A stretch of 64,000 nt of DNA, from contig CANKAM010000008.1 in assembly GCA_947479755.1 (NCBI GenBank), positions 37,880-101,879 on the forward strand. The letters run 5' to 3'. The stretch's first letter is position 1, and the number at the start of each line of letters is the position of its first letter. The DNA is from Bacteroidota bacterium (GTDB lineage Bacteria; Bacteroidota; Bacteroidia; SXHM01). The notes under the pieces are model-generated. The model was not told where the DNA came from and did no database searches. It saw only the letters and a program-made list of their open reading frames with translations. The position numbers were made by a program, and so were the translations under genes. Shown here in pieces: positions 1 to 64,000 of the stretch.

Positions 1-768
1 CTAATTAACTTTGGGCTTGCCGCACAATCTTTTACGTTTGATTTGAATGGAGAGCGCGGGTCAGGTTTCCGCCTGGCGGCAAGCTTTTCAGACTATTGGG
101 CAGGTTATCCGCATCAGCAGGAAGAGCTGCTGAACTTTATCGCCAGCAATAACATTAAAGATGTAATTTCCATCAGTGGTGACACACACCACAATGTTAT
201 GGATGACGGCACCAACTCAGGACTTCCCGAAATGAATGCAAGCGGACTGAGTGTTACCAATCTTCAATTGGCCTATTGGATTGACTATTATGGTCAGCAA
301 TTAGGACAACCGCACGTGAAGGATTCGCTTTGGAATGGCGGAGGTAACGGAGTGGAAAATATGAATTTTAACAATGCATTCGGAAAGATTGAAATCTTTG
401 AAGACGACTCGGTGCAGTTGTGTATTATTGATTATGAAGGAACCACCATTTCGTGCATGACCATTAAAAATTCTACCATTGCTTCGGTTGATGAAACAGC
501 AGGAGCTGCAAGTAAATTTGATATTCTTGTTTATCCAAATCCATCGGATAATCTTTTTACCATTAAGCTTCCTGAGAACTATTTACTAAGCGGAAAAGAG
601 AAGTGCCGCATTACGGACATCAACGGCAAGTTAGTTTCGGTTATTGATATGGAGAAAGAAAAAGGTGCTAATACCTTTAACATTTCAATGCAGTCATCAC
701 CCGGAATTTATCTCTTGGATTTTAATTCAGGGAAAAAGAAAGTGCAGAAGAAATTAATGGTGAAATAA
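1..768 (+). CDS. PhoD-like metallophosphatase, C-terminal part, with T9SS type-A C-terminal sorting domain (5' end lies outside the window)
   Basis: Frame 1 is open from base 1, so the track start at 43 is only an internal TTG. ISISGDTHHNVMDDG is a metallophosphatase-type motif. The last ~80 aa (VYPNPSDNLFTIKL...GIYLLDF...KKLMVK) fit the Por/T9SS CTD pattern. Confidence 0.6.
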   Translation, partial: LINFGLAAQSFTFDLNGERGSGFRLAASFSDYWAGYPHQQEELLNFIASNNIKDVISISGDTHHNVMDDGTNSGLPEMNASGLSVTNLQLAYWIDYYGQQLGQPHVKDSLWNGGGNGVENMNFNNAFGKIEIFEDDSVQLCIIDYEGTTISCMTIKNSTIASVDETAGAASKFDILVYPNPSDNLFTIKLPENYLLSGKEKCRITDINGKLVSVIDMEKEKGANTFNISMQSSPGIYLLDFNSGKKKVQKKLMVK

Positions 769-797
769 TTTTCTGATAATTAAAACAAACAGGTTGC

Positions 798-2654
798 ATG
801 ATCAGCATTTATAAATATGTGTTGCGCCTGCTGTTGTTCTGGCTCTGTGTTCTCTGTGTCAACCGCATTATCTTCCTTGTTACAACGCTTCATTTTGTTG
901 AAGGTGCATCGTATTCCGAAATAGCCTACTCATTGGTTTCCGGCCTTCGCCTCGACCTTTCAACCGTTTCGTATTTTGTAATTATTCCTTTTCTTTTTGC
1001 ATTTATTTACAGCATTACACAAGCTACGTTCTGGGTTAAACTGAGCCATGCAATCAGTTATTTCCTTATTGTAGCAAACAACCTTGTGAGCTTTGGCGAA
1101 ATAAGCCTGTATCAGGAATGGCACACGAAGGTTAATATACAAGCTTTACTGCACCTGCTGAACCCTGAAGAAGTGATTAAATATACTCCATGGGGATTGG
1201 TATTGCTTTTTCTTATTCCAATGGTATTGTTTACGTTTCTCTATATAAAAGCGTATCGGAAAGTTGTTAAACCTTTTCTTATTGCAACTAACACACCCGG
1301 AATAACTAAAAAGTTGGCGAGTACCCTGCTTTATCTTCCTTTAGCAGCTATGCTTTTTGTTTTTGTGCGAGGTGGTTTTCAGCGCTTTCCCCTTTCTGAG
1401 AGCGATGCTATTTATTCTAAACATCAGCCGCTGAATGATGCAGCAGTCAACTCAGTCCGCTACCTTACAAAAGATATTATTGAATACAATCATAACATGA
1501 ATTCAAATCCGCATCGCCATATGGATGGTGATAAAGCAAGGGCTATTCTCAAAGATATGTATTCCATTCCCCGCGATACCACTGAAATAATACTCACCAC
1601 ACTACGGCCAAACATTGTTATGATTGTGCTCGAAAGCTGGAGTGCAAATCTTTCTGCTGCTTTTGGCGGTGATGATTTTACTCCGTTCTTTGATAGTCTT
1701 GCCAATGAAGGTATAAAGTTTACTAATTTTTTTCCTGCGGGATATGTTTCTGATCAGGGCTTTCCTGCTATTCTCAGTTCTTATCCTTCTTCGTTTAAAA
1801 TCTCGGTTATCAATCAGCCTAAAAAAATCCCATCGCTGCCTTGCATTACCGATGATATTAAAAAGGCAGGCTACTACAATACTTTTGTTTATGCAGGAGA
1901 CCTGAACTTCGGCAATTTCAAGGCTTATGTTTATGACAAAGATTTTGATGCGGTGAAGCAGGAAATTGATTTTGATAAAGCTTTGCTGCGCGGCTCGCTG
2001 GGCATTCACGACCAGCCTATGGTTCCAGAAATTGCGGCCATATTGAATCAATCACCATCACCTTTTTTTGCTTGCTGGTATACGTTGAGCTCGCATGCGC
2101 CTTATGATTTTCCGCATCCGGAAAATACGCAGGGAGCCAGTGATTACGAACAATCGGTAAGCTATACGGATGATGCACTACGCATGTTTTTTAACAAGGT
2201 GAAAAATGAACCTTGGTATGATAACACCTTGTTTGTTCTGGTGGCAGACCACAGCCATGCAAGCCGTAAAAACTTTGATCTGGTGAATAAAGAATACCAC
2301 CGCATCCCTATGGCTTTTTTCGGCAACGCACTAAAACCCGAATGGAAAAAGAAGGAAATAAAATATGCCTTTTCGCACTTGGATATTACGCCCACACTTT
2401 TAAAGCAATTAGGTTTAAATGCTGAACATTACACCTGGGGAAAAGATATGTTTAACCCCACCGTTCCGCACTTTGCATATTACTGTTATTACTACGGTGC
2501 TGGCATGGTTACCGACAGCTGCTATGTAAGTCTCCATCGCGAACTGGACGACCCGCTTGACTATAAAGGAAAAACACCCGAAGAAATAGCAAAACTGACG
2601 GAACAGTTAAAAGCCTTTCAGCAGGTTTTTTATGATGATTTTTTGGCGCGGTAA
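798..2654 (+). CDS. LTA-synthase/sulfatase-family membrane phosphotransferase (alkaline phosphatase superfamily)
   Basis: Several N-terminal hydrophobic helices are followed by a sulfatase-type domain (IVMIVLESWSA, LVADHSHA). The 618-aa length is typical of LtaS/MdoB-like enzymes. Confidence 0.75.
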   Translation: MISIYKYVLRLLLFWLCVLCVNRIIFLVTTLHFVEGASYSEIAYSLVSGLRLDLSTVSYFVIIPFLFAFIYSITQATFWVKLSHAISYFLIVANNLVSFGEISLYQEWHTKVNIQALLHLLNPEEVIKYTPWGLVLLFLIPMVLFTFLYIKAYRKVVKPFLIATNTPGITKKLASTLLYLPLAAMLFVFVRGGFQRFPLSESDAIYSKHQPLNDAAVNSVRYLTKDIIEYNHNMNSNPHRHMDGDKARAILKDMYSIPRDTTEIILTTLRPNIVMIVLESWSANLSAAFGGDDFTPFFDSLANEGIKFTNFFPAGYVSDQGFPAILSSYPSSFKISVINQPKKIPSLPCITDDIKKAGYYNTFVYAGDLNFGNFKAYVYDKDFDAVKQEIDFDKALLRGSLGIHDQPMVPEIAAILNQSPSPFFACWYTLSSHAPYDFPHPENTQGASDYEQSVSYTDDALRMFFNKVKNEPWYDNTLFVLVADHSHASRKNFDLVNKEYHRIPMAFFGNALKPEWKKKEIKYAFSHLDITPTLLKQLGLNAEHYTWGKDMFNPTVPHFAYYCYYYGAGMVTDSCYVSLHRELDDPLDYKGKTPEEIAKLTEQLKAFQQVFYDDFLAR

Positions 2655-2655
2655 A

Positions 2656-3231
2656 TTAGCGTGATTTTAGAAACTCCACCAATTTCTCCACCGCCCTTGC
2701 CCGATGCGAAATTCGGTTTTTCTCTTCCAGAGTCATCTCCGCAAAAGTCTTTTCAAAGCCTGAAGGTTTAAAAATGGGGTCGTAACCAAAGCCATCCGTG
2801 CCATGCACTTCGCCTGTTATCTCACCATCCACCACGCCTTCAAAAAAATATTCCTTCTCCTCCAGCATAAGCGATATAACAGTGCGGAACTTTGCTGCGC
2901 GGTTGTCCTTGCCCTGCATTTCGTGCAGGAGCTTATTTACATTGTCAGCAAACGAACATTTTTCACCGGCATAGCGGGCGGAATACACACCGGGAGCGCC
3001 ATTCAGGGCTTCCACTTCTAAGCCTGTATCGTCTGCAAAGCAGTTAAGGTCGGTCAGCTCAAACACAAAGCGCGATTTAATAGACGCATTGCCCTCCAGC
3101 GTATCAGCCGTTTCGGGAATGTCTTCGTTTATGCCTGCATCGGCAAGCGTTACCAGGTTAATGCTGGCGGGAAGCAGCTTCTGCACTTCCTGCAATTTGT
3201 GTTTATTGTTGGTGGCAAAGATGAGTGTCAT
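2656..3231 (-). CDS. rdgB: dITP/XTP pyrophosphatase (RdgB/HAM1 family)
   Basis: [20 protein letters not shown] is a canonical RdgB N-terminus, and GFGYDPIF and SHRA motifs are present. I start at the internal ATG (3231) because the 25-codon extension to 3306 is encoded by an interspersed repeat. Confidence 0.85.
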
Positions 3232-3242
3232 AGTTTGAATAA

Positions 3243-3320
3243 CGTCATGCTGAACTTGTTTCAGCATCTTAACAGAAAGGATACTTACAGCAAGATCCCG
3301 AAACAAGTTCGGGATGACGG
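3243..3320. repeat. Interspersed double-hairpin palindromic element, family A (copy 1 of 3)
   Basis: The sequence is CGTCATGCTGAACTTGTTTCAGCATC ... CCCGAAACAAGTTCGGGATGACGG. The arms are mutual inverted repeats and each arm is itself a hairpin. Near-identical copies lie at 46690-46751 and 62724-62788. Confidence 0.85.
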
Positions 3321-3349
3321 TAAAAATTATATTTTTCGCAATATTACCC

Positions 3350-3357
3350 TAAATTTG
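3350..3357 (+). promoter_or_regulatory. Candidate Bacteroidota sigma-A -7 box (TAnnTTTG) for gmd operon
   Basis: TAAATTTG ends 20 nt before the gmd ATG. The same spacing recurs at several other genes in the window. Confidence 0.4.
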
Positions 3358-3377
3358 CCACCTTATAAAAACAACAG

Positions 3378-4490
3378 ATGAAGAAAGCACTGATAACAGG
3401 CGTAACAGGACAGGACGGAGCCTATCTCTCCGAATTTTTATTGAATAAAGGCTACGAAGTTCACGGAATAAAAAGAAGAAGTTCGCTCTTCAATACCGAC
3501 CGTATTGACCATATCTACGAAGACCCGCACCAGAAAGGCGCACGCTTTAAACTGCACTATGGAGATCTGAGCGATTCAAGCAATATTATCCGCATCATTC
3601 AGGAAGTAAAACCTGATGAAATTTATAATCTGGGAGCTATGTCGCATGTGAAGGTGAGCTTTGAATCACCGGAATATACTGCCGATGTAGATGGACTGGG
3701 CGCATTGCGCGTGCTGGAAGCTGTCCGCTTATTGGGTCTGGAAAAAACAACACGCATTTATCAGGCTTCTACTTCGGAATTGTATGGTCTGGTGCAGGAA
3801 GTTCCGCAAAGCGAAACAACACCTTTTTACCCGCGCTCGCCTTACGGTGTTGCCAAATTATACGGCTACTGGATAACCGTAAATTACCGCGAGGCCTATG
3901 GTATGTTTGCAGCTAACGGCATCTTGTTCAATCACGAAAGTCCTATAAGAGGGGAAACATTTGTATCGCGCAAAATTACAAGAGCTGTATCGCGCATTGC
4001 ATTGGGCCTGCAGGAAAAATTGTATATCGGAAACCTGGATGCCAAACGTGATTGGGGACATGCCAAAGATTATGTAGAAGCCATGTGGCTGATGATGCAG
4101 CAGGATGTTGCCGAAGACTTTGTTATTGCAACGGGAGTAACTACTATGGTTCGCGATTTTATAACATTGGCGTTCCGCCATGTGGGCATTGAAATTGAAT
4201 ATAAAGGCGAAGGAGTAAAAGAAACAGCTACAGTTGTTTCATCTTCTAATCCCGATTATTATGTGAAGCCGGGAACAGAGGTGTTGGCGGTGGATGAAAA
4301 ATATTTCCGTCCTTCGGAAGTGGAATTATTAATTGGTAACCCAACAAAGGCAAATACAAAACTCGGCTGGAAACCCAAACACGATTTACACTCGTTGATT
4401 AATGATATGATGGAGTCGGATTTGGAAGTAATGCGCAAGGAAAAAAGCCTTTCAGACAGCGGCTACAAGGTGAAGAACTATTACGAATAA
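3378..4490 (+). CDS. gmd: GDP-mannose 4,6-dehydratase
   Basis: [22 protein letters not shown]... and the 370-aa length are near-canonical for Gmd throughout, and fcl follows immediately. Confidence 0.95.
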
Positions 4491-4517
4491 ACTTAACGGA
4501 AAATCAGCTTAAATAAA

Positions 4518-4543
4518 CTTTGCGCTCTTTGCGCCTTTGCGAG
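4518..4543 (+). repeat. Cluster of three CTTTGCG heptamers (short interspersed motif, family D)
   Basis: CTTTGCGCTCTTTGCGCCTTTGCGAG lies 10 nt upstream of the fcl start. A four-copy cluster of the same heptamer lies at 57270-57310. Confidence 0.6.
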
Positions 4544-4552
4544 AAATAAAAC

Positions 4553-5503
4553 TTGAGAAAAGAAGGAAAAATATACATAGCTGGCCACCGCGGAATGGTA
4601 GGCTCTGCTATTCACAGAAAACTGAAAGCAGAAGGTTTCTCCAACTTTGTGTTTCGTACATCTGCTGAATTAGATTTGCGCAATCAGCAAGCGGTAAATG
4701 ATTTTTTTGCGGCAGAAAAACCGGACTATGTTTTTCTTGCTGCTGCCAAAGTTGGCGGCATTCAGGCCAACAATGTTTATCGTGCTGATTTTATTTACGA
4801 GAACCTGATGATTGAATGCAATGTCATTCATGCAGCTTACGCAAATAAAACGGAGAAGCTGATGTTTCTGGGCTCTTCCTGCATCTACCCGAAACTTGCA
4901 CCACAACCACTGAAAGAAGATTACCTGCTCACAGGCTTGCTGGAACAAACCAACGAGCCTTATGCCATCGCTAAAATTGCAGGAATAAAATTATGTGACT
5001 CGTATCGCAAGCAATACGGATGCAATTTCATTTCGGTAATGCCAACCAATCTGTATGGGCCGAATGATAATTATGATTTAGAAAAATCGCATGTGCTTCC
5101 GGCATTGATTCGCAAATTTCATGAAGCAAAAGTGGCAGGAAAAAGTGAAGTTGAAATATGGGGAAGCGGTACACCTTTACGTGAATTTTTGCATGTGGAT
5201 GATTTGGCCGATGCCTGCTATTACCTGATGCAGAACTACAATGAAGAAGGCCTTGTTAACATTGGTACAGGTAGCGACCTTTCTATTAAAGACCTTGCCC
5301 TGTTGGTGAAAAAGATTGTAGGCTTTAACGGTGAGTTGAAATTTAACGCATCAAAACCCGATGGCACACCCCGCAAGCTGATGGACGTAAGCAAACTTCA
5401 CTCCTTCGGTTGGAAACATAAGATAGATCTGGAACAGGGGATAACCATGGTTTACAGCGATCCTCAAACCGTTAGCAAGTTTCAAAAAGTAACTGTAGCC
5501 TGA
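4553..5503 (+). CDS. fcl: GDP-L-fucose synthase (GDP-4-keto-6-deoxymannose 3,5-epimerase/4-reductase)
   Basis: [15 protein letters not shown] matches the N-terminus of E. coli Fcl. An SDR fold with YAIAKIAG is present. It uses a TTG start and is adjacent to gmd. Confidence 0.9.
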
Positions 5504-5510
5504 TAACCGG

Positions 5511-7157
5511 ATGAAGAGCCGGTTGACACAAAAAGCACTTTTTTACCTTCTTCTTTCTGTCCTGCTGATATTGGTTTATCCGCTCGACCTTTATTTCCCC
5601 ACCGGCAACCAGTGCATCTATTTTTTCTGGGGAATAAAGAACAGCGGTTTCGGCTTTCTTGAACACGATTTTCTTGCCACGCAGGCCGACCCTTTTCCTT
5701 TGTTTTCGTGGCTGGTGCAGTATTCATACAGTTTCTTTGGTTTCAATAGTTTCTTGTTTTGGTATTGGTTGCTTAATCTGGTTTATGTTATTGCTGTTTT
5801 TGAAATTGCAGAAGAAGTAAGCAAACAGCTTTCGCTAAAGTTGAATAAACTGTTGTTTACAACACTTTTCCTTTTTGCTAATTCTACATTCATCTGGGGC
5901 TTCTTCTTTTCCCGTTTCTTCAACATTGATTTACGCTGGGCGTGGGACTCCGGGTTTGCAGAACAGGGAATTCTGAGGGGTTATTTTCAGCCTTCAGTTT
6001 TCGGGGGTTTTATTTTGTTGTCGGTTGCCCTGTTTGCGAAAAGAAGATTTGTCCTGGCATTTGTTTCGGCAGCAATTGCAGCTTGTTTTCACGCAAATTA
6101 TCTGCTCGTCAGTGCGGTATTCATAAGCGTTTATCTTTTGTTTTTAGTAAAAGAAAAGAACTACAAAACAGCAATCATTGGCGGTGTTGTTTCGCTAGCG
6201 ATTGTCCTTCCTTATCTGCTTTATGTTCTCAAAAATTTCGGAGCATCTTCTCCTGAAACTGTAGAATATATCCGCAATATTATCAAAGGCCATATTCACT
6301 TTGATTACAAGGTGTGGATGAATGCGGAGGCGTTTTTGCAAATGACTTTAATTGTCTTTGCGATGTGGCCGGTCAGAAAAACTGCTTTGTTTTTCCCATT
6401 GTTAATTGGCTTATTGGTACTTGTTTTACTTACCTTAATCACGTATGCTTCAGGTAGCATTTTTCTGTTGAACTTAACTCCCTGGAGAATATCGGTGGTG
6501 CTTGTTCCGGTTGCGGTTGCAGTTGTTGTTGCACACCTTTCATCAATCACAAATGTTAAGCTTGGAAGTCTGATTATTTCCATTGTTCTTACAGCAACGC
6601 TCTCAGCTTTATACTTCCGCATTTTCGGGAATAACTCAAGTGATTTTATCTTGAAATGGAGAATTCTAACGCTTATTGTTTTTATTTCAACGCTTGGCTT
6701 TTTGTTTCTTTTAGAGAAGTATTTGCCTAACCTGAATTTTATAAGTATTACTCCTTTAGCTGCACTGTTTCTTATTGTTTGTCTTGGTTTGTCAGGAATT
6801 CTGCTTCATAAAAACGATACTGAAAACGAGAAGGAATTAATGACTTTCGTCCGAAAGAATAGTTCGGAGAAGCAGCACTATTTTATACCACCAGAAATGA
6901 CGGATTTCAGGCTTTCAACAGGTGTTCCTGTGTTTGTTGACAGTACTATCTATCACAGCAATGCATTGCCTGAATGGGATAAACGGATAAAAATTGCCAA
7001 TCGTTTTTTTGCTGCAAGCGATACTGTTTTGTTAGATTCATTGGTCAGAAATTGCGGTATTACCCATATCATTGCAAAAGAGGATTTTGATTTTAATGAG
7101 AGTAACGAAGTTTACCGTAACAAGCGATACGCTATTTTTGAAGTAAGTGAACAGTAA
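5511..7157 (+). CDS. Polytopic membrane protein of unknown function with C-terminal soluble domain (possibly GT-C-like glycan-modifying enzyme)
   Basis: There are about 12 predicted hydrophobic helices followed by a ~100-aa hydrophilic tail. It sits between fcl and wzm. I recognise no diagnostic motif. Confidence 0.45.
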   Translation: MKSRLTQKALFYLLLSVLLILVYPLDLYFPTGNQCIYFFWGIKNSGFGFLEHDFLATQADPFPLFSWLVQYSYSFFGFNSFLFWYWLLNLVYVIAVFEIAEEVSKQLSLKLNKLLFTTLFLFANSTFIWGFFFSRFFNIDLRWAWDSGFAEQGILRGYFQPSVFGGFILLSVALFAKRRFVLAFVSAAIAACFHANYLLVSAVFISVYLLFLVKEKNYKTAIIGGVVSLAIVLPYLLYVLKNFGASSPETVEYIRNIIKGHIHFDYKVWMNAEAFLQMTLIVFAMWPVRKTALFFPLLIGLLVLVLLTLITYASGSIFLLNLTPWRISVVLVPVAVAVVVAHLSSITNVKLGSLIISIVLTATLSALYFRIFGNNSSDFILKWRILTLIVFISTLGFLFLLEKYLPNLNFISITPLAALFLIVCLGLSGILLHKNDTENEKELMTFVRKNSSEKQHYFIPPEMTDFRLSTGVPVFVDSTIYHSNALPEWDKRIKIANRFFAASDTVLLDSLVRNCGITHIIAKEDFDFNESNEVYRNKRYAIFEVSEQ

Positions 7158-7980
7158 GGATAACACATTTGTAATTGACGCGAACAGCAGAACACCGCTT
7201 AATCTGAAAGAGATTTGGGAGTTTCGTGAGTTGCTTTACTTTTTTGCATGGCGTGATATTAAGGTAAAGTACAAGCAGACCTTTTTAGGCGTTACCTGGG
7301 CTTTTATTCAGCCTTTTCTGATGATGCTGGTGTTGAATATTTTTTTCGGACAGATGTTGCATTTCCCTTCAGAGACTTTGCCTTATTCGGTTTTTGCTTT
7401 TACAGGTCTAATCATCTGGAATATTTTTTCAAGCGGCACCATCAATTCGAGTAACAGCATGTTGACAAATGCGGTGATTATAAAAAAGAATTATTTCCCG
7501 CGTATTATACTTCCGCTTGCAGCTGTTATTGTTTCTCTTTTTGATTTTATGGTTTCGTTCATTCTGTTCGGTGGCTTACTCATCTGGTTCAGAGTATTGC
7601 CGGACTTCTTCCGGTTTATTGCATTCTTTCCGCTTGCTGTGATAATTGCATTGATTACAACAATCGGTACAGGAGTAATAATCGGTGCCATGAGCATCCG
7701 TTTCCGCGACTTCAGAATTGTAATGCCTTTTCTTATTCAACTTTTACTTTTCATCACTCCGGTTATTTATCCCATTTCGGCAATCTCTAATAAAACATTG
7801 TATTATGTGCTTGCATTAAATCCCATGGCCGGTGCTATAAGTCTTGCACGCGCAGCGCTTACGTATAATCCTGTTGACTGGACGATAATTGCAATTAGCG
7901 GTGGAATGGCAGTTTTTATTTTCATTCTTGGATTGCTTGTATTTAAAAAGAACGAAACACTGATTTCAGATTTAGCATAA
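7147..7980 (+). CDS. wzm: ABC-2 type polysaccharide exporter permease (Wzm), set 1
   Basis: LNLKEIWEFRELLYFFAWRDIKVKYKQTFLGVTWAFIQP is the typical Wzm/ABC-2 signature, with six hydrophobic segments. A GTG start overlaps the upstream gene by 11 nt. Confidence 0.8.
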   Translation: MNSKDNTFVIDANSRTPLNLKEIWEFRELLYFFAWRDIKVKYKQTFLGVTWAFIQPFLMMLVLNIFFGQMLHFPSETLPYSVFAFTGLIIWNIFSSGTINSSNSMLTNAVIIKKNYFPRIILPLAAVIVSLFDFMVSFILFGGLLIWFRVLPDFFRFIAFFPLAVIIALITTIGTGVIIGAMSIRFRDFRIVMPFLIQLLLFITPVIYPISAISNKTLYYVLALNPMAGAISLARAALTYNPVDWTIIAISGGMAVFIFILGLLVFKKNETLISDLA

Positions 7981-7985
7981 GCGCG

Positions 7986-9200
7986 ATGAAAACCATTCTG
8001 GAAGTAAATAATGTTTCAAAAAAATATTCGCTGAGCGGAATTAATCCTGCTTACCAGACATTGAGCGGTTCAATGACAAATTTTTTCAGAGGAGGAAAAA
8101 GTAATGAACGTGAATTCTGGGCATTGAATGATGTCAGTTTTGAGGTAAAAGAAGGCGATACGCTCGGCATCATAGGCAGAAATGGTGCAGGTAAAACAAC
8201 TTTGTTAAAAATCATTTCACGCATTACGTCACCCACAAGTGGAAGAATAACAGGCAAAGGAAAAGTAACCAGTTTGCTGGAAGTAGGAACCGGATTTCAT
8301 CTTGAACTAACTGGAAGAGAGAATATTTACATGAACGGCTCTATCCTTGGTTTGAAGAAGAAAGAAATAGACGCTAAACTGGAAGAGATAGTTGAGTTCT
8401 CGGGAGTTGAAGAGTTTATTGATAACCCGCTGAAATTTTACTCCAGCGGTATGCAGTTACGACTTGCATTTTCTATAGGTGCACACCTTGAGCCGGAGAT
8501 ATTGGCCATAGATGAAGTACTGGCTGTAGGCGATTCACTCTTTCAACAGAAGTGTATTGAAAAGATGACTTCCATTGTGAAAAGTGGAAGAACCATACTC
8601 TTTGTTTCGCACAATATGCAGGCTTTAAAAACTATCTGCAACAAAGCAATAGTTCTGGATGCAGGCAAAAAAGTATTTGACGGTACAGCAGAAGCTGCCG
8701 TTGATTTTTATAATACCGAACATCGTTTACAGGGACAGACTATCAACCTGCTTGACTTACCCAGAGGAAAATATGCAGGCGAACTAATTTTCAGAGAACT
8801 GAGATTTGCTACACCTGCATTTCAATACGGAGAAGATATTGCGTTTACTGTTTTACTGAAAACAGTAAACCCATCAGCAAGAAAAGACAATGTTATTTTC
8901 GGTGCCAATGTTGTTGACCGTTTTGGAAATAATATTTATCACATCAGTAATATCCTCACTAATCAACCATTTACTCATAATTCAGATAATGATGAATACC
9001 GGTTCTCAATAAAAAACAATCTTCGCCCCGGTCAATACAGGCTTACACTTTGCCTTACGGTTAATGATGTGGTGCAGGATTTTTTTACTGAATTAATTAA
9101 TTTTACCGTTGAAGAAGGAAACCCTTACGGATTCTCTAAAACAGAGTTTATTCAAGGATTGGTTTTTCCGGGGTTTGAGATAAAGCAAATTATAGACTAA
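7986..9200 (+). CDS. wzt: Polysaccharide ABC exporter ATP-binding protein (Wzt) with C-terminal glycan-binding extension, set 1
   Basis: It has Walker A GRNGAGKTTL, the signature YSSGMQLRLAF, and Walker B ILAIDEVL. A ~160-aa extra C-terminal domain resembles that of Wzt proteins that recognise capped glycans. Confidence 0.85.
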   Translation: MKTILEVNNVSKKYSLSGINPAYQTLSGSMTNFFRGGKSNEREFWALNDVSFEVKEGDTLGIIGRNGAGKTTLLKIISRITSPTSGRITGKGKVTSLLEVGTGFHLELTGRENIYMNGSILGLKKKEIDAKLEEIVEFSGVEEFIDNPLKFYSSGMQLRLAFSIGAHLEPEILAIDEVLAVGDSLFQQKCIEKMTSIVKSGRTILFVSHNMQALKTICNKAIVLDAGKKVFDGTAEAAVDFYNTEHRLQGQTINLLDLPRGKYAGELIFRELRFATPAFQYGEDIAFTVLLKTVNPSARKDNVIFGANVVDRFGNNIYHISNILTNQPFTHNSDNDEYRFSIKNNLRPGQYRLTLCLTVNDVVQDFFTELINFTVEEGNPYGFSKTEFIQGLVFPGFEIKQIID

Positions 9201-9212
9201 CTATTTATAAAT

Positions 9213-10154
9213 ATGAAAAACGAAAATTCTTTTTTTGATTCTCAACGCTCTCACATGGATAATGAAGCCTTATTGACAGAAAGTGCAGAACGACATAAAA
9301 GTTGGTTTGATGAAACTACCGTTGATTTTTGGAGACATAAGCGGATGTACGATACAGTAACGCCTTTAGCTAAGTTTTATCAGGATAAGAATTGGCTAAC
9401 AGTTGGGGATGGTAGATACGGTCTTGATGCAGTCAGACTAAAGCAATCGTTTTCATTGAAAAATGTTTTGCCCACGGATATTAGTTCTAATATGTTGCAA
9501 ATTGGTAAAGAAAAAGGCTTGTTTGAAAACTTTTCAATTGAAAATGCCGAAAAGCTTTCATTTGCTGATAACTCTTTTGATGTTGTTTTTTGTAAAGAGG
9601 CATTCCATCATTTTCCAAGGCCAATTATAGCATTGTATGAAATGATACGTGTCTGTAAAACAGCAGTAGTATTAATTGAACCACCAGATTATCCTTCGTA
9701 TAGTATTAACACAAAAGAGTATTTATTTTCATTTTACAAAGTACTCTTGTCAAGGTTTGTCAAGACAATTAAAATTCCAAGAGTTGTTGAGATAAATCCT
9801 TTAGATTATGAATTTGAGGAAAGTGGTAATTATATATATTCTGTCTCTACAAGAGAGATGGAAAAAATTGTTCAGGGATTAGATTTAGGAGGCGTTGCCT
9901 GGAAAATGTTTAATGACCGTTATGAAGAGGGGTGTGAGTTTGAAAAAGCTGTTGATGGCAATCCAATGTTTGAACGAATTAAGAAATATATTTCTGAAAG
10001 AGATGAAAATTGTAAAGCAAATCCTAATTTCTATAGATATGGGACGGGCACTTTTGTGATTTTTAAAAATGAGGTTGATAAAATTTTAAAAAATGAGATG
10101 GAGAAGTTCGGATATACTTTTCCGAAAAAATTAATTAATCCATATATAAAATAA
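9213..10154 (+). CDS. Class I SAM-dependent methyltransferase
   Basis: LTVGDGRYGLDA (motif I-like) and VVFCKEAFHHFPRP fit a type-11 methyltransferase pattern. Confidence 0.65.
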   Translation: MKNENSFFDSQRSHMDNEALLTESAERHKSWFDETTVDFWRHKRMYDTVTPLAKFYQDKNWLTVGDGRYGLDAVRLKQSFSLKNVLPTDISSNMLQIGKEKGLFENFSIENAEKLSFADNSFDVVFCKEAFHHFPRPIIALYEMIRVCKTAVVLIEPPDYPSYSINTKEYLFSFYKVLLSRFVKTIKIPRVVEINPLDYEFEESGNYIYSVSTREMEKIVQGLDLGGVAWKMFNDRYEEGCEFEKAVDGNPMFERIKKYISERDENCKANPNFYRYGTGTFVIFKNEVDKILKNEMEKFGYTFPKKLINPYIK

Positions 10155-11420
10155 TTATTCAGACTGAATTTGTAATGCTTTAGTCAGGGTATTTATAAGA
10201 TTATACCCATCCCAAACATAGTCAAAATCTAAGGCTTTTCCAATAGGAACAATACGGTCAATCCCTCTTCCTTTAGCAATAGGAACAAGACTTCTTAAGT
10301 CGTTTTCATTTAATCCGAAGTAACTGAGTGTTTGAATTTTTGTGTTCAGGAACTCAGCAATTTCATTTAGTGAGCGAATGTTTACAGAGTAAAAGTAGCC
10401 GCCTCCGCAAGTGTGTTTTAAATTGTTTTCTGTTGCTTCAATCGTATAAGTGTATGCCGTCTGATGTAGAATTGATTTTGTGCCTTTTTCTATGGTCTCA
10501 TTAACCAATTCATTAAATTTCATAGTTCCTAGTGACGCTTCATCATAATCGTATTGGATTTTGGCAATTTCATCAACCAGATTAAAAAAAACAGAAACAG
10601 TTTCTTCATATTCATCTTTTGTCCCAATAAAAAATACCTGCTGTGGTGACGAACACCCTTTTTGGTCGAAGGTATATGAATCGTTATAGAATTTTCTCGC
10701 AGTTTCTTTTTGTGTTTCAGATGTGGTACTTAAGTAGTCCAAACACTTTATGACTGAAAATGAAATGCGGTCGGCAAAAATGATGTCGCGACAACGCGGG
10801 TTAGTCGTTATTGATTTAAAGAGAGAGGCTGTGTTATCGCCTCCCCAGATAATTCTGCCGTCAACGCTTTTTGACAAATAGGTGCTGATTTCTGTGCTAT
10901 GAGGATAGCTTACTATGTTGATGTAATTACTGAAAATGCTGAACGCATCCTGTTTGCAAAGTGAATTAATGGTTTCAAAAAGAAAATCAAGAAATGCAGG
11001 TTGCGTTTTGGATGAAACGCGAAGTATGTTTTTATTTCCTGCAAGCAATGAAATCATCAATGAATAAACAAAAATGGTATCTACGTTAGATGGGCAGATG
11101 TGCAGCACTTTTCCAAGCGGAAGGGTTTTTGTGTTGTGCGCTGAAAACAGTCCTTGATTTTCTTTTGTGATTTTTTCAATATTGCTTTTGCGTAACCAGA
11201 AAGCCAGTGCAGTAAGAGCCGGGATGCGATTAAAATCCTTGTTTTGCAGGATATTTTTTGAAAGGGCATCGGAAAAAGTTATCGTTTGTTTGTCAAATAC
11301 CTCTAACGGAAATTCCTTTCCATTAAGAGCAGGCAGCAGGCTTATCTCCGTCTCTTTTTTTTCAGGTGTTATCAGTTTTACCCTCAGTTCTTCCATGCTG
11401 TTATTGTTTTGACTGTGCAA
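10155..11420 (-). CDS. LuxC-like acyl-CoA/acyl-protein reductase
   Basis: LAFWLRKSN ... VLHICPSNVDTIFVYSLMISLLAGNKNILRVSSK matches the LuxC-family core as I remember it. The length is 421 aa. An alternative start (MEELRV) lies at 11396. Confidence 0.7.
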   Translation of the reverse strand: MHSQNNNSMEELRVKLITPEKKETEISLLPALNGKEFPLEVFDKQTITFSDALSKNILQNKDFNRIPALTALAFWLRKSNIEKITKENQGLFSAHNTKTLPLGKVLHICPSNVDTIFVYSLMISLLAGNKNILRVSSKTQPAFLDFLFETINSLCKQDAFSIFSNYINIVSYPHSTEISTYLSKSVDGRIIWGGDNTASLFKSITTNPRCRDIIFADRISFSVIKCLDYLSTTSETQKETARKFYNDSYTFDQKGCSSPQQVFFIGTKDEYEETVSVFFNLVDEIAKIQYDYDEASLGTMKFNELVNETIEKGTKSILHQTAYTYTIEATENNLKHTCGGGYFYSVNIRSLNEIAEFLNTKIQTLSYFGLNENDLRSLVPIAKGRGIDRIVPIGKALDFDYVWDGYNLINTLTKALQIQSE

Positions 11421-12483
11421 ACGTATCGCTGCAACCGCGCAGTTCTGCTTTTTTAGCTCTGCCTATTATTTTAAAATACTTTCCTTTCCAGCCTGATTTC
11501 GAGTCGTCTTCACCCATACAAATGCCAATATCCTCAGTAAGCAATGAATGTCCGGGATAGCTTTTAGGCAAAACACTTACAACCTGTATCAATCCTTCTT
11601 TACCATGTGGTTGAACCGAAAAATCATAAGGATTACGAATAATTATATCTGAGAAGTTGGGACAGTGCAGATAACCTTCTGAGTTTTCCAGAAAAACGCT
11701 GCCAACCTGCTCAATCATTCCATAAAAATTGTAAATCTGTTTTAATCCGAAACGCTCCAGTAATTTTTGTCTGAATGTTTGATTATCAACTGCCATTTCC
11801 TGTAGTTTTTTCCAACCGCCACTATGGATGAGAATAGCATTGCTTAAGTCAATGTTTTTCTTCCCTGCCTTTTCATACAAATATTGCCATACCATAAACG
11901 TGAAGCCGAAAATCAACATTTTTTTACCATTGAATTTTTCAAGAAATCCCAGCAGTAATTCTTCATTCAGTTCATAGTTGTCATCTAAAATGTATTGGTG
12001 GTTTTTACCAAATATTGAAATGCCAAGGATGCCAGCTCCGCGGGCAGAAAATGTTGCGCGATCCTTCAATACGGACTGAGAATCCACAATAAGCATGGGT
12101 AAGCGTTCATTGCCCAATACTGTTGTTAAAATTTTTGATAGGGTGAGTGTTTGTAATTGTGCTGTTTCTTTGTCCAAAACCACTTTACTGGGAACAGTTC
12201 CTGTTGTGCCACTTGATGTTAAAATTTTAAAAACATCGTTCTCTGCTACACTTGACAGGTAGTGGTTTTTAAATATGCTTACCGGCAGAAAAGGTAAATC
12301 TTCAATTCGATCGATAAAACTCTTTTCATCTTTATTAAAAATCTGCCGACTGACTTTTGTGTATTCTTTATTGTTTTTAAAATGATGAACATGAAGACTG
12401 TTCAGAAAGTGGGAAAGATGCTTTCTTTTTTCAGGTTCCTTTATTGAAAACTGAGGAATGTTAATGTATTCCGGTAATTCCAC
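11401..12483 (-). CDS. LuxE-like acyl-protein synthetase
   Basis: DLPFLPVSIFKNHYL ... ILTSSGTTGTVPSKVVLD fits the LuxE-family signature, and the 360-aa length is right. Confidence 0.7.
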   Translation of the reverse strand: MELPEYINIPQFSIKEPEKRKHLSHFLNSLHVHHFKNNKEYTKVSRQIFNKDEKSFIDRIEDLPFLPVSIFKNHYLSSVAENDVFKILTSSGTTGTVPSKVVLDKETAQLQTLTLSKILTTVLGNERLPMLIVDSQSVLKDRATFSARGAGILGISIFGKNHQYILDDNYELNEELLLGFLEKFNGKKMLIFGFTFMVWQYLYEKAGKKNIDLSNAILIHSGGWKKLQEMAVDNQTFRQKLLERFGLKQIYNFYGMIEQVGSVFLENSEGYLHCPNFSDIIIRNPYDFSVQPHGKEGLIQVVSVLPKSYPGHSLLTEDIGICMGEDDSKSGWKGKYFKIIGRAKKAELRGCSDTFAQSKQ

Positions 12484-12492
12484 TTCAGCTGG

Positions 12493-13863
12493 CTATGAAA
12501 ATAATTCGGCTAATTTAGCATAATCGGGTTTGCCGTTTGCTGTAAGCGGTAATTCGCTGATGAATGCCATTTTTATTACGGTTGGATGAATTTTAAAAGT
12601 GTCGGAGATAAACTGCCTGATTTCATTTTCGGTTTCACCACTTCCTGTTATGCCAATTAACAGAAACTGGTCATTTAAACCGGCACATGCGAACTGATTT
12701 TTTTGAAAATTATTTTTCATTAATTGTTCTATTTCGTCAAGGTTTAAGCGGTTCCCGAAAATCTTAGCAATCCGTTTCAGTCGCCCTTTTATGTAGTAAA
12801 ATCCATCAGAATCCATTTCTGCAATATCACCAGTATGCAGTTTTTTATTTGTTTCAAATGTGGCAAGGTCTTCGGGCTTTTCGGCATAGCCACCAAATAC
12901 ATTGGGTCCTTCATATACCAACTCTCCTGTTTCTGAAATTACGTTAAACTGTCCATTTTTAATGGGCTTTCCTATTGAACCTTTCTTAGAATTAAGCAGA
13001 GTAGGGGCGAGGTATGACATCCGCGCAGTAGCTTCTGTTTGTCCGTACATGACATATAAGTCAATGGCATTTTGTGTACTGTATTCGTTGAAAATGTCAA
13101 GCATTTTTTCATTCATTTTTCCGCCAGCTTGTGTTAAATATTTCAGAGTTGGATATTGTTTTTTAGTAAACCCCAGACGGTTCAGCATCTCATAAAAATA
13201 AGGAACACCTGATAAGGATGTGTAGCCGAATTTTTCCATTTCCTGCCAGAATTCTTTTTGTAAAATATCTTTGTTGCTGCAAATGATTTTTCCTCCTGCA
13301 AATGAGTTGGATGTAAGCACAGATAGCCCGTATGAATAATAAACGGGGAGGTTTAAGGGCGTAGAATCAGTTGTCTTAATTGGCAGATAATCAATAATAG
13401 AAAGAGCATTCTCAATCAAGTTGTTTTCTGAAAGCTTTACAAATTTTGGTGAACCGGTTGTTCCTGATGTACTCAACATCAATTTTAATTCAGGATGAAA
13501 CTGTGGAGTTGGAGTTGACTTGTAAAATAGATTAGTGTCGTACTTTGAATAGCCTTCGATTGCGCTACTTTCCGGATCATAAATAAATGAGGGTGAGTAA
13601 ATCTGTTCAAGATTACTTTTCAGCTTCTCATTAAGTTTAGTATTCAGCAGAACGGCAACATGTGATGAATTTAAGAAATTCAGCAGCGTTGAAACAGCGT
13701 TAAAACTATTGTCTAGGTATAGAAAAGCAAGTGTGCGAGGAACCTGAAGTTTTTCTGAAATCTTGCTGTTAAGTATTTCAGAAAGTGTGAATGCATTATC
13801 TGTTTCTGCATCAATGAATTTAAGTGCAGTGTTTTTTGAAATTAGATCAATGAGCCTTCCCAT
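12493..13863 (-). CDS. AMP-dependent synthetase/ligase (adenylate-forming, acyl or aminoacyl-carrier loading)
   Basis: Adenylation core motifs are present: LSTSGTTGSPKFV, YGQTEAT, TGDIAEMDSDGFYYIKGRLKR. Confidence 0.85.
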   Translation of the reverse strand: MGRLIDLISKNTALKFIDAETDNAFTLSEILNSKISEKLQVPRTLAFLYLDNSFNAVSTLLNFLNSSHVAVLLNTKLNEKLKSNLEQIYSPSFIYDPESSAIEGYSKYDTNLFYKSTPTPQFHPELKLMLSTSGTTGSPKFVKLSENNLIENALSIIDYLPIKTTDSTPLNLPVYYSYGLSVLTSNSFAGGKIICSNKDILQKEFWQEMEKFGYTSLSGVPYFYEMLNRLGFTKKQYPTLKYLTQAGGKMNEKMLDIFNEYSTQNAIDLYVMYGQTEATARMSYLAPTLLNSKKGSIGKPIKNGQFNVISETGELVYEGPNVFGGYAEKPEDLATFETNKKLHTGDIAEMDSDGFYYIKGRLKRIAKIFGNRLNLDEIEQLMKNNFQKNQFACAGLNDQFLLIGITGSGETENEIRQFISDTFKIHPTVIKMAFISELPLTANGKPDYAKLAELFS

Positions 13864-13869
13864 TAAAAA

Positions 13870-14607
13870 TCAGATTACCATGCTCCCGTCAACACCAATT
13901 ACCTGCCCGGTAACATATTCCGATAAATCTGATGCGAGAAATAAAATAACCTTAGCTACATCTTCGGGTTTGCCGAAACGCTTCATGCCTATGGAGTTCA
14001 GATTTTTTTCGCGAAATTTTTCATCTATTCCGGCTGTTAGTTCTGTTTCAATAAAACCGGGGGCCACTGCATTTACCCGGATATTAAGTGGTGCCAGTTC
14101 TTTAGCCAGTGATTTAGTAATTCCTACCACTGCCGCTTTGCTTGAACCGTAAACTGTATTACCCGGATGCCCGTTAATTCCAATAATTGAAGTGATATTA
14201 ATGATGGAACCTTTTCTTTTTCTCAGCATGTTCTTCACTGCAAGCCTGCTTGCGTGAATTACCGGAAAAACATTGGTTTCGTAAGTGTTTTTAATGAGTT
14301 CATCTGATATGGTAAGTAGGGTTGCATCCTGCATAATACCTGCATTGTTTACCAGGCAATCAATTGTAATTTTTTCAGCATTCAGTTGCTTGAAAACGTT
14401 TTCTATTTGTTCCGGCTTAGTTATGTCGCATGGAAATACAAGAACTTTAGCAGGGTATTTAGAAATTATTTCCTGCTTTAAGTCATTCAATAAATCACTG
14501 TTTCTTGAAAGTAATACTAAACTGGCACCCTGCTCAGCGCATAGCAGGGCTGTGGCTTTTCCTATGCCTTTGGAGGCTCCGGTGATAAGCATGGTTTTTC
14601 CCTTCAT
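13870..14607 (-). CDS. Short-chain dehydrogenase/reductase, FabG-like (3-oxoacyl-carrier reductase type)
   Basis: It has the TGASKGIG cofactor motif, NNAG, the YGSSKAAV catalytic motif, and a length of 245 aa. Confidence 0.85.
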   Translation of the reverse strand: MKGKTMLITGASKGIGKATALLCAEQGASLVLLSRNSDLLNDLKQEIISKYPAKVLVFPCDITKPEQIENVFKQLNAEKITIDCLVNNAGIMQDATLLTISDELIKNTYETNVFPVIHASRLAVKNMLRKRKGSIINITSIIGINGHPGNTVYGSSKAAVVGITKSLAKELAPLNIRVNAVAPGFIETELTAGIDEKFREKNLNSIGMKRFGKPEDVAKVILFLASDLSEYVTGQVIGVDGSMVI

Positions 14608-14609
14608 TT

Positions 14610-15488
14610 TTATTGTTCTTGATTTTTATACCCAAATATATTTAACTGCAAGTCCATTCCTTCTTGCAATTTTTTTTCTATAAAGGGTCTCCTTGAACCA
14701 AATTGTGTTTGAATTTGGTACCTGAAATGGTTGTCTTTTAATATTGATAGTATTAAGTCGAGATCTTGTTCTTTATCAGAAAATGAATGGTATTCAATAA
14801 AGATATTGTTTACATTTTTCAGATAATCTTTGCACTCTATTAATACTTTTGTTTCTGCGCCTTCTATATCAAGTTTAAGAAAATCGACATGCTTATCTTT
14901 GATAAACTCACTAAGCAGGCGTGTATCTATTTTTACCAGCTTATCAGTTTTATCTTCTTTTTTATAAGCAATTCTTCCGGCATCGGCTTTTTCCGAATAA
15001 AAATCCAGTTTAGTGACTTTATCCCACAAGGCACAATTATATAGTTCTACCGAACTTAATTCATAATTATTAATATTGGTTTTTAGAATCTCAAAAATAT
15101 ATGGATCTGCTTCAATGCCTATTATCTTTGATTTTGGAAATAATGTTCTAAAATAAAGTATGCTAAGGCCGCAATTTGAACCACAATCAATTATAAGCGG
15201 TGAGTGATTTGTTGAATTAAATTTGTAAATCTCACCGACAAAAATCTCTTGGTAACTATAATAAAACGATAGCGAATCTGCTATTTTAAATTCTTTGCCG
15301 GAAAGGTTTATGTTAAGTGGTTTATACCTTTCCGTATTTATTAGTTCATAATATGGAGATTGCTCAACAGGTATAAGGTTATAGCCAAAATTATTAATGA
15401 ATTTTTTTATTGTATTTTTCACCTGTATATTAATCCAGTAATTGTTTATATAGTTTAGAATAGGAGAGAGCTTGTTTTTTTTGATCAA
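14610..15488 (-). CDS. FkbM-family methyltransferase
   Basis: IIDCGSNCGLSILYF, IGIEADP and FLKLDIEGAE are FkbM hallmarks. The ATG at 15488 overlaps the upstream gene by 59 nt, while a GTG at 15422 would give no overlap. Confidence 0.75.
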   Translation of the reverse strand: MIKKNKLSPILNYINNYWINIQVKNTIKKFINNFGYNLIPVEQSPYYELINTERYKPLNINLSGKEFKIADSLSFYYSYQEIFVGEIYKFNSTNHSPLIIDCGSNCGLSILYFRTLFPKSKIIGIEADPYIFEILKTNINNYELSSVELYNCALWDKVTKLDFYSEKADAGRIAYKKEDKTDKLVKIDTRLLSEFIKDKHVDFLKLDIEGAETKVLIECKDYLKNVNNIFIEYHSFSDKEQDLDLILSILKDNHFRYQIQTQFGSRRPFIEKKLQEGMDLQLNIFGYKNQEQ

Positions 15489-16668
15489 ATTCTTTAGCTG
15501 CGAATTCTCTTATTAAGTCACGCGAAAAATTAAATCCCCCGTTCAAAAATTCAGAAATTGCTATTGATAGAGCTTCAACAGAAATTTTATTGGCTAAAAT
15601 ACCATTTTCACCTGTTTTAATGCAATCAATAATTCCTCCAACCGGGAATGCAATTACAGGAGTACCACAGGACAGTGCTTCAAGCATGGTATTGGGTAAG
15701 TTATCCTGAAGCGAAGGCAGGATAAAAGCATCTGCTGCATTATAGGCAAGGTTCATTGTTGTTTCATCGTTGATGTGGCCAGTATATTGAATTTTTAGAT
15801 TTGAATCAGATTCGTTCTCTTTTCCTATCGCTAACAAGTGAACATCATCTCTGTTGATTATAGAAATGGCTTCTTTAAGTATTTTAAAACCCTTACGTTC
15901 TTCAAATAGTTTATCACTGATAAATAAAAGAACTTTTTTATCATCAGAGATGCTAAATGCCTGGCGTGCTTCTGATTTATTTATAGGGAAGTAAACATTT
16001 GTGTCTAATCCATAAGGAATGTGGTAATGCTTTTGCTTTCCGAATAATGTGCTCTGTAATGATAAATTATGCAGCCATTTTGAAGGAGCCACAACAGCTA
16101 TTTTTTTTTGGCTTAATGCTGTTTGTTTTAACAAAAAATTTTTTTCGGTAGCTATGACCAAAGATTCCTTATTTTTCCATAAATAACAATTGTGGCAGTT
16201 ACTTGAGTATTTATCACAGTTTTCGGAGTAGTGACAACCTCCAGTAAATGGGTTTTGGTCATGAAGCGTCCAAACTAAAGGTTTCGTATTGTTTTTGAAA
16301 AAACTTTTGAAGTCAATAAAATCTGAAACCCAATGAAGATTAATTATGTCTGCTTCATGATAAATCTGTGTTTTAGTAATATCATAATCGCTATCCGCAA
16401 AGGAGAACATTGTTTTCTCTTTGGATAAAGTTGAGGTGTTTAGTGTGTTTTTTTCTGATGTTGTCTGGTATAAATTTAATTTTCTTAGAATTTTATAAAC
16501 AAGATTGATGTCCTTTTTTGGGAATTCATAACTCTTATTAATGACTTTATTTTTGTGAAGGTATAAAATAGATGAATCGAACTCCTCATTCAGCAAACCA
16601 ATATGAAGCCTGTTAGCTGCTATTGCTGCTCCACCTGAACTTGATGTTGAGACATGAAGAATTTTCAC
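15430..16668 (-). CDS. Glycosyltransferase family 4 (GT-B fold)
   Basis: It has the MKILHVSTSSSGGAAIAANRLH N-terminus and a C-terminal EX7E-like region (LPNTMLEALSCGTPVIAFPVGG). Confidence 0.8.
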   Translation of the reverse strand: MKILHVSTSSSGGAAIAANRLHIGLLNEEFDSSILYLHKNKVINKSYEFPKKDINLVYKILRKLNLYQTTSEKNTLNTSTLSKEKTMFSFADSDYDITKTQIYHEADIINLHWVSDFIDFKSFFKNNTKPLVWTLHDQNPFTGGCHYSENCDKYSSNCHNCYLWKNKESLVIATEKNFLLKQTALSQKKIAVVAPSKWLHNLSLQSTLFGKQKHYHIPYGLDTNVYFPINKSEARQAFSISDDKKVLLFISDKLFEERKGFKILKEAISIINRDDVHLLAIGKENESDSNLKIQYTGHINDETTMNLAYNAADAFILPSLQDNLPNTMLEALSCGTPVIAFPVGGIIDCIKTGENGILANKISVEALSIAISEFLNGGFNFSRDLIREFAAKEFDQKKQALSYSKLYKQLLD

Positions 16669-16801
16669 TTATTTCATTTTTTTTAGAACCAGTGCAAGGC
16701 GGTAATAATCATAATTCGCATCTTAATCTATTAACAATTTCTTCCAAACAGAAATCTTGTTTTAAATTATTATAAATGAGAGAAGTTGTTTTGAATTTTT
16801 A

Positions 16802-17716
16802 TCACTGTTTTCGGAATAAACATAATAATTTACCTACTAAGGACTTCGTTGCTGTAGGTTTATTTTTTTTTCGTAAGAATCTATTAAAATAATTTTCGTC
16901 AGCTGCTGTGTTTAGATAAATTTCAGTTGGATGAAGTAGTTTACTTCCTATACTCGTAGTTTTTATTTCAGCAAGTGGTGATATTTCCTTAGTGTGGGTT
17001 GCATCTTCGCTAAAGCCAATATTTGTAACAAGATTTTCATTTGGTAGAATTGTTATTCCGTTGTTTTGCCATATTGAATAAAGCCATTGGTAATCCCAGG
17101 TATCTATTTGCTGTTTTTTTACTTTAGTAAAAATATTTACCCAGTAATCATATTCATCATTTGAAAGATAGAAATTAAATTCTTTAGATTTCAAGGAATT
17201 CTCCAAATAATTTAAATCAATGTCATACTTCTTCCAAGCTCTGCCCCAAGTTGCCCAGCCCCAAATATGGGCATGTTTTGAAAAGTAATACGTGTCGGAA
17301 GTTTTATTTTCGCCATTTTGAAAATTATTTCCACTAATGTGCATTATGTTTTCATTACTCCGGTATATATCCAATAATATTTCGCAAAAAGTAAAAAAAC
17401 TCTGATCAGGCAAACAATCATCTTCCAATATTATCCCCTCTTCCACATTATCAAAAAACCAGTTAATTGCTGAGCTAACAGCATCGCGGCAGCCAATATT
17501 TTTATCCCTGAACAGAGTTTTTACTTCGCATTTCCAGTCAATTTTGTTTAAAATGCTACGTACCTCTTCGCATTTTTTTGCTTCTCCTTCTTTATCTGGT
17601 CTTGGGCCGTCTGCTGCAATATATAGTTGATTGGGTTGGGCCTTACGTATTTCTTCAAAAACACGGAAGGTAAGTTCGGGGCGGTTAAAAATGAGGAATA
17701 ATACGGGCGTCTTCAA
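16802..17716 (-). CDS. GT2-like nucleotide-diphospho-sugar transferase (HlpA-like family)
   Basis: VLFLIFNRPELTFRVFEEIRKAQPNQLYIAADGPR ... ILEDDCLP matches this widespread family. It must start at TTG, because a stop lies four codons upstream. Confidence 0.6.
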   Translation of the reverse strand: MKTPVLFLIFNRPELTFRVFEEIRKAQPNQLYIAADGPRPDKEGEAKKCEEVRSILNKIDWKCEVKTLFRDKNIGCRDAVSSAINWFFDNVEEGIILEDDCLPDQSFFTFCEILLDIYRSNENIMHISGNNFQNGENKTSDTYYFSKHAHIWGWATWGRAWKKYDIDLNYLENSLKSKEFNFYLSNDEYDYWVNIFTKVKKQQIDTWDYQWLYSIWQNNGITILPNENLVTNIGFSEDATHTKEISPLAEIKTTSIGSKLLHPTEIYLNTAADENYFNRFLRKKNKPTATKSLVGKLLCLFRKQ

Positions 17717-17773
17717 AATATCTTTTTACTGTTAAAACGTGTAAAGATAATTTATCATACATTCTTGTAAAAA

Positions 17774-17812
17774 TAAAAAAGCAGTCCCGCAATTCTGCGG
17801 GACTGCTTTTTC
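17774..17812. terminator. Bidirectional intrinsic terminator
   Basis: The stem is GCAGTCCCGC-aattct-GCGGGACTGC, flanked by an A-run on the left and a T-run on the right. It sits 18 nt past the stop of the minus-strand FN3 gene. Confidence 0.8.
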
Positions 17813-17829
17813 TTTCTGCACACTCAAAT

Positions 17830-18507
17830 CTATTTTGCTCTAACCTGAGCTATGTCACTCATAGCTCCGTGTCCGGTGGCGCCAAGCGCCCTTACACGAA
17901 ACTGATAAATGTGACCACTGATGAGGTTTGTAGCCTTGTACCTCGATGCGGTTACGGATTGAAGATGTTTCCATTCTCCGTTTCCCGCACCGGGGGTAGG
18001 TGTGCCGGGCATACCCGGAAGCATGCTCGCATTTCCACCATCACCGGTGAAGCCCAGATCTTTATATTCAAGCTCGAAAGCTTTGGCTGCTGTAACAGGA
18101 TCCCAACTCAAGTCGATTTCGCCTTCGGTAAGCGTACTTTCTGCCACAAGGTTTTGCACCTGTGTCATCTGGACTTTTGGTCCGCGTTGCTTCCTCAGTT
18201 CAAAACCCGAACTGATGATCTTATCAGCATCCCCATTGCTTGCGCTCTGAATATAGGCAGCAAGTTGCTTGATCAGCAATCTCAACTCTTTATCCCTCAG
18301 ATTCCTTGCGATTATCAGATTGCGGTCAAAGGCAGCGGCAGCGGTTATGGCGTTGCTCAGTGCGGTAATGGCCGCAAGAAAGGTCACAAGGTCAGGAATG
18401 GGAGTGAGAAAATTTGCATTTCCGGTCAGTTTACCGTGTAGGAGGGTGGCTTTTGCCGCCAACTGAACAGGATTTAGTCCGGAAGTTCCAACTTTAACAT
18501 TTGCCAT
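17830..18507 (-). CDS. Helical N-domain + fibronectin type III-like C-domain protein, no signal peptide (paralog 1)
   Basis: The C-terminus (IDLSWDPV...YKATNLISGHIYQFRVRALG) is FN3-like. The N-half aligns with the product of 51999-52715 (GNxxF..P.P, LAxYV...A.G....I..SGF). The gene is visibly more GC-rich than its neighbours. Confidence 0.7.
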   Translation of the reverse strand: MANVKVGTSGLNPVQLAAKATLLHGKLTGNANFLTPIPDLVTFLAAITALSNAITAAAAFDRNLIIARNLRDKELRLLIKQLAAYIQSASNGDADKIISSGFELRKQRGPKVQMTQVQNLVAESTLTEGEIDLSWDPVTAAKAFELEYKDLGFTGDGGNASMLPGMPGTPTPGAGNGEWKHLQSVTASRYKATNLISGHIYQFRVRALGATGHGAMSDIAQVRAK

Positions 18508-18600
18508 TTTACTGGATGTTCGTTGCCGGGATGCGCCCGGTGACGCCTTTCCCGCTTTGTGCGGGGTTCACTTGTAAGATGCAGCACCTGGTTAAAAGGA
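18508..18600 (-). promoter_or_regulatory. GC-rich structured 5' leader candidate
   Basis: In minus-strand sense, CCCGC-ACAAA-GCGGG and CCGGG-CGCAU-CCCGG hairpins lie immediately upstream of the ATG, set within an otherwise AT-rich 650-bp spacer. Confidence 0.35.
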
Positions 18601-18710
18601 ACAAAATGAATTGTTAAAATTTGTTAAAAAGTGTTTTCTTTTTCTTTTATACGTTAGCTTAAATCAATGAAAACCCAATGGTGTAAAGGGTTTTGGTTAT
18701 TCCTATTTTT

Positions 18711-18960
18711 ATAATTTAGTTTTGCTTGTATTGATATAAAAAGCAATTCTTCAATTGTGTTTTTGCTTTTGTAAATAAAGAAAAGCCTTGCTTTAATAGT
18801 GAATTTGCTTTTTTTTAATTATAAAAAATGCGTTTACAAGTATGTTTTTGCTTTCTATAATTAACGAAGGTGTTTACTTAATAATGAATTTGCTTTTTAA
18901 AATTAAGAAAAGAGCTTACTTAATTATGTAACTGTTAATTTCTATTTAATAAAGCTGTTC
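18711..18960. repeat. Degenerate tandem array with ~42-bp period (about 6 units)
   Basis: Exact TTTGCTT heptamers start at 18721, 18762, 18804, 18847 and 18889 (spacings 41/42/43/42). A second motif, CTTnAATnnTG, occurs at 18749, 18791, ~18834, 18877 and 18919. Confidence 0.7.
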
Positions 18961-19131
18961 TTAAACAAAATAGTTACTTAGTTTGGTTATTTAAGCAGGT
19001 TAAATTAAAATGATGTGATGCACTCTGATTATATAAGCGTTTTAATCTCGCACTTATTTATTATATTACAAATATAATTTATTTGCAATTTCATAAATTT
19101 TCTACATTAACAATGGATTGTAATATTCTTA

Positions 19132-19139
19132 TATTTTTG
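19132..19139 (+). promoter_or_regulatory. Candidate -7 box (TAnnTTTG) for the GT2/GT-C operon
   Basis: TATTTTTG ends 20 nt before the ATG at 19160. Confidence 0.4.
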
Positions 19140-19159
19140 CGGATTGTTAGCATTTAATT

Positions 19160-19906
19160 ATGATACTGAATAAAAAACTGATAGTAGTTTTGCCTGCCTA
19201 TAACGCTGCACTAACTCTGGAAAAAACATACAGCGAAATTCCTTTTGAAGTTGTAGATGATGTGGTATTGGTTGATGATGCCAGCAGTGATAACACCTCT
19301 GAAATTGGCAGCAAATTAGGAATTAAACACATTATCAGACACGAAAAAAATAAAGGCTATGGTGGCAACCAGAAAAGCTGCTACGATAAAGCGCTTGAAC
19401 TGGGTGCCGATATAGTTATCATGCTTCATCCTGATTATCAGTATACGCCTATGCTTATACAACCCATGGCTCATATTATTGCGAGTAATCTCTACCCGGT
19501 TGTATTGGGTTCGCGAATTCTTGGTAAGGGCGCTTTAAAGGGCGGTATGCCACTTTATAAATACATTTTTAACAGGTGTCTTACCCTTACTCAAAATATT
19601 CTGATGGGACAGAAACTTAGTGAGTACCATACCGGATATCGTGCATTTTCAAAAGAAGTACTTACTGCAATTGACTATCATGCAAACAGTGATGATTTTG
19701 TTTTTGATAATCAGATGCTTGCCCAGATATTTTATGCAGATTTTGAGATAGCCGAAGTAACCTGCCCTACCAAGTATTTTGACGAAGCATCATCCATTAA
19801 TTTTAAACGCAGTTCAATCTATGGATTAGGTGTATTGGCAACATCCCTTCAGTATTTTTTGGCAAAAGCAGGCATTATTAAACCGGCCATCTTCAAGAAA
19901 AAATGA
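19160..19906 (+). CDS. GT2 polyprenyl-phosphate glycosyltransferase (GtrB/ArnC/DPM1-like)
   Basis: VVLPAYNAALTLEKT ... VLVDDASSDNT ... MLHPDYQY is the short (248 aa) soluble GT2 form. GT-C-type membrane proteins follow directly. Confidence 0.75.
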   Translation: MILNKKLIVVLPAYNAALTLEKTYSEIPFEVVDDVVLVDDASSDNTSEIGSKLGIKHIIRHEKNKGYGGNQKSCYDKALELGADIVIMLHPDYQYTPMLIQPMAHIIASNLYPVVLGSRILGKGALKGGMPLYKYIFNRCLTLTQNILMGQKLSEYHTGYRAFSKEVLTAIDYHANSDDFVFDNQMLAQIFYADFEIAEVTCPTKYFDEASSINFKRSSIYGLGVLATSLQYFLAKAGIIKPAIFKKK

Positions 19907-21555
19907 TAAGTAAACAACGGGTTGATTATTATTTAATAGCACTGGTTGGTCTATTTCTCACAGTTATTGCATTCAAATGGAACCATCTTAATACTCCCTA
20001 TTTTTGGGATGAAGCATGGGTATATGCTCCCGCAGTTCAAACTATGGATAAAACAGGGCTTAGCCTATTGCCTTCAGGTTTGCCTACTGATCTTTCTAGA
20101 GGGCATCCTCTGTTATTTCATTTTCTGGCAACATTATGGGTTAAAATTTTTGGTACAGACTTTATTTCCGTTCACAGTTTTGCGCTTTTTATTTCTTTAG
20201 TGTTATTGTTGGCAGTCTATAGTTTTGCAAGTTATTTTTTTAGTCCGATTGTAGGTTTTGCATCCGCTTTGCTTCTTGCTGTTCAACCGGTATTTCTTGC
20301 ACAATCATCCTTGCTGTTGCCGGAGATAATGTTAGCGCTATGGACCATTCTCGCTTTCTATGCGTACTTAAGAAATAAAAAAATTGCTTTTGTAGTGCTT
20401 TCGGTATTAATGCTTATGACTAAAGAAAGCGGCCTTGTGTTTCTTGTAGCTTTACTATGTTGGGAGTTGGTTGATTTGATATTGCAATATATCAAGTCGG
20501 GTTCAACTAAAGTTAGTTACATGAAATTTTTATTGCCTGTTATTCCAATAGCTATTGCGTCACTTTTTTTTATAATACAAAAAGTTCAATTCGGATGGTT
20601 CTTCTACCCTACGCATATCAATGAAATTAAATTTTCATTTACGGAAATTTTTGATAAAATCATGTCCTTTTCTTATTTTGTTTTTGAAAGACAAGGTAGG
20701 TATTTATTGATTTTTATGGTTTTAGTTTGTCATTTATTCTATTTTAAATTAATGACATTTTTTGAGAAAATTATTCTGTTTTCAGGGTATGCTTTTTTAT
20801 CAATATCTTTTATTACGGGTAATTTTTTTGCTAATAGTATAGCGTTGGCAGTCATATTTACACTGTTGATTATAATCGTTTTTCGTAAAAATTATTTGGA
20901 TTTTGACAGAAACTACCAATCCTTAAAAATTATAAGCATAATAATAATTTTTGTTAGTGGTTATTTTCTTTTTTCAGCATTGAATGTCTTTTTTATGAGG
21001 TATTTATTTATTGTGTTCCCTTTTGTAATTATTGCTTGTGTTTACTTATTGTACTCATCACTCGAAAATATAAAGTGGATTTTTCTTTTAGTTATTGTTA
21101 TATCATCAATATTTTGCATCAGAGCTGTTAATTATGATGAAGTGGCTCGTGATTACAGTCTCAGTTATCTAAATTCAGTTCATGTTCAGAAAAAAATGAT
21201 AGATTATCTTGTAGAAAATAAATTTCAACACAGTAATATATTTGCAAACTGGCTAACAGTGCAATATCTGATAATACCTTATTCAGGATATATTGATGAT
21301 GATGAGATTTTTCCTCATGCAGATTTTACAGTTACCAATGACATGGAGTATTGTATTTTTACAAATGTTGAAATGAATGTAAATTATGATTCCCTTATTA
21401 TGTATATGAGATTGGAGCCCATAATCACTTTTCAGGAAAACTCAACGTGGATAGATTTATATAAATTTAATGGATTCGATAAAGACACAACAGCACTTGG
21501 ACCGGAAGAACTATCTGTCAGAAATGCCAGAAGATTAAAATACAGAGAACTATGA
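19903..21555 (+). CDS. GT-C fold membrane glycosyltransferase (ArnT/PMT, GT39/GT83-like)
   Basis: The PYFWDEAWVYAP loop follows the first helix. There are about 12 helices plus a soluble C-terminal domain. It is translationally coupled to the upstream GT2 by a 4-nt overlap. Confidence 0.65.
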   Translation: MISKQRVDYYLIALVGLFLTVIAFKWNHLNTPYFWDEAWVYAPAVQTMDKTGLSLLPSGLPTDLSRGHPLLFHFLATLWVKIFGTDFISVHSFALFISLVLLLAVYSFASYFFSPIVGFASALLLAVQPVFLAQSSLLLPEIMLALWTILAFYAYLRNKKIAFVVLSVLMLMTKESGLVFLVALLCWELVDLILQYIKSGSTKVSYMKFLLPVIPIAIASLFFIIQKVQFGWFFYPTHINEIKFSFTEIFDKIMSFSYFVFERQGRYLLIFMVLVCHLFYFKLMTFFEKIILFSGYAFLSISFITGNFFANSIALAVIFTLLIIIVFRKNYLDFDRNYQSLKIISIIIIFVSGYFLFSALNVFFMRYLFIVFPFVIIACVYLLYSSLENIKWIFLLVIVISSIFCIRAVNYDEVARDYSLSYLNSVHVQKKMIDYLVENKFQHSNIFANWLTVQYLIIPYSGYIDDDEIFPHADFTVTNDMEYCIFTNVEMNVNYDSLIMYMRLEPIITFQENSTWIDLYKFNGFDKDTTALGPEELSVRNARRLKYREL

Positions 21556-22991
21556 TGATTGATTGGTTAAGTCGATGCTTATCAGCCATAAAATGGCAGA
21601 TATTTTTCGGGGCTGTCGTTTTTTCTTACCTGTTGTTTCAGTTAATCCTTGCATTCTACAATAACCTTACCGTTGATGATTATGATTTTTTGTCCAAGTT
21701 GCAGGATTATGGTTTCTGGGGATCAATTAAATTGTGGTATTATAGCTGGCAGGGCAGGGTTGGAGCCTATTTTTTTATCAATGTTTTTATTTTATTGAAT
21801 ACTTACCTGAATGCACTGGTAGTATATCATCTATTTTTTCTTATTGTATTTAACGGTAGTCTTTTTTTATTGCTGAAGCAACTGGTTAGAAGGTCGGGAG
21901 CAATTGTAAGTAATATGGAACTCCTTACAGGAGTGTTATTCTTTTATGTGCTTTTTCAGTCATTCACCTTCGATAAAACCTTAGTATTCTGGCTTGATGC
22001 GTCCATCATATATTACCTGAGTATAGCTATTGCACTGTTTGTAAACAGCATTATTTTTTCTGAAAAAAACAATGCTGTTTATTTTGTCTTAGTTGCGTTA
22101 TTAAGCATGCTTGCGTCAACATTTTTAGAAAATTTTTCGCTTTTATTTTTTGCTTTACTTGTTCTAGGATTGACCATTTCAGTTTGTTTTCCATCAACTC
22201 TTTTTTTTCAGGGGACAAAAGCAAAATTCGCTTTCGCAATAATGGGCTGCGTGTTGGGTATTGCTGTGTTGGTTTTGTGTCCGGGACTTGAATTCAGGCA
22301 GGCTTCTTTTGTTCGTCCGGGTATTTTTGGTATTATTAAAATATCGTTGAATTCAAGTTATCATTTTTATAAAATTCTGTTATTACCCGAATTGGGTAAA
22401 ATTATTTTTATGGCTGCACCTTTCATCTATTGGGGAGCAAAACTGAGAGAGCGAAATTTTAAGGATACGGCAAATAATCCTTTGCTAATCTGCGCTGCAT
22501 TATTGTCAATTCTGTTTACACTTATTTACTTCTCGTTTTTAGTAATGGCTTACGGAACGGGTGGTATTGGTCAGCCAAGAACCCTTACACCTGTTGTTTT
22601 TTTGCTTACAGCAACTCTGGGTATTGTTTATTTTATCGTAGGCTATTATGGAAAAATAAGCAAAGGTATTGCAACCATGATGACAGTGGCCGGGTTAAGT
22701 ATTTATTTTATAAATGCTGCTACTGATTATCTTAAAGTGCTACCCGAAAGTATAAAATACTCACAAAGTGAGCGGCAAAGAATGGGGTTGATAGACCGGT
22801 TTGCACTTGAAAACAGAACCGATACTTTGGTGTTGGATACATTATATTATAATAAGCATGTTATTTATCGTTCAAATGAACTGGCTGTTAGCCCAGACCA
22901 AGGTTGGAACAAAACAGTTAAGGAAGCGAAAAAAATAGAATTTGAATTAAGGACAAAATATACTGTCAGTTATACAAATGATGTTGAATAA
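21552..22991 (+). CDS. Polytopic membrane protein, GtrII/DUF6056-like candidate glycan-modifying enzyme
   Basis: It has multiple helices and a YYSWQGRVGAYFF motif reminiscent of GtrII-type proteins. A 4-nt overlap links it to the upstream GT-C gene. Confidence 0.45.
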   Translation: MMIDWLSRCLSAIKWQIFFGAVVFSYLLFQLILAFYNNLTVDDYDFLSKLQDYGFWGSIKLWYYSWQGRVGAYFFINVFILLNTYLNALVVYHLFFLIVFNGSLFLLLKQLVRRSGAIVSNMELLTGVLFFYVLFQSFTFDKTLVFWLDASIIYYLSIAIALFVNSIIFSEKNNAVYFVLVALLSMLASTFLENFSLLFFALLVLGLTISVCFPSTLFFQGTKAKFAFAIMGCVLGIAVLVLCPGLEFRQASFVRPGIFGIIKISLNSSYHFYKILLLPELGKIIFMAAPFIYWGAKLRERNFKDTANNPLLICAALLSILFTLIYFSFLVMAYGTGGIGQPRTLTPVVFLLTATLGIVYFIVGYYGKISKGIATMMTVAGLSIYFINAATDYLKVLPESIKYSQSERQRMGLIDRFALENRTDTLVLDTLYYNKHVIYRSNELAVSPDQGWNKTVKEAKKIEFELRTKYTVSYTNDVE

Positions 22992-23013
22992 CCATGTGAG
23001 ACAGATATAATTC

Positions 23014-24153
23014 ATGAATTTCATTCCGTTCAATAAAGTATATCTTACAGGCAAGGATGTTGAATATGTTCAGGCTGTTTTCAATTCAGGAAAGTTTTCC
23101 GGTGGTGCAGATTTTACTCAAAGGTGTAATGCTTATTTTTTAGCAAAATATTCTTTTAACGAAACACTGTTAACTACCTCCTGTACCGCAGCGCTGGAGA
23201 TGGCAGCCATGCTGATTAATATAAGGCCCGGTGACGAGGTTATTATTCCATCTTACACCTTTGTTTCAACCGCAAATGCTTTTGCTGTGCGCGGAGCCAA
23301 AATTGTATTTATTGATTCCTGTATCGATAATCCAAATATGGATGTCAGTAAACTGGAAGAACTAATAACTGCTAAAACGCGTGCAATCGTTTCGGTGCAT
23401 TATGCAGGTATAGCCTGTGATATGAATAATATTCTGGCAATAGCAAAGAAATACAACTTATTTGTTATTGAAGATGCCGCTCATGCTATTAATGCTTTTT
23501 ATAAGGGTAGGGCTTTAGGCTCTTTAGGACATTTAGGAACTTTTTCGTTTCACGAAACAAAAAACATCACCTCCGGTGAAGGTGGAATGTTAATTGTAAA
23601 CGATCAGGTCTTTTCTGACAGGGCTTCCATACTTATAGATAAAGGAACAAACCGTAGATCATTTTTTGAAGGCAGGACTGATAAATATGAGTGGGTAGAT
23701 ATGGGTTCATCTTATCGTTTGCCTGAGTTATCGGCAGCATTTCTGTTTGCCCAACTTGAGGAGTTGAAGCTTATTCAGAACAAGAGAAATACGATATGGC
23801 AGAAGTATTACGCAGGTTTGAAGGAATTGGAAGATAATGGTCTTATTAATCTGCCCCTTATACCTGAATATGCAAAGCATAATTCCAGCATTTTTTATAT
23901 TGTATGTAAAAATAAACAACAGCGAAATGCTTTAATCCATCAACTTAATCAAAAAGGTATCAGTTCGGCATTTCATTACCAGCCCTTGCATTTAAGTCCG
24001 TATTATACTTCGGTGTCTAGTGACAAAATAAATCTTCCTAATGCTGAAAGATATGGTGAGTGTCTGCTTCGTTTACCTCTTTACCCTGAATTGTTAAATC
24101 AGGATTTGGAGTTTATCATTAAAGAGGTAAACGCAGCTCTTACAGAACTATAG
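23014..24153 (+). CDS. wecE: dTDP-4-amino-4,6-dideoxygalactose transaminase (WecE/RffA type)
   Basis: It matches E. coli WecE over long stretches as I recall it: IPFN..., PGDEVIIPSYTFVSTANAF, RGAKIVF, HYAGIACDM, FSFHETKN, DKGTNR, DKYEWVDMGSSY. Confidence 0.85.
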   Translation: MNFIPFNKVYLTGKDVEYVQAVFNSGKFSGGADFTQRCNAYFLAKYSFNETLLTTSCTAALEMAAMLINIRPGDEVIIPSYTFVSTANAFAVRGAKIVFIDSCIDNPNMDVSKLEELITAKTRAIVSVHYAGIACDMNNILAIAKKYNLFVIEDAAHAINAFYKGRALGSLGHLGTFSFHETKNITSGEGGMLIVNDQVFSDRASILIDKGTNRRSFFEGRTDKYEWVDMGSSYRLPELSAAFLFAQLEELKLIQNKRNTIWQKYYAGLKELEDNGLINLPLIPEYAKHNSSIFYIVCKNKQQRNALIHQLNQKGISSAFHYQPLHLSPYYTSVSSDKINLPNAERYGECLLRLPLYPELLNQDLEFIIKEVNAALTEL

Positions 24154-24903
24154 CTATGTTAGGCTTTTTAATTTTATACGTTGCTCAAGCAACAAATAGT
24201 ATTCTCGTTTTAGTACCAACCCCAGGTTTTTGAAATTATAGGGGAAGGGGCAGACCAAGAAAACAAATGCAATCCAGTGTATTGGATTCATCATGTTTTT
24301 AAACTCATAATGTTTCTTAAGAAACTTAATGAAACTCGTTTCCTTTATTTCACTATATCCTGTTTCATCTTCAAGCATAACAAGTTTAAATGCCGGATGG
24401 GTAATAAGTTTTAAACCTTTTCTTGAGGCTCTTATTGTATATTCCATATCAGATAAATAGTGAGGTAAAATTCGGGGATAAAATCCTCCGATTTTTATAA
24501 AATCCTTACGATGCATTAACAACCCCCTTGTTGTCAGGCAGTTTATGTCTTCTGTTTTTTGAGGAGGGGAAAAGGTTAATTTTCGGTAATTAAAATGACT
24601 GCCTTGTTCAGTTAGTTTTCTTGATTTTTTTCCATAAGCCCCTGCCTGAATTATAGTTCCCGGATTGTCTTTAATTAGGTTTATACCGGTTTGAAGGAAA
24701 TCGGGTTCAAATTCAGTATCGTCATTAATAATTAATATAAATGAAGGGGTGTTGTTTGTTTTTTTCTTTATCCATTTGTATCCTTGATGCAAGGCTCCTC
24801 CCCACCACCAATTTCCTTTACCTGTTATAACTGTAAGGTTTACTATTTCACGTTTTACAAGCTCAGCTGTTCCATCTGTTGACCCGTCATCAATCAATAC
24901 CAA
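24154..24903 (-). CDS. Glycosyltransferase family 2 (start uncertain; conserved N-terminus lies upstream of any ATG/GTG/TTG)
   Basis: LIDDGSTDGT and INDD motifs are present. The frame stays open to 25017 and there encodes IYILLPVHNR, the canonical GT2 N-terminal strand, but no canonical start codon precedes it. Confidence 0.65.
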   Translation of the reverse strand: MVLIDDGSTDGTAELVKREIVNLTVITGKGNWWWGGALHQGYKWIKKKTNNTPSFILIINDDTEFEPDFLQTGINLIKDNPGTIIQAGAYGKKSRKLTEQGSHFNYRKLTFSPPQKTEDINCLTTRGLLMHRKDFIKIGGFYPRILPHYLSDMEYTIRASRKGLKLITHPAFKLVMLEDETGYSEIKETSFIKFLKKHYEFKNMMNPIHWIAFVFLVCPFPYNFKNLGLVLKREYYLLLEQRIKLKSLT

Positions 24904-25007
24904 GTGATAGTTGGTATAACTTTGTTTTTTTAAACATTGGATAAATACACTGGTAATTTTTATCCTGTTGTGAACCGGTAATAATATGTAAATTGTGTTT
25001 TCCAGTT

Positions 25008-25853
25008 TCAGGATGGTTTAAATAGATTTTTTATAAATCTGAATGGTTGTAGTAAAGCATGTCCAAGTTTATAATCCATTGTATTATAAACCCATTTAAT
25101 TGTTTCTTCTTTTTCGCTTTTTAGTTTTTTAATTTCACTGCTTAAAGTCACGGGGTCTGTATGATATTTGGCAAACAGTTCAAGATGGTTTAAGTATAAC
25201 TGCCTGTTCATCGTTTTCATTCTGCCACCCCAGTCTCTTGTGCTTGTTATCGAGTCTTTCCGTACCCTGTTAAAAAAATGTATTTTAGGTATTCTGTAAA
25301 CATCCCGCTCTAATTCTATAATCTTAAGCCAAAAATCCCAATCCTCATAATTGTAATTCATATTTACGCTATATCCGCCAACTTTTTCGCAATCTTTTCT
25401 TCTGAAAAAACCGCTACAGAAAATAAGACATTGCTGAACCATTCTTTCTGTAGTGTATTCGGGGAATTCCCAAATGCCCTGACTATCTCCGAATCGTTCT
25501 GCCATACAATATACAATACCTGCATTAGGGTTCTTGTCCATGTATTCAACAGCTTCTTTAATATAATTTTCACTAATCATATCATCTGAATCGAGCGGAA
25601 GAATATATTCGCCTGAGGAATTTTCTATAGCTGTATTTCGGGCTCCTACCAAGCCCTGATTTTTGGTGTGAATAACTTTTGTTTTAGGCCTATTGTAGTC
25701 AGCTAAATGTTTATTAGTGAATTCGTCTGTTGAGCCATCATTTACAACCACTATTTCAAAATCCTGATAAGTTGATTTTAAAACTGAGTCGATAGTTTCG
25801 TCAATGTATTTTCCCATGTTGTAGCAGGGAACTATAACAGATACTTTAGGCAT
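25008..25853 (-). CDS. Glycosyltransferase family 2
   Basis: VSVIVPCYNMGKYIDETIDSVLKSTYQDFEIVVVNDGSTD and LDSDD are GT2 motifs. Confidence 0.8.
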   Translation of the reverse strand: MPKVSVIVPCYNMGKYIDETIDSVLKSTYQDFEIVVVNDGSTDEFTNKHLADYNRPKTKVIHTKNQGLVGARNTAIENSSGEYILPLDSDDMISENYIKEAVEYMDKNPNAGIVYCMAERFGDSQGIWEFPEYTTERMVQQCLIFCSGFFRRKDCEKVGGYSVNMNYNYEDWDFWLKIIELERDVYRIPKIHFFNRVRKDSITSTRDWGGRMKTMNRQLYLNHLELFAKYHTDPVTLSSEIKKLKSEKEETIKWVYNTMDYKLGHALLQPFRFIKNLFKPS

Positions 25854-25855
25854 GT

Positions 25856-26905
25856 TCAGAATAAGTTTCTTTTAAATTCATAAAGGCATCGATGCAGTAA
25901 TAATTTCCTTTGCTCAAAACTAATAACAGCATTGAAGGATAGGGGTGATGAGTAATATTGAATGAGCATTCGAATACCAAAATTAGCGTTAAATTTTGCT
26001 ATCTCGTACCATTTTGAAGCAAGATAATCTTCAAAATGGCTATTGTAAATTTTATATAGTCTGTTATGATCTGTTAATTTCTTTATCCAATTATTAATGG
26101 CTAGAATATTATTCCATTCAATATTATCAAAAGCAAAACGAATACTTTTATGGAGATCTAATTGCTTTGAATCGGGGAATATATGTAATAGCATGAGTTG
26201 ATTTTTAATTATCAAATCAATGTATTCGTTTATTTTATCCTGACGCAGTTTGCTTATTCCAGAGCTGTGTTCACGGTAATAAACAAGCTCTTCCGGCAGG
26301 TTATAAACTTTGTGATTACGTGCTATTTTTACATATAGCTGATATTCTTCACACGGTGAGTAACCCTTTATAAGTGGTTTATAAAGAATTTCTTTTGCAA
26401 GATGTGTTCGCATCATAACGGATGAGTGTGCAAAGAAATTATTAAATAACAAGATAGCAGGAAAGTATTCTGCTTTTGCATAAAGACAGGTAGGTTTTTC
26501 AGCCGGAACACTATTTTTATTGATTATACGAAATGCTGAGCCCACCATTCCGTAGTCAGTATTATTCTCAAGAAAAGTAACCTGAGTTTCTAGTTTTTTC
26601 GGAAGGAAAACATCATCAGCATCCAAAACAGAGATATATTTTCCCGTTGAATAATGCAATGCTCTGTTTCGGGTATATACAATTCCTTCGTTTTGTTCAT
26701 TATGAAATACCTTTATACGTTCATCACTGAACTTGCCTATTTCGTTTGCAGTGTTATCGGTTGAACAGTCGTTGATAATAATTAATTCCCAATTTTGGAA
26801 TGTTTGATTCATGACACTTTGAATTGCTTCAGCAATATAAGGTGCTGCATTGTAAGCAGCCATGTTAACAGAAACTAAAGGCTCCATAGTCATAGTCGTA
26901 TCCAA
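25856..26905 (-). CDS. Glycosyltransferase family 2
   Basis: VSVNMAAYNAAPYIAEAIQSVMNQTFQNWELIIINDCSTDNT and LDADD are GT2 motifs. Confidence 0.8.
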   Translation of the reverse strand: MDTTMTMEPLVSVNMAAYNAAPYIAEAIQSVMNQTFQNWELIIINDCSTDNTANEIGKFSDERIKVFHNEQNEGIVYTRNRALHYSTGKYISVLDADDVFLPKKLETQVTFLENNTDYGMVGSAFRIINKNSVPAEKPTCLYAKAEYFPAILLFNNFFAHSSVMMRTHLAKEILYKPLIKGYSPCEEYQLYVKIARNHKVYNLPEELVYYREHSSGISKLRQDKINEYIDLIIKNQLMLLHIFPDSKQLDLHKSIRFAFDNIEWNNILAINNWIKKLTDHNRLYKIYNSHFEDYLASKWYEIAKFNANFGIRMLIQYYSSPLSFNAVISFEQRKLLLHRCLYEFKRNLF

Positions 26906-27786
26906 TTTCCAGGTATCAGATCTGTTGTGTCAATTGAATCACCAGCCATCCATTTTTTGGGAGCGATTACTATCTTATCCGGATTTTTGTTTAACCATGC
27001 TCTCCACCAGCTGAATGAACTGTTGGCTATTATATTGTGCTTGCAAAGGCTCATCATGTATAAATCATAAAAATCCTTTTCTGCGGATGTTGCTTTTATA
27101 TAAATTGCTGGATAATTTATTTTTATGTTTTCTTCTACCCAATTTATTTCATCTGAGAAAAAATAAAATGCAGGATTTTCTACTTTATTGCAAATAAACT
27201 CAATAGCATTGTGGTAATATTCGGGAGAGCATAATCCATGATTTTTCAGGTGTTTAGGATTACTCGCATAATCTCCCCTTCTGATATGTACGCTTACCGA
27301 ATTTTGATTAGAAATCTCATTGATAAATGAATAGTTTTTAACGTTAGGTATTTCTTTAAACTGAAAATCATTCAGAAGCACTTTTCTGATAGCATCAAAG
27401 TAGTAGGGGCTTTGCCAATACCCGGTGATGTAAGAGTTAAATGGAGTTTTGAGTACTAATGAGTCGAACTTAAATAACTTACTTTCATAGACTTCTGTTT
27501 TTCCGTAGGGGTTAGGTTTACCTAAAAGTTTGTATTTTGCTTTATCAAAAAGTGAAGGACTGTAGGTTTTTACTTTTTGAATTTCATCTTCACCGGCAAT
27601 TTCCAGCTTTATTCTGAAAATAGCTAACAAATATTCTCGCCACGTAGCATTTGCATTAAATCGTGTTTTATCAAATACACTGAGGTCGAATTTTAGCTTT
27701 GTATTATTGATTATTGAAAGCCGCCTTCCAAGTGCATATTGAAACATCTGGTTCCCCAAACCGCCTTCAAGTCTTACAATAATCAT
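26890..27786 (-). CDS. Alpha-1,2-fucosyltransferase (GT11 family)
   Basis: The MIIVRLEGGLGNQMFQYALGRRL N-terminus, HIRRGDY, and SSFSWW near the C-terminus are the classic GT11 motifs. Confidence 0.85.
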   Translation of the reverse strand: MIIVRLEGGLGNQMFQYALGRRLSIINNTKLKFDLSVFDKTRFNANATWREYLLAIFRIKLEIAGEDEIQKVKTYSPSLFDKAKYKLLGKPNPYGKTEVYESKLFKFDSLVLKTPFNSYITGYWQSPYYFDAIRKVLLNDFQFKEIPNVKNYSFINEISNQNSVSVHIRRGDYASNPKHLKNHGLCSPEYYHNAIEFICNKVENPAFYFFSDEINWVEENIKINYPAIYIKATSAEKDFYDLYMMSLCKHNIIANSSFSWWRAWLNKNPDKIVIAPKKWMAGDSIDTTDLIPGNWIRL

Positions 27787-27791
27787 CTGAA

Positions 27792-28727
27792 TTATTTACG
27801 TGCTTTTAGAATAAAATTATCAGAGTAAACATGATCCATAATAATCTCAAACCCGTTTTCTTTCAGCGTCTTGGTTATTGCTGACGTATCTTCAAAATGA
27901 TTAGTATGATCATCAGTTCCAACAGCAAATTTACGATAGTACCACCATCGGGCAACCCGTTCAAAAATTGAATCTGAAAATAACCTTTTGTATAAGGGTG
28001 TATATTGTGAGCGTTCTGTTTTAGGACGATCCAAGTGGCTGCAAATAACAATGTGTCCTCCAGGTTTCAGAATTCGGTAGGCCTCGCTTATAAATTTAGT
28101 ATAGTCTGCATAGTGGTCAATAGCTGACATGGACAATACCACATCGGCTAAATCATTCTTTAAAGGAAGAAATTCTGCATGGGCCAGAAAATGTTTCATC
28201 TTAAGTTTGGAAAGTTTGGGGTAAAGCCTGATAAACTGGTCATGCAGTTTTCTTAAGTTGGGATCTAAAAGATAATAGTCAACAGTTTCAGGGTAACTAA
28301 ATAAAGTAGAAAGGCAATGTCCGGTACCACCACCTACATCAACTACTTTTACATTTTTCAATTCTGCAAGTCCTGAATATTCGCCAATGTAATTCAGTCC
28401 GTGCATTCCGTTAAGAAGTGTATAGATGGTAAGTGACTTATGGTAATTCAGAAATTGTTCGTTCAGATGTGTCCACTCCTTATCATTTTCTGTTGCCTCG
28501 CTTTTGAAATTTAAAACATCATTTACTACTGAAATATTTTTACCGGTTTCCCTGCATTTAAGATTACCATTTTCATAAACCAAACCTGATTTTCCCCAAG
28601 GCGAGATTAATTCATCAACGTATTCTTCCGGTTTATGTCTTTGTTGATCATAAAGTGTTGCCGGCTCATAAATATTACGCTCTTTTTGGCCTAATTCTAG
28701 TTGCAGTTTCAGAAATTGTTCGCTCAT
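27792..28727 (-). CDS. Class I SAM-dependent methyltransferase
   Basis: VVDVGGGTGH (motif I) and LKPGGHIVI (post-II) are present, along with an N-terminal ~90-aa extra domain. Confidence 0.7.
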   Translation of the reverse strand: MSEQFLKLQLELGQKERNIYEPATLYDQQRHKPEEYVDELISPWGKSGLVYENGNLKCRETGKNISVVNDVLNFKSEATENDKEWTHLNEQFLNYHKSLTIYTLLNGMHGLNYIGEYSGLAELKNVKVVDVGGGTGHCLSTLFSYPETVDYYLLDPNLRKLHDQFIRLYPKLSKLKMKHFLAHAEFLPLKNDLADVVLSMSAIDHYADYTKFISEAYRILKPGGHIVICSHLDRPKTERSQYTPLYKRLFSDSIFERVARWWYYRKFAVGTDDHTNHFEDTSAITKTLKENGFEIIMDHVYSDNFILKARK

Positions 28728-28734
28728 TTTTTAA

Positions 28735-29631
28735 TTATATTTTTTCATAATAACCTTTCAATGCCATACCTGAACCTGTAAGAGTTAAAAAATAATTAAC
28801 GGTGTTTTTAGCATAAAGTAAATACTTCTTTTTCTCTATTTCAACCCTTATTTTTTCGTCTGATGAGTTTTGGGCAACTACTTTTTCTTCTTTGTTTCCC
28901 TGACTTATTTTTAGTCGGGTAAAGCTTATACCATGGCAATACAGTTTCTTTTTTTGAAAACCGTTACCTGTAAGAAGTTTGTTTAAGGTTTTTTTTGTGT
29001 AATATGAAAGGTGTTCAGGATAGCTAATTACGTTGTAGGTGTCTTTCAGGTAATACCGGAGCAGCGAATTGAAATTTGGAGTGGTGCAGTAAAACAGTCC
29101 GCTTTTTCTGAGTAGTTTATGGATTTCTCTTACCTCTTCACGCGGGTTATTAATGTGTTCGATAACTTCAAAAGAAGTGATGATGTCAAAATTTATATCT
29201 TTAAACACGGTGCTGTTTAACTGCCCCTGTGTCATTTTTATTCCTTTAGCCTCATTAATTTCAACAGCCTTGGGTGAATATTCGGTTCCATAAACTTCCC
29301 AGCCTCTTTTTTTTGCCTGTTCAAGAAAAAAGCCCATTCCGCAGCCAACATCAAGTAACCTGTTGTTGTTTCTGTATTTTTCAAATTCATCTAACAGAAG
29401 ATTATAGTTTTTGATAGTAATCGGAGAAAGGTATTGTTCCCTGCCATAAGAATAAGTGCTGTAATGCTTGTTCAGCTCATCTGTTGTGGGTATTTGTTTC
29501 ATAAAAACAAAGCCACAATTGCCACACTTAGTCAGATTAAACTTAGTATAATCTTTCAGCGTAATTAATTCTTCGCTGTTACATATAAGGCAGTGTGTAT
29601 GGAATTTGCTCATCAGGTAGCGTGTAATCAA
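28735..29631 (-). CDS. Class I SAM-dependent methyltransferase with N-terminal CxxC...CxxC zinc-ribbon
   Basis: The evidence is CLICNS...CGNCGF followed by LLDVGCGMGFF and LRKSGLFY. Confidence 0.75.
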   Translation of the reverse strand: MITRYLMSKFHTHCLICNSEELITLKDYTKFNLTKCGNCGFVFMKQIPTTDELNKHYSTYSYGREQYLSPITIKNYNLLLDEFEKYRNNNRLLDVGCGMGFFLEQAKKRGWEVYGTEYSPKAVEINEAKGIKMTQGQLNSTVFKDINFDIITSFEVIEHINNPREEVREIHKLLRKSGLFYCTTPNFNSLLRYYLKDTYNVISYPEHLSYYTKKTLNKLLTGNGFQKKKLYCHGISFTRLKISQGNKEEKVVAQNSSDEKIRVEIEKKKYLLYAKNTVNYFLTLTGSGMALKGYYEKI

Positions 29632-29653
29632 AAATCTCCCGCCAAATTTATAT

Positions 29654-29661
29654 TATCTTTG
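29654..29661 (+). promoter_or_regulatory. Candidate -7 box (TAnnTTTG) for MaoC-like gene
   Basis: TATCTTTG ends 28 nt before the ATG at 29690. Confidence 0.3.
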
Positions 29662-29689
29662 CTTATCAACTAATAATTTAATTTCAGAT

Positions 29690-30112
29690 ATGGGCGATAA
29701 GAGGATTATCAGGATAGGTGACGAAGCTACTTTTACCAAAAAAATTACCAGCGAAGTTGTAAATGGTTTTGCAGAAGTTACAGATGATAATAACCCCGTT
29801 CATCTTGATGACGAATATGCAAAAACAACTTTTTTTAAAAAAAGAATTGCTCACGGCTTTTTAATAGGTAGTCTGATTTCAACAACAATTACCCAAAAAA
29901 TGCCTGGTAATGGAACTATTTATATTTCTCAGTCATTGGTTTTCAAAGGACCTGTTTTTATTGATGATGTTATTACTGCTCGCGTCAAGGCAGTAGATTT
30001 TCCTAATGGGAACAGGATACTATTGAAAACTACTTGTGAAAATCAAGACGGCAAAATTATATTAGAAGGGGAGGCGTTGGTTGTGCCTCCAAGAAACATT
30101 GTTTTGCAATAA
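29690..30112 (+). CDS. MaoC-like (R)-specific enoyl-CoA/ACP hydratase-dehydratase (hot-dog fold)
   Basis: The NPVHLDDEYAKTTFFKKRIAHGFL hydratase-2 motif is present and the length is 140 aa. Confidence 0.8.
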   Translation: MGDKRIIRIGDEATFTKKITSEVVNGFAEVTDDNNPVHLDDEYAKTTFFKKRIAHGFLIGSLISTTITQKMPGNGTIYISQSLVFKGPVFIDDVITARVKAVDFPNGNRILLKTTCENQDGKIILEGEALVVPPRNIVLQ

Positions 30113-30127
30113 ATCTAAGAAATAATC

Positions 30128-31060
30128 TTATACTGATTTAAATATCAATATTGGATAATTTAATAAGAACAAAATAAACGATTTTAGATTGTTCGGTTTA
30201 AATCGAAGTAGTATTTTATAATGATTATATATCGTTTTCTGTAAATAATAATTGTAATATTTTTTTTCGGTTTTGTAATAGATTACTGCTTGATATAAAA
30301 GAAATAATAGTTGTTTGTATATTTTATATTTATGAGAGTAATTAGTGTATTTATTAAATTCAGAATATAATCGTATCAGATAGTGGACAATCTTAATATT
30401 TGAATAGTCTGATTGATGCATTAAACTAGTAGGATTTACTCTATAAGTACTCATTGTTTCATTAATGAAATTAATTGTTCCATTAATTGAAGCCAGCATA
30501 ATGATAGGCCAATCACCAACTTTCAGTTTTAATAGCCAAGGGGGGAGTGTTCCTACCGCTTGTTTTCTATACATAATGCTTGAAGTCATAATAACCCAAC
30601 CTGTACTTGGAAGTGATATTACATCATCAATATCATAGGATGGTTTCTCATTAAATATTTTATTTCTTTCTGAATGTGCTTTATGAAAACAGGCTGCAGA
30701 GTCAATATTGTTTTCCATAAAATTAACTTGTTTTTGCAATTTCATAGGGTCGGTCCAATAGTCGTCCCCCTCCAGTATGGCTACATATTTAGCGTTACAG
30801 GTATTATGAACAATAAACGAATTATTAATCGCTCCTAAATTCTTAGGCTGTAGTATTAGTTTAAATTTATCGGGATATTTTTTTTTGTATTCAATACAGA
30901 TTGCTCGTGTATTGTCCGTAGAGCAATCTTCACCAATAACAATTCTGTATGCAAATGTTGTCTGTTGCATCAGAATACCTTCAATTGCTTCCGCAATGTA
31001 GTTTTCGTGGTTGTAAGTGTATAAACAAATATCAACCAACGCCTCTTCAGGTTCTGCCAT
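30128..31060 (-). CDS. Glycosyltransferase family 2
   Basis: DICLYTYNHENYIAEAIEGILMQ...IVIGEDCSTDNT and EGDDYW are GT2 motifs. Confidence 0.75.
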   Translation of the reverse strand: MAEPEEALVDICLYTYNHENYIAEAIEGILMQQTTFAYRIVIGEDCSTDNTRAICIEYKKKYPDKFKLILQPKNLGAINNSFIVHNTCNAKYVAILEGDDYWTDPMKLQKQVNFMENNIDSAACFHKAHSERNKIFNEKPSYDIDDVISLPSTGWVIMTSSIMYRKQAVGTLPPWLLKLKVGDWPIIMLASINGTINFINETMSTYRVNPTSLMHQSDYSNIKIVHYLIRLYSEFNKYTNYSHKYKIYKQLLFLLYQAVIYYKTEKKYYNYYLQKTIYNHYKILLRFKPNNLKSFILFLLNYPILIFKSV

Positions 31061-31079
31061 TCTTACTAGTAATTGTAAA

Positions 31080-31322
31080 CTAATTAAAGTTGATGCCTAA
31101 GCGTGCAAGGATCTCTCTTGCTTTGCCAACTGTGCTCATATCAATGACATCATTTGTATCTAATGAAACACCGAAATCTTCTTCAATTTGTGAAACTAAA
31201 ATCATGTGACTGATTGAATCCCATTGGGTAATACTTTGATATTTTAAATCATCATTAACCATTGAAAGATCAATGCTTAAAGCAGTAGCAAAAGTGTTAT
31301 AAAGTTTCTCAGTGTTGGTCAT
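31080..31322 (-). CDS. Acyl carrier protein
   Basis: It is 80 aa, has the phosphopantetheine-site motif WDSISHM, and has acidic helices. Confidence 0.75.
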   Translation of the reverse strand: MTNTEKLYNTFATALSIDLSMVNDDLKYQSITQWDSISHMILVSQIEEDFGVSLDTNDVIDMSTVGKAREILARLGINFN

Positions 31323-31337
31323 AATTGTTTCTTAAAA

Positions 31338-31964
31338 TTAAAATAATCGTTTAAAAGGTTTTGGGCTTCTGGAAGATGAAACCATTTTTTCCGGTAAATC
31401 ATTACGCACATAGGTAAGCGCATCCACCATGTTTTCTTTGCCTAGCGTTACTCCCTGATGAATAAAACACCCTGCTCCAATCAATGATCCTTCACCAATT
31501 TTTACATTGCCGCTTATCCTTGCCCCGGGCGAAACAATTACATGGTCTTCTAAAATTGAGTCGTGACCTACAGTAGCATTCAGGTTTATAAATACATGAT
31601 CATTCAGAACTGCATTGGTTGAAACTGTAGAATTAGCCCCTACATAACACCCTTTACCAATTTTGGCAGATTGTGCAATGTAGGCATGAGGATTAATTAT
31701 TGAAACAGGCTCAAAATTTGAATACTGTTTCATTGCTTCAACACATTTCTTTCGCTGAGCAACATCGGAGAAACCAATGATGTATTTAACAATGTAATCA
31801 GGATTGTTTATCTTGTTTTCCAGCTTATTGTCAGCAATAAATGTCTCGTTAAACAGCACAGCCTGGATTTTATCAAATTCATTTTGAAAATGAGTGCAAG
31901 CTACTTCGTAAATTTCTAATCCAGAACTTATTTTCCCGAAAACCAATAATTCTCTGTGCTTCAT
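31338..31964 (-). CDS. NeuD/PglD-family sugar N-/O-acyltransferase (left-handed beta-helix)
   Basis: An N-terminal Rossmann-like half is followed by hexapeptide repeats (IGKGCYVGANSTV...VGHDSILEDHVIVSPGARISGNVKIGEGSLIGAG). Confidence 0.75.
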   Translation of the reverse strand: MKHRELLVFGKISSGLEIYEVACTHFQNEFDKIQAVLFNETFIADNKLENKINNPDYIVKYIIGFSDVAQRKKCVEAMKQYSNFEPVSIINPHAYIAQSAKIGKGCYVGANSTVSTNAVLNDHVFINLNATVGHDSILEDHVIVSPGARISGNVKIGEGSLIGAGCFIHQGVTLGKENMVDALTYVRNDLPEKMVSSSRSPKPFKRLF

Positions 31965-31988
31965 ATCATTCGCCTGATGGCTGCAAAA

Positions 31989-33062
31989 TTAATTTATTAA
32001 TAATGTTGCTATTCTTCTCACATCATTCTCCGCTAAATCAAAATAAATCGGCAAACACAAAACCCGCTTAGAAACATCTTCCGAAACTGGTGCATCCTGT
32101 TTACCCATATAATTCACTGTATTAAGCGAAGGATAAAAATATCGTCTAGGAAAAACTGAATTCTCGTTCAGTCTTTTTCTTGTTTCAAGTAATTGTTCTT
32201 CAGTTTCAAAAAGAACAGGGTAATAGGCATAGTTATATTCTGTTGCTTCCGGCAGTTCAGGTTTTTTAAGCGAAGTGCTTTTCAGTAAATCATCATACAA
32301 TTCTGAAATTCTTTTGCGTGCTTCAATCAGTTCAGGAACTTTTGGAAGAATGCACAAACCCATTGCCGCATTAAATTCAGACGTTTTTCCGTTAATGCCT
32401 ACACCAAAAAATGCTTCCGGTCCGTTGTGTCCGAAGTTACGCATGTAGGATATTTTGTGCGCAAGTTCATCATCATTGGTAATAATTGCTCCGCCCTCAA
32501 TGGTGTGAAAAAGTTTAGTGGCATGAAAACTGAGTGTGGAAATATCACCGTAATTCAAAACCGAAGTTCCTTTGTAGTTCACTCCGAAAGCGTGTGCTGC
32601 ATCGTAAATTATTTTCAGATTATGTTGTTCAGCAATCTCTTTTATAGCTTCCACATTGCAGGGAATTCCGTAAACATGGGTTGCTAAAATTCCTGTTGTA
32701 GCTTGAGTTATTTTGTGCTTTATTTCATCAGGATTAATGCAAAGTGTTTTTGCGTCAATGTCGGCAAAAACAGGGGTGCAGCCTTCCCATGCTATTGAAC
32801 TGGTGGTGGCAACATAAGAAAACGGTGTGGTAATAATTTCGTTTTTTAGTCCTAAAGCTTTTATGGCAATCTGTAAAGCAATGGTTCCATTGTTTACAAC
32901 AAAAAGATGTTTTACTCCAAGATATGTTTTTAGCTTTTCTTCCAGTTCCTGAAGTAAGGGACCATGATTGGTGAGATGTCCGCGCTCCCAGATTCCTTGC
33001 AGGTATGCAGTGTATTCCTCCAACGGAGGTAAATATGTTTTGGTAACATTAATTTGCTGCAT
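31989..33062 (-). CDS. DegT/DnrJ/EryC1/StrS-family sugar aminotransferase
   Basis: It has NGTIALQIA, the SFHATK pyridoxal-lysine motif, and a length of 357 aa. Confidence 0.85.
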   Translation of the reverse strand: MQQINVTKTYLPPLEEYTAYLQGIWERGHLTNHGPLLQELEEKLKTYLGVKHLFVVNNGTIALQIAIKALGLKNEIITTPFSYVATTSSIAWEGCTPVFADIDAKTLCINPDEIKHKITQATTGILATHVYGIPCNVEAIKEIAEQHNLKIIYDAAHAFGVNYKGTSVLNYGDISTLSFHATKLFHTIEGGAIITNDDELAHKISYMRNFGHNGPEAFFGVGINGKTSEFNAAMGLCILPKVPELIEARKRISELYDDLLKSTSLKKPELPEATEYNYAYYPVLFETEEQLLETRKRLNENSVFPRRYFYPSLNTVNYMGKQDAPVSEDVSKRVLCLPIYFDLAENDVRRIATLLIN

Positions 33063-33066
33063 TGCC

Positions 33067-34344
33067 TTAAACTTGTTCGGTTGTAAATGATAAAAATGTG
33101 GGACGGATTACACCCTGCCACTTTGCAAAATATCCCAAATCATCGTGGCGGGCATCGGTAATATCAAAGGCAAGGCATTCGTTCAGCGAAAATAAAAGTT
33201 TAGGTCCGCTGGCATCCAGAATATTGAAGTTGATGAAATAGCTACCATCGTTCAAAAAATTTGCCGGAAGGTGAAGTGTGCTTTTCACTATTCCGTTTTT
33301 CATTGATTTTATTTCTGAACCTATATCAAACAGGCACAAACCTTCCTGGGAGTAAAAATGCAGGCTGGCATATACTTTATCCGAAACTGCGTAATTGTTG
33401 TAAAACTCAATGCTGATTTCCAGTGGAGTTTTAACATCAAAGTTTTCAAGGGTATGATTGTTTGCCGCTTTTACTTCTACTTTTTTTACTTTCACAAAAT
33501 CATTTCCGGGTGCGTTTTTCAATTCCCATTCCTGTTTGAAAATCTGTTTTGCTTCGCTTGATAAATAATTATCAACCACACGCTCTATATCATCAATCAT
33601 AGCAATTTTGCCATTGCGCATCAGCAGCCCTTTACTACAGAGTTTTCTTACTGAGGCCATATTATGACTTACAAACAAAACCGTTCTTCCACCACCTGCA
33701 CTAATGTCCTGCATTTTACCGATTGCTTTCTTTTGAAACTCGGCATCGCCAACTGATAGTACTTCATCCACAATCAGAATTTCCGGTTCAAGATGTGCCG
33801 CCACTGCAAACCCTAATCTTACGGTCATTCCTGAAGAATAGCGTTTTACCGGAGTGTCAACATAGCGTTCTACTCCTGCAAAATCTACAATCTCATCAAA
33901 CTTTGATTTTATTTCAGACTTTGTCATTCCCAGCACAGCACCATTCAGGTAAATGTTTTCCCGCCCGGTAAGTTCACCGTGAAAGCCTGTTCCTACTTCC
34001 AGCAAACTGGCAATTCTGCCTCTGTATTTTACAGAGCCTTCGGTAGGTGAAGTAATTTTAGAAAGTATTTTCAGCAGCGTTGATTTTCCGGCTCCGTTTT
34101 TTCCGATCACGCCCCAGATTTCACCGCGCTTCACTTCAAAGTTGATGTCTTTTAAAGCCCAAACGTATTCGCTGTTGCCCTTGTGTTCGCGGTCGTTGGT
34201 TTCGGCAATCAGTTCGGCTTCATTTCTTTTGCCGCGCAGTTTGTCAAAGAAATATTTTACATCATCACGGAAAGTTCCCGAACCCACATAGCCCAGCTTA
34301 TATAGCTTGCTTACGTTTTCAACTTTTATTGCTGTTTCTGCCAT
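33067..34344 (-). CDS. wzt: Polysaccharide ABC exporter ATP-binding protein (Wzt) with C-terminal glycan-binding extension, set 2
   Basis: It has GKNGAGKSTLL, YSSGMTVRLGF, and ILIVDEVL. I start at MAETAIKVENV (34344), 1 nt after the wzm stop. The C-terminal ~170 aa are unrelated in sequence to those of the set-1 Wzt. Confidence 0.85.
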   Translation of the reverse strand: MAETAIKVENVSKLYKLGYVGSGTFRDDVKYFFDKLRGKRNEAELIAETNDREHKGNSEYVWALKDINFEVKRGEIWGVIGKNGAGKSTLLKILSKITSPTEGSVKYRGRIASLLEVGTGFHGELTGRENIYLNGAVLGMTKSEIKSKFDEIVDFAGVERYVDTPVKRYSSGMTVRLGFAVAAHLEPEILIVDEVLSVGDAEFQKKAIGKMQDISAGGGRTVLFVSHNMASVRKLCSKGLLMRNGKIAMIDDIERVVDNYLSSEAKQIFKQEWELKNAPGNDFVKVKKVEVKAANNHTLENFDVKTPLEISIEFYNNYAVSDKVYASLHFYSQEGLCLFDIGSEIKSMKNGIVKSTLHLPANFLNDGSYFINFNILDASGPKLLFSLNECLAFDITDARHDDLGYFAKWQGVIRPTFLSFTTEQV

Positions 34345-34345
34345 C

Positions 34346-35200
34346 TTACACCGTGTCCATAAAGTTTTTCTCAATGCGGTTGAAAACAATCAGCCCCGCA
34401 AAAAATACTATTACTGCAAAAATGGTTGAGTAAATCAGGTCAGCAATGTTAAACGTTCCCTGTCCGAAAAATGCATATCGAAATGATTCCATTACCGATG
34501 CAATAGGATTGAAACGGATATAGTATTGATATTTTTCCGGCAGGAAAGAAACAGGATAAATAACTGCTGAAGCATACATGAGCAACGTAACACCAAACAC
34601 CATCAGGTTCGAAAAATCGCGGTATTTGGTGGTAAGTGATGAAACAATAATTCCCAAACCAAGACCAAGAAAGGTCATCAGTAAGAGAAGATAGGGTACT
34701 AAAATCAAATGCCAGTTGGGTTGAATGGAAACATCTTTTTTAATAAAATAGAAGTACAGATAAATAGCAAGAAATAAAGCTAACTGAATAATCAGTCTGA
34801 AAAAGTTGGATAGGGTAGTAGCAATAGGTGCGGCTAATCGCGGAAAATAAACCTTACCGAAAATGCCGGCATTGTTTACAAAAATATTAGCGTTGCCATT
34901 GAGCGAACTGCTGAAATACGACCAGCAAATCTGGCTGGCTAAGAAAAACAAAAAAGGATTAATTCCTTCTGTTGAAATTTGTGCAATATTCCCGAAAACC
35001 ACTGTAAACAAAAGACTTGTAATGATTGGCTGAATAAAAAACCAAAGAGGGCCAAGAATAGTTTGTTTATAAGAAGCAATGATGTCGCGCCTGGCAAAAA
35101 TTACAATCAGGTCGCGGTATTTCCAGAGTTCAGCCAGCTTCAAATCAAGCAAAGAAGTCTTGGGACTTATGACTTCTGTCCATTCATTTGTATCAGGCAT
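34346..35200 (-). CDS. wzm: ABC-2 type polysaccharide exporter permease (Wzm), set 2
   Basis: LWKYRDLIVIFARRDIIASYKQTILGPLWFFIQP is the Wzm signature, with six hydrophobic segments. Confidence 0.85.
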   Translation of the reverse strand: MPDTNEWTEVISPKTSLLDLKLAELWKYRDLIVIFARRDIIASYKQTILGPLWFFIQPIITSLLFTVVFGNIAQISTEGINPFLFFLASQICWSYFSSSLNGNANIFVNNAGIFGKVYFPRLAAPIATTLSNFFRLIIQLALFLAIYLYFYFIKKDVSIQPNWHLILVPYLLLLMTFLGLGLGIIVSSLTTKYRDFSNLMVFGVTLLMYASAVIYPVSFLPEKYQYYIRFNPIASVMESFRYAFFGQGTFNIADLIYSTIFAVIVFFAGLIVFNRIEKNFMDTV

Positions 35201-35220
35201 AGCGGCTTTTTAGAAAGGTT

Positions 35221-35228
35221 CAAAAATA
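35221..35228 (-). promoter_or_regulatory. Candidate -7 box (TAnnTTTG on minus strand) for wzm/wzt set-2 operon
   Basis: CAAAAATA on the plus strand is TATTTTTG on the minus strand, ending 20 nt before the start at 35200. Confidence 0.4.
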
Positions 35229-35267
35229 ATAACATAATTTAACGCGCTCAAAATATTTATTTAATCG

Positions 35268-36263
35268 GTGTCTAATCTGCCACGAATAACCATTATAACC
35301 CCGTCATTTAATCAGGGTAAATACATTGAGCAAACCATTTTATCGGTGCTGGAACAAGATTACCCCAACCTTGAATACATCATTATGGACGGGGGAAGCA
35401 GCGATGAGACGGTAGAGATTATCCGCAAATACGAAAGCCAAATTGCATATTGGGAGAGCAAACCCGATAATGGGCAAAGCGATGCCATAAATAAAGGTTT
35501 GCAACGTGCCACAGGCGATGTTTTTAACTGGCTGAACTCGGATGATATTCTTGAAAAAGGTGCTTTGCAAGAAGTAGGGAAAGCCTTTGCCGAAAAAGAT
35601 ATTCTCTCCTTCAATGGGGTTTGCAGAACATTTAAGGACGGCAATCTGGCTGAAACCGTCAATACAACCTACACCACTTTTTCTAAAAGACCAGAACAAA
35701 CAATTGCTAAAGTTAGCATGGGACAGCCTTCGCAATTTTATAGTCTTAAAGCCATTCGCGAACTTGGTAATTGTGTGAATACCTCTCTCAGTCATTCAAT
35801 GGATAAAGAATTATGGTGTCGTTTTTTATTTCGTTTCGGAACTGACAAGGTGATGTTTACAAACAGTACACTTTCGTCATTCCGTTTGCATGGAGAATCA
35901 AAGACAGTCAATCTTCACGAAGTTTTTCGCAAAGATGATTATGCCTTATATCTTTCAATTTTCAATCAGTTTAATGCTCCTGATTTTTTGAAAAGTTTTG
36001 TGCTGAAGTTTGAATTGAATAAGAATTATAAAAATGTTTGGAACGAAGGACTTATAAACCCTCAATTACTCTTCGCATACTTTGCGGTGCGTTTTGCTAC
36101 TGAATATTATACGTTACGTGAATATGATAACTGTAGGAAATGCCTGTTGTATGCACGAAAAAATGGCTACCCTTTTGATTCTAATTTCTTATCCTTATTT
36201 GGTAAAATAATGTTGTTGCCAACTCCTCTGATTAACTTTGCGCGAAAAATAAAAAACAGCTAA
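35268..36263 (+). CDS. Glycosyltransferase family 2
   Basis: ITIITPSFNQGKYIEQTILSVLEQDYPNLEYIIMDGGSSD and NSDD are GT2 motifs. It uses a GTG start. Confidence 0.8.
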   Translation: MSNLPRITIITPSFNQGKYIEQTILSVLEQDYPNLEYIIMDGGSSDETVEIIRKYESQIAYWESKPDNGQSDAINKGLQRATGDVFNWLNSDDILEKGALQEVGKAFAEKDILSFNGVCRTFKDGNLAETVNTTYTTFSKRPEQTIAKVSMGQPSQFYSLKAIRELGNCVNTSLSHSMDKELWCRFLFRFGTDKVMFTNSTLSSFRLHGESKTVNLHEVFRKDDYALYLSIFNQFNAPDFLKSFVLKFELNKNYKNVWNEGLINPQLLFAYFAVRFATEYYTLREYDNCRKCLLYARKNGYPFDSNFLSLFGKIMLLPTPLINFARKIKNS

Positions 36264-36266
36264 TAG

Positions 36267-37244
36267 ATGCAGCAACTGCTTGTAAGTATTGTGATGCCTG
36301 CCTATAATGCAGAAAAATATATTGCCGAATCGGTGAATAGCATTCTCTCGCAGTCTTATCAAAACTTTGAGTTGTTGATAGCAGATGACTGCTCAACCGA
36401 CCGGACAAAAGAACTGCTTTCCACTTTCAACGATTCAAGAATTTTGTTTTATCACAACGAAAGCAACCTGGGATATTTAAAAACCTGCAATAAGCTTTTT
36501 TCACTATGCAAAGGCGAGTTAGTTACCTTTCAGGATGCCGATGATATTTCGGTTCCAGATAGAATTGAAAAACAAGTAAATGAATTTTTGAAAGACAAAG
36601 AACTTGGAATTTGCACAAGTAATTCGGTGATGATTGATTCCGCTGGGAAGAAAATTATGTCACGCCAATGGGCTATTGATTATGAAAAATTCAGGAATGA
36701 TGCGGATTACGAAGCACTGTTGTGTGGCGCAACCATTATGCTGAAAAGTGATTTGCTTAGAGAAATTGGTTTGTATCACGAGTATTTCAACAGGCTGGGA
36801 GGGGAGGATTATGAATGGTTTTTTCGTGCGGTTTGTAAAGGCAAAGGAGTTCATATGAATGAGGAACTTTATTTATACCGTATTCACAACAGCGCGGTAA
36901 AAGTGAACAATACTGCACCGCGCACGATTTATATCCACGATATTATTCATGAAATCCGAAATCATTTTATTCTTAATCAAGAATATTTACTGGATGGAAA
37001 ACATGAGGTTGAATTAAAATCGTTGGAAGAAAAATTTGAGAAAGAATTTCGTGATGAACCTTCAAAAGCCTTTAGAATAAAGGCAAATGGAGCGATTGCA
37101 TTAAAGCAGTATGGAGGTTTTTTGAAATTAAGTTGGGCTGCATTTAAAACTGAGCCTTTTAATTCAAAAAACTACACCGCTACTCTCACCAGTATTTATA
37201 ACCGATTTAAAGGAATAATCTACAACCTGATTAAGCCAAACTAA
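36267..37244 (+). CDS. Glycosyltransferase family 2
   Basis: VSIVMPAYNAEKYIAESVNSILSQSYQNFELLIADDCSTD and QDADD are GT2 motifs. Confidence 0.8.
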   Translation: MQQLLVSIVMPAYNAEKYIAESVNSILSQSYQNFELLIADDCSTDRTKELLSTFNDSRILFYHNESNLGYLKTCNKLFSLCKGELVTFQDADDISVPDRIEKQVNEFLKDKELGICTSNSVMIDSAGKKIMSRQWAIDYEKFRNDADYEALLCGATIMLKSDLLREIGLYHEYFNRLGGEDYEWFFRAVCKGKGVHMNEELYLYRIHNSAVKVNNTAPRTIYIHDIIHEIRNHFILNQEYLLDGKHEVELKSLEEKFEKEFRDEPSKAFRIKANGAIALKQYGGFLKLSWAAFKTEPFNSKNYTATLTSIYNRFKGIIYNLIKPN

Positions 37245-37992
37245 TTAACTCTTTTTGTGTTGGATAATTAATAAGCACAGCCCGGTGTTTCCCCTGAAAA
37301 ACAAACATACTCCCCGCTGCTAATGCAGATGCTCCTGCATCTAATGCTGATTTAAAATCAGCAATTTTACCTGCGCCACCGCAAACAATAAGCGGAACAT
37401 TTACAGCCTGAGAAACTGATTTTATTAAAGCAGTATCATAGCCTTCCATGGCACTGTCGTGGTCAACGGAGTTTAGCAGGATTTCGCCTGCACCGTTTTT
37501 TGTCAGGTAAGCAGCAAATTCGGCAGGAGTGTGGTTGGTTAGCTTTTTATCGGCATGGTTGTAAACATAATGCTTGCCGAACAAATTAGTCTTTACATCA
37601 ATTCCGGCAACCATTGCTGAACTTCCGAATTTTTCAGCACCTTCTCTCAATAAATTAATGTTGCTGAAATTGGAGGCATTAAGAGAAACCTTTTCAACTC
37701 CGGCTTTCAGGATGGCTTTGATTTCTTCAATGGTTGTAATTCCACCACCGTAGCACAAAGGCATAAAACATTCTGAAGCCAGTTCAGAGATGTAAGCGAT
37801 ATTAGGTTTTCGTTTTTGTGCGCTTGCTGTTATGTCAAGATAAATGAGCTCATCAACTTCTTTTTCGTTGAAGATTTTTACAGCATTAAATGGGTCGCCA
37901 ATGTAAACAGGGTATTTGAATTTCCTTGTCTTGACAAGGCTTCCCTCGCTGTCGCTTAATAAAACCGGTATTACTCGAATGTTTTTGCGCAT
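37231..37992 (-). CDS. HisF-like cyclase subunit paralog (WbuZ-type, glycan amidation-associated)
   Basis: RVIPVLL...LVKTRKF...YIGDPFNAVKIFNEKEVDELIYLDI is the HisF fold signature. It is embedded in a glycan locus with no other his genes nearby. Confidence 0.8.
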   Translation of the reverse strand: MRKNIRVIPVLLSDSEGSLVKTRKFKYPVYIGDPFNAVKIFNEKEVDELIYLDITASAQKRKPNIAYISELASECFMPLCYGGGITTIEEIKAILKAGVEKVSLNASNFSNINLLREGAEKFGSSAMVAGIDVKTNLFGKHYVYNHADKKLTNHTPAEFAAYLTKNGAGEILLNSVDHDSAMEGYDTALIKSVSQAVNVPLIVCGGAGKIADFKSALDAGASALAAGSMFVFQGKHRAVLINYPTQKELISLA

Positions 37993-38606
37993 CAGCTTTC
38001 TAAGAAATTCTTGTAAACCAACATTCCGTATTTGTGACTTTTCTCAGGATGAAATTGCATTCCTGTTATATTTTCTTTTGAAAATCCTGATGAAAATTCA
38101 TATCCGTATTCTGTTGTGGTGAGCGTGTCAGCTTCATTGTCTAATTGAAAGTGGTAGGAGTGAACAAAATAAAATTTTGGGTTCTCGTACATGTTGTTAA
38201 AAGCAGGATTTTGTTTTTTTACATCAACCTGATTCCAGCCCATGTGGGGTATACGCTGGTTGATTTGGCTTTCAGTAAAGCGGAATTTTATCACTTTCCC
38301 TTTTACCCAGTTTAGGCCGGGTAATTTTCCTTCTTCGCTGGCTTCCAGCATCAATTGAGCGCCCAGGCAAATTCCAAGAATGGGCGTTTTGTCCTGAAGA
38401 ACTTTCTTAGTCATTACTTCTGAAATGCCAAGTCGGTTAAGATTTTCCATGCCGTTGTCAAATGAGCCTACACCTGGAAGGATCAGCTTTCCGGCTTTAT
38501 CAATTAATGATAAATCGGATGTAACGGTGCAGGTATGTCCCACCTTTTTAATGATGTTGGCAACTGAGCCAAGGTTTCCCATTCCGTAATCTATAACGAC
38601 TATCAT
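37992..38606 (-). CDS. HisH-like glutamine amidotransferase subunit paralog (WbuY-type)
   Basis: It has MIVVIDYGMGNLGSV, the GICLGAQ catalytic Cys, and a HSY motif, and it is coupled to the HisF-like gene. Confidence 0.8.
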   Translation of the reverse strand: MIVVIDYGMGNLGSVANIIKKVGHTCTVTSDLSLIDKAGKLILPGVGSFDNGMENLNRLGISEVMTKKVLQDKTPILGICLGAQLMLEASEEGKLPGLNWVKGKVIKFRFTESQINQRIPHMGWNQVDVKKQNPAFNNMYENPKFYFVHSYHFQLDNEADTLTTTEYGYEFSSGFSKENITGMQFHPEKSHKYGMLVYKNFLES

Positions 38607-38658
38607 AATTTAGAAGCAAGAATTAAGAAGCAAGAAACAGGAATTGAACACGGTAAAA

Positions 38659-39084
38659 TTATGCTTTTAGTTTCAGTTGTTTTTTACCGTAATCAATCAC
38701 TGCTTTAAAGTTGACCAATATTTCACCACCAAGAACACCGTCAATAGTTCCAAGTCCTATTTTTTCATAGCTTTCATTCACATGTTTCAAGTCAAGAAGA
38801 ATGGCTTCAAAATTTTCAATTTCCAACTTGCCTATTTTCACTTTCTTTAAAATAGTATTATGGCTTTGCATGGTGTTGGTGCCAAGTCCGGTGCTCAGTT
38901 GATTGTTTTTTCCGAATTTCTTTTTACTTGTAAATTTTGAAATGCTGTTAATGTCAAACACCGTTCGTGAAGCGCCTGTATCCACAAGCATATTGGCTTT
39001 CTTCCCGTTTATTTTAACCACTATTAAAAGATGAGTACCGTTACCTTCAATGGCTAAAAATTTAAGAGGAATTAGTTCAGTCAT
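38659..39084 (-). CDS. Retropepsin-like (clan AA) aspartic protease domain protein
   Basis: The MLVDTGASRTVF active-site motif and a later IDGVLGGEIL flap/dimer region are present. It is 141 aa with no signal peptide. Confidence 0.6.
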   Translation of the reverse strand: MTELIPLKFLAIEGNGTHLLIVVKINGKKANMLVDTGASRTVFDINSISKFTSKKKFGKNNQLSTGLGTNTMQSHNTILKKVKIGKLEIENFEAILLDLKHVNESYEKIGLGTIDGVLGGEILVNFKAVIDYGKKQLKLKA

Positions 39085-39098
39085 AGCACTTCTTTAAA

Positions 39099-39131
39099 CT
39101 AAAAAGGATGGCGCAAATCTACGCCATCCTT
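39099..39131 (-). terminator. Intrinsic terminator of mdh
   Basis: The stem AAGGATGGCG-caaatcta-CGCCATCCTT is followed, on the minus strand, by a U-run, about 20 nt after the mdh stop. Confidence 0.75.
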
Positions 39132-39151
39132 TACAAATCCAGTTATTTAAA

Positions 39152-40090
39152 TTAAGCAACAACTTTCATGTTGTCCAGCACTTCCATTACTTCTTTCACT
39201 GCTTTTGCAGAAGCGTCCAGCAATGCTTTTTCTTCAGCATTCAGTTGCAATTCAATAATTTTCTCAATTCCGTTTTTACCAAGAATAACCGGTACACCCA
39301 GATAAATATCTTTCAAACCATATTCGCCATTTAATAAAGCGCAAACAGGGTAAATACGTTTCTGATCGCGAATAATTGCTTCAACCATTTGTGCCGCTGC
39401 AGCTCCCGGAGCATACCAAGCAGAAGTTCCTAGCAGATTTACGATTTCACCGCCACCAACTTTTGCGCGTTGAATAATAGCATCTAATTTATCTTTTGCA
39501 ACCAGTTCGGTAACCGGAATTCCGGCAACGGTTGTATAACGTGGCAGCGGAACCATTGTGTCTCCATGTCCTCCCATCAATACTGCCTGAATATCTTTTG
39601 GTGAGCAGCCGATTTCAGTTGCAAGAAAAGCGCGGTAACGGGCAGTATCCAATATTCCAGCCATACCAAATACTTTAGAAGAGTCAACCTTTGCGGTAAG
39701 ATAAGCGCAGTAGGTCATTACATCAAGCGGGTTTGAAACCACAATAATTTTGGCATCAGGCGAATATTTAATTACGTTTTCGGTTACCGATTTTACAATG
39801 CCTGCGTTTGTTGCAATTAAATCATCGCGTGTCATTCCCGGCTTGCGTGGAAGACCTGATGTAATAACAACCACTTCTGAACCTGCTGTTTTTTCATAAT
39901 CGTTGGTAACGCCAATGGTGCGTGTATCATACAGATTGATAGGAGATGTTTGCCAGATATCTAAAGCTTTTCCTTCGGCAAAATTTGGTTTGATATCAAC
40001 CAACACAACTTCGTTTACAATATCTTTTTGGGCTAATACATCGGCACAGGTGGCGCCCACATTGCCTGCTCCTACTACGGTAACTTTCAT
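39152..40090 (-). CDS. mdh: Malate dehydrogenase (LDH-like family)
   Basis: MKVTVVGAGNVGATCA, GLPRKPGMTRDDL, and MGGHGDTMVP are present, and the length is 312 aa. Confidence 0.95.
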   Translation of the reverse strand: MKVTVVGAGNVGATCADVLAQKDIVNEVVLVDIKPNFAEGKALDIWQTSPINLYDTRTIGVTNDYEKTAGSEVVVITSGLPRKPGMTRDDLIATNAGIVKSVTENVIKYSPDAKIIVVSNPLDVMTYCAYLTAKVDSSKVFGMAGILDTARYRAFLATEIGCSPKDIQAVLMGGHGDTMVPLPRYTTVAGIPVTELVAKDKLDAIIQRAKVGGGEIVNLLGTSAWYAPGAAAAQMVEAIIRDQKRIYPVCALLNGEYGLKDIYLGVPVILGKNGIEKIIELQLNAEEKALLDASAKAVKEVMEVLDNMKVVA

Positions 40091-40221
40091 TTTATTTTTG
40101 GGATTAATTGTTTTCGGGGCGCTAAATTAGAAACTATATTCATTAGTTGGAATGTTTGAAGGTTGGAAAGTTGAAAGTTTTTGAAACTACCTTATACACA
40201 CTAATTCCGCAACTTTTCCGT

Positions 40222-40229
40222 TACATTTG
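40222..40229 (+). promoter_or_regulatory. Candidate -7 box (TAnnTTTG)
   Basis: TACATTTG ends 21 nt before the ATG at 40251. This is why I prefer 40251 over the TTG at 40227 as the start. Confidence 0.4.
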
Positions 40230-40250
40230 TGTATAAGTTCCGCTTCTATT

Positions 40251-41927
40251 ATGCAACAATTCAATTTCTTTATTTCTTTATTTGCTCTGCGGAGATTGGT
40301 TTGCGCTTTTTACTTATTACATTTCACATCTTACATAAGTGCGCAAACCCCCACCGATCAGGACTGTGGTGGCGCTATTCCTGTTTGTCAGGAAGTTTAT
40401 AATCAGGCAAATTCATACAGTGGTGAAGGAAATATTCTCGGTGAAATTGATCCGGATAGTTCTTGTCTTGGAGTAGGAGAGAGGAATTGCGTTTGGTACA
40501 CTATGACTATTCAGCAAGATGGTTTATTAAACTTTACTATCACTCCAAATAGTTCTAATGATGATTATGATTGGGCAGTATTTAATCTTACTAATGCTTC
40601 TTGTGCTGATATTGCTTTAGATGCTAGTCTGCAAGCAAGTTGTAATTTTTCAGGTAACACGGGAAATAATGGAATTACCGGACCCAACGGACAAACTACG
40701 GGCATAGGTTCATCGCAAAATGAAGATCCTATTCCGGTTTTAGCAGGAGAGACTTATTATGTTTATGTAGGGAATTTTAATTCCTCGCAATCGGGCTACA
40801 CGCTGGATATGACTGCCAGTACAGCCACTATTTTTGATAACGTTACTCCAACACTTAAAACTATTACTGCACCTGTTTTCTGCACGGATAATTCTGTATC
40901 GTTTGAATTCTCTGAAAATATGTTGTGTTCCACTGTTAGCCAGGCAGATTTTGCATTGGTTGGACCGGGCGGACCTTATACCGTAACTGGTTTTACAGGC
41001 GGTGCCTGTGATTTAGGCGCCAACTTTGAACGTGATTTTTCGCTTACGTTCAGTCCTGCAATATCTTCGGGTGGAACCTATACGTTGCAGATTGCAGGCA
41101 GCGTTACTGACCTTTGCGGAAATGAAGCTCCCATTGGTTCGGGACTTGATTTTGATATCACGGCCATACCGCTTGATTCGCTGGTAACGCCTGACCTGTG
41201 CGGAGCAGGTGTTGGCACAGCAACGGTTATTACTCCACTTGGTGGCGGACCATTCAGCTATTTGTGGAGCCCCAATGTTTCCAATATCGATGTGGCAACT
41301 AATCTTGCGGCAGGAACTTACACTGTTACCGTTAGCGATATCGGTGGCGGCTGTCCGCAAAACATTGAAATTGTTGTGCCTGCAACACCTTCGCCTGTAG
41401 CATCTTTTAGGGCTAACCCACTTAAGATGTCTTACCTTGACCCGTATTGCGAGTTTACCGAGAATTCAAACGGTTCAATAACCTGGCTTTGGGATTTTGG
41501 TGATGGCAGCAACACCGAAACTATTCAAAACCCTGTGCATACTTTTCCGGGAACGGGAGATTTTCCTGTAACGCTTACCATTACTAATGCTGACGGCTGT
41601 ACCGATGATACCACCATTATGGTGACGGTTACCTTTCTCTCAACTATTTATATCCCCAATGCTTTTTCGCCCGGCAGAGGTTTGCTCAACGATACCTTTG
41701 GACCAACGGGCGAGGGCATAGCCGAGAACAATTTTAACATGCGCATTTTCGACCGCTGGGGAAGACAGTTATTCTATTCCTATACTCCCTTGCTGCAATG
41801 GGATGGTACCGATGCCGCCACCGGAAAAATGCTGCCACAAGGTGTATATGTTTACAACATCAGCCTGTTTGATTTGAATGGGGAATTGCATGAGTATATA
41901 GGCTCGGTTACGCTGCTGGAGCGGTAA
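40251..41927 (+). CDS. Secreted multidomain protein with PKD domain and T9SS type-B (gliding-associated) C-terminal domain
   Basis: A signal peptide ends ...ISAQ. A PKD-like region is present (WLWDFGDGS...NPVHTF...VTLTITNADGC). The C-terminus IYIPNAFSPG...NDTF...FDRWGRQLF...WDGT...GVYVY is the type-B CTD signature. Confidence 0.75.
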   Translation: MQQFNFFISLFALRRLVCAFYLLHFTSYISAQTPTDQDCGGAIPVCQEVYNQANSYSGEGNILGEIDPDSSCLGVGERNCVWYTMTIQQDGLLNFTITPNSSNDDYDWAVFNLTNASCADIALDASLQASCNFSGNTGNNGITGPNGQTTGIGSSQNEDPIPVLAGETYYVYVGNFNSSQSGYTLDMTASTATIFDNVTPTLKTITAPVFCTDNSVSFEFSENMLCSTVSQADFALVGPGGPYTVTGFTGGACDLGANFERDFSLTFSPAISSGGTYTLQIAGSVTDLCGNEAPIGSGLDFDITAIPLDSLVTPDLCGAGVGTATVITPLGGGPFSYLWSPNVSNIDVATNLAAGTYTVTVSDIGGGCPQNIEIVVPATPSPVASFRANPLKMSYLDPYCEFTENSNGSITWLWDFGDGSNTETIQNPVHTFPGTGDFPVTLTITNADGCTDDTTIMVTVTFLSTIYIPNAFSPGRGLLNDTFGPTGEGIAENNFNMRIFDRWGRQLFYSYTPLLQWDGTDAATGKMLPQGVYVYNISLFDLNGELHEYIGSVTLLER

Positions 41928-41991
41928 ATCCTGATTTTAGTCCTGATGCACTAGCTTTTTTACTACATTCGCCACTCCAAAAAAACCAACA

Positions 41992-43677
41992 ATGTTTAAC
42001 CAAACCTTCCGCAACTTAGGCCGCATGCGCGAGATACTTGCCATCTTGGTAAAGTATGGGTTTGAAGACATTGTAACCAATTCAACGCTGCGCAATTTTG
42101 TTTCGGAAACCCGCAGACACTCGTGGCTGAGGCAGGAAAAACCCGTGTTTGAATACACCCGCTATGAGCGCATACGCATGGCAGCCGAAGAACTGGGTCC
42201 AACGTTTATAAAGTTGGCGCAGGTGCTCAGTATTCGTCCCGATATAATGCCCGAGCCGCTTATCAAGGAATTTGAAAAACTGCAGGATCGTGTTCCGCCT
42301 TTTCCTTTTGAACAAGCCAAAAAAATTATTGAAAAAGAGTTGGGCTGCCCCATCAGCGAAGTGTTTTCAGAGTTTAACGAAAAGCCGTTGGCATCCGCTT
42401 CCATAGGTCAGGTACACAAAGCACGATTAAAAACCGGGCAGGAAGTAGTAGTAAAAGTGCAGCGCCCCGAAGTAGCAGAAATAGTAGAGCGCGATCTTGC
42501 CATCATAAAAGATGTGGTGCAGCGTGCCGACCGCTACCTTAAAAAACAGGGAGTACTCAATGCTCCTGATGTTGTCCGCGCCTTCGACCGCAGCATAACC
42601 AAAGAACTGGACTATAACAACGAAGCACGAAACATCGAACGCTTCCGCAATTTCTATAAAAGCTACAAAAACTTCTACATACCCCGCGCATACCGCGAGT
42701 TTTCAACCGGCAAAATTTTGATAATTGAGTATGCTGATGGCTGCAAGATAAACGACATGGTGCAGCTAAAGGCTTGGGGATTAGACCCACGCAAAGTGGC
42801 TGAAAACGGCATGGATATTTACCTTACTCAGATTTTTGAGTTCGGGCTTTTTCATGCCGACCCGCATCCCGGAAACGTAATGGTGCGCAGAGATGGCGTT
42901 ATCTGTTTGATTGATTTTGGAATGACGGGGCAACTGATGCCGAAAGACAAACAGTCCTTTGCGGGGATTTTCGTCAGCATGTCGCAGCAAGATGCCAAGC
43001 GAATGGCTAATGCGCTGAAAAAGCTTTCCATCTCCGATAATATTGACGACATGCGTGCCTTTCAGTACGACCTGAACGAGATCATTGAAGATTTTATAGG
43101 CCTTGATGTGAGTGAAAGCAGCATAACCGACATGGTAACACGCCTGCAAAAGGTAATGTTCGATTACAAGATTGTTGTTCCCGGAAGTGTGTTTTTGGTC
43201 TTCCGTGCCTTCGCCATACTCGAAGGAATAGGAAAACAGATTCATCCGCATTTCAATACCTACGAGTTTATTCGTCCTTACGGAAAAAAGATAATTGAAG
43301 AACAGTTCTCGCCCAAAAATATACTGAATGAAGTAGCCTACCGTGCCGAGCAGATGACCGATTTTGCAAGTGGACTTCCGCGCGACATGAAGGAGCTCAT
43401 CACCAAACTCAAAAAAGGAAAAATACATTTTGAGATAGAGCATCAGGGCTATGGCTATCTGCTTAAAAAATGGGATAGCCTTACCAACCGCATTGTAATT
43501 ACGATGCTTATTTTTGCGTTCATCATAGGTTCAGCTATATCCATGACAGCAAATTGGGGGCCCGATATGCCCCGTGAATATGGCATTCCTGTAATAAGTC
43601 TTTACGGTTTAATTTGTGCAGCTGTCCTGGGCCTAATGCTCTTTTATTCGGTGCTGAGAAGACGGGTGTATAAGTAG
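41992..43677 (+). CDS. ABC1/UbiB-family atypical kinase
   Basis: ASASIGQVHKARLKTGQEVVVKVQRP and FHADPHPGN motifs are present, along with two C-terminal TM helices. Confidence 0.85.
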   Translation: MFNQTFRNLGRMREILAILVKYGFEDIVTNSTLRNFVSETRRHSWLRQEKPVFEYTRYERIRMAAEELGPTFIKLAQVLSIRPDIMPEPLIKEFEKLQDRVPPFPFEQAKKIIEKELGCPISEVFSEFNEKPLASASIGQVHKARLKTGQEVVVKVQRPEVAEIVERDLAIIKDVVQRADRYLKKQGVLNAPDVVRAFDRSITKELDYNNEARNIERFRNFYKSYKNFYIPRAYREFSTGKILIIEYADGCKINDMVQLKAWGLDPRKVAENGMDIYLTQIFEFGLFHADPHPGNVMVRRDGVICLIDFGMTGQLMPKDKQSFAGIFVSMSQQDAKRMANALKKLSISDNIDDMRAFQYDLNEIIEDFIGLDVSESSITDMVTRLQKVMFDYKIVVPGSVFLVFRAFAILEGIGKQIHPHFNTYEFIRPYGKKIIEEQFSPKNILNEVAYRAEQMTDFASGLPRDMKELITKLKKGKIHFEIEHQGYGYLLKKWDSLTNRIVITMLIFAFIIGSAISMTANWGPDMPREYGIPVISLYGLICAAVLGLMLFYSVLRRRVYK

Positions 43678-43683
43678 GAGGCT

Positions 43684-43771
43684 CGTCATTGCGAGCGCAG
43701 CAATCTCTGATTGCAAATTACTGAATACCATTATCAGATTGCTTCGGTCGTCCCTCCCTCGCAATGACGGG
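43684..43771. repeat. Interspersed palindromic element, family B (copy 1 of 3)
   Basis: The sequence is CGTCATTGCGAG...GCAATCTC...AGATTGCTTCG...CTCGCAATGACG, with 12-bp perfect outer inverted repeats. It fills the gap between two convergent genes. Confidence 0.85.
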
Positions 43772-44383
43772 TTACAACAAATACACCAACACCACCTGCA
43801 AAATCCCAATAATAAGCCCGATTAGGCCACCGATATATTCTATAAATTTAAATTCTTTTTTCAGAATATTATTCAACATTTCCTCTAATCTGTCGGGCGG
43901 AAGTGCTGCTACTTTTTTTCTTACAATTTCTTCAATGTTCAGCGAAGCCTCAATATTCTGAACATACCGTTCAATTATTTCAGGAGCTACTTTTTCCACT
44001 TCCAGAATAAGGTCGTCTTTTATTTTGTTCTTTCTATTTTTGCCAACAAAAATGGAAGTGATCGGATAGTTTTTGGGGAAGGTAACGTTGAGGTATTCGT
44101 CAATTTTCACTTCCACTTCATTGCGGATAGTATCAAGATTATCTGGATGTTCTATGTGTGCACGAATATCCTTAGCTGAAAATAATTCGTTAGAAACCAT
44201 ACTGCCGATTCGCTCAGCAACCCTCTTCTGATTTTTTGGAAAAACACCTTGAATTTTAATGAATAGAAACTTCACTTCCTTCTTCGGGCGGAACAACATA
44301 ATAATGGCAATCCAGTTGGTGAACCATCCAATCAATGCTGAAATAACCGGAATAAGAATAATGTTGAGCCAGTTGGTTTCCAT
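43772..44383 (-). CDS. DUF445-like membrane protein
   Basis: IGWFTNWIAIIMLFRP near the N-terminus and a C-terminal TM helix fit the DUF445 pattern as I recall it. Confidence 0.55.
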   Translation of the reverse strand: METNWLNIILIPVISALIGWFTNWIAIIMLFRPKKEVKFLFIKIQGVFPKNQKRVAERIGSMVSNELFSAKDIRAHIEHPDNLDTIRNEVEVKIDEYLNVTFPKNYPITSIFVGKNRKNKIKDDLILEVEKVAPEIIERYVQNIEASLNIEEIVRKKVAALPPDRLEEMLNNILKKEFKFIEYIGGLIGLIIGILQVVLVYLL

Positions 44384-44493
44384 GAGCAGTATTATTTAGC
44401 ATAAAGGTAGATGCCCTGCCGATATTCAACTATGATTAGTATCACTAATTTTCAACAAAGCTCTTGAAAAACTTTTATTCCGATATTAGCCCA

Positions 44494-45489
44494 ATGAAAA
44501 CACTTAAATGGATTGGAATTATATTCTTGCTGCTTGTTGCAGTTTACCGTGCAGGACCAACACCCGAAAAATTTATTCCTGATACATCTCTTGCTTCAAT
44601 TACTGCTGATGCAGTCACACTTGAAAAGCAGATTGCAGAAAAAGAAAATGCTTTTAAAACCCTGCGTCCCGATAATGAAGCGAGGATTATCTGGGCAGAT
44701 AGTTCCAAAACAAAAACCCCATGGAGCATTGTTTTTATGCACGGTTTTTCTGCTTCATGGCGCGAAGGTGATCCTGTAGTTTTTGATTTAGCAAAGCGCT
44801 ATGGCTGCAATGTTTTTCTTCCGCGCCTTTACGGACATGGTTTAGATACAGCGGAGTGCATGGTAAATCTAACTGCTGAAAAACTGCTAGGAAGTGCTAA
44901 AGAAGCAGTAGCAATTGGCAAAGCGATAGGGGAGAAGGTGCTTGTTATTTCAAGTTCCACTGGTGGAACATTGTCACTCTACCTCGCTTCGGGAAAAGAT
45001 AATATTGATGCCCTGGTATTGTATTCACCTAATGTAAAAATTTATGACCCTACTGCTAAATTGCTTGATAAACCCTGGGGCTTGCAAATTTCAAGAGCCG
45101 TTTTAGGCAGTAAGTATCGGGGTTGGCCGGCACCTGAAGAAAAGAAAAAATATTTTACCAATTATTATCGCCTGGAAGCGTTGATTGGAGTTCAGTCTCT
45201 GATTTCGCATACCATGAAAAAAGAAACGTTTGAAAAAATTACCTGTCCTGTTTTTATAGGTTATTATTATAAAAATGAAGAAGAGCAGGATAAGGTTATA
45301 TCTATCGAAGCTATAAAAGAAATGTATACGCAGTTAACAACTCCTGCAAATCAAAAACGCGAAATTCCTTTTCCTGAAGCTGGAAATCATGTGTTATGTT
45401 ATTATCTGGATTCAAAAGATATTGCCGGTGTGGAACGTGAAACATTTAAGTTTTGTGAAGAGGTGATAGGACTGAAACCGATTCAGTAA
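44494..45489 (+). CDS. Secreted alpha/beta-hydrolase
   Basis: A signal-like N-terminus (MKTLKWIGIIFLLLVAV) starts at the ATG at 44494; the track start at 44464 is TTG. An FMHGFSAS oxyanion region and an SSSTGG nucleophile elbow are present. Confidence 0.6.
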   Translation: MKTLKWIGIIFLLLVAVYRAGPTPEKFIPDTSLASITADAVTLEKQIAEKENAFKTLRPDNEARIIWADSSKTKTPWSIVFMHGFSASWREGDPVVFDLAKRYGCNVFLPRLYGHGLDTAECMVNLTAEKLLGSAKEAVAIGKAIGEKVLVISSSTGGTLSLYLASGKDNIDALVLYSPNVKIYDPTAKLLDKPWGLQISRAVLGSKYRGWPAPEEKKKYFTNYYRLEALIGVQSLISHTMKKETFEKITCPVFIGYYYKNEEEQDKVISIEAIKEMYTQLTTPANQKREIPFPEAGNHVLCYYLDSKDIAGVERETFKFCEEVIGLKPIQ

Positions 45490-46676
45490 TGTCGGAAGAA
45501 AGAGACATATACAAAATTCTAAATGGCCCTCCTGTTTTTAACTGGAGAACATTTCCATATTATGGTTTTGTAAGTATTATGGCTATAAACATTATGGTTT
45601 ATATTGCTATGCTTATTGATGGCGTTTCTTTTTTTGATCCTACCAGTGAGCAGTTAGTGCGCTGGGGCGCTAACTACGGACCCTACACCTTGAAAGATGA
45701 ATGGTGGCGTTTGTTCACCTGCGAGTTTGTACACATTGGTTTCGGACATTTATTTGCCAACATGGTTTCATTCCTTTATGTAGGAATTATTCTTGAACCA
45801 CTCATTGGTACAGTGCGTTTTGTTACTGTTTATCTGCTTGCCACCGTTGCTGCTGCTTTGCTCAGCGTGTGGTGGGATGGTAATGCAATCGGTGCAGGTG
45901 CATCGGGCGCTATATTGGGTATGTATGGAATGATGCTCATGTTCTCAGTAGTAGGAAGAAAAATGTTTGCGCCCGGTGAGTTGGGCGCGTTTTTTATCTG
46001 GGCTGCTTTTGTAATCGGTTTTAATCTGCTTTACGGTCTAAAGGACGGTATTGATAATTCAGCTCACCTTGGCGGAATTTTTTACGGAGTGTTTGCTGCA
46101 CTGGTGTTCTATCCTTCGTATCGCAAAACAGAATCGTTTTCAGTTACGCTGTTAAATGATGTTGTGCTAATTGTTATTTCTATCGGGATTTTTTATTTTG
46201 CTTATCAGCAAATTCCTGCAGGCATGGCTTATTATGATGACAAAATGGAAGCCTTTGATGTCAATCAGGAAATGGCGCTGGCAGTTCTTACACAATACGA
46301 CAGAGACACTTTGGCTTATGAAAAACGAGATTACTATCTCGAACGTTTCAGGCAGGATGGAGTGGAGAGATGGGATAAAACCGTTCTCTCTTTATCAGAA
46401 CTTAATAACCTCCCCGAAAATTACGGAACGCGCGTTGAGTTACTCATGAAATATTCTCTTCTTAGAAAAGAGAGTTGTGAAGTTATTATTAAGAGTCTTG
46501 AAGAGAATACGGGCTACCCGGATGCTGAATTAATTCCGCTTTATGATTCTATGAATGTGGTGATAAAAGAAATTGACCGTATCACCTTTATTATTGATAA
46601 CGGTTATGCTCCTGAACTGGATTCAATTGAAGTTACTCCGGGAGTTAAGGTGACGGATATTGACTTGGGAGAATAG
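45489..46676 (+). CDS. Rhomboid-family intramembrane serine protease with C-terminal soluble domain
   Basis: It has WRLFTCEFVHIGFGHL, the GASGAILG catalytic Ser, and the AHLGG catalytic His. Confidence 0.8.
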   Translation: MSEERDIYKILNGPPVFNWRTFPYYGFVSIMAINIMVYIAMLIDGVSFFDPTSEQLVRWGANYGPYTLKDEWWRLFTCEFVHIGFGHLFANMVSFLYVGIILEPLIGTVRFVTVYLLATVAAALLSVWWDGNAIGAGASGAILGMYGMMLMFSVVGRKMFAPGELGAFFIWAAFVIGFNLLYGLKDGIDNSAHLGGIFYGVFAALVFYPSYRKTESFSVTLLNDVVLIVISIGIFYFAYQQIPAGMAYYDDKMEAFDVNQEMALAVLTQYDRDTLAYEKRDYYLERFRQDGVERWDKTVLSLSELNNLPENYGTRVELLMKYSLLRKESCEVIIKSLEENTGYPDAELIPLYDSMNVVIKEIDRITFIIDNGYAPELDSIEVTPGVKVTDIDLGE

Positions 46677-46689
46677 CATACGGACTTAA

Positions 46690-46751
46690 CGTCATGCTGA
46701 ACTTGTTTCAGCATCTTATAAGAAAGACCCTGAAACAAGTTCAGGGTGACG
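46690..46751. repeat. Interspersed double-hairpin palindromic element, family A (copy 2)
   Basis: The sequence is CGTCATGCTGAACTTGTTTCAGCATC...CCCTGAAACAAGTTCAGGGTGACG. It lies between the convergent rhomboid and sucC 3' ends. Confidence 0.85.
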
Positions 46752-46757
46752 AACGAT

Positions 46758-47948
46758 TTACGCCAACACTTCTTTCACTGCATCCGCAGCTTCCTGCAGC
46801 TGAATAGCAGATTTTACTTTCAATCCAGATTCGTCAATTATTTTTTTCGCTTCTACTGCATTTGTTCCCTGCAGACGAACAATGATAGGAACTTTTATTT
46901 CGCCAATGTTTTTGTAAGCATCAACAATTCCCTGCGCCACACGGTCGCAACGAACAATACCACCAAAAATATTTACCAGAATTGCTTTTACTGTTTCGTC
47001 TTTCAAAATAATACGGAACGCTTTTTCAACACGCGCTGCGTTGGCTGTTCCGCCTACGTCAAGGAAGTTGGCAGGCTCACCACCTGATAGTTTAATGATG
47101 TCCATGGTTGCCATCGCAAGCCCCGCACCGTTTACCATACAGCCCACGTTGCCATCTAATTTCACGTAGTTCAAATCGTTTTCAGAAGCTTCAACTTCGG
47201 TTGGATCTTCTTCGCTTTTGTCGCGCATCGCTGCGTAATCAGGATGACGGAACAAGGCGTTGTCATCAATATTTACCTTTGCATCAACTGCAATAATTTT
47301 ATCATCTGATGTTTTAAGAACCGGATTGATTTCGAACATAGAAGAGTCAGAAGCTACATAGGCTTTGTAAAGTGCTTCAACAAATTTCACCATTTCTTTA
47401 AATGCCTTTCCTGACAAGCCAAGGTTGAAGGCGATTTTACGTGATTGAAATCCTTGTAAACCAACTTTAGGGTCAATCTCTTCTTTGTAGATTTTATCAG
47501 GAGTTGAGTGTGCCACTTCTTCAATATCCATTCCGCCTTCGGTTGAATACATGATGATGTTGCGACCTGTCTGACGGTTTAATAAAACGCTCATGTAAAA
47601 CTCTGCAGTTTTGCTTTCGCCCGGATAGTAAACATCTTCGGCAATCAATACTTTGTTTACCTTTTTTCCTTGCGGACCTGTTTGTGGTGTTATCAGCTGC
47701 ATGCCTATGATGGTGCTTGCCCTTTCCTGAACTTCCTCAATGCTTTTGGCAAGTTTAACACCACCGCCTTTTCCTCTTCCTCCTGCATGTATCTGTGCTT
47801 TTACCACCCACCATGATGTGCCGGTTTCGATGTGTAATTGTTTTGCCGCTTTAACAGCTTCTTCTGGTGTTTCGGCAACAATGCCGCGTTGTATTTGTAC
47901 GCCAAAACTTGCTAAGATGGATTTGCCCTGATATTCGTGGATGTTCAT
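46758..47948 (-). CDS. sucC: Succinate--CoA ligase (ADP-forming) beta subunit
   Basis: The MNIHEYQGKSILASFGV N-terminus and GNVGCMVNGAGLAMATMD are present, and the length is 396 aa. Confidence 0.95.
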   Translation of the reverse strand: MNIHEYQGKSILASFGVQIQRGIVAETPEEAVKAAKQLHIETGTSWWVVKAQIHAGGRGKGGGVKLAKSIEEVQERASTIIGMQLITPQTGPQGKKVNKVLIAEDVYYPGESKTAEFYMSVLLNRQTGRNIIMYSTEGGMDIEEVAHSTPDKIYKEEIDPKVGLQGFQSRKIAFNLGLSGKAFKEMVKFVEALYKAYVASDSSMFEINPVLKTSDDKIIAVDAKVNIDDNALFRHPDYAAMRDKSEEDPTEVEASENDLNYVKLDGNVGCMVNGAGLAMATMDIIKLSGGEPANFLDVGGTANAARVEKAFRIILKDETVKAILVNIFGGIVRCDRVAQGIVDAYKNIGEIKVPIIVRLQGTNAVEAKKIIDESGLKVKSAIQLQEAADAVKEVLA

Positions 47949-47987
47949 AGTATATTGGAAAGATTAAAGATTGAATTGATTGGTCGG

Positions 47988-47995
47988 CAAAAGTA
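47988..47995 (-). promoter_or_regulatory. Candidate -7 box (TAnnTTTG on minus strand) for sucC
   Basis: CAAAAGTA on the plus strand is TACTTTTG on the minus strand, 39 nt upstream of the sucC ATG. Confidence 0.3.
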
Positions 47996-48190
47996 GATTT
48001 TTTGCTTGAATAGCATAGAATTATCTTCATGAAATTAAAATACGCGACTGCTTGCATTTTAACTGAATTGTGCAGAGGGGAATAACACCAATTTCTTTAC
48101 TTAGATTTGCTGCCGATTTGTAACCTAAAATACCCTTGGTGCCTGTATTTCCGTATTCGACCACTAATAGCAGGGTAATAAAGAAAAACC

Positions 48191-49501
48191 ATGTTTGAAA
48201 AAATACTTGAGAATTTAAAGATAACCTCTTTAAACAGCATGCAGCTTGCTTCGCTTGAAGCTGCAAAAACAGCAACCGATATTCTGTTGCTTTCGCCTAC
48301 GGGTTCAGGCAAAACAGTAGGCTTTCTTTTGCCTGTTTTAAGCAGTTTAAAAGCGGAAGAAAAAGGTGTGCAGGCATTGGTGATAGTTCCTTCACGTGAG
48401 CTGGGTTTGCAGATAGAGCAGGTGTTTAAGCAAATGAATACGGGCTTTAAAGTGAACTGCTGCTATGGCGGACACTCTACGCGCACTGAGAAAAATAATC
48501 TTTCACATCCTCCTGCTTTGCTGGTGGGCACACCGGGGCGCATTGCGTATCACATACAACACAACAACGTAGATGCTTCGAGCATTCACACCCTTATTTT
48601 AGATGAGTTTGACAAAGCATTAGACCTTGGTTTCAAAGACGAGATGTCGGCTATTATCGGCAACTTAAAAAATCTGAAAAGGCGTATTCTTACTTCGGCA
48701 ACGGCCATGAAAGAGATACCTTCTTTTACCGGAGTGCGCAATCCTGTTGAACTGAATTTCCTGAACACAGGCTCGCCAACAAATGTTACGTTGAAACTGA
48801 AATACCTGAAGGCAGAGGATACCGATAAGCTGAATATTTTGTTTTCGCTTATTTGTAAACTGCAAAATAAATCAACGCTGGTGTTTTGCAATCACCGCGA
48901 TGCAGTGGAGCGAATCAGTATTTTGCTGGAAGGAAAAGGTTTGGCGCATGGTGTTTTTCACGGAGGCCTGGAGCAGGAAGACAGAGAACGTGCTTTGATA
49001 AAATTCCGCAACGGAAGTCACCGGTTGCTGATTACTACTGACCTTGCTTCGCGCGGATTGGATATACCCGAGATTGAAGCGGTGATACATTATCAACTGC
49101 CGACCACGCACGATGTATTTACACACCGCAATGGAAGAACAGCGCGTATGAATGCAGAAGGAAGTGCGTATTTACTGCTCTCGGCAAATGATCATATTCC
49201 TCTTTTTATTGAAGAAACTCCTGAGTTAGAAACCTTGCCCGACAAAAATGTGATGCCACCTAAAGCACGCTGGCGCACCTTATACATTGCTGCCGGCAAA
49301 AAGGAAAAGATTAATAAGATGGACATTGTGGGCATGTTGTTACAAAAAGGCAAACTGGCAAAAGATGAGCTGGGATTGATAGAGGTGCTGGATCATTCGT
49401 CCTATGCTGCCGTGAGTAGTCATAAGGTGGAGCAGGTGCTGAAATTAATACGTGAGGAGAAGATTAAGAATAAGAAAATAAAGATTGCGATTTCGGAGTA
49501 A
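48191..49501 (+). CDS. DEAD-box family ATP-dependent RNA helicase with DbpA-type C-terminal RNA-binding domain
   Basis: It has motif I SPTGSGKT, motif II as DEFD, SAT, and HRNGRTAR. The C-terminal region LYIAAGKKEKINKMDIVGML...IEVLDHSSYAAV resembles the DbpA RBD. Confidence 0.8.
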   Translation: MFEKILENLKITSLNSMQLASLEAAKTATDILLLSPTGSGKTVGFLLPVLSSLKAEEKGVQALVIVPSRELGLQIEQVFKQMNTGFKVNCCYGGHSTRTEKNNLSHPPALLVGTPGRIAYHIQHNNVDASSIHTLILDEFDKALDLGFKDEMSAIIGNLKNLKRRILTSATAMKEIPSFTGVRNPVELNFLNTGSPTNVTLKLKYLKAEDTDKLNILFSLICKLQNKSTLVFCNHRDAVERISILLEGKGLAHGVFHGGLEQEDRERALIKFRNGSHRLLITTDLASRGLDIPEIEAVIHYQLPTTHDVFTHRNGRTARMNAEGSAYLLLSANDHIPLFIEETPELETLPDKNVMPPKARWRTLYIAAGKKEKINKMDIVGMLLQKGKLAKDELGLIEVLDHSSYAAVSSHKVEQVLKLIREEKIKNKKIKIAISE

Positions 49502-49506
49502 CTCTC

Positions 49507-49604
49507 CGTCATTGCGAGGGTTTTTCACCCGAAGCAATCTCATAATTAAATTGCTGCTTATTATTGTGAGATTGCTTCACCCTGAAAAAGGGTTCGCAAT
49601 GACG
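49507..49604. repeat. Interspersed palindromic element, family B (copy 2)
   Basis: The sequence is CGTCATTGCGAG...GAAGCAATCTCA...TGAGATTGCTTC...TTCGCAATGACG. Confidence 0.85.
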
Positions 49605-49624
49605 AAAGAGATGCCTGACAAAAA

Positions 49625-50530
49625 ATGAAACATCCTCCCGAAAAAACAGAACTGCATCCGCGCAACCGCCATCGCGGCAGGTATGACTTTGACTTGCTCA
49701 CACGCAGCTGCCCTGAATTGATACCGTTTGTTATTGCCAACGATTACAACGACACCTCTATTGACTTCTTCAATGCGGCAGCGGTTAAGATGTTGAATAA
49801 AGCGTTGCTGAAGCATTATTACAACATCAGCCATTGGGACATCCCCGACAATTATTTATGTCCTCCCATACCGGGACGGGCTGATTACATTCACCACGTT
49901 GCTGATTTATTAGCTGAAACCAACAACGGAAAAATTCCAACAGGCAGCAAGGTAAAGTGTCTTGACATTGGCACGGGTGCTAATTGCATTTATCCGATTA
50001 TTGGTAATTACGAATACGGCTGGAGTTTTACAGGCAGCGATATTGACTCCCTTGCCATTGATGCAGCCAATACACTGGTTAAGCTTAACCCTTCGCTGAA
50101 AGGTAAAGTTGAACTGCGTTTGCAGTTAGATGCCAACGCTATTTTTTGCGGTATTATTCATAAAGGCGAGCAGTTTGATGTGAGTATCTGCAACCCGCCT
50201 TTTCATGCTTCGGCAGCAGAAGCCAAAGCCGGTACGCTGCGCAAGCTGAGTAATTTAAAAGGCCGAAAAATAAGCAAGCCTGCGTTAAACTTCGGAGGAA
50301 CTAACAACGAGTTGTGGTGCGAAGGTGGCGAAGCAAAATTTGTACGCACCATGATTGCCGAAAGCCGGCAGTTTGCCACTTCGTGCAAATGGTTTACCAC
50401 GCTGGTTGCCAAAAGCGAAAACCTAAACAGCATTTATGCTGCGCTTAAAATTGCAAATGCTGTTGAGGTGAAAACCATTAACATGGCGCAGGGTAATAAG
50501 AGCAGTAGAATTGTGGCGTGGAGGTTTTGA
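49625..50530 (+). CDS. rlmF: 23S rRNA (adenine1618-N6)-methyltransferase
   Basis: LHPRNRHRGRYDF near the N-terminus, the CNPPFH catalytic motif, and DIGTGANCIYP are present. Confidence 0.85.
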   Translation: MKHPPEKTELHPRNRHRGRYDFDLLTRSCPELIPFVIANDYNDTSIDFFNAAAVKMLNKALLKHYYNISHWDIPDNYLCPPIPGRADYIHHVADLLAETNNGKIPTGSKVKCLDIGTGANCIYPIIGNYEYGWSFTGSDIDSLAIDAANTLVKLNPSLKGKVELRLQLDANAIFCGIIHKGEQFDVSICNPPFHASAAEAKAGTLRKLSNLKGRKISKPALNFGGTNNELWCEGGEAKFVRTMIAESRQFATSCKWFTTLVAKSENLNSIYAALKIANAVEVKTINMAQGNKSSRIVAWRF

Positions 50531-50575
50531 CCACCCCCTGACCCCCTCCTTGAAACCTCATCCGCCCTTCGGGCA

Positions 50576-50599
50576 CCTTCTCCTTAAATAAGGAGAAGG
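50576..50599 (+). terminator. 10-bp hairpin downstream of rlmF (part of a short C-rich repeat-like segment); weak terminator candidate
   Basis: The stem is CCTTCTCCTT-aaat-AAGGAGAAGG. No T-run follows it, so its function is uncertain. Confidence 0.3.
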
Positions 50600-50645
50600 A
50601 CAACGGCTGTTGAGTTTATGAGGGGGAACAGAGTGCCTTTAAAAA

Positions 50646-51767
50646 ATGGTAACTTTGCATCCCTTTAAAAAAATGGGAAAACAGGTGGTGCAAACGATTT
50701 CGGAAAATTTCAGAACAACAAAAGCGGCGGTGATTTTTATTGCTGCATTGTTCACTATTCCTGTAGTTGCACAGCAGGTTGATAAGTCGCTTGATGGTAT
50801 TGAGGTAAAGCCTTTCGGGCGCATGATACGGCCTTGTTGTGTCTTTGGCTATAACCTTCCTGTGTTTGGTTTTCCGGCAAAGATGGGCTACACCACCAGC
50901 AGCGAGCGCTTGGGGCATCATAAATTTTATGGTGGTGAAGGAGAATATAACGGCATTATTTACACCCGCGATGGCGGTTTTATTGACATAGGACATGTGC
51001 GCGACAATGCCGATATGATGGCTTATTTTTCGTCACAAATTTCACATAACCTTGATAAAGATATTGTGCTGAAGACCAAACACGAGGCGGGTAAACGGGT
51101 GATTGAAATTTCGCTGAAAGGACGGGAGTTATCATCAACAGACATACTTCTGCTGGGGCAGCGTATTACCTACGAGCTGGCGGTGTGGCACGAGATACGC
51201 ACGTATTTTGGTGTGCCCACGCATTACCCTATTCACGAAATTCAATCGGCTTTTTCGCCTGAAGATTTGTATTCTAATTTGCTGGGCACGTATGTCGGGC
51301 GCTGGGCTATAGAAAAGGAAGGCCACTATGAAACGGATGTGGATACCGTTATACAGGAATTGCTTGTAAAGCTGGGCAAGGTAAACACCGAACAAGATAC
51401 CAAAACGGCTATGGACGATGTGTTGGGGATTTGGTGGAACAGGGTTTCGTTGCCCAGCCGTAAGTTTTTATTGGCATGGAACACCAAAACCTACGGTGAA
51501 ATACTGCCGTGGTTAATACCCACGCACGCTAAGTATTTTAATACTCCTACACATATTTATCCCTTGCCGGTGCCGGAGCTTACTGAAAGCGGAGTGCCGC
51601 TGAACGATTTATTTACCATACGCATCAAGCCCATTTCTAAAATTCCGATGAAGAAAATTTTTAACACTAAAACAAAAAAAGAAGTTACCCAAAAAGATTT
51701 TTCAGCCATTGTAACATGGATTGAAAACGAGTTGCATGTACCGGTAACGGGGGCAACAGTAAAGTAA
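50646..51767 (+). CDS. Secreted hypothetical protein (conserved RPCCVFG and IDIGHVRD motifs; possibly DUF4056-like, from memory only)
   Basis: It has a signal-anchor-like N-terminus and clean coding statistics, and it ends at a strong terminator. An alternative start lies at 50673. Confidence 0.5.
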   Translation: MVTLHPFKKMGKQVVQTISENFRTTKAAVIFIAALFTIPVVAQQVDKSLDGIEVKPFGRMIRPCCVFGYNLPVFGFPAKMGYTTSSERLGHHKFYGGEGEYNGIIYTRDGGFIDIGHVRDNADMMAYFSSQISHNLDKDIVLKTKHEAGKRVIEISLKGRELSSTDILLLGQRITYELAVWHEIRTYFGVPTHYPIHEIQSAFSPEDLYSNLLGTYVGRWAIEKEGHYETDVDTVIQELLVKLGKVNTEQDTKTAMDDVLGIWWNRVSLPSRKFLLAWNTKTYGEILPWLIPTHAKYFNTPTHIYPLPVPELTESGVPLNDLFTIRIKPISKIPMKKIFNTKTKKEVTQKDFSAIVTWIENELHVPVTGATVK

Positions 51768-51773
51768 ACGCAA

Positions 51774-51805
51774 AGAGCCCCGCGCCTAAGGCGCGGGGCT
51801 CTTTT
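51774..51805 (+). terminator. Intrinsic terminator
   Basis: The stem GAGCCCCGCGC-ctaag-GCGCGGGGCTC is followed by TTTT, 7 nt after the stop codon. Confidence 0.85.
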
Positions 51806-51809
51806 ATTT

Positions 51810-51900
51810 CGTCAGTGCTTCTCCGCCTCAGGCGAAGAAGCAATCTCACATTATGAAGCAGTTTCAATCATGAGATTGCTTCGTTCCTCGCAATGACGGG
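51810..51900. repeat. Interspersed palindromic element, family B (copy 3, left end decayed)
   Basis: The sequence is ...GAAGCAATCTCA...TGAGATTGCTTCGTTCCTCGCAATGACGG. The right arm is intact, while the left outer arm is degenerate (CGTCAGTGC). Confidence 0.75.
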
Positions 51901-51906
51901 TCTATT

Positions 51907-51981
51907 GAACAAGGAACACCGATTAACGATTTTCAGATTTAAGATTGGGCTGCTTACTTCAAAAATCGGTGTTCCTTGTTC
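51907..51981. repeat. Long perfect inverted repeat (18-bp arms, 39-nt loop)
   Basis: GAACAAGGAACACCGATT (51907-51924) pairs with AATCGGTGTTCCTTGTTC (51964-51981). It sits 18 nt past the stop of the minus-strand FN3 paralog. Confidence 0.8.
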
Positions 51982-51998
51982 GATATTCAGTGTTCGAT

Positions 51999-52715
51999 TT
52001 ACCCTTCCACCACTTTTTTGCTTACCACCACGCTTAGCGGGCTTACACCGCCTGCATTAGTAGCCCAGTAATACAAATAGTAGGTAGTGCCTACCGTCAG
52101 GTTGATGAATGTTTTTTTACGGTTCTTATTTAAATCAATGATGCCGCGCAGGGCTGCCTGAGCTATAGCAGCACCCGCTGCTGCCTCATTATCATTAATA
52201 ATAAGCTGTCCCAGTCCATTCATGGTTACCCATGCAGGTAGTTCCTCATCTGCCGTTAGTATAGTACTGTAGCTGTCGGCACCCGAAACCACTGCACAAT
52301 CGGCCAGCAGCTCACCTGCTCCACCTCGGGTAAGTGTTGCCCCTGTGGGTTGAAGCGGTGCACTAATTGGAGTAAGGTTGCTTTTAGTAGGCGTAAAACC
52401 TGCCAGAATAATGGTGTTTGGATTACCCAATGCCACCGTGTTTACATACACTGCCAGTGTATCCAAAGCAGCCATCAGGGCTTTCTTAGCTTCTTTATAC
52501 GGGCCAAGCTGTGCGGTGCCGCCTGCCTTATGAGCGGAAAGTTTGTTAATAAAATCGGTTAGCAATGCCTGAAATAGTGCTTCGGTCATTGGCGGCATTA
52601 CAAAAATCAAAGGATTTCCGAATATGCCGTTTTTTACGATGTTGGCAAATGTTTCTATCAGGTCTCTTTTTAAAGTATGATAGACAAGTTTGCATCTGAT
52701 TAATAGTTGTGCCAT
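51999..52715 (-). CDS. Helical N-domain + FN3-like C-domain protein, no signal peptide (paralog 2)
   Basis: The N-half aligns with 17830-18507 (GIFGNPLIFVMPPM..., LAVYVNTVALGNPNTIILAGFTPTK). The C-terminus is a beta-rich FN3-like region (TTYYLYYWATNAGGVSP). Confidence 0.65.
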   Translation of the reverse strand: MAQLLIRCKLVYHTLKRDLIETFANIVKNGIFGNPLIFVMPPMTEALFQALLTDFINKLSAHKAGGTAQLGPYKEAKKALMAALDTLAVYVNTVALGNPNTIILAGFTPTKSNLTPISAPLQPTGATLTRGGAGELLADCAVVSGADSYSTILTADEELPAWVTMNGLGQLIINDNEAAAGAAIAQAALRGIIDLNKNRKKTFINLTVGTTYYLYYWATNAGGVSPLSVVVSKKVVEG

Positions 52716-52812
52716 GATTAGTATATTTATTAGTTAATGATTTTTATTGTTTTTAAATTGTATCAAAAAACACGCTTCGTTTAGTTGAGTTTTAGTGCAA
52801 AGTGTCTTTCAG

Positions 52813-53064
52813 GTAAGAGCAACTGTCTTTGGAGTTACTCTACAGGTCTTTGAAGTAAGACCAACTATCTTTGGAGTTACTCAACAGGTCTTTGAAGTAA
52901 GACCAACTGTCTTTTGAGTTACTCAACAAGCCTTTAAAGTAAGAGCAACTGTCTTTTGAGTTACTCAACAAGCCTTTGAAGTAAGAGCAACTGTCTTTTG
53001 AGTTACTCAACAAGCCTTTGAAGTAAGAGTAACTGTCTTTCGGGTTACTCAACAAGCCTTTGAA
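52813..53064. repeat. Tandem array of six exact-length 42-bp units (plus decayed partial units on both sides, ~52790-53100)
   Basis: The units start at 52813, 52855, 52897, 52939, 52981 and 53023. Units 4 and 5 are identical and the others differ from them at 2-5 positions. Each unit contains the palindrome GAGT-T-ACTC. Confidence 0.95.
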
Positions 53065-53257
53065 GTAAGTTCAACTGTGCTTTGCGTAAGTTTAAAGGTA
53101 ATATGCGCCTTAGAAAAGGCAAATGTTAGTATTCCAGTATGTCAAAGAGCGCTGTCAACAAACCGTGTTTGTAATTGACGGCACAAAAATGCCCCATAGT
53201 GCCAACACTACCTTAGACCTTTACAATAAATTTAAAGAAGAGAATTAGACAAAAAGG

Positions 53258-53998
53258 CTAATTCAATACCAGCACCCTTTCGGGATACAGATGGCTGAAC
53301 TGCCCGTAGAGCAAGATTAGTTGGCGCAGTTTTTCTACATTAAAGGCATCTTTTATTTCGCGGATGTAGAGGTTGACCGAAGCACGTGATTTATCTATTT
53401 TTTCCTCTACCTCCTGCTTGGTGGTGCATACGGTAAGGTAATACATGGTAAGCTGCGCATATTCAGACATGCCCAGGTAGGTGGCATACAATTTTTTGGC
53501 CTCGGCAGCACTGCAGGGCTGCACCGGGGGATGCTCCATAACATCGCCCGACAGAGCGGTTACCAGTGTAACTATGCACGTAGGACTTTGACGAAAACCC
53601 TGCATAGCATGCGATTGAAAAGCAAGCAGCTTGTGTGTGCCATCGGCACATTCCAGCCGCATCAGGGTATCCAGGTCGTAGGGGCTGCGGGTATTAAAAT
53701 GGCTAGTGTAGCGGTCAATAGTGCTCATGCAGCAGGCCTTTCGCATCAGTGCTGCCAGCAGCATAGGGTCTTTGCTGGGCCCCTGTCCTTCGGCATAGCC
53801 CAGTAATTTATCCAGTGCAGGGTTTATATAAACGGGCTGATTATCATCCAGCGGGTGTATAATAAGACCGTAAGGAACCAGCTGCCCAATGGTATCCATC
53901 AGTTTATAGCTGCGCACAATTAAAAGCTCGGCAGGTCCCAGCTTTTTCTGAAACGCTTTCTCAATCTTATCATGTTCTGCTCTAAGGAAGTCTAGCAT
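53258..53998 (-). CDS. Transcription regulator candidate: PAS-like N-domain + LuxR/FixJ-type C-terminal HTH
   Basis: The C-terminus ...TTKQEVEEKIDKSRASVNLYIREIKDAFNVEKLRQLILL fits the LuxR-type HTH spacing. The N-half (GLIIHPLDDNQPVYINPALDKLLGY) is PAS-like. This call rests on pattern recognition only. Confidence 0.5.
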   Translation of the reverse strand: MLDFLRAEHDKIEKAFQKKLGPAELLIVRSYKLMDTIGQLVPYGLIIHPLDDNQPVYINPALDKLLGYAEGQGPSKDPMLLAALMRKACCMSTIDRYTSHFNTRSPYDLDTLMRLECADGTHKLLAFQSHAMQGFRQSPTCIVTLVTALSGDVMEHPPVQPCSAAEAKKLYATYLGMSEYAQLTMYYLTVCTTKQEVEEKIDKSRASVNLYIREIKDAFNVEKLRQLILLYGQFSHLYPERVLVLN

Positions 53999-54060
53999 AG
54001 TTTGAAATTTTTGAATTAGGGGTAGCTAAATTAATAACTTTTTCTTAAACGGCAAATTTT

Positions 54061-54068
54061 GGGGGGGG
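54061..54068. repeat. Homopolymeric G8 tract
   Basis: GGGGGGGG lies 63 nt upstream of the regulator start at 53998; it reads as poly-C on the coding strand. Confidence 0.9.
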
Positions 54069-54122
54069 TGATTTGCTCTTGAAGATAAATTTATTTATGT
54101 TTACAAAGTCTGACGTTTATCA

Positions 54123-54260
54123 GGGTATATACAAGTTAGCAACAAAAATATTCAACAAATTGTATCACCCTTTGACTATTTATAAAAAGAACAAAACCTT
54201 CGCAAGTCTAACCAGCGGGGTGTGGATATGCGAAACAAAGATTCGGGTATATACAAGTTA
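54123..54260. promoter_or_regulatory. Two exact copies of GGGTATATACAAGTTA, 122 bp apart (candidate operator pair)
   Basis: The copies are at 54123-54138 and 54245-54260. Each contains the perfect 8-bp palindrome GTATATAC. Confidence 0.4.
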
Positions 54261-54414
54261 TAGGCAAGTTTACCAGACGACACCATCAACGGTTAATCAA
54301 CGGGCTGACCACCCAACAGTGACAGACAAAAAATAAAAGTGGAGACCAGCAACCACTATAAAAACGGGGCGACACCGAAAAGCCTAATGTGTAGAAGAAG
54401 GAAATAAGGAATTA

Positions 54415-54678
54415 ATGAAAAGATATTCTATCTCTAATGCTTATCCCAACCCTGCAAAAAATACAACCCGCATTGATTATACCTTGCCTGATGGAGTTAA
54501 TAATGGCGTAATTGTTTTTTATGACCTGCAAGGCAACGAAATAAAACGTTTTAAAGTTGATAAAACATTCGACCATCTTTTGGTTTCTACTGCCGATCTT
54601 TCTTCCGGAACCTATTATTTCCAGCTTCAAACCGCTTTACAAAATAGCGAAGGCAAAAAAATTGTAGTGATAAAATAA
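54415..54678 (+). pseudogene. Orphan T9SS type-A C-terminal sorting domain (gene remnant lacking any passenger domain or signal peptide)
   Basis: The 87-aa ORF is essentially only the CTD (YPNPAKNTTRIDYTLP...LSSGTYYFQLQT...KKIVVIK). The upstream 340 bp is non-coding. Confidence 0.5.
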
Positions 54679-54928
54679 CTCACGCTGAGCTGCATCTTTG
54701 TTAAGCGGCATTTGTAATGCCGCTCGGAACATAAAGGAAATTGCATTTCCGCATAAACAGCCTTTTCTGCTTTTAATTAACTTTACTCATTGCATAATTT
54801 GTTTTATTATTGTATTCGTGAGCCCTCCGGGGTTGGTGCGGTGCGAGAAGTGAAGTGCTTTTAATTACCCACCTTCGCTAAGCCCTCAAACGTTACCCTA
54901 GTAATCAAAAGCTAATCAAATTATAGCT

Positions 54929-55669
54929 ATGAAATCAATATTGCGCCAGCTGTTTATCGGATTTCTGCAACTTTCATTCTTAACCGTCTTAGCGCAGCCA
55001 TATCCAAAAGGAAAACCAGTGTATTCTAACCCGCTTGCAGGCAAAGAAGATACAATAGGTTGGCAAATGGAAGGTGCAGGGCAGGTTGAATTTTCAAACG
55101 GATGGATGAAGATGTTCTCTCCCAATGAAAAAGGACATCATGTATTTTGGTGTCCGCAGGAATTTCCCGAAAATTTTATTGCCGAGTGGGAAGTTCAAAA
55201 CCTGCATACGAAAGCGGGTTTGTGTATCATATTTTTTGCTGCAACAGGGCCTAACGGGGAAGATATTTTTGCAGCAGCCTTGCCTAAACGAGATGGAACG
55301 TTCAGGCAATATATAAAGGGGGCTATCAACAATTATCATATCTCCTATTATGCTAACAGCAAAGATCACCCCGGCAGAGAAACAGCCAACCTGCGCAAGA
55401 ACAAAGGATTCCACAAAGTGCAGTCGAATGAACCGGGTATTCCGCTTCATTCAAATGACGTACATAAAATTCAATTGGTAAAGTTTGAAGGAAGGGTATT
55501 GCTTTATATTGATTCGCGAAAAGTAATTGACTGGTTGGATAATGGCAGGCAATTCGGTAATATTTTAAAAGGCGGCAGAATTGGTTTCCGTCAAATGAAA
55601 TGGACACAATTCGCTTATCGAAATTTCAACGTTTGGGATTGTGCTGCACAGCCTGAGCATAAAGAATAG
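54929..55669 (+). CDS. Secreted DUF1961 (YesU-like, concanavalin-type lectin/glucanase fold) protein
   Basis: A signal peptide is followed by HHVFWCPQEFPENFIAEWEV...GLCIIFFAATG...GEDIF...ANLRKNKGFHKV, which matches the DUF1961 pattern as I recall it. Confidence 0.55.
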   Translation: MKSILRQLFIGFLQLSFLTVLAQPYPKGKPVYSNPLAGKEDTIGWQMEGAGQVEFSNGWMKMFSPNEKGHHVFWCPQEFPENFIAEWEVQNLHTKAGLCIIFFAATGPNGEDIFAAALPKRDGTFRQYIKGAINNYHISYYANSKDHPGRETANLRKNKGFHKVQSNEPGIPLHSNDVHKIQLVKFEGRVLLYIDSRKVIDWLDNGRQFGNILKGGRIGFRQMKWTQFAYRNFNVWDCAAQPEHKE

Positions 55670-55785
55670 AAAAAGTTCTTGCCCAGGTTGAGCGTAGGCT
55701 GGCACGTGCGTTAACGGTAGCGGAACGCTAAGCTTAACAAACATGTATTATGCTAATGTTAAGCAACTGAACGTATTAGTCTATG

Positions 55786-55794
55786 CCCCCCCCC
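55786..55794. repeat. Homopolymeric C9 tract
   Basis: CCCCCCCCC lies in the spacer between the DUF1961 gene and the small ORF / SiaC-like gene. Confidence 0.9.
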
Positions 55795-55894
55795 TAATTC
55801 ATCTTCAATAATAAAGCATTAGTCTAAAATCAATAAGGGGATATTTATTTTTTCTATCTCTTTGAACCTATAAATTTAAATATGCTCTAACTTT

Positions 55895-56020
55895 ATGGAA
55901 AAAGATCATTGGCAAAAACATAAGGACAGGCAAAAACAGATGGAGCGCATAGCGTATATATCACTTCTATTCCTGCTGGTTGTGTTAACAGGATTTTATC
56001 TCTTTACCATCTATAAGTAA
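55895..56020 (+). CDS. Possible 41-aa single-pass membrane micro-protein
   Basis: The sequence is MEKDHWQKHKDRQKQMERIAYISLLFLLVVLTGFYLFTIYK, a basic N-terminus followed by one TM helix. It ends 18 nt before the SiaC-like gene and is below the ORF-track length cutoff. Confidence 0.3.
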   Translation: MEKDHWQKHKDRQKQMERIAYISLLFLLVVLTGFYLFTIYK

Positions 56021-56038
56021 TCTGCTGCGCAACAACCT

Positions 56039-56416
56039 ATGGAAACCTTTTATCTGCCTGCTACAAAATTATCACCCGAAATAAATTTAAATCCAAACAC
56101 CGGATTGCTCACTTTTAAAGGGCGCTCAACGCACGAAAATCCTGTTGTGTTTTATGAACCCATTATTCAATGGCTGCATGAGTATTCCAAACAGCCTGCA
56201 CCACAAACCACCCTGCATATATATGTTGACTATTTCAATACCGCATCCTCTAAGTGCCTGCTTGATATATTAAAGAAAGCGCAAGATATTAGTCAAACAG
56301 GTAACAGCCTAAGCGTAAAGTGGGAATACGAAACGGGTGATGATGCCATGCACGAAGCCGGACAGGATTACTCTGAAATTCTGAAATTTCCGTTTCAGTT
56401 TATTGAAAGTAATTAG
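56039..56416 (+). CDS. SiaC-family (DUF1987) regulatory phosphoprotein-like
   Basis: TKLSPEINLNPNTGLLTFKGRSTHENPVVFYEPIIQWLHEY...VDYFNTASSKCLLDILK is the characteristic DUF1987 pattern, and the length is 125 aa. Confidence 0.7.
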   Translation: METFYLPATKLSPEINLNPNTGLLTFKGRSTHENPVVFYEPIIQWLHEYSKQPAPQTTLHIYVDYFNTASSKCLLDILKKAQDISQTGNSLSVKWEYETGDDAMHEAGQDYSEILKFPFQFIESN

Positions 56417-56485
56417 TTGCTGAAGTAGGGGTGCTCTGTTTTGTGTCTGTGTAATAAATCCACTGCTACCTCTTCTGAGTTTAGT

Positions 56486-56493
56486 TAGCTTTG
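56486..56493 (+). promoter_or_regulatory. Candidate -7 box (TAnnTTTG)
   Basis: TAGCTTTG ends 18 nt before the ATG at 56512. Confidence 0.35.
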
Positions 56494-56511
56494 CTACTTT
56501 AATAACAAGAT

Positions 56512-57228
56512 ATGAAGTATATTCAACAACGTATTTTTGCAATATTGTTAATTTCAATAGTAAGCTTTGACCAAAGCAGTGCACAAACTGAAATAAAGGC
56601 AGTAGAAGTTGGAGCAAGCTATACCGTTTATAACCGTCCCGACCTTGCTAACTATCTTAAAACAGTTGCAGATTCAGCTCAGCTTACCACTACACTTGGC
56701 AGCACCCCAAGCTATGGCATACAACTTCGCTACCTTATCCGCAAAAACAAAATAGAATTTGAAGGAGGTTTAGCCTATTCCATTTCTTTAAATAATGCAA
56801 AATCTAGTGCCGGTGGTTCAGTAAATAATAAAACCCACGATGTAGGATTTATTCTGGGAGTAAATTATGTACCCGTTCCATTTCTTTTTGTTGGAGCACA
56901 GTTTATACTCAATTCCTTTGGCGGCAACACTAAACTAGATGGAGCACTGCCAATTGCCATAACAGATCACATAGGTCCGGGTCCTGATGCAGGTATTAAT
57001 ATTTTCAGAGGCTACTCTGTTATTGGTCGTGCACAGGCAGGATTTAATATTCCCTTTTTAGTTGAAGGAAACAGAGGTATGCGTGTGTTTGGTTATTACG
57101 ATATTGGTTCAGGCTTTGACTTCTACAATTCAATGGACAATCAACTTGTCAAGTATAGCGGCAAACAAAAGACCTATACCACAGGATGGGGTTGCGGTCT
57201 TCTGTTCTACATCGGAAAGAAGAGATAA
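56512..57228 (+). CDS. Outer-membrane beta-barrel protein (porin-family/OmpW-like size)
   Basis: It has a signal peptide (…SSAQ), alternating beta-strand pattern, and an aromatic-rich C-terminal strand region (GWGCGLLFYIG). Confidence 0.55.
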   Translation: MKYIQQRIFAILLISIVSFDQSSAQTEIKAVEVGASYTVYNRPDLANYLKTVADSAQLTTTLGSTPSYGIQLRYLIRKNKIEFEGGLAYSISLNNAKSSAGGSVNNKTHDVGFILGVNYVPVPFLFVGAQFILNSFGGNTKLDGALPIAITDHIGPGPDAGINIFRGYSVIGRAQAGFNIPFLVEGNRGMRVFGYYDIGSGFDFYNSMDNQLVKYSGKQKTYTTGWGCGLLFYIGKKR

Positions 57229-57269
57229 CAGGGTTTCAGGCAGGGAGATTATCAATTTCGATCAATTTA

Positions 57270-57310
57270 CCTTTGCGCCCTTTGCGTGCATCCCTTTGCG
57301 TCCTTTGCGG
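57270..57310 (+). repeat. Cluster of four CTTTGCG heptamers (family D)
   Basis: CCTTTGCGCCCTTTGCGTGCATCCCTTTGCGTCCTTTGCGG lies about 60 nt upstream of the FISUMP gene, in the same orientation as the cluster at 4518. Confidence 0.6.
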
Positions 57311-57342
57311 TTAAAAAGAATTTGTAAAAAACAAAACTTTTG

Positions 57343-57350
57343 TATTTTTG
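57343..57350 (+). promoter_or_regulatory. Candidate -7 box (TAnnTTTG)
   Basis: TATTTTTG ends 22 nt before the ATG at 57373. Confidence 0.35.
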
Positions 57351-57372
57351 ATGTAACCAAACAAACTGCATC

Positions 57373-58359
57373 ATGAAAAACAAAACATTGTTATCTTCAT
57401 TAGCATTAATTTCTGTTTCGCTAATACTGCTGTCGGGCTGCCTCTTCCCTAAAGAAGATCCGGAGTATCCCGAACTAACCACCAACATTGTTAATGATAT
57501 TACACAAACCACCGCCACCTCGGGCGGGTTTATTTTATCAGATGGCAATGCTGATATAACCGAAAAAGGTGTGTGTTGGAATCAATGGTTTACTCCTTAC
57601 TCCACCGACAGTCATACCAGTGATGGAACGGGCAGCGGAAGTTTTACAAGTTACCTCACCGGGTTGTTGCCCAATACATTTTATTATGTTCGTGCCTATG
57701 CCACCAACGAAATGGGAACCAGCTATGGCGAAACACAAACCTTTACTACCGGCACGGGTGGAGGTGGCGGCAACACCGTAACCGATGTAGACGGCAATAC
57801 TTATAACACCGTAACCATAGGCGGACAAATATGGATGGACGAAAACCTGAAAGTAACACACTATCGCAATGGCGATGCCATACCGTATGTATCAGATGCC
57901 GTTGCCTGGAGCACCGCCAGCGGAGCCTATTGCAACTACGATAATCTGCAAGGCAATGCCGATGTGTATGGAAGATTATACAACTGGGCTGCGGTAAACG
58001 ACAGTCGTAACATTGCACCCACAGGATGGCACGTACCCAGCTACAACGAGTGGCTTACGCTGATGAACAATACCGGAGGCTATGATTATTCGGGGGGTAA
58101 ATTAAAAGAAACAGGAAACGCACACTGGACGGCACCTAACAATGCATCAGATGAATATGGTTTTGCAGCGCTACCCAGCGGTCTGCGCGATCAGCTTGGA
58201 AATTATTTTGCCATGGGAACTCAGGCTTACTGGTGGAGTTCAACCGAGGGAGATCCTGTTTATTCATGGGGAGCGGCTATCAGCTACAACGAAACCATTT
58301 TATACACCGTTGTTTATGAAAAGCCTTTAGGATTTGGGGTGCGCTGTGTAAAGGATTAG
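57373..58359 (+). CDS. FISUMP-domain (Fibrobacter succinogenes major paralogous domain) lipoprotein
   Basis: It has the lipobox LLSGC and the sequence VTDVDGNTYNTVTIGGQIWMDENL...YGRLYNWAAV...GWHVPSYNEWLTL...GGKLKETG...YWWSST...VRCVKD. Confidence 0.8.
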   Translation: MKNKTLLSSLALISVSLILLSGCLFPKEDPEYPELTTNIVNDITQTTATSGGFILSDGNADITEKGVCWNQWFTPYSTDSHTSDGTGSGSFTSYLTGLLPNTFYYVRAYATNEMGTSYGETQTFTTGTGGGGGNTVTDVDGNTYNTVTIGGQIWMDENLKVTHYRNGDAIPYVSDAVAWSTASGAYCNYDNLQGNADVYGRLYNWAAVNDSRNIAPTGWHVPSYNEWLTLMNNTGGYDYSGGKLKETGNAHWTAPNNASDEYGFAALPSGLRDQLGNYFAMGTQAYWWSSTEGDPVYSWGAAISYNETILYTVVYEKPLGFGVRCVKD

Positions 58360-58421
58360 GTATGGCACTATTTTAGTTTACCAAAGAAAAACACGTTACT
58401 TTGTAATCTAAACTAATCGTT

Positions 58422-58871
58422 ATGAAAACCGCTCGTATTTTTCTGTTCATTACCCTGAGCACCATCTTAGTTACCAACCCCGGCTGCAAAACCATTGAAC
58501 GGGCATTGCATAATATTATCCGTGCCAATGTAAACTCCAAACTGTTTACAACACAGGTAATATCGGGCACCGTTGTAGCAGGCCGCCTTACCCTTGCAGG
58601 AAGCACCACCACAGGCTCGCAGGCAATGACCATTGTTCTGCCTGCTACAATTAAACCCGGAACTTATAAATTGACATCAACCGGAAGTTATTTAATAGAA
58701 TACAAAGCCACCAGTCATGATGTGTATGCAGCCTCCAGCGGTGACCTTGTCATCACCAGCCACGATACGCAACTCAAAAAAATAAAAGGCAGCTTCAATT
58801 TCAAAGGACTGAATTTAAAATCAACTTCGGTAGATGTTACCAACGGAAGTTTCACAGTTTCGTATTATTAA
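58422..58871 (+). CDS. Small lipoprotein of unknown function
   Basis: It has a signal peptide with a Cys (NPGCK) and is 149 aa and beta-rich. It abuts the next gene with a 3-nt gap. Confidence 0.5.
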   Translation: MKTARIFLFITLSTILVTNPGCKTIERALHNIIRANVNSKLFTTQVISGTVVAGRLTLAGSTTTGSQAMTIVLPATIKPGTYKLTSTGSYLIEYKATSHDVYAASSGDLVITSHDTQLKKIKGSFNFKGLNLKSTSVDVTNGSFTVSYY

Positions 58872-58874
58872 TAA

Positions 58875-60110
58875 ATGAACATTAAACTAAATCTGTTAGT
58901 TCTCTTCTGTGCCGTCAATGCATTTACCAGCTTTGCACAAATAGCAGATTGCACCGATCCGCAGGCAACAAATTACAATCCTGCGGCTACCATTAACAAT
59001 GGTTCGTGTGTTTATTCCGTAACCAATTACAGTCCTGTACTTATCGGAAACCTGGGCTCGGCACTGAATGAATCATCAGGACTTGCCATTATTAATGGCG
59101 AGCTGTGGTCACACAACGACAGCGGAAACCCTAATGAAATTTACCGCATCAATACCGCTGATGCATCCGTAACAAGAACCGTTGTAATCGAAAATGCAAC
59201 AAATGTTGACTGGGAAAGTGTTACACAAAATGACGAGTATTTATTTGTCGGTGATTTCGGAAACAACAATGGCAACCGCACCAACCTCAACATTCTTAAA
59301 ATTTCCATTGACGATATTCTTAACACCGTAAATGATACCGTACAGGCCGAGGTAATTCAATTCAGCTATGCCGACCAAAGTACATTTGTATCAGCACCCA
59401 ACAACAATAACTACGATTGCGAAGCCTTCTTTTATGCCAATGATTCGCTGCACCTGTTCAGTAAAAACTGGGCAAACCTTAAAACAAAACATTATGTGCT
59501 TCCAGCAGAAGCAGGAACGCACCAGGCAGCGCCCACTGACAGCTTGAATGCAGATGGATTAATCACAGATGCCGCCACCAATGCAGACGGAACCGTTACA
59601 TTGTTAGGCTATAAAAATAACGGCAGCAATCTCTACACCTGTTTTATCTGGCTGGTGTATGATTATCCTTCACTGTATAATTGCTTTGGCGGCAACAAAA
59701 GAAGAATTGAAATAGGCTCTGCACTAACATTAGGCCAAACAGAAGGTATTACCCTAATGAATGATAATACCGGCTACATATCTTCCGAGTTGATAACGGC
59801 AGGTATATTTACGTTTCCTCCCAAGCTGCATTCGTTTAATATTGACAGCTATGTTTCGGACATTGTTACTGATGTAAACACTCAAACTACACAACCGGAA
59901 ATCACCATTTATCCGAATAATTTTACAGATACTTTTACTATAAACTATACTGCTCAGCTGAAGGTTGATTACCAATTGTCTGATGCATCCGGCAAACTAG
60001 TCTTGCAGGGAACTATCGCACCGGGAACAACCGTTATTGACACCAAACAACTTAGTGCAGGAATTTATTTCTTCACAGCAAACAGCATTTCAATAAAACT
60101 ATTGAAATAA
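58875..60110 (+). CDS. Secreted protein with T9SS type-A C-terminal sorting domain
   Basis: It has a signal peptide, a CTDPQATNYNPAATINNGSC module, and a central beta-propeller-like region. The C-terminus is ITIYPNNFTDTFTINY...GIYFFTANSISIKLLK. Confidence 0.7.
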   Translation: MNIKLNLLVLFCAVNAFTSFAQIADCTDPQATNYNPAATINNGSCVYSVTNYSPVLIGNLGSALNESSGLAIINGELWSHNDSGNPNEIYRINTADASVTRTVVIENATNVDWESVTQNDEYLFVGDFGNNNGNRTNLNILKISIDDILNTVNDTVQAEVIQFSYADQSTFVSAPNNNNYDCEAFFYANDSLHLFSKNWANLKTKHYVLPAEAGTHQAAPTDSLNADGLITDAATNADGTVTLLGYKNNGSNLYTCFIWLVYDYPSLYNCFGGNKRRIEIGSALTLGQTEGITLMNDNTGYISSELITAGIFTFPPKLHSFNIDSYVSDIVTDVNTQTTQPEITIYPNNFTDTFTINYTAQLKVDYQLSDASGKLVLQGTIAPGTTVIDTKQLSAGIYFFTANSISIKLLK

Positions 60111-60113
60111 AGC

Positions 60114-61304
60114 ATGAACGCAAAGCGAACCTATACTATCCTCGCTGTTTCCGTTGTTTTAGTTTTTGTTCTGCTTGCGCTCATCCGGCTTTATCCTTTT
60201 GATAATACGCTTCAACAAATTATTGCCGACAGTGGAAATGACTGGAGTAAATATGCAGTCAATGCCTTAGACATAATGCACAATGGCCTGTTGATGCAAG
60301 GCATAGAAGGTGCTTACGAAAAACCTGCAAGTTTTTTCTACAGCTATTTTCTTGCACTTTGTTTTACTCTTTTTGGTGAAAATAATATCCCCGTTTACCT
60401 GCTTCAAAATCTGATGCTGGGTTTTTCTATTGTGTTTATCTGGCTCACCTTCCGTGATAAAATGAGCAGAATTGTTTCGCTCATCTTTCTGTTTGCATTG
60501 GTTGTTGCCGGATTAACAGATGTAAGTATTTACTATACCTTTCGTTTCCTTGGCGAGAACCTTGCCTTATTTTCACTTTCTGTTTGCTTCCTCCTGTTTA
60601 AGAGAGGAATGGAAAAAGACAAGTTGCCGGCATTGCTTGTTTCTGCTTTATTTCTCGGGATTGCAGTGCTCACCCGCCCCAATATTCTTTTGTTTGCAAT
60701 AGCACTGATCCTACTGTTGTTGCTCTATGGATTTAAAACACAAAAAGTAAAACCGCTGTTGCTTTTTGTTTCAGTGCTTGTCATCACATCTTCCTTTTTA
60801 GCCATTCGCAATTACCTTGTTTGCCATTGCATTCAAATCATGCCCTCGCAGGGAATGTTGTTCAACATGATTGCCTTTCATCCTGTTCCAGCTTCTGTTG
60901 ATGTATCGCAAGCCACTACTTATTTTGACGCGTACCTTCAATACTTTTTACAGCAACCTGTTTTGTTCATTACCCATTATGTAAAAAAGGTGTTGTTCTG
61001 CTTTGGTTTTCTCAATGCAGTAGAATCTTCTTATCATTGGTTTCCTCATTGGACGCTGATGTGGCTGGGCTATTTTACTTACCTCTTTCTCCTGTTCCGC
61101 AACAAAACAAAAACAACACTTCATGAAAAAGCAATTCATCTTTTTATCTTCACTTATTTCGCTTCATTGGTATTAGTAGGACAAGTAGAAAACTATGGTT
61201 TCCGTATGTTAATACCGGGCAATTTTTTTGTGCTTTCCTTTGCTTTTATAGCATTAGATAAACTCATTTACTTGTTGAAAAACAAACCCGTTGTGTCACC
61301 CTGA
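60114..61304 (+). CDS. Polytopic membrane protein, GT-C/ArnT-like candidate
   Basis: It has about 10 helices and a periplasmic-loop pattern similar to PMT_2-type glycosyltransferases. Its last codons and stop lie within a repeat half-element. Confidence 0.5.
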   Translation: MNAKRTYTILAVSVVLVFVLLALIRLYPFDNTLQQIIADSGNDWSKYAVNALDIMHNGLLMQGIEGAYEKPASFFYSYFLALCFTLFGENNIPVYLLQNLMLGFSIVFIWLTFRDKMSRIVSLIFLFALVVAGLTDVSIYYTFRFLGENLALFSLSVCFLLFKRGMEKDKLPALLVSALFLGIAVLTRPNILLFAIALILLLLLYGFKTQKVKPLLLFVSVLVITSSFLAIRNYLVCHCIQIMPSQGMLFNMIAFHPVPASVDVSQATTYFDAYLQYFLQQPVLFITHYVKKVLFCFGFLNAVESSYHWFPHWTLMWLGYFTYLFLLFRNKTKTTLHEKAIHLFIFTYFASLVLVGQVENYGFRMLIPGNFFVLSFAFIALDKLIYLLKNKPVVSP

Positions 61305-61318
61305 GCGAAGTCGAAGGG
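61295..61318. repeat. Solo half-element related to family A terminus
   Basis: GTCACCCTGAGCGAAGTCGAAGGG shares GTCACCCTGA with the inverted end of family A. It supplies the TGA stop (61302-61304) of the upstream gene. Confidence 0.55.
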
Positions 61319-61320
61319 CT

Positions 61321-61328
61321 TAAATTTG
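61321..61328 (+). promoter_or_regulatory. Candidate -7 box (TAnnTTTG) for mpl
   Basis: TAAATTTG ends 19 nt before the ATG at 61348. Confidence 0.4.
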
Positions 61329-61347
61329 CTGCTTAAATCAGATTAAT

Positions 61348-62712
61348 ATGAACGTCCATTTTATAGCCATAGGCGGAAGCGCCATGCACAATCTGGCTCT
61401 TGCCATGCATAAGAAAGGTTATCACATTACCGGCTCAGATGATGAAGTGTTTGAGCCTTCCAAAACACGACTAAAAAATGCAGGAATACTTCCTGAACAC
61501 GAAGGCTGGTTTCCCGAAAAACTCAACAAAGAGTTAGATGCTGTAATCCTCGGCATGCATGCACGTGCTGATAATCCAGAACTGGCACGCGCAAAGGAAT
61601 TGGGTTTAAAAATCTTCTCGTATCCCGAATACATTTATGAAGAGACAAAGAATAAAACACGTGTTGTTATAGGTGGCAGTCATGGTAAAACCACCATCAC
61701 GGCTATGATCTTGCACGTTCTCAGTTTCCATAAAATTGATTGCGATTACATGGTTGGCGCGCAGTTAGCGGGTTTTGATACCATGGTAAAGCTGTCGGAA
61801 GAAGCAAAAATTGCAGTGATTGAAGGTGATGAATACCTCAGTTCTCCCATCGACCGCAGGCCAAAGTTTCATCTCTATAAACCAAACATCGCTATTCTCA
61901 GCGGCATTGCTTGGGATCATATCAATGTGTTTCCCACCTTTGATAATTATGTGGAGCAGTTCAGAATATTCGTGAACTTAATTTCTGAAAATGGTGTGCT
62001 TGTTTATTGCGCAGAAGATGCTGAAGTGAAAAAAGTAGCAGAAGAAACAACCAACAACATAAAGAAACTGCCATACTCTGTTCCTGCACATATAATTGAA
62101 AATGGAATTACTACGTTGATTCCTCAAAACATTGCACCGGTTCCTCTTGCTGTTTTTGGAAAACACAATCTAATGAACTTAAATGGCGCACGAATGGTAT
62201 GCAATCAGATTGGTGTTTCTGACGAAATGTTTTATGATGCAATACAATCTTTCAAAGGCGCATCCAATCGTCTGGAGTTACTTTTTAAAAATGAATACAC
62301 TACAATCTTTCGCGATTTTGCACACTCACCTTCTAAACTGAAAGCCACTACTGCAGCGGTAAAAGAACAATATCCAAATCGCAAATTGATTGCCTGTATG
62401 GAGCTGCATACCTTCAGCAGTTTAAATGAAAACTTCCTTGCCGAATATAAAGGCGCAATGGACAAAGCAGATGTTGCTATTGTATATTATAACCCACACA
62501 CAATCGAACACAAAAAACTGAAACCCATCACAATTGAACAAGTGAAACAGGCCTTTGCACGAAAAGATTTGCAGGTGTTCACCAACTCTCAGGAACTCAT
62601 GAACACGATGAAAACATCAGGCTTTCACGACACCAATCTTCTGTTAATGAGTTCCGGAAATTATGATGGTGTAGATGTAAAGAACATTGCTACTATCTTT
62701 GGGCTGAAATAA
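61348..62712 (+). CDS. mpl: UDP-N-acetylmuramate:L-alanyl-gamma-D-glutamyl-meso-diaminopimelate ligase (Mur ligase family, Mpl type)
   Basis: It has the HFIAIGGSAMHNLALAMHKKGYHITGSD N-terminus, the GSHGKTTITAMI P-loop, and IEGDEY. Confidence 0.75.
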   Translation: MNVHFIAIGGSAMHNLALAMHKKGYHITGSDDEVFEPSKTRLKNAGILPEHEGWFPEKLNKELDAVILGMHARADNPELARAKELGLKIFSYPEYIYEETKNKTRVVIGGSHGKTTITAMILHVLSFHKIDCDYMVGAQLAGFDTMVKLSEEAKIAVIEGDEYLSSPIDRRPKFHLYKPNIAILSGIAWDHINVFPTFDNYVEQFRIFVNLISENGVLVYCAEDAEVKKVAEETTNNIKKLPYSVPAHIIENGITTLIPQNIAPVPLAVFGKHNLMNLNGARMVCNQIGVSDEMFYDAIQSFKGASNRLELLFKNEYTTIFRDFAHSPSKLKATTAAVKEQYPNRKLIACMELHTFSSLNENFLAEYKGAMDKADVAIVYYNPHTIEHKKLKPITIEQVKQAFARKDLQVFTNSQELMNTMKTSGFHDTNLLLMSSGNYDGVDVKNIATIFGLK

Positions 62713-62723
62713 AATTAACCGTT

Positions 62724-62788
62724 CGTCATGCTGAATTTGTTTCAGCATCTTTTAATTTTTAGACCCTGAAACAAGTTCAGGGTGACGG
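62724..62788. repeat. Interspersed double-hairpin palindromic element, family A (copy 3)
   Basis: The sequence is CGTCATGCTGAATTTGTTTCAGCATC...CCCTGAAACAAGTTCAGGGTGACGG. Confidence 0.85.
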
Positions 62789-62811
62789 AATAAAAAAACT
62801 AACTACAGAAT

Positions 62812-64000
62812 ATGAAAAAAGTCCTCCTTATTATCGGAATTGTATTTGCCCTTATAATAGGCGCTGCCGTTGTTCTTCCTTTGGTTTACAAAGACAAAAT
62901 AATTGCCCTTGTAAAAGATGAAGCCAACAAAAACCTCAATGCCAAAATCAATTTTGGTGACTTTGGTTTGTCGCTTATTTCTTCTTTTCCTGATTTTCGT
63001 ATTTGCATGGAAGATATTTCTGTTGCAGGAATTAATGAGTTTGAAGGAGATACACTTGCGTTCATTAAAGAACTAAATCTTGATGTGGATATCATGAGTG
63101 TTATCAATGGAAAAGGGATTGGAATCAACGCCATTATTCTGGATGCTCCGAGAATTAATGCTCACATTTTGAAAGGTGGAAAAGCAAATTGGGATATCAC
63201 CAAACCATCAGCAGATACAGTTGCAGCAGCACCTTCCGAGCCTTCCACCTTTTCATTGAAACTGAAAAAACTAAAAATAAGTGACGGTGATATTGTTTAT
63301 AATGACGAAGACGGAAACATGTTTGCTTCGATCAAAGACCTTGATCTTACGCTGAAAGGCGATATGACTCAGGATAATACTTCATTGGATACCGAAGCTG
63401 AAATTGCTGCTCTTGATGTGGTAATGGACGGAGTAAAATACCTGAGCAAAACAAACACAGAACTAAAAGCTGTGATTGATGCCGATATGAAGAACTCGAA
63501 ATACACCTTTACTGAAAACGAGTTACGACTTAACAACCTGTTCCTTGGCTTTGATGGCTGGGTTGCAATGCCAACCGAAGACATTGATATGGACATTAAA
63601 TTCAATGCGAAGAAAACTGATTTTAAATACATTCTTTCGCTTATTCCTGCGGTGTACGCAAAAGATTTTGACAAGGTAAAGACAGAAGGAAAACTTGCGT
63701 TGGATGGTTTTGCTAAAGGTCGCTACAACGAAAAAATGCTGCCAGCTTTTGGTTTGAAAATATTGGTTGAGAATGCCATGTTTAAATATCCTGATCTGCC
63801 AAAACAGGTGGACAATATCAATATTGATGTGAAGATTAACAATCCCGGAGTAGATGCAGATTTAACAGTGATTGACATCAGCAAATTCAACTTTGAAATT
63901 GCTGAAAACCCCGTGGACATGAAGTTCTTAATCAAAACTCCTGTATCTGACCCCGACATTGACGGAAAAATTGCAGGTAAAATTGATCTCGCAAGTGTGA
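62812..64000 (+). CDS. AsmA-family outer-membrane biogenesis protein (3' end outside window)
   Basis: It is absent from the ORF track because no stop is reached. My own translation from the ATG at 62812 stays open to base 64000. An N-terminal TM anchor (LLIIGIVFALIIGAAVVLPLV) is followed by ...NAKINFGDFGLSLISSFPDF..., typical of AsmA N-termini. Confidence 0.65.
   Translation, partial: MKKVLLIIGIVFALIIGAAVVLPLVYKDKIIALVKDEANKNLNAKINFGDFGLSLISSFPDFRICMEDISVAGINEFEGDTLAFIKELNLDVDIMSVINGKGIGINAIILDAPRINAHILKGGKANWDITKPSADTVAAAPSEPSTFSLKLKKLKISDGDIVYNDEDGNMFASIKDLDLTLKGDMTQDNTSLDTEAEIAALDVVMDGVKYLSKTNTELKAVIDADMKNSKYTFTENELRLNNLFLGFDGWVAMPTEDIDMDIKFNAKKTDFKYILSLIPAVYAKDFDKVKTEGKLALDGFAKGRYNEKMLPAFGLKILVENAMFKYPDLPKQVDNINIDVKINNPGVDADLTVIDISKFNFEIAENPVDMKFLIKTPVSDPDIDGKIAGKIDLASV

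Follow-up and report, generated by a model that had tools for sequence, protein, structure and literature searches.

Among the closest described systems are the plasmid iterons and centromeres, for instance, sopC of the F plasmid with 12 units of 43 bp or parC of R1. Regulators of the LytTR type such as AgrA, ComE, and PlnC use 9-bp direct repeats with a 12- to 13-bp spacer, present as one pair or rarely as two pairs near the −35 site. On the mRNA level, 5'-terminal stem-loops act as stabilizers in the leaders of ompA and of S-layer genes, which encode abundant structural proteins. Untranslated arrays, such as those in rRNA leaders and CRISPR leaders, are reportedly subject to boxA/Nus anti-termination, a topic associated with Stringer et al. 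in 2020. In Bordetella, the promoters Pfha and Pptx are activated by BvgA, with dimers of this NarL/GerE-family regulator spaced at 22 bp along a single DNA face, and six of these dimers, 22 bp apart, are located on one face of Pptx (PMC7250471).

The locus analyzed here is part of a window, which is the whole stretch of 64,000 nucleotides from a Bacteroidota bacterium. It contains an FN3 gene and an upstream array of 42-bp units, with the following features:

17775 to 17812, minus strand: FN3-gene intrinsic terminator; stem of 17 bp with 8 G-C pairs, then a T-run (terminator scan)
17830 to 18507, minus strand: FN3 gene, 225 aa (translation)
18508 to 18569, minus strand: 5' leader with two GC hairpins (leader alignment; 18569 is the putative 5' limit)
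18570 to 18611, minus strand: candidate core promoter, containing the conserved block TGCAT ... (T/C)GAA (alignment and 5' limit of the RNA)
18612 to 18627, minus strand: direct repeat TTAACA-N4-TTAACA, about 120 bp 5' of the ATG
18670 to 18694, no strand assigned: inverted repeat AAAACCC-N11-GGGTTTT between array and promoter (read from the sequence)
18716 to 18925, no strand assigned: core array, five units of 41 to 43 bp (motifs, autocorrelation, PWM)
18926 to 18967, no strand assigned: weak sixth unit, in phase (PWM score 6.9 versus a 95% null of 6.5, phase 0)
18968 to 19159, plus strand: remaining spacer, not part of the unit, presumably the promoter of the divergent GT2 operon

The gene and its array had been predicted to be the second FN3-gene/array unit of the window. 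This agreed with the profile comparison, in which the 225-aa gene was remotely homologous over its full length to the 238-aa gene at 51999 (hhalign of family A versus family B: probability 98.7%, E = 1.6e-16, 19% identity, 197 aligned columns). The two sites are designated locus A and locus B, respectively.

Organization and variation of the array

The TTTGCTT heptamers are located exactly where they had been predicted, at 18721, 18762, 18804, 18847, and 18889, and nowhere else between 18500 and 19160, with spacings of 41, 42, 43, and 42 bp. Autocorrelation, which was the check proposed for the 42-bp period, gave z = 5.3 for lag 42 in the region 18600 to 19100 and z = 6.7 in 18700 to 18930; the next-best lags were 84/85, and the observed maximum was reached by 0 of 500 shuffles. 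A 42-bp period was also found independently by TRF at 18847 to 18928. The second motif, CTTnAATnnTG, had been assigned to five sites but is exact at only two of them, 18749 and 18791, one base short at 18877 and 18919 (CTTAATAATG and CTTAATTATG), and degenerate around 18834.

Each unit is composed of two 21-bp halves, AAAAGCAAA(A/T)(A/T)C and a half-site of the AAAAG(T/A)G type in the opposite orientation, and contains an A5-8 run separated by about 21 bp from a T4-6 run. The units are about 55 to 80% alike and the DNA is AT-rich. With five to six units, the array extends from 209 to 460 bp 5' of the ATG. A PWM built from the five core units identified no further in-phase unit between the end of the array at −209 and the promoter or the gene, which leaves a gap of about 100 bp to the promoter. 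In the orthologues, 100, 112, 142, and 107 bp separate the last unit from the TTAACA motif, a spacing that is not constant in terms of helical turns. An integral-turn period is physically meaningful for DNA. As RNA, the sense strand of the array gave no folding signal (z = −1.0), and across the loci, there was no sense-strand bias.

Between relatives, the number of units varied in 42-bp steps. A relative with about 93% identity (X11) possesses exactly one extra 42-bp unit (35 + 7 = 42 bp). The sole 1-nt indel within the array, one T missing in two relatives, converts the 43-bp unit into a 42-bp unit; the part of the spacer outside the array carries several 1-nt indels. The half-site AAAAGCAAAAAC is common to the independent orthologue groups window/L016, L001/L017, L040, and L003, and AAACACTTTT to these four plus L041; AAAAGTGTTT, the reverse complement, repeats every 21 bp in L007. 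Half-site motifs common to four independent orthologue groups, the extra unit of X11, and the indel that restores a 42-bp unit indicate, on the level of sequence comparison, that the array is upheld by selection or concerted evolution.

A CRISPR array was considered and rejected: the units are contiguous and degenerate, and Rfam CRISPR-DR42 was matched with E = 8.8 and 19.8 bits versus 40. Beyond the array, promoter-like sites are present at 19107 to 19135, and the divergent gene encodes a GT2 protein according to Pfam. The 652-bp spacer, described before as the largest non-coding stretch of the window, ranks third, after ORF-free gaps of 930 bp at 53999 and 656 bp at 62713.

The FN3 gene, its transcript, and the leader

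The FN3 gene encodes a protein with an N-terminal helical bundle (residues approximately 13 to 99) and a C-terminal FN3 domain (approximately 116 to 223), which contains a disordered Pro/Gly/Thr-rich loop at residues 155 to 167. Pfam fn3 (PF00041) was matched with 27.0 bits at a cutoff of 25 in residues 116 to 222 and in 24 of 26 family members. In the AF2 models, the pLDDT was 86.5 over the entire protein, and the N-domain reached 90.4. Foldseek with the whole model returned only FN3 structures (E about 1e-7), and the fold search with the N-domain alone found no match to a PDB fold (best E = 2.1). Comparison with PHROGs, NCBIfam, PADLOC, and PDB sequences yielded FN3 matches at most, with a weak PHROGs match to the FN3 part only and no match to the anti-phage defence profiles of PADLOC. 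A signal peptide was not found in the 225-aa protein. By count from the translation, the N-domain of this copy is positively charged (net about +7), and an extra Pro/Thr-rich loop, PGTPTPG, is particular to the orthologue clade of array A. Our guess is that the product is a structural protein of high abundance, either cytoplasmic or exported by an unconventional route.

The transcript evidence consists of contigs that were assembled for relatives in 15 metatranscriptome runs; they carry neither strand information nor true 5' ends, and a processed long leader would be compatible with them. Contigs of a relative with about 96% identity terminate at 17798 to 17806, within the FN3-gene terminator, and the longest contig reaches 18555, about 48 nt 5' of the ATG. 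The depth over the FN3 gene was up to about 200, and that of the neighbouring genes was at least 40-fold lower in the one study in which both mRNAs were comparable. The FN3 mRNA is monocistronic, as predicted, ends at the terminator, and is far commoner than the mRNAs of its neighbours. Its expression was uncoupled from that of the flanking operons in the metatranscriptomes, which had been proposed as a check for co-regulation. mRNA of the gene family was detected in metatranscriptomes from river, wastewater, sludge, biofilter, and freshwater.

Despite the gene depth of about 200, array A was covered by 0 RNA contigs in the 15 runs, and so was the unique region of 160 nt between the array and the hairpins. 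At locus B, array B is transcribed, as indicated by an RNA contig of the same organism at 52656 to 52921 plus two more. The two paralogous loci differ in this respect: an upstream array without an RNA contig at locus A versus an array within a transcribed leader at locus B.

The terminator had been described as strong and bidirectional. A terminator on the strand of the gene is supported, and the scan scored 17775 to 17812 on this strand only; for the opposite direction, there is just the combination of a flanking A-run and T-run. In the leader of about 60 nt, hairpin 1 (CCCGC/GCGGG, 18551 to 18565) and hairpin 2 (CCGGG/CCCGG, 18526 to 18540) are predicted, and over about 55 nt, a single base differs across orthologues with 92 to 94% protein identity. 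In the stems, L003 shows one compensatory change (CCTGC/GCAGG) and L007 a change that is compatible with a G.U pair; two other changes disrupt the pairing on one side. The repeat TTAACA-N4-TTAACA occurs at the same spacing to the hairpins in 8 of 8 loci of the orthologue clade and has no second exact copy in the window. In the sequence alignment, the near-invariant leader with its two predicted hairpins and the TTAACA-N4-TTAACA repeat are conserved in all orthologues. Because this conservation extends far past the needs of a generic hairpin, a specific ligand or protein in addition to the hairpin is suggested.

The TTAACA repeat resembles boxA (ACTTTTTAACAA versus GCTCTTTAACAA, 10 of 12 positions equal) and is located at −125, after the array; none of the RNA contigs, which do not have true 5' ends, reaches this boxA-like element. 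The inverted repeat at 18670 to 18694 is mostly kept in L016, with the right arm changed from GGGTTTT to GAGTTTT, and was not called by the terminator scan. An Rfam search of 17700 to 19200 gave nothing significant for leader or array, the only match in the window being the DUF805 RNA at 54334, and a 22-mer of the leader was absent from viral contigs. Two promoter types were tried and rejected. A sigma-54 promoter would need GG-N10-GC, and this motif was not found with up to two mismatches between array and gene in 29 loci. For the canonical Bacteroidota promoter (TTG ... TAnnTTTG), no box recurred consistently on the sense strand, neither ahead of the arrays nor behind them.

Genomic setting and relatives of the gene-array pair

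The original prediction regarded the unit as a cassette inserted into the glycan locus. A recent insertion does not agree with the orthologous flanks of the orthologue with 94% identity, and the orthologues with 92, 77, and 73% identity are also located within polysaccharide loci. The FN3 gene is indeed richer in GC than its surroundings (49.7% versus 31 to 38% in the flanking genes and 23% in the spacer), and the three predicted antisense ORFs of more than 60 aa are present, with 190, 82, and 65 aa. The GC3 value of the FN3 gene is 0.47, compared to 0.47 to 0.49 for two measured genes outside the locus and 0.26 to 0.34 for the glycan genes. The low-GC outliers are the glycan genes and not the FN3 gene.

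Glycan linkage is conserved within the orthologue clade, and locus A has kept its place within glycan loci that are otherwise shuffled. In a relative with 57% identity (L007), the gene is located beside restriction-modification and AIPR genes, and the array is present there, too. No glycan-gene neighbours were found at the family B loci L010, L012, and L014 or at locus B of the window. The divergent neighbour varies by locus (GT2, DegT aminotransferase, DNA methyltransferase), and the array stays with the FN3 gene. A functional tie of the FN3 gene to the surface glycan, which had been raised as a possibility, is unproven. An iteron origin or a ParB/ParR-type centromere was rejected as an identity of the array, with no Rep, ParA, or ParB gene adjacent and glycosyltransferases and the like in the flanks; the FN3 protein itself did not match such families either.

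The helical+FN3 superfamily with a phased upstream array is a grouping made in this analysis and not a published family. The comparison covered 32 related loci, which belong to several phyla, among them Bacteroidota and Acidobacteriota, and have unrelated unit sequences. In 27 of the 32, the strongest upstream autocorrelation lag was 21, 42, 63, or 84 bp with z of at least 4, which bears out the prediction that the period and not the sequence is kept. Because this 21-multiple period is shared across phyla, the array goes with the gene and not with the glycan locus. The units may also be direct repeats, e.g., in L007 and L024. A/T runs are present in many other arrays, and L024 (ATGTCGTTGCTATCATTGTTA) and L027 (TTCCAATCGGAA palindromes) hold the period without A-tracts.

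Arrays of family B end just 42 to 172 bp before the ATG, and regulator genes are located beside them, in L014 one of the GerE type; the regulator at locus B of the window gave only a weak HTH match (E = 0.16). Within the window, neither a third copy of the family nor a paralogue of the locus B regulator was found. A profile search with the full-length alignment against 1.84 billion proteins was swamped by giant multi-FN3 proteins, so that a family size is not derivable from it, and a scan of metagenome contigs for close relatives found 2 loci only. A full-text literature search returned no description of 21/42-bp arrays tied to such a gene.

Function of the array and comparison with known systems

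The interpretation favored here, with belief and doubt in balance, is that the array is a phased DNA platform for an oligomerizing regulator upstream of a strong private promoter. It would act as DNA and not as RNA, with its sites lined up along a single helix face and two half-sites per 42 bp or four helical turns. These sites would be recognized by a sequence-specific, oligomerizing regulator, the gene of which should be located elsewhere in the case of the locus A type and adjoining in family B loci; at locus A, no regulator gene adjoins the array. From the array, the regulator would switch the private promoter, which is located some 100 bp downstream, and the 5'-end hairpin would then stabilize the message. 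A private promoter and leader are supported by the conserved elements between array and ATG and by the longest RNA contig, which ends 48 nt before the ATG. The platform is favored further by the phase of the array, by its occurrence as a family trait, by the absence of RNA contigs and of a folding signal at array A, and by the BvgA geometry as a precedent; it is disfavored by the gap before the promoter, the varying distance to TTAACA, and the lack of a recognizable promoter consensus. The odds are equally even that 17775 to 18967 works as an autonomous unit for the expression of a single gene and has resided for long where two divergent glycan operons meet.

Alternatively, array A may be transcribed as in locus B, starting from a promoter 5' of 18925, and would act within a long untranslated leader as protein-binding or decoy RNA, with TTAACA as a boxA-type anti-termination signal and cleavage at the hairpins. 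The RNA contigs of the same organism over array B speak for this possibility, as do the boxA-like GCTCTTTGACAT 5' of the arrays in locus B of the window and in L014, the 10-of-12 match of the clade A element to boxA, and TATATTTG on the sense strand at −569 in the window and −611 in L016. It is nevertheless rather unlikely: array and adjacent 160 nt lack RNA contigs at about 200-fold gene depth, the clade A element follows the array and would be unable to protect it, the array RNA has no structure signal, and a strict 21-bp period makes no obvious sense in RNA. Acting as DNA, the array may do without a dedicated regulator if the A/T-tracts per 21 bp form a curved segment that draws nucleoid proteins or RNA polymerase and boosts or insulates the strong promoter. 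The regular A and T runs in every unit, the spacer with 23% GC, the extremely high expression of the gene, and the A/T runs of many other arrays would fit; since L024 and L027 keep the period without A-tracts, and conserved half-sites and palindromes elsewhere indicate sequence-specific recognition, this explanation is unlikely.

Recognition of the array by the helical+FN3 protein itself or by its complex, in a centromere-like manner and for autoregulation or local assembly, appears quite improbable, as the N-domain resembles no DNA-binding fold, the family consensus does not seem, by inspection, to keep the positive charge of this domain, neither a partition ATPase nor another partner gene is located in the vicinity, and the adjacent HTH regulators of family B loci are simpler candidates. 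The idea draws on the co-inheritance of gene and array in different phyla, irrespective of the neighbours and of the presence of an adjacent regulator, on the own unit sequence of each paralogue, on the charge of about +7, and on the flexible placement of the array with respect to the promoter in A versus B. The original prediction leaned toward the glycan locus, and in that case, the array would belong to the divergent GT2 operon and the FN3 gene would be a passenger or a glycosylation substrate. The array is indeed 193 to 230 bp from the GT2 start, about the same as from the FN3 start, all orthologues with at least 73% identity are in polysaccharide loci with a divergent upstream gene, and the clade has its PGTPTPG loop. 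The array, however, remains with the FN3 gene when the divergent neighbour changes, arrays of the superfamily exist outside glycan loci, the RNA of the flanking glycan genes is at least 40-fold lower, and the protein has no signal peptide; no protein glycosylation in Bacteroidota is known to act before export. Ownership by the glycan locus is therefore highly improbable. The degenerate units and the AT-rich DNA would finally suit a neutral, decaying minisatellite without function, yet the period recurs in 27 of the 32 loci, in several phyla and in unrelated sequences, and the register is kept despite decay, with indels that are whole units or restore the register, which makes this already very unlikely, the least credible of all.

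For the phased DNA platform, the transcribed array B and the position of the B arrays near the ATG mean that a DNA-only role may not extend to the whole superfamily. A tentative and on balance doubtful generalization would be that these arrays represent an undescribed cross-phylum cis-element, a fast-evolving, paralogue-private tandem array co-inherited with helical+FN3 proteins, in which phase and a unit number that changes by whole units between strains, and not a shared sequence, carry the information and which here would set the output of one of the strongest promoters of the cell, for a protein encoded within a variable surface-glycan locus. If the pairing is functional, a multi-phylum regulatory design with an unannotated gene family, an abundant mRNA, and a helically phased array with sequence turnover at a fixed period would be overlooked by present genome annotation. 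It would offer a natural system for how phase and site number set promoter output, and for asking if strains adjust expression by gaining or losing whole units and what the role of the protein is. The copy at locus A adds the RNA contrast with the array of locus B, a one-unit length polymorphism, and a stable home in a glycan locus.

The GC-rich hairpin at or near the 5' end, the strong terminator, the monocistronic organization, and the very high mRNA level resemble the ompA and S-layer leaders, but the sequence is conserved far beyond a generic hairpin. With boxA/Nus arrays, locus B shares a boxA-like 12-mer followed by transcribed, untranslated repeats and locus A the boxA-like TTAACA repeat; in contrast, the element of locus A is 3' of an array with undetected RNA, and there are no spacers and no cas genes. 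Similar to iterons and centromeres are the tandem units of about 21 or 42 to 43 bp with a dyad, private to one gene or replicon and fast-evolving, and these elements adjoin the gene of their own binding protein just as array A adjoins one private gene. However, the arrays here are chromosomal, without Rep, ParA, or ParB genes, and a single genome contains several arrays that differ in sequence, each of which precedes one of the paralogues of the small protein. The center-to-center period of 21 to 22 bp and the direct-repeat versions in L007 and L024 are like LytTR sites, although no LytTR gene is beside any locus examined.

In its architecture, array A is like the BvgA promoters, with weak or medium sites two helical turns apart 5' of one promoter and a unit that is a head-to-head pair of half-sites, the half-sites being about 21 bp and the units 41 to 43 bp. 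The regulator is BvgA in one case; array A, in contrast, is known from its sequence and has no adjoining regulator. The number of units is 5 to 18 here versus 3 to 6 in BvgA promoters. Array A does not abut the −35 site, and in stopping about 100 bp short of the promoter, it departs from BvgA-type promoters. Unlike these promoters, the array is inherited together with a single protein family in several phyla and turns over in its sequence.

The FN3 gene and its surroundings

The FN3 gene is followed by its own terminator and preceded by a spacer, which the original prediction had called the largest non-coding gap of the window but which ranks third among the ORF-free gaps:

17830-18507, minus strand: FN3 gene ORF, 225 aa
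17812-17775, minus strand: terminator with a 17-bp stem, after the FN3 gene
Upstream of the FN3 gene as far as the divergent GT2 glycosyltransferase gene (19160): spacer of 652 bp, 23% GC

The FN3 protein, which is without a signal peptide, matched only fn3 in Pfam, just over threshold, and searches of PHROGs, NCBIfam, PADLOC, and PDB sequences added nothing. Confident AlphaFold models (overall pLDDT 86.5; N-domain pLDDT 90.4 and pTM 0.81) displayed residues 13-99 as a bundle of three long helices and a short fourth, plus an FN3 sandwich and a disordered Pro/Gly/Thr loop at 155-167 that is limited to this Bacteroidia clade. Foldseek with the whole model matched the FN3 part only, and the N-domain alone gave nothing better than E = 2.1 against PDB folds. 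Profile-profile comparison of its family (family A) with that of the 238-aa gene at 51999-52715 (family B) indicated end-to-end homology (probability 98.7%, E 1.6e-16, 19% identity), so that the designation "paralog" was correct, though the relationship is remote and pairwise BLAST of both proteins was marginal (E = 0.004). Among the related loci from other genomes (L numbers), a 94% copy in a glycan locus (L016) and a 57% copy beside restriction-modification genes (L007) occur in one MAG, JBFWYU01; the 94% and 57% clades are thus within-genome paralogues, each with an array.

The FN3 gene, its array, and its terminator had been regarded as an inserted cassette, which does not hold for a recent event. 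The flanks in L016 are orthologous (GT2, 97.6%; 550-aa membrane protein, 61%; downstream 304-aa gene, 59%). The 304-aa gene (16802-17716, minus strand; no Pfam match for its product) and other glycan genes are also common to L041 and L003; in these three loci it is co-conserved beside or near the FN3 gene (59-68% identity) and the other glycan genes vary. In L001 and L017, the FN3 gene resides among different glycan genes. This indicates a cassette that is a stable anchor in shuffled glycan loci, and the linkage to such loci is clade-limited. Composition likewise argues against recent insertion: the GC content is 38.6% in the window, 34-36% in the glycan stretch, and 40-44% outside, and the GC3 of the FN3 gene (0.47) equals that of two measured genes outside the locus (0.47-0.49) and not that of its neighbors (0.26-0.34). 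Ala/Gly-rich codons are responsible for its high overall GC and its open antisense frames.

The array and its occurrence with the gene family

The five TTTGCTT heptamers of array A, upstream of the FN3 gene, were located exactly as predicted (18721, 18762, 18804, 18847, and 18889), and the predicted 42-bp period was recovered as the autocorrelation maximum at lag 42 (z = 5.3 for 18600-19100 and 6.7 for 18700-18930), followed by lags 84/85; none of 500 shuffles reached the observed maximum. The second predicted motif was exact at two places only and one base short at two others. TRF reported the two best-matching units with a period of 42 bp. A PWM from the five units added a weak in-phase unit at 18926-18967 and none between the array and the FN3 gene. 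X11, a ~93% relative, shows at 18785/18751 a back-step of 35 nt and 7 further nt, which amounts to exactly one extra 42-bp unit. One T is missing from the T8 run in X11 and in metagenome X9, which turns the 43-bp unit of the window into 42 bp; the remaining 1-nt indels are all outside the array. An inverted repeat, AAAACCC-N11-GGGTTTT (18670-18694), between array and promoter could insulate transcription in either direction; it is largely conserved in L016, with one right-arm base differing.

Arrays of this kind accompany the gene family. The strongest autocorrelation lag within 700 bp upstream was determined, with dinucleotide-shuffle controls, for orthologues at 92, 74, and 57% identity, for 24 loci on one-genome-per-species contigs (Bacteroidota, Blastocatellia, Pyrinomonadaceae, Bryobacteraceae, and records labelled Planctomycetes and Verrucomicrobiota), and for three family B loci. 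This lag was 21, 42, 63, or 84 with a z of at least 4 in 27 of 32 loci. Unit sequences are unrelated between lineages; for example, L024 has 17.6 units of 21 bp that are 93% identical, L027 has TTCCAATCGGAA palindromes, and L028 and L034 share AAAACAAT.T.GTTTT. Within the orthologue clade, the half-sites are conserved, AAAAGCAAAAAC and AAACACTTTTC alternating 21 bp apart. In reverse complement, AAACACTTTTC has a similar core, AAAAG(T/C)(G/A), and this accounts for the period of 42 bp. The array of L007, kept beside genes for an N6/N4 DNA methyltransferase, an AIPR protein, and a HinfI-type endonuclease, is a direct AAAAGTG repeat every 21 bp.

Genes beside the related loci vary (GerE, HTH_3, YjbR, TIR, LRR, or none). 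Defence-type neighborhoods were seen in L007 (1940-7245) and in L019 (1437-2678), there with an adjoining TIR-domain protein gene. Upstream of the array, loci from Acidobacteriota (Pyrinomonadaceae and others) encode a small conserved protein of 100-190 aa, a candidate cognate partner:

L026, 2588-3073: small conserved protein gene
L029, 2815-3387: small conserved protein gene
L030, 635-1000: small conserved protein gene
L035, 176-490: small conserved protein gene

Its common motif is ...ICRAGDEP..SAALLVLMATLE..DPK.LAN..KH.AFTRCGELN....; the L026 and L029 proteins had no significant Pfam match.

Promoter, leader, and transcripts

All eight loci of the orthologue clade carry TTAACA-N4(5)-TTAACA at about -120, two putative hairpins at a fixed ~47 nt after it (CCCGC-ACAAA-GCGGG and CCGGG-CGCAT-CCCGG), and AACGAACATCCAG between these and the ATG. 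Neither a sigma-54 site nor a canonical Bacteroidota promoter was found in the promoter search. About 55 nt of the leader are identical save one base among the 92-94% orthologues. Judged from the aligned sequences, structural evidence for the hairpins is thin, with one compensatory pair (L003), one G.U-compatible change (L007), and two one-sided disruptions (L007, L040/41). A one-mismatch TTAACA-N4-TTAACA copy, TTTACACGTTTTAACA, is located at 17730-17745 (minus strand), 14 nt before the start of the 304-aa gene. In L017 and X9, an insertion of 167-200 nt that has GAGGTTkTTTAyAATTAA as terminal inverted repeats separates hairpin 2 from the start codon; it is transcribed, being present in RNA contigs:

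L017, 3822-3988, and X9, window-equivalent 18519-18522: MITE-like insertion in the 5' leader

Contigs were taken from several metatranscriptome studies (wastewater, river, sludge, and biofilter), mostly of relatives with 90-99% identity; they are assembled and without strand information. Within 17700-19300 they covered 17798-18555 only, from the terminator interior to 48 nt before the ATG, and contig ends at 18522-18529 mark the site of the insertion polymorphism, not RNA ends. Depth along a 20-kb stretch of the glycan locus was ~170-200 for the FN3 gene and 0-5 in all other bins, indicating a monocistronic message vastly more abundant than those of the flanking operons. A single contig, from a relative and within the FN3 gene, came from three freshwater runs of the organism that carries the window.

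Possible function of the array

The main rival explanation, that array A is part of a transcribed leader, has its support at locus B (the 238-aa gene and array B). Freshwater contigs of the same organism, 100% identical, cover 52656-52921 and 52958-53097 and comprise those running from within the 238-aa gene via the leader into the array and two more inside it; array B is thus transcribed, whereas array A and the 160 unique nt between it and the hairpins yielded no RNA among the metatranscriptome contigs. The 5' limit of the FN3 mRNA in these contigs may nevertheless be a product of processing. Family B arrays end merely 42-172 bp before the ATG, and a boxA-like GCTCTTTGACAT precedes array B and the L014 array. 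No same-organism freshwater contig mapped to 53100-53750, and folding of array RNA gave no sense-specific signal. The sole Rfam match in the window was a DUF805 RNA motif at 54334-54401 (plus strand; 75.8 bits, gathering score 51.1).

A platform at the DNA level fits the facts best, and we give it an even chance: array A would lie upstream of a strong promoter private to the FN3 gene and offer putative sites, all on one face of the helix, to a regulator that oligomerises. Against this platform stand the gap of ~100 bp between array and promoter, the helical distance between them, which is not constant, and the lack of a regulator gene adjacent to the array. A full-text search of the published literature gave no description of 21/42-bp arrays paired with such a gene; the closest documented geometry to that of array A is BvgA at Pptx and Pfha (PMC7250471).

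Follow-up and report, generated by a model that had tools for sequence, protein, structure and literature searches.

Tandem arrays with a fundamental period of 21 bp upstream of genes for an unannotated helical-hairpin and FN3 protein family in Bacteroidota

Genes for an unannotated family of small proteins of Bacteroidota, in which a helical hairpin is joined to an FN3 domain, are preceded by non-coding tandem arrays whose sequence changes from locus to locus while the period is held to multiples of 21 bp, and most of these arrays adjoin a gene for a small DNA-binding protein. On the strength of these sequence features we propose, with a little less than an even chance of being right, that the array would be a helically phased lattice of predicted protein-binding sites and would govern a dedicated, non-canonical promoter belonging to the family. 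The starting locus lies in a stretch of Bacteroidota DNA of 64,000 nucleotides (the window), and its parts, along with those of a second, related locus in the window, are as follows.

53258..53998, minus strand: regulator-like ORF of 246 aa with a probable C-terminal helix-turn-helix (from the ORF list)
53178..53187, minus strand: Box1, TTTGTGCCGT (from the aligned flanks of several loci)
53134..53149, minus strand: Box2, cTCTTTGACATACTGG, 16 nt, 5′ of the array (located by sequence search)
52804..53084, minus strand: non-coding tandem array of 13 alternating 21-bp half-units, or 6.6 units of 42 bp
52716..52803, minus strand: A-rich, G-poor leader from the array to the start codon (from composition)
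51999..52715, minus strand: gene for a 238-aa protein made up of a beta-strand at the N-terminus, then a helical hairpin, then an FN3 domain at the C-terminus (from the AF2 model)
51903..51985: inverted repeat of 22 nt, 95% complementary, with a 39-nt spacer, directly 3′ of the FN3 gene; it may be a terminator or insulator hairpin
18700..18930, minus strand: degenerate array with a period of ~42 bp, ~5 units, 5′ of the paralog (TRF, autocorrelation)
17830..18507, minus strand: remote paralog of 225 aa with a helical N-domain and FN3 (Pfam fn3, hhalign)

The first-pass annotation had described a module in which a regulator-like ORF, a 42-bp array and the 238-aa helical and FN3 gene follow one another on the minus strand throughout, and both the ORFs and the array (by TRF) were indeed found in place. 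The array starts 174 bp past the regulator stop codon and ends ~90 bp ahead of the ATG. TRF reported it at 52806-53084 with a period of 42, 6.6 copies, 91% matches and 0% indels, and pattern searches, for which 0 matches are expected in shuffled sequence, located 13 half-units alternating at an exact 21-bp spacing between 52804 and 53076. The 42-bp period claimed earlier holds as a description of the indel-free array, but the fundamental period is 21 bp. The array has no open frame, with stops in all six frames. Each unit can form an 8-bp hairpin (GAGUAACU/AGUUGCUC), and the RNA fold z-score of the array is -2.3. Neither 52600-53400 nor 18450-19000 matched an Rfam 15 covariance model at E≤1; the sole gathering-level Rfam match within the window was to the unrelated DUF805 motif. 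A CRISPR array was rejected, since both alternating half-units, A and B, recur almost unchanged and leave no unique spacers, and the ORF map of the window holds no cas genes. The higher GC content that had been noted for both FN3-type genes and the regulator was also evident: among the 54 ORFs of the window (38.6% GC) the paralog ranked first (49.7%), the regulator second (48.9%) and the FN3 gene fifth (45.9%).

An AF2 model of the 238-aa protein, built on 32 homologs (pLDDT 81), shows a strand, a helical hairpin and an FN3 domain, in line with the earlier reading of a helical N-domain followed by an FN3-like C-domain. Foldseek searches of PDB and BFVD returned FN3 domains only (probability 1.0, TMt 0.72-0.78), which places the protein by fold in the seven-strand beta-sandwich class PF00041. 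By sequence, there was no match in Pfam (E≤1), NCBIfam or PADLOC, and PDB sequence profiles gave nothing beyond FN3. The N-terminal strand and helical hairpin had no counterpart in PDB, BFVD or Pfam, and no recognisable DNA-binding module was seen in the helical and FN3 fold with the AF2 model and Foldseek. The N-terminus, MAQLLIRCKLVYHTLKRDLIETF, has no hydrophobic core on direct reading of the sequence, and Pfam gave no Por_Secre_tail match; on these grounds the protein was rejected as a T9SS cargo, and it is rightly described as lacking a signal peptide, a lipobox and a T9SS C-terminal domain. Genes neighbouring the FN3 gene in the window and in related loci do carry Por_Secre_tail.

At E≤1e-10 the family profile retrieved 353 cluster representatives. 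The family, which is unannotated, GC-enriched and multi-copy, belongs to freshwater and soil Bacteroidota, with up to 6 loci in one metagenome-assembled genome, and weaker relatives at ~30% identity are annotated as coming from Acidobacteriota. A phage origin was rejected, since no viral contig encodes the family and the PHROGs matches, to FN3-type tail proteins, are marginal (E=0.066 and 5.8e-4). Catalogued anti-phage defence was set aside on zero PADLOC matches, and a plasmid origin on the lack of a Rep-like gene and on the chromosomal neighbours.

The paralog of the window matched Pfam fn3 at E=5.2e-6 (27 bits vs. a cut-off of 25). BLASTP between it and the 238-aa protein was weak (E=0.004), and profile methods showed the two to be remote homologs across both domains (HMM E=5.8e-9; hhalign between the two families 98.3%, E=1.3e-14, 174 columns). 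Upstream of the paralog, TRF found 2.0 copies with a period of 42 at 18847-18928, autocorrelation at lag 42 reached z=7.3, and copies of AAAGCAAA stand 41-43 bp apart, at 18896, 18854, 18811, 18769 and 18728. The homology and the autocorrelation together uphold the earlier claim of a paralog with the same two domains and its own array of ~42 bp. A strong intrinsic terminator lies 3′ of the paralog (17775-17806). The 21/42 periodicity was also present in orthologous and paralogous loci (L056, L058 and L060), and loci of the paralog family have arrays and no adjacent regulator.

The first-pass annotation had allowed that homologs elsewhere might lack upstream arrays and regulator linkage. Instead, every one of ~35 independent homologous loci, drawn from Bacteroidota metagenome-assembled genomes and metagenomes, has an upstream non-coding array, and most have a DNA-binding neighbour. 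TRF detected the array in all but two loci, and in those two autocorrelation gave z=8-11 at lags 21, 42 or 84. Apart from a single array with a period of 41 bp, the units repeat every 21, 42 or 63 bp, most arrays showing 0% indels, and the unit sequences are unrelated from one locus to another. The arrays end 31-220 nt ahead of the ATG, mostly 40-110 nt. In the 335 kb of fetched loci all remaining arrays were coding repeats, and these loci together with the 64-kb window yielded no further non-coding arrays. Gene callers turn some arrays into ORFs or N-terminal extensions (L001, L011, L016).

The sequence of the arrays turns over roughly as fast as neutral DNA, if not faster. Between loci L009 and L010 the flanks are 75-80% identical, blastn between the arrays gave no match, and by eye one half-unit aligns at ~66%. 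Copy number differs between strains that are >99% identical (4.7 vs. 5.7 units; 4.3 vs. 5.3 units); closely related strains that differ in copy number are those of L034 and L036 and of L022 and L023. Units of a TGAAAC(A/G)G type are shared by L033, which has an XRE-like neighbour, and L008. No motif is common to all units, the best 4-mers occurring in only about half of the arrays. Dyad symmetry within units, which sites for XRE or LuxR dimers should show, is weak (Fisher p=0.017) and is driven by a single locus (L025), and was rejected as a general unit feature. In 22 of 30 arrays the sense strand has more A than T (p=3e-4), and purine runs favour this strand. The arrays contain 19% G and the leaders 8%, a sharp difference which suggests two distinct compartments.

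We then considered where transcription might begin. The motif TAnnTTTG ends 18-29 nt ahead of ~10 other start codons of the window and is absent within 150 nt of the regulator, the FN3 gene and the paralog, as had been claimed of this canonical -7 box for the FN3 gene and the paralog. Across the loci, the leaders between array and ATG hold no TAnnTTTG and almost no TTTG, and a sigma-70/sigma-A promoter in this interval was rejected accordingly. The window leader has 47% A and 7% G, close to the mean over 30 loci (47% A, 7.8% G), and holds a family-conserved motif of the ATTAAC...AAAAC type near the ATG. On the other side of the array, a strand-specific 16-nt element of the Box2 type, gTTCTTTGACATACTGg, is present in many loci; a scan of both strands of the 335 kb, allowing at most one mismatch, placed it 5′ of the array at 13 distinct loci and in no other position. 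Terminator-like hairpins often precede Box2, with no common fold among the upstream sequences, and A/C-rich, G-poor sequence follows it. Box1, whose conservation is modest, lies 16 or ~37 nt 5′ of Box2 in the aligned flanks of the window locus, L009, L010, L018, L037 and L039. By eye, no -10 element follows the TTGACA inside Box2. Box2 is a candidate for a dedicated promoter or factor site and is a better promoter candidate than anything adjoining the gene; were it the promoter, the array may lie within the transcribed region.

The regulator-like ORF of the window proved harder to place. Its one Pfam match is HTH_3 (E=0.16, residues 193-232), and a database of 5.8 billion proteins returned no homolog but itself. 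Its N-terminus is weakly colinear with a 243-aa GerE protein of locus L007 (BLASTP E=0.02), and residues 168-228 align, at low probability, to the GerE region of the class found in L007, L037 and L039 (hhalign E=0.0064). This class combines an uncharacterised N-terminal domain with a LuxR/GerE HTH, the L007 member itself matching GerE (PF00196) at E=2.6e-12. The PAS label given to the window protein earlier gained no support, as Pfam and NCBIfam showed no PAS match at E≤1 and the AF2 model, made from a single sequence, is unusable (pLDDT 37); a LuxR label for this protein would be tentative on the matches above. Nor does a PAS/LuxR-type gene hold as the conserved partner of the array, since the neighbours represent XRE, LuxR/GerE, LytTR and AraC, four unrelated families at the least. 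A small DNA-binding gene adjoins the array in most loci, with Pfam support in 11 (HTH_3/HTH_26, GerE, LytTR, HTH_18) and recognition by homology in ~10 more. LytTR or AraC genes adjoin the arrays in L008, L016, L027, L031, L018 and L038; LytTR neighbours are confined to L008, L016, L027, L031 and probably L044, the window locus having no LytTR gene. The arrays of LytTR loci show the 21-bp spacing and, by eye, only partial matches to the LytTR consensus. In L022 and L023 the arrays have no adjacent regulator.

Among related loci the evolution of regulator and array is not tightly coupled. In L001 and L014 array and gene are 96% identical and the XRE genes differ, with the breakpoint at the regulator stop codon; in L008 and L031 the arrays are ~75% alike and the LytTR proteins only 29% identical. 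XRE genes have a conserved box on either side, AAACAGGTTTTCAACAnnTGCTnTTAAAAAT ahead of the gene and ATGATTACGTCTGCACCAAAC at the junction, and in XRE-type loci the array comes immediately after the XRE stop codon, no terminator being visible in between. Array motifs were not enriched upstream of the cognate regulator genes, where autoregulation would place them (mean rank 7.5 of 17, p=0.10).

In the mechanism that we tentatively favour, the lattice would stand on double-stranded DNA with one site per 21 bp, i.e., per two helical turns, so that all sites would face the same side of the helix. A spacing of 21 bp is standard for head-to-tail binding on one helix face, as in LytTR sites (9 bp plus a 12-bp spacer), AraC I1-I2 (17+4) and XylS (15+6). 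Runs of 13-20 operators are not known from well-studied chromosomal loci of these regulator families. The lattice would serve as the cis-control element of a non-canonical transcription unit for the small helical-hairpin and FN3 protein, and its likeliest occupant would be the locus-specific transcription factor encoded next door, i.e., the 246-aa ORF in the window and an XRE, LuxR/GerE, LytTR or AraC protein elsewhere. The 6-20 copies might bind cooperatively over 130-450 bp and so form an all-or-none switch private to each paralog. Given that no sigma-A-type -7 box is possible in a G-free leader and that Box2 is the sole conserved TTTG element, transcription would be favoured from Box2, or from the XRE gene in XRE-type loci, and would run through the array. 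The bound lattice could then act as a roadblock or silencer that is relieved by a signal; alternatively, it could activate a weak promoter at its own 3′ edge. The units would be homogenised and turned over by unequal recombination, with phase kept because copy number changes by whole units. What the sequences show is the anatomy of the loci, its conservation, the constraint on the period, the lack of coding in the array and the linkage to regulator genes; protein binding, the identity of the binder, the sign of regulation and the transcription start are what we infer. Against binding by the neighbour's product speak the weak coupling of regulator and array, the regulator-less arrays, the lack of enrichment of autoregulatory motifs, the weak dyads, the merely partial LytTR-consensus matches and the lack of a known precedent for such long runs of operators, and we hold this reading to be somewhat less probable than an even bet. 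Bolder, and in our judgement doubtful, is the notion of a class of 'satellite operators', in which selection would fix only the 21-bp period and the position while the sequence undergoes concerted evolution and the factor is swapped among at least four families. Each paralog, up to six per genome, would then have a private, orthogonal and probably ultrasensitive switch, made of a 6-20-subunit filament on one face of the DNA and possibly acting as a roadblock past the Box2 promoter.

Other readings of the array were weighed against the phased lattice. The array might act as RNA, its 6-20 tandem modules of 21 or 42 nt forming part of a 390-575-nt leader that starts from Box2 or the XRE gene, and these modules might bind a protein (possibly the helical domain of the FN3 protein) or form attenuator hairpins, with cis control of translation, stability or termination. 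Such a leader would suit a strand-specific Box2 that lies 5′ of the array, has terminator-like hairpins before it and is followed by leader-like A/C-rich sequence, as well as the position of the array right behind the XRE stop codon, the A>T skew and purine runs of the sense strand, the hairpin that each window unit could form, and the fact that in L001/L014 the array tracks the FN3 gene and not the regulator. However, a role as RNA would not explain why the period is tied to 21 nt, no structure or motif is conserved across loci, the fold z-score of the window array is modest, Rfam is empty, and the array is far richer in G than the G-depleted leader; we regard this reading as unlikely. Similarly unlikely is that a nucleoid or architectural protein sensing periodic DNA, or the FN3-family protein itself, recognises the lattice and the adjacent regulators act elsewhere, e.g., on Box1/Box2 or on the box that precedes the XRE gene. 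It would account for arrays that persist while regulators are exchanged (L001/L014, L008/L031) and for the arrays without a regulator in L022/L023 and the paralog family, and the boxes flanking the XRE genes could be both the true targets of the regulators and the points of cassette exchange. A single conserved binder would, however, call for a motif common to all units, predicted curvature is not raised and some arrays are predicted to be straight, and the helical and FN3 fold shows no recognisable module for binding DNA.

That the array is a neutral or near-neutral minisatellite hitch-hiking with the gene family, its period going back to a 21-bp duplication in an ancestor and being maintained by unequal crossing-over, fits the fast turnover, the copy-number variation among near-identical strains and the lack of a detectable shared motif. 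It does not fit the retention of arrays in every locus examined, even in paralogs recognised at the hhalign level, the fixed position ahead of the ATG, the linkage to DNA-binding genes, the lack of non-coding arrays elsewhere in the 335 kb and the window, or a period that is still a multiple of 21, with 0% indels, after the sequence has turned over completely, and we consider it quite improbable. Periods that are multiples of both 3 and 21 could also point to a heptad-repeat peptide (21 nt being 7 codons) or to intrinsic curvature from in-phase repetition. In some loci an ORF does span the array, and in the L001/L014/L019 clade it starts at a conserved ATGATTA(C/A)GTCTGCACC; however, open frames are about as frequent in sense (17/30) as in antisense (14/30), none of the six frames of the window array is free of stops, one array repeats every 41 bp, and a coding heptad repeat was rejected. 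Curvature was assessed with a Bolshoy-Trifonov-type wedge model on 27 units vs. shuffled units. In this model any 21n-periodic DNA has an end-to-end to contour ratio of ~0.65 vs. 0.91 for random DNA, but real and shuffled units did not differ (KS p=0.79) and several arrays were predicted to be straight, and intrinsic curvature was rejected likewise. Both ideas are largely refuted and have, in our view, hardly any chance of being correct.

The loci present a conserved non-coding element that is defined by helical geometry and not by sequence, a kind of element that homology searches miss. With 353 representatives that are unannotated, GC-enriched, multi-copy and apparently specially regulated, the protein family could supply a major structural or surface component. 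The loci also allow one to ask what long phased arrays of binding sites do (cooperativity, thresholding, roadblocking, copy-number tuning), and they form a natural experiment in regulator exchange, since one architecture occurs with XRE, LuxR, LytTR and AraC neighbours, and synthetic biology could draw on them for orthogonal regulator-operator pairs. Should the 'satellite operator' reading be true, they would amount to a natural library of orthogonal factor-operator pairs and to a bacterial counterpart of repeat-based enhancers and silencers.

A full-text literature search found no description of this layout, in keeping with the first-pass view that no such system had been described; the nearest topic was a paper on TAACTGA heptamers (PMC4679880). 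These intergenic, oriented arrays, known from Beggiatoaceae, Cyanobacteria and some Bacteroidetes, consist of one fixed heptamer genome-wide and lie a few nt from the start codons of many unrelated genes (PMC4679880). Both kinds are oriented tandem repeats in intergenic DNA ahead of start codons, and both occur in Bacteroidetes; the arrays described here differ in their locus-specific sequence, their period of 21n, their distance of 31-220 nt (mostly 40-110 nt) from the ATG and their restriction to one gene family. Promoter-proximal VNTR or contingency loci of pathogens, such as Moraxella uspA (cited in PMC4679880), have units of 1-9 bp and act via changes in spacing or reading frame. As in these, repeats lie here between upstream signals and the start codon and vary in copy number among close strains; unlike these, the units are of 21, 42 or 63 bp, so that a change in copy number preserves helical phase, and they are conserved across a whole gene family. 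The protein has the canonical FN3 sandwich as its C-terminal half, but in contrast to FN3 proteins at large this domain is fused to a strand and helical hairpin without any secretion signal (signal peptide, lipobox or T9SS C-terminal domain).

Plasmid iterons and centromeres (R6K and RK2 with ~22 bp, F sopC with 12 x 43 bp, R1 parC, pSK41 parC and the inc18 omega heptads) are phased tandem protein-binding repeats beside the gene of a small DNA-binding protein, and they seed a higher-order nucleoprotein complex with a further role in regulating transcription. The unit length of F sopC is comparable to that found here. The present arrays differ in having no Rep, ParA, ParM or TubZ gene, in being chromosomal with many copies per genome, and in being tied to a helical and FN3 gene with neighbouring DNA-binding proteins of unrelated families. 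An iteron origin was rejected since there is no Rep-like gene, the neighbours are chromosomal housekeeping or T9SS-cargo genes and there are up to 6 loci per genome, and a partition centromere (parC/parS/sopC) since no ParA, ParM or TubZ NTPase gene lies beside any locus. Operators of the LytTR (AgrA, AlgR, PlnC) and AraC/XylS types consist of head-to-tail sites spaced 21 bp centre to centre, with monomers on one helix face, and comprise 2-3 sites directly upstream of the -35. The arrays share with them the 21-bp spacing and, in six loci, an adjoining LytTR or AraC gene, the window regulator being neither; unlike them, they extend to 6-20 sites over 130-450 bp and stand also beside XRE or LuxR genes or with no such neighbour.

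The first-pass annotation had described a regulator candidate, a 42-bp tandem array and a gene for a helical and FN3-like protein lying in series on the minus strand, and this arrangement was borne out by the ORF map, TRF and a half-unit pattern search:

53998-53258, minus strand: 246-aa ORF, the window regulator (ORF map)
52806-53084, minus strand: tandem array (TRF), starting 174 bp beyond the 246-aa ORF
52715-51999, minus strand: 238-aa ORF, the FN3 gene, beginning about 90 bp past the array

By TRF the array has 6.6 copies of a 42-bp unit, free of indels and with 91% matches, and the half-unit pattern search resolved it into 13 sites at exact 21-bp spacing with A and B types alternating (52804-53076); none was expected by chance, and the rest of the window contained no half-unit. 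Immediately 3′ of the FN3 gene lies an inverted repeat of 22 nt (51903-51924/51964-51985, 95% complementary, 39-nt spacer), and short repeated elements are also present 3′ of the gene in two related loci, L004 and L012. The plus strand carries a full-length Rfam DUF805 RNA motif (54334-54401; 75.8 bits, E = 3.4e-12), which sits directly 5′ not of a DUF805 gene but of an 87-aa ORF (54415-54678, plus strand) that consists almost wholly of a T9SS C-terminal domain (Por_Secre_tail).

The 238-aa protein had no match in Pfam, NCBIfam, PHROGs or PADLOC, and none of 32 homologs had a credible Pfam match. In an AlphaFold model based on an alignment of 32 homologs (pLDDT 81), a short strand at the N-terminus is followed by a hairpin of two helices (17-32 and 45-95) and by a beta-sandwich at the C-terminus. 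Foldseek searches of PDB and BFVD with this model matched FN3 domains only, while the N-domain matched nothing in PDB or BFVD by Foldseek or in PDB sequence profiles; in line with the first-pass annotation, no signal peptide is present. Should the protein oligomerise, its conserved strand at the N-terminus and Cys8/Cys140 would be candidate contacts. The family is large: of 1.84 billion cluster representatives searched with its profile, 1,646 matched at E ≤ 1e-3, some of them by FN3 alone; 353 of these passed E ≤ 1e-10 and 132 passed E ≤ 1e-30. Almost all are 215-245 aa long. Single genomes contain several copies (at least four loci in CANJWH01, six in JBFWYU01 and two in JAJVIC01), and no family member was found on viral contigs.

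The 225-aa ORF at 18507-17830 (minus strand), which had been proposed as a paralog with its own array of about 42-bp period, proved to be a true though remote one. BLASTP against the 238-aa protein was marginal (E = 0.004); the family HMM matched it colinearly (E = 5.8e-9), and profile-profile comparison of the two families covered both domains (98.3% probability, E = 1.3e-14, 174 columns). Its upstream array exists in degenerate form, with a period of about 42 bp detected by TRF and by autocorrelation (lag 42, z = 7.3), and AAAGCAAA repeats there at 41-43 bp intervals. Three further loci of the paralog family likewise carried arrays (L056, lag 42, z = 6.8; L058, TRF period 21/42; L060, TRF period 42, GC-rich). 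The 5′ leader of this subfamily is GC-rich and strongly conserved (window 18508-18640, minus strand; L056 2870-3000; L058 2870-3000), has no Rfam match, and in these three sequences contains two small hairpins (CCCCGC..GCGGG and CCGGG..CCCGG) and a conserved direct repeat, TTTTAACAA twice, about 115-135 nt before the ATG. The paralog heads a large glycosyltransferase and polysaccharide-biosynthesis cluster (window 10155-17716, minus strand, and 19160-24153, plus strand), and this synteny is kept in the orthologous loci L056 and L057, which hints at a link of the subfamily to surface polysaccharide. In addition, a local phmmer match between the paralog and a giant multi-FN3 protein of 3455 aa (P0182; E = 5.5e-94, 307 bits) suggests that paralog-like modules are embedded in the latter.

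Loci were sampled from species-representative genomes (24 loci), from JGI metagenomes (19 loci) and from assemblies indexed by exact protein. The results showed an upstream non-coding tandem array in every locus with usable upstream sequence, such that homologs without arrays, which the first-pass annotation would have counted against the module, were not encountered. The 3′ end of the array lies 31-220 nt, mostly 40-110 nt, ahead of the start codon. Two loci were negative by TRF, and autocorrelation revealed periodicity in both (L015, z = 11.1 at lag 84 and 9.7 at lag 42; L020, z = 8.0 at lag 21), control values being at most about 5.7 except in windows with coding repeats. Periods were mostly 42 bp, with some of 21 and 63 bp and one of 41 bp; indels were mostly 0%, and the unit sequences of different loci were unrelated. 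The only other arrays of period 15 or more in 335 kb of fetched loci were collagen-like coding repeats, and the 64-kb window contained just the two arrays of the FN3 gene and its paralog; the association of gene and array is therefore specific and, within this sample, universal. Gene callers turn these arrays into spurious ORFs, such as a 115-aa 'gene' in L001 (5638-5985), or annex them to the N-terminus of the FN3 protein; cases of one or the other are L001, L011 (-375..701 relative to the gene), L016 and the proteins P0055, P0066, P0096, P0119, P0131 and P0148, so that they are concealed as hypothetical proteins in public annotation. Short-read assemblies also often break in or at the array, and many family members thus have no upstream region in public data: the contigs of L053, L054 and L055 start 144-219 nt upstream of the gene and that of L061 ends 196 nt upstream. 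Copy numbers derived from such assemblies call for caution.

We then considered the genes upstream of the arrays. Where enough sequence was available upstream, roughly 22 of 26 loci had a DNA-binding neighbour, a proportion well in excess of the regulator-gene background, and the proposed regulator linkage holds in this sense; the conserved PAS/LuxR partner does not, since the DNA-binding domains come from at least four unrelated families.

DNA-binding neighbours upstream of the arrays, with loci and basis of assignment
HTH_3/HTH_26 (XRE): L001, L004, L013, L017; Pfam
XRE: L014, L015; homology to L017
XRE-like: L033; by eye
GerE: L007, L011, L025; Pfam
GerE class: L037, L039; homology
LytTR: L008, L016, L027; Pfam
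LytTR: L031; homology
LytTR, probable: L044
AraC HTH_18: L018; Pfam
AraC: L038, L010; homology

The window regulator itself was an orphan in a search of 5.8 billion proteins, with HTH_3 as its only Pfam match (E = 0.16) and a single-sequence structure model of pLDDT 37. It weakly and colinearly resembles the class upstream of L007, L037 and L039, which has an uncharacterised N-domain and a GerE HTH; the LuxR-type label is therefore no more than plausible, and the PAS label found no support. Coupling between regulator and array is loose. Beginning with the base that follows the regulator stop, L001 and L014 share 96% identity, array included, and their XRE genes are unrelated; L008 and L031 have similar arrays and LytTR proteins only 29% identical; and no regulator adjoins the arrays of L022/L023 or of the entire paralog subfamily, the window copy among them. 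Enrichment of array motifs upstream of the cognate regulator genes was not significant (p = 0.10). In XRE-type loci the boxes AAACAGGTTTTCAACAnnTGCTnTTAAAAAT and ATGATTACGTCTGCACCAAAC flank an otherwise exchangeable XRE gene (region upstream of the gene at L001 5178-5377; likewise L014, L015, L017), and the recombination breakpoint between L001 and L014 coincides with the ATGATTACGTCTGCACCAAAC box. Two loci lacking an adjacent regulator, L020 (-2155..-1403) and L022 (-1451..-744 relative to the FN3 gene), have an upstream ORF of 235-250 aa that by eye resembles an IS200/REP-associated tyrosine transposase (Y1).

The paralog, the regulator and the FN3 gene are GC-rich as had been noted, ranking 1, 2 and 5 respectively of 54 ORFs, and the missing promoter signal was likewise verified: about ten other start codons have the Bacteroidota -7 box TAnnTTTG ending 18-29 nt ahead of them, and the box does not occur within 150 nt of any of the three. 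In 13 distinct loci the array is preceded, at a distance of 7-113 bp, by a 16-nt box, gTTCTTTGACATACTGg (Box2; window 53149-53134), which invariably lies on the gene strand and has no other occurrence in the 335 kb of fetched loci. Box2 usually has a hairpin 5′ and A/C-rich, G-poor sequence 3′, and in some loci a second block, TTTGTGCCGT, lies 16 or about 37 nt upstream. XRE-type loci have no Box2 and share AAACAGGTTTTCAACAnnTGCTnTTAAAAAT upstream of the XRE gene and ATGATTACGTCTGCACCAAAC directly after its stop, where the array begins. The leaders of 40-100 nt adjoining the ATG are unlike the array in composition (47% A, 8% G) and nearly free of TTTG, so that a sigma-A -7 box cannot sit between array and ATG in most loci; L020, with its degenerate array, has TAAATTTG 81 nt ahead of the ATG. 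The TTTG of Box2 is therefore the best promoter candidate, and transcription from it would place the array inside the transcription unit, as it must be in the XRE-type operons.

Comparison of related loci indicated how the arrays change. In L009 and L010 both flanks are 75-80% identical with breakpoints exactly at the array edges, and the arrays gave no blastn match to each other, one half-unit aligning by eye at about 66%; in L008 and L031 the arrays are about 75% alike and the genes 79%. The unit sequence thus drifts at about the neutral rate or faster while being homogenised within each array, and strains that share more than 99% identity have different copy numbers (4.7 vs 5.7 units in L034/L036, 4.3 vs 5.3 in L022/L023), a difference that repeat assembly from short reads may distort. 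Such drift would suit a neutral satellite, but under neutrality indels should have become fixed as well and the periods dispersed, and the periods stay at multiples of 21 bp although the units of most loci are unrelated; we regard a satellite without function as improbable. Since 21 bp corresponds to two turns of B-DNA, and since the arrays persist in paralogs related only at profile level, the retained period speaks for selection acting on helical phase, in other words for a reader of double-stranded DNA from one face.

Other roles were weighed on composition and structure. The sense frame is open in only 17 of 30 arrays vs 14 of 30 for the antisense, all six frames of the window array contain stops, and the 41-bp period would lose any frame; a wedge model made 21n-periodic DNA more curved than random DNA, but in the same model real units were no more curved than shuffled ones (KS p = 0.79) and several were predicted straight. 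A coding or curvature role is accordingly very hard to credit. An RNA-leader function, with which an 8-bp hairpin in each unit of the window array is consistent, seems unlikely: the fold z-score of the window array was only -2.3, Rfam gave no match even at E ≤ 1, and no RNA structure or motif common to the loci was found. The sense strand has a modest excess of A and purine runs (22 of 30 arrays, p = 3e-4). The array does not qualify as a CRISPR array. The units share no common k-mer, which speaks against one global sequence-specific binder; that the lattice is read by some binder other than the neighbouring regulator, as the arrays lacking such a neighbour might suggest, is slightly less likely again than the RNA leader. 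Our tentative preference is for a phased lattice of putative binding sites. Its most probable occupant is the transcription factor encoded at the same locus, which would polymerise along one DNA face, and the bound lattice would gate the FN3 gene in a switch-like manner. Gating would most likely act by roadblock or silencing downstream of Box2; activation at the array's 3′ edge is the less likely mode. Gain or loss of whole units could adjust the switch and leave the phase intact. Dimers of LytTR, AraC and XylS canonically bind head to tail at 21-bp spacing, and this may explain why unrelated factors use the same architecture.

Full-text searches of the literature brought up no description of this gene-array layout; the nearest topic, the TAACTGA heptamer arrays (PMC4679880), is distinct in its period and position, in how constant the sequence is and in the range of genes concerned. 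The array is similar to several known systems and lacks defining features of each: LytTR/AraC direct-repeat operators have 2-3 sites, in contrast to 6-20 here; plasmid iterons and par centromeres come with a Rep or a partition NTPase, neither of which is present; and promoter VNTRs differ from units that are 21-63 bp long and phase-preserving. Association with a single protein family sets the array apart from all of these. We class it with the phased operator arrays; the chance that it warrants a category of its own is substantial.

Follow-up and report, generated by a model that had tools for sequence, protein, structure and literature searches.

The window analysed here, a 64-kb (64,000 nt) stretch of Bacteroidota DNA, holds a 238-aa gene preceded on the minus strand by a tandem array and, further upstream, by a 246-aa ORF (Table 1). 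TRF calls one array between the two (52806-53084; period 42, 6.6 copies, 91% matches, 0% indels, score 416) and also a 21-bp sub-period across the same stretch; the next-best tandem array in the 64 kb scores only 108, leaving the 42-bp array as the sole high scorer. Re-cutting reproduced exactly the six 42-bp units of the initial annotation (starts 52813 to 53023, units 4 and 5 identical), together with its mismatch counts relative to units 4/5 (4, 5, 2, 0, 0 and 3 for units 1 to 6) and its decayed flanks, where the half unit at 53065 has 18/42 mismatches and the 21 nt before 52813 match a half unit at 11/21 (by eye). The weaker 21-bp half-period it had described is borne out by the TRF sub-period and by a self-identity of 0.50 at lag 21 vs 0.33-0.34 at lags 20 and 22. 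Each 21-bp half unit has six matches at ≤3 mismatches, all in the array and none elsewhere in the 64 kb, where 0 matches are expected by chance (100 shuffles). A degenerate 26-mer of the unit found no match in 185,579 species genomes, a collection that does not hold the source species; the unit sequence is private to the source lineage. We rejected a CRISPR array, as whole 42-bp units and both 21-bp halves repeat with no unique spacers, unlike the true CRISPR array that we found at another locus (L141).

The initial annotation had placed a palindrome at the core of every unit. A palindrome is indeed present, and in units 3-5 takes a longer, 6-1-6 form (TTGAGT-T-ACTCAA, e.g. 52956-52968), but it is not significant alone, an inverted repeat with the same arm length arising in 12% of shuffled units (p = 0.12). 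The iterated element is instead a direct 11-bp core, once per 21 bp, derived from column conservation in the 21-bp frame. In a pattern search this core, ACTYMAAAGRC, matches at 52825, 52846 and so on to 53014, plus 53056, always on the minus strand and in exact 21-bp steps, and register position 53035 holds its unit-6 variant.

The AF2 model of the 238-aa protein has a pLDDT of 83 and its Foldseek matches are all Fn3. At the sequence level the protein has no match in Pfam, NCBIfam or PADLOC, only weak Fn3 matches among PDB sequences (best E = 0.007), and a weak, non-significant match to a minor tail protein in PHROGs (E = 0.066); its 36 homologs are, every one, unannotated. Across 20 kb the RNA coverage is patchy and centres on the 238-aa gene, which is the most consistently detected transcript of these 20 kb in three metatranscriptomes; the gene stands for an abundant, expressed and wholly uncharacterised protein family in freshwater Bacteroidota. 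The expected neighbouring regulator also exists, encoded directly upstream on the same strand and divergent in sequence. Alone, the 246-aa protein has no match above threshold in Pfam, NCBIfam, PHROGs or PADLOC; an exhaustive HMMER search places it in a small family of ~237-246 aa, one member of which has weak PAS matches, and hhalign aligns this family over its full length (97.9%, E = 6e-13, 235 columns) with the GerE-domain regulators beside three further arrays (L010, L038 and L040). The 5' part of the ORF is present in RNA (X16 contig, 53757-54000). The array follows the downstream Fn3-family gene and not this regulator, close relatives of which adjoin other genes that have no arrays.

Table 1. 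Features at the array locus, in window coordinates.
Feature	Position	Strand	Remarks
238-aa gene, owner of the array	51999..52715	-	helical N-terminal domain and C-terminal Fn3-like sandwich
A-rich 90-nt leader, array to start codon	52716..52805	-	without promoter-like box; under RNA contig X17
Tandem array	52806-53084	-	six full 42-bp units (52813-53064) and decayed edges; transcribed, untranslated
11-bp core ACTYMAAAGRC, 12 register positions 21 bp apart	52825..53066	-	11/12 at ≤1 mismatch
Small hairpin UGCCUU-UUCU-AAGGCG, boxA-array linker	53106..53121	-	predicted -6.6 kcal/mol, z = -2.2
rRNA-type boxA GCTCTTTGACATACTGG	53134..53150	-	16/17 identical to family consensus GTTCTTTGACATACTGG
Putative promoter, -7 box CATTTTTG followed by conserved TGCCGTCAAT	53174..53191	-	probable start site a few nt downstream
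246-aa ORF directly upstream	53258..53998	-	divergent regulator: PAS-like N-terminus, C-terminal GerE/LuxR-type HTH

The local 42-bp repeat, with its six units, is one copy of a family-wide feature in freshwater Bacteroidota. Nearly all relatives of the 238-aa gene with sufficient upstream sequence have an array of their own (~30 loci, in many MAGs), with TRF periods of 21, 42, 63, 84 or 126 bp; the arrays stop ~30-250 nt (mostly 30-100) short of the ATG. Of the 24 arrays compared, 20 have a period of 42, three of 63 and one of 41, so that 23/24 have a multiple of 21 bp (21n). The helical phasing proposed from the window alone is strict and constrained across the whole gene family. Unit sequences are unrelated between loci although the period is kept, and units are no longer recognisable between loci whose Fn3 proteins are ≤60% identical. 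Adjacent copies differ by ~921 substitutions vs ~21 indel columns (~2%), with 18/24 arrays free of indels; unit length is far better conserved than unit sequence. Four apparently array-less paralogs have their top autocorrelation lags at exactly 21, 42, 63 and 84 (z = 3-5), a decayed 21n periodicity. Decayed arrays hold on only to a short core at fixed phase: one (L003) has nine CGATATCG-type sites in exact 42-bp steps and another (L021) retains ACAATCGTAT every 21 bp, so that an iterated conserved core with a freer spacer is found in both of these and in the window (11/12 positions). The high unit identity that had been read as recent expansion or homogenisation does reflect homogenisation locally, but the architecture is old and family-wide, its phase being kept even in decayed arrays. 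Our literature search found no description of such arrays.

A period locked to 21n points to a role at the level of DNA. One such role would be intrinsic curvature, 21-bp-periodic bends adding in phase to give a curved segment that modulates transcription, which would account for a conserved period without conserved sequence; in a wedge model the end-to-end/contour ratio is ~0.76 for 21n arrays, vs 0.96-0.99 with two or five extra bases. Yet in this model real units do not exceed shuffled ones in curvature (median percentile 0.41), four arrays (L001, L015, L022 and L034) are predicted to be straight (0.98-0.99), and the conserved cores of decayed arrays are left unexplained. Selection for curvature itself is accordingly a highly improbable account.

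The sequence between the regulator ORF and the array would place the array within a transcription unit. In 12/16 loci (3.4 expected) a -7-type box (TTTG fixed, ≤1 mismatch in TA) is found ≤80 nt ahead of boxA, and the signature TTTGTnCCGTCAAT is found again in L021, L040, L034 and L165. TAnnTTTG is the -7 promoter consensus of Bacteroidota at large rather than one derived from this organism; a sigma-70-type promoter scan gave weak consensus matches only. A second -7-like box, AACATTTG (53127-53120), following boxA, was considered as an alternative promoter and set aside, being specific to the window and absent from other loci, and 'terminators' predicted inside the array are repeat artefacts. 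BoxA is found in ~17 loci including the window (15 with ≤4 mismatches and, in two more, the core GTTCTTTGA), and a recognisable copy is missing from about a third of array loci. It is always sense, never antisense, lies 6-112 nt upstream of the array, and is 379-578 nt from the ATG without a conserved ORF in between. Predicted structure in the linker from boxA to array (sense z < -1.5) is seen at 7/14 loci, the mean z being -1.98 sense vs -1.04 antisense, a suggestive signal.

RNA contigs agree with this placement. X17 (52656-52921) runs unbroken from inside the 238-aa ORF through the 90-nt spacer into the array, and X21 covers the distal units (52958-53029 and 53000-53097); these contigs, which are unstranded, low-depth Logan unitigs for which DNA carry-over is formally possible, end at 53097, 37 nt short of boxA, and none reaches the -7 box. 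The initial annotation had seen in the units, which it placed in a non-coding spacer, likely sites for a dimeric HTH protein. The corresponding model, a classical upstream operator or activator array bound by such a regulator and with its promoter between array and ATG, would fit the LuxR-type regulator next door, the helically phased units and the 6-1-6 palindrome of units 3-5, and the want of a promoter box need not tell against it as consensus boxes are often missing from activator-dependent promoters. However, the array sits downstream of the -7-type box and boxA and is covered by the RNA contigs, unbroken from the ORF and extending over the distal units. Array-to-ATG spacers have a -7-type box in 0/24 loci even when relaxed (1.3 expected), compared with the 12/16 upstream of boxA, and a sense boxA before the array would be purposeless if the array were untranscribed. 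In the XRE subgroup, moreover, the array begins directly at the stop codon of the regulator. Nor does the palindromic core hold as a family-wide feature, being neither significant nor general across arrays; an apparent trend for it to mark LuxR-type neighbours was gone after L014, L034 and L158 were typed, and unit symmetry does not follow regulator type across loci. We therefore find an upstream operator quite unlikely.

The boxA itself is of the rRNA type. The exact 17-mer GTTCTTTGACATACTGG occurs, in the sense orientation, in the 16S-23S spacer of 7/10 sampled genome loci, ~50-140 nt (mostly 50-70) upstream of the 23S rRNA, and 66 nt upstream of the true CRISPR array at L141 in another genome; the leaders described here share their 17-mer with Bacteroidota rRNA spacers and a CRISPR leader, and in Bacteroidota the use of an rRNA-type boxA extends beyond rRNA. 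In published accounts, boxA and Nus factors bring about antitermination in leaders of two kinds, those of rRNA operons and those of CRISPR arrays (Stringer et al. 2020, via PMC7862264; PMC12360218), which, like the array leaders, have a sense boxA soon after the promoter and then a long untranslated repeat transcript. Unlike them, the repeat RNA here is the leader of a protein-coding gene, with no unique spacers, no cas context and a 21n-locked period.

Translation of the array can be weighed against the same data. A repeat peptide of 14 residues (two heptads), such as that of a 71-aa ORF (52840-53055, minus strand), would make sense of 21 bp as seven codons; sense ORFs do cross the array at some loci (L001, 102 aa), and an ORF starting MITSAPN runs through it in four XRE-subgroup loci. 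Against this, all six frames are stopped in 11/23 arrays, among them that of the window along its entire extent, in keeping with the non-coding nature first described. The sense strand has an open frame in 12/23 arrays and the antisense strand in 9/23, which is no excess for sense, and L018 is open antisense too. Periods are only 21n and never 39 or 45, which coding would permit, changes between related units fall at codon positions 1 and 2, and boxA marks untranslated RNA (PMC12360218, PMC7862264). A translated array is scarcely credible on this evidence.

Variation in copy number between strains, as predicted from the high unit identity, is seen only in part. The window array is constant (6.6 copies in 3/3 spanning assemblies), and whole-unit differences are found at sister loci, L035/L037 and L025/L026 each differing by one unit with flanks ~99% identical, all in short-read assemblies. 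These alleles differing by plus or minus one unit, the rapid sequence turnover, the high unit identity and the greater divergence of the edges than of the centre are what a functionless satellite would show, i.e. slippage-prone DNA expanded in a highly transcribed leader and kept by concerted evolution. Such a satellite would not, however, be expected at essentially every family member, distant paralogs included, nor with a 21n period and ~2% indel columns despite saturating substitution, nor with a short core kept in exact register in decayed arrays; a dedicated boxA co-occurs with the array, and the 64 kb contain no other strong array. We consider this explanation very unlikely. A phase-variable contingency repeat does not fit the position of the array, which is separated by 90 nt of leader from the ATG and begins 49 nt after boxA. 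Like contingency repeats and the ToxR heptad repeats, which lie upstream of ctxAB, it is a tandem repeat located 5' of a gene, and its copy number may vary as at the sister loci, but its unit is 21/42 bp rather than the 1-9 bp of contingency repeats, and as it lies outside the ORF and the promoter elements a change in the number of units would alter neither the reading frame nor the spacing of the promoter.

These observations are best explained by a leader of ~0.46 kb ahead of the 238-aa gene, transcribed but not translated, with the array at its core and the order -7-type promoter, boxA, often a small hairpin, 21n-bp array, A-rich leader and ATG. Within such a leader the array could act as RNA. 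It would then offer many binding sites to an RNA-binding factor, whether a global one or the 238-aa protein itself, and this multivalent platform would serve to control how the mRNA is translated, stabilised or packaged; or else the leader would form a boxA-controlled Rho-dependent attenuator. The array lies in RNA behind boxA, as do the functional non-coding repeat transcripts of rRNA and CRISPR arrays. Its sense strand is A-rich in 17/23 cases, several arrays are nearly unstructured as RNA, fitting single-stranded binding sites or Rho loading, and it co-occurs with the gene and not with any single regulator family; boxA, furthermore, can also promote termination, for example in suhB (PMC12360218). 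Set against these points, a period of exactly 21n that is nearly free of indels is expected from B-DNA geometry, whereas single-stranded RNA offers no obvious basis for it, and the CGATATCG core of L003 is a loop-less 8-bp palindrome that cannot form an RNA hairpin and is typical for a dimer on duplex DNA. A conserved RNA hairpin per unit was rejected, folding showing no sense-specific signal (mean z -0.8 sense vs -1.0 antisense) and several arrays being unstructured. Rfam has no match in the region at gathering threshold, sequence and structure searches found no RNA-binding domain in the 238-aa protein, and a skew of C over G is not general among the arrays. A role as RNA thus seems to us rather unlikely, if by no means far-fetched.

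The reading we prefer, with a probability of roughly 45%, is that the array presents phased, putative sites for a protein that binds DNA, set within an untranslated leader under the protection of boxA, where they would gate expression. By analogy with rRNA operons and CRISPR arrays, boxA would recruit NusB/NusE and allow polymerase to cross the long untranslated array without Rho-dependent termination. The array would be a row of sequence-specific protein sites on one face of duplex DNA inside the transcription unit, and their occupancy, as a multi-site roadblock or a repressive filament, would gate the polymerases that reach the ORF, the number of whole units setting the strength of the gate. 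The roadblock idea comes from transcription in general rather than from this organism.

The binder would be locus-specific, and the regulator next door, here LuxR-type, is the obvious but putative candidate. DNA-binding protein genes adjoin at least 15 array loci and belong to at least five families (LytTR, GerE/LuxR, AraC and XRE, each with Pfam or profile-comparison support, and DUF4248-like, judged by eye); at several array loci no regulator can be recognised close by. A LytTR 9-mer is present in 3/3 LytTR-adjacent arrays vs 6/21 others, a weak enrichment (p about 0.04), and in L001 recurs at regular 42-bp steps. Co-divergence of regulator and array is mixed across the pairs compared, a set to which the AraC pairs do not belong: in the XRE trio the arrays are more alike the more identical the regulators, while the identity of the Fn3 proteins hardly changes, and L001 and L032 have units 71% similar with LytTR proteins only 27% identical.

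Each component of the preferred arrangement has counterparts in known systems. F plasmid sopC (12 x 43 bp), R1 parC and plasmid iterons are arrays bound by a cognate DNA-binding protein and, like those described here, consist of tandem units of similar size with a short, in some cases palindromic, core, phased and locus-specific. Unlike them, the present arrays are chromosomal, occur at multiple paralogs without a partition ATPase or Rep gene, lie inside a transcription unit behind boxA, and adjoin DNA-binding proteins of at least five unrelated families. The direct-repeat operators of LytTR and AraC regulators have ~21 bp centre to centre (AgrA, ComE, araI1-I2), the same two helical turns as here, and LytTR and AraC genes adjoin several of the arrays; here, however, there are 12-20 sites instead of two, they lie downstream of the promoter, and the same geometry is seen beside LuxR, XRE or DUF4248-type genes or beside no regulator. 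Operators that act as roadblocks within a transcription unit (LacI at O2, PurR in purB, CodY/CcpA) also place protein sites, putative in our case, between promoter and ORF, and the known cases have one or two of them. We know of no earlier description of a natural phased array of 12-20 sites combined with boxA.

If the preferred reading is true, Bacteroidota join Nus/boxA antitermination with a helically phased site array in a protein-coding leader, a combination undescribed before, as boxA antitermination has so far been linked with rRNA, with CRISPR arrays and with a small number of leaders, and helically phased site arrays with plasmid centromeres, iterons and promoter-upstream operators. 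More tentatively still, and in the knowledge that the proposal may well not hold, we suggest that this 'phased-iteron leader' would be a new class of cis-regulatory module, in which 10-20 locus-specific, helically locked sites give each paralog a private, tunable elongation gate whose sequence evolves fast while its phase is frozen; the alternative would be the first natural multivalent RNA scaffold of its kind in a bacterial mRNA leader. As the ~30 natural variants share the same geometry with unrelated site sequences, they amount to a ready-made experiment on spacing, copy number and site identity vs output, and they also bear on the possible co-evolution of a regulator with its sites.

The arrays have a practical consequence for assembly as well. 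Short contigs end inside the window array, and arrays of this kind fragment short-read assemblies, whose contigs stop within the repeats. A boxA 35-mer is an assembly-graph branch common to the window and a paralog, and a 1084-bp 'deletion' joint (53160 to 54245), which would have indicated a strain without the regulator, was rejected as it looks like a graph link to the paralog via this 35-mer. A loose end at 53126 in DNA runs looks like part of the same link and matches, by eye, the L019-type sequence CACTTAAGCGTTAAGTCGCTTTA.

The window contains a single strong tandem array (TRF: period 42, 6.6 copies, 91% matches, score 416, no indels between copies, with a weaker 21-bp sub-period also reported) lying between minus-strand ORFs of 246 and 238 residues, neither of which matches Pfam. 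The initial annotation had described its unit starts, the identity of units 4 and 5 and the mismatch counts of the others; all are reproduced exactly (4, 5, 2, 0, 0 and 3 mismatches for units 1-6 against units 4/5), confirming a real and unusual array, which a decayed half unit adjoins at 53065. Each unit half has 6 matches at up to 3 mismatches in the 64 kb, all inside the array, with 0 expected by chance, and the exact unit has no match among 185,579 species genomes. The palindrome noted earlier as the core of every unit (TTGAGT-T-ACTCAA in units 3-5) is present, yet the reading built on it does not hold; it weighs little on its own, as an inverted repeat of equal arm length arises in 12% of shuffled units, and unit symmetry shows no correspondence to regulator type across loci. 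Both half-units share an 11-bp core, ACTYMAAAGRC, present at 11 of 12 register positions in exact 21-bp steps on the minus strand. A second 42-bp tandem duplication in the window (2.0 copies, 80% match) has the same period and no boxA close by.

Features of the array locus and its surroundings in the window
Feature	Coordinates	Strand	Remark
246-aa ORF	53258-53998	minus	stop codon upstream of array
Putative -7-type promoter box (TTTGTnCCGTCAAT)	53191-53174	minus	upstream of boxA
boxA, GCTCTTTGACATACTGG	53150-53134	minus (sense)	from family-element alignment
35-bp stretch of doubled depth	53126-53160		contains boxA
Tandem array	52806-53084		period 42
238-aa ORF	51999-52715	minus	ATG 90-98 nt downstream of array
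Second 42-bp duplication	18847-18928		intergenic, between divergent ORFs 17830-18507 (-) and 19160-19906 (+)
DUF805 RNA motif (RF03081)	54334-54401	plus	full length, 75.8 bits, E = 3e-12
87-aa ORF	54415-54678		directly downstream of DUF805 motif

The array is a local instance of a conserved cassette comprising promoter, boxA, 21n-phased array, leader and gene, of which we found no description in the literature. The 238-aa protein has 36 homologs, all unannotated, and among some 40 loci encoding relatives (L numbers), gathered from genome, metagenome and assembly collections, nearly all that extend 300 nt or more upstream have a tandem array before the ATG, as do several paralogs inside one MAG. 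This is at odds with the earlier view of a private recent expansion. The arrays end ~30-100 nt before the ATG (up to ~250 nt at a few loci). Loci whose proteins share ~60% identity or less have unrelated consensus units; of 24 arrays, 20 have a 42-bp period, three a 63-bp and one a 41-bp period, and in most of them identity at lag 21 far exceeds that at lags 20 or 22. In four paralogs without a TRF array (L002, L003, L018 and L023), autocorrelation is strongest at lags of exactly 21, 42, 63 and 84 nt (z = 3-5) even though the copies are only 45-50% identical. Adjacent copies differ by ~921 substitutions versus ~21 indel columns, and 18 of the 24 arrays are indel-free, indicating much stricter conservation of unit length than of unit sequence and upholding the helical phasing first suggested, as 21n-bp spacing. 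In decayed arrays, what stays conserved shrinks to a short, uninterrupted core with constant spacing: L003 has nine CGATATCG-type sites in steps of exactly 42 bp and L021 keeps ACAATCGTAT every 21 bp. The variation in copy number that had been thought possible is not seen at the window locus, where all three spanning assemblies have an identical 6.6 copies, and is seen at sister loci, where alleles with flanks ~99% identical are exactly one unit apart (L035/L037, 42 bp; L025/L026, 63 bp), in a comparison drawn from short-read assemblies only; short contigs of the window locus end inside the array. The L016 array has an apparent assembly gap inside.

When the 130-nt stretches preceding the arrays are aligned, a conserved element, (G/C)GTTCTTTGACATACTGG, stands out, with an A-rich tract behind it. 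Allowing up to 4 mismatches, 15 loci have it in sense orientation, 6-112 nt ahead of the array, and none of the array loci has it antisense; its core GTTCTTTGA alone is found at the same place in two more. The element resembles boxA. The exact 17-mer is present at at least 119 genome loci, mostly in Bacteroidota. Of ten such loci annotated with Rfam, seven place it in the 16S-23S spacer on the rRNA sense strand: it follows the spacer tRNAs, and the 23S rRNA begins ~50-140 nt (mostly 50-70) further on, which is the classical position of the spacer boxA. Its A/purine-rich continuation there is the one seen at array loci. A Crocinitomicaceae MAG also has the 17-mer 66 nt ahead of a genuine CRISPR array (L141, JBIIJN010000071.1, reverse strand ~3636-4740; 16 copies of the 36-nt repeat GTTGTGGTTTGATTAAAGATTGGAAAGAACGATATT, 30-nt spacers), a Bacteroidota example of a boxA-led CRISPR array. 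According to PMC7862264, citing Stringer et al. 2020, boxA before CRISPR arrays keeps long, untranslated transcripts of repeats from being terminated early; the role of boxA in antitermination is reviewed in PMC12360218. About one third of array loci have no recognisable boxA, and in the subgroup with an adjoining XRE-type regulator gene the array begins directly behind the regulator stop codon, and one transcript would carry both. A significant predicted hairpin, stronger on the sense strand, lies between boxA and array in about half of the loci. Cultured Bacteroidota likewise carry exact 17-mers at sites distant from rRNA genes, with structured-looking sequence behind them (L076/L083, Pedobacter miscanthi; L111, Filimonas zeae; L103, Bacteroides gallinarum; L070; L097), and these may be further non-rRNA Nus targets in growable organisms.

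The Bacteroidota promoter consensus is TAnnTTTG. Within 80 nt upstream of boxA, 12 of 16 loci have a -7-type box, defined by an invariant TTTG and no more than one mismatch in TA (3.4 loci expected), often as TTTGTnCCGTCAAT; by the same criterion there is none in 24 array-to-ATG spacers, which are A-rich and leader-like. The window locus is found in three freshwater metatranscriptomes, with contigs covering the 238-aa gene. A 266-nt contig spans the ORF interior, the spacer and part of the array (52656-52921), and two from another run cover distal units (52958-53029 and 53000-53097). All are low-depth, unstranded unitigs, and they leave 53098-53400, with boxA and the putative 5' end, uncovered. 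Coverage over 20 kb is patchy and concentrated on the 238-aa gene (three of four contigs of RNA run X17), which argues against uniform DNA carry-over. The array thus sits downstream of the putative promoter box and boxA and within RNA contigs, not in the upstream operator position originally assigned. In DNA runs X8 and X9 the boxA stretch has twice the local depth, and the assembly graph links it to other sequence (53160 to 54245, plus a loose end matching an L019-type leader by eye), so that these lakes appear also to harbour a paralogous cassette sharing this boxA region, perhaps within one and the same genome.

Several readings of the array can be set aside. Translation is contradicted by stops in all six frames in 11 of 23 arrays, including the window array over its full length, in line with its earlier designation as non-coding, and sense frames are open no more often than antisense. 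At XRE loci a sense ORF starting MITSAPN runs from the regulator stop through the whole array, even the decayed L018 array (L017 896-1288, L018 2066-2377, L020 2604-2978, L022 frame 1); an antisense frame is open too, so composition may explain it. A conserved RNA hairpin is not supported, as four-unit arrays fold no better than shuffled-unit arrays (mean z -0.8 sense, -1.0 antisense), some are nearly unstructured, and the L003 core is a loop-less palindrome, making a hairpin impossible there. Selection for intrinsic curvature is not supported either, as real units rank at the median of shuffled units in a wedge model. The array matches no known RNA family in Rfam at gathering threshold, and lacking unique spacers it is not a CRISPR array.

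A conserved core, free spacer and spacing of two B-DNA turns are most likely the signature of iterated protein-binding sites on one duplex face. As these lie between promoter/boxA and ORF, we infer that their occupancy would gate elongation into the 238-aa gene, while boxA would shield unblocked polymerases from Rho over ~0.4-0.55 kb of untranslated RNA. DNA-binding protein genes of several families adjoin at least 15 loci: LytTR (L001, L019, L032), GerE/LuxR (L010, L038, L040, L014), AraC (L021, L039, weakly L013), XRE (L017, L018, L020, L034) and, by eye, DUF4248-like (L158). The 246-aa ORF is itself a divergent GerE-group member (profile-profile probability 97.9%, E = 6e-13, full length). 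Evidence that such neighbours recognise the arrays is weak and mixed. A LytTR 9-mer occurs in all three LytTR-adjacent arrays versus 6 of 21 others, and in the XRE trio array similarity increases with regulator identity while Fn3 identity is constant; the L001 and L032 arrays are similar though their LytTR proteins are only 27% identical. The nearest relatives of the 246-aa regulator flank other genes with the same promoter signature, no boxA and no array, indicating that the array goes with the Fn3-family gene; the neighbouring regulators may just work through the promoter. A signature TTTGT(G/A/T)CCGTCAAT lies between PAS-like plus LuxR-type regulator and downstream gene, array or not (L165 ~1005-1022, L167 ~3324-3340, L168 ~2390-2408, window 53174-53191), and may be either a promoter that depends on the regulator or a -10 region for an alternative sigma factor (CGTC).

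In the AF2 model of the 238-aa protein (pLDDT 83) a helical N-terminal domain, which includes a 50-residue helix, precedes a C-terminal Fn3-like sandwich; searches by fold and by sequence yield nothing but Fn3 domains, and no signal peptide is evident by eye. At six loci (L001 4895-6859 (-), L010, L017, L018, L020, L022), genes for large collagen-like repeat proteins (Gly-X-Y, 9-bp periodic) closely follow the family gene in convergent orientation and may hint at the biological role of its product. Tyrosine integrase or REP-associated/IS200-like transposase genes adjoin several cassettes (upstream in L016/L035/L037, ~73-1089 (-); L168 402-1460 (-); L025 1550-2257 (-)), which suggests mobile or recombination-prone locations. 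Elsewhere in the window, the 87-aa ORF behind the DUF805 motif encodes a T9SS C-terminal sorting domain (Por_Secre_tail) and hardly anything else, an unexpected neighbour for such a cis-regulatory motif.
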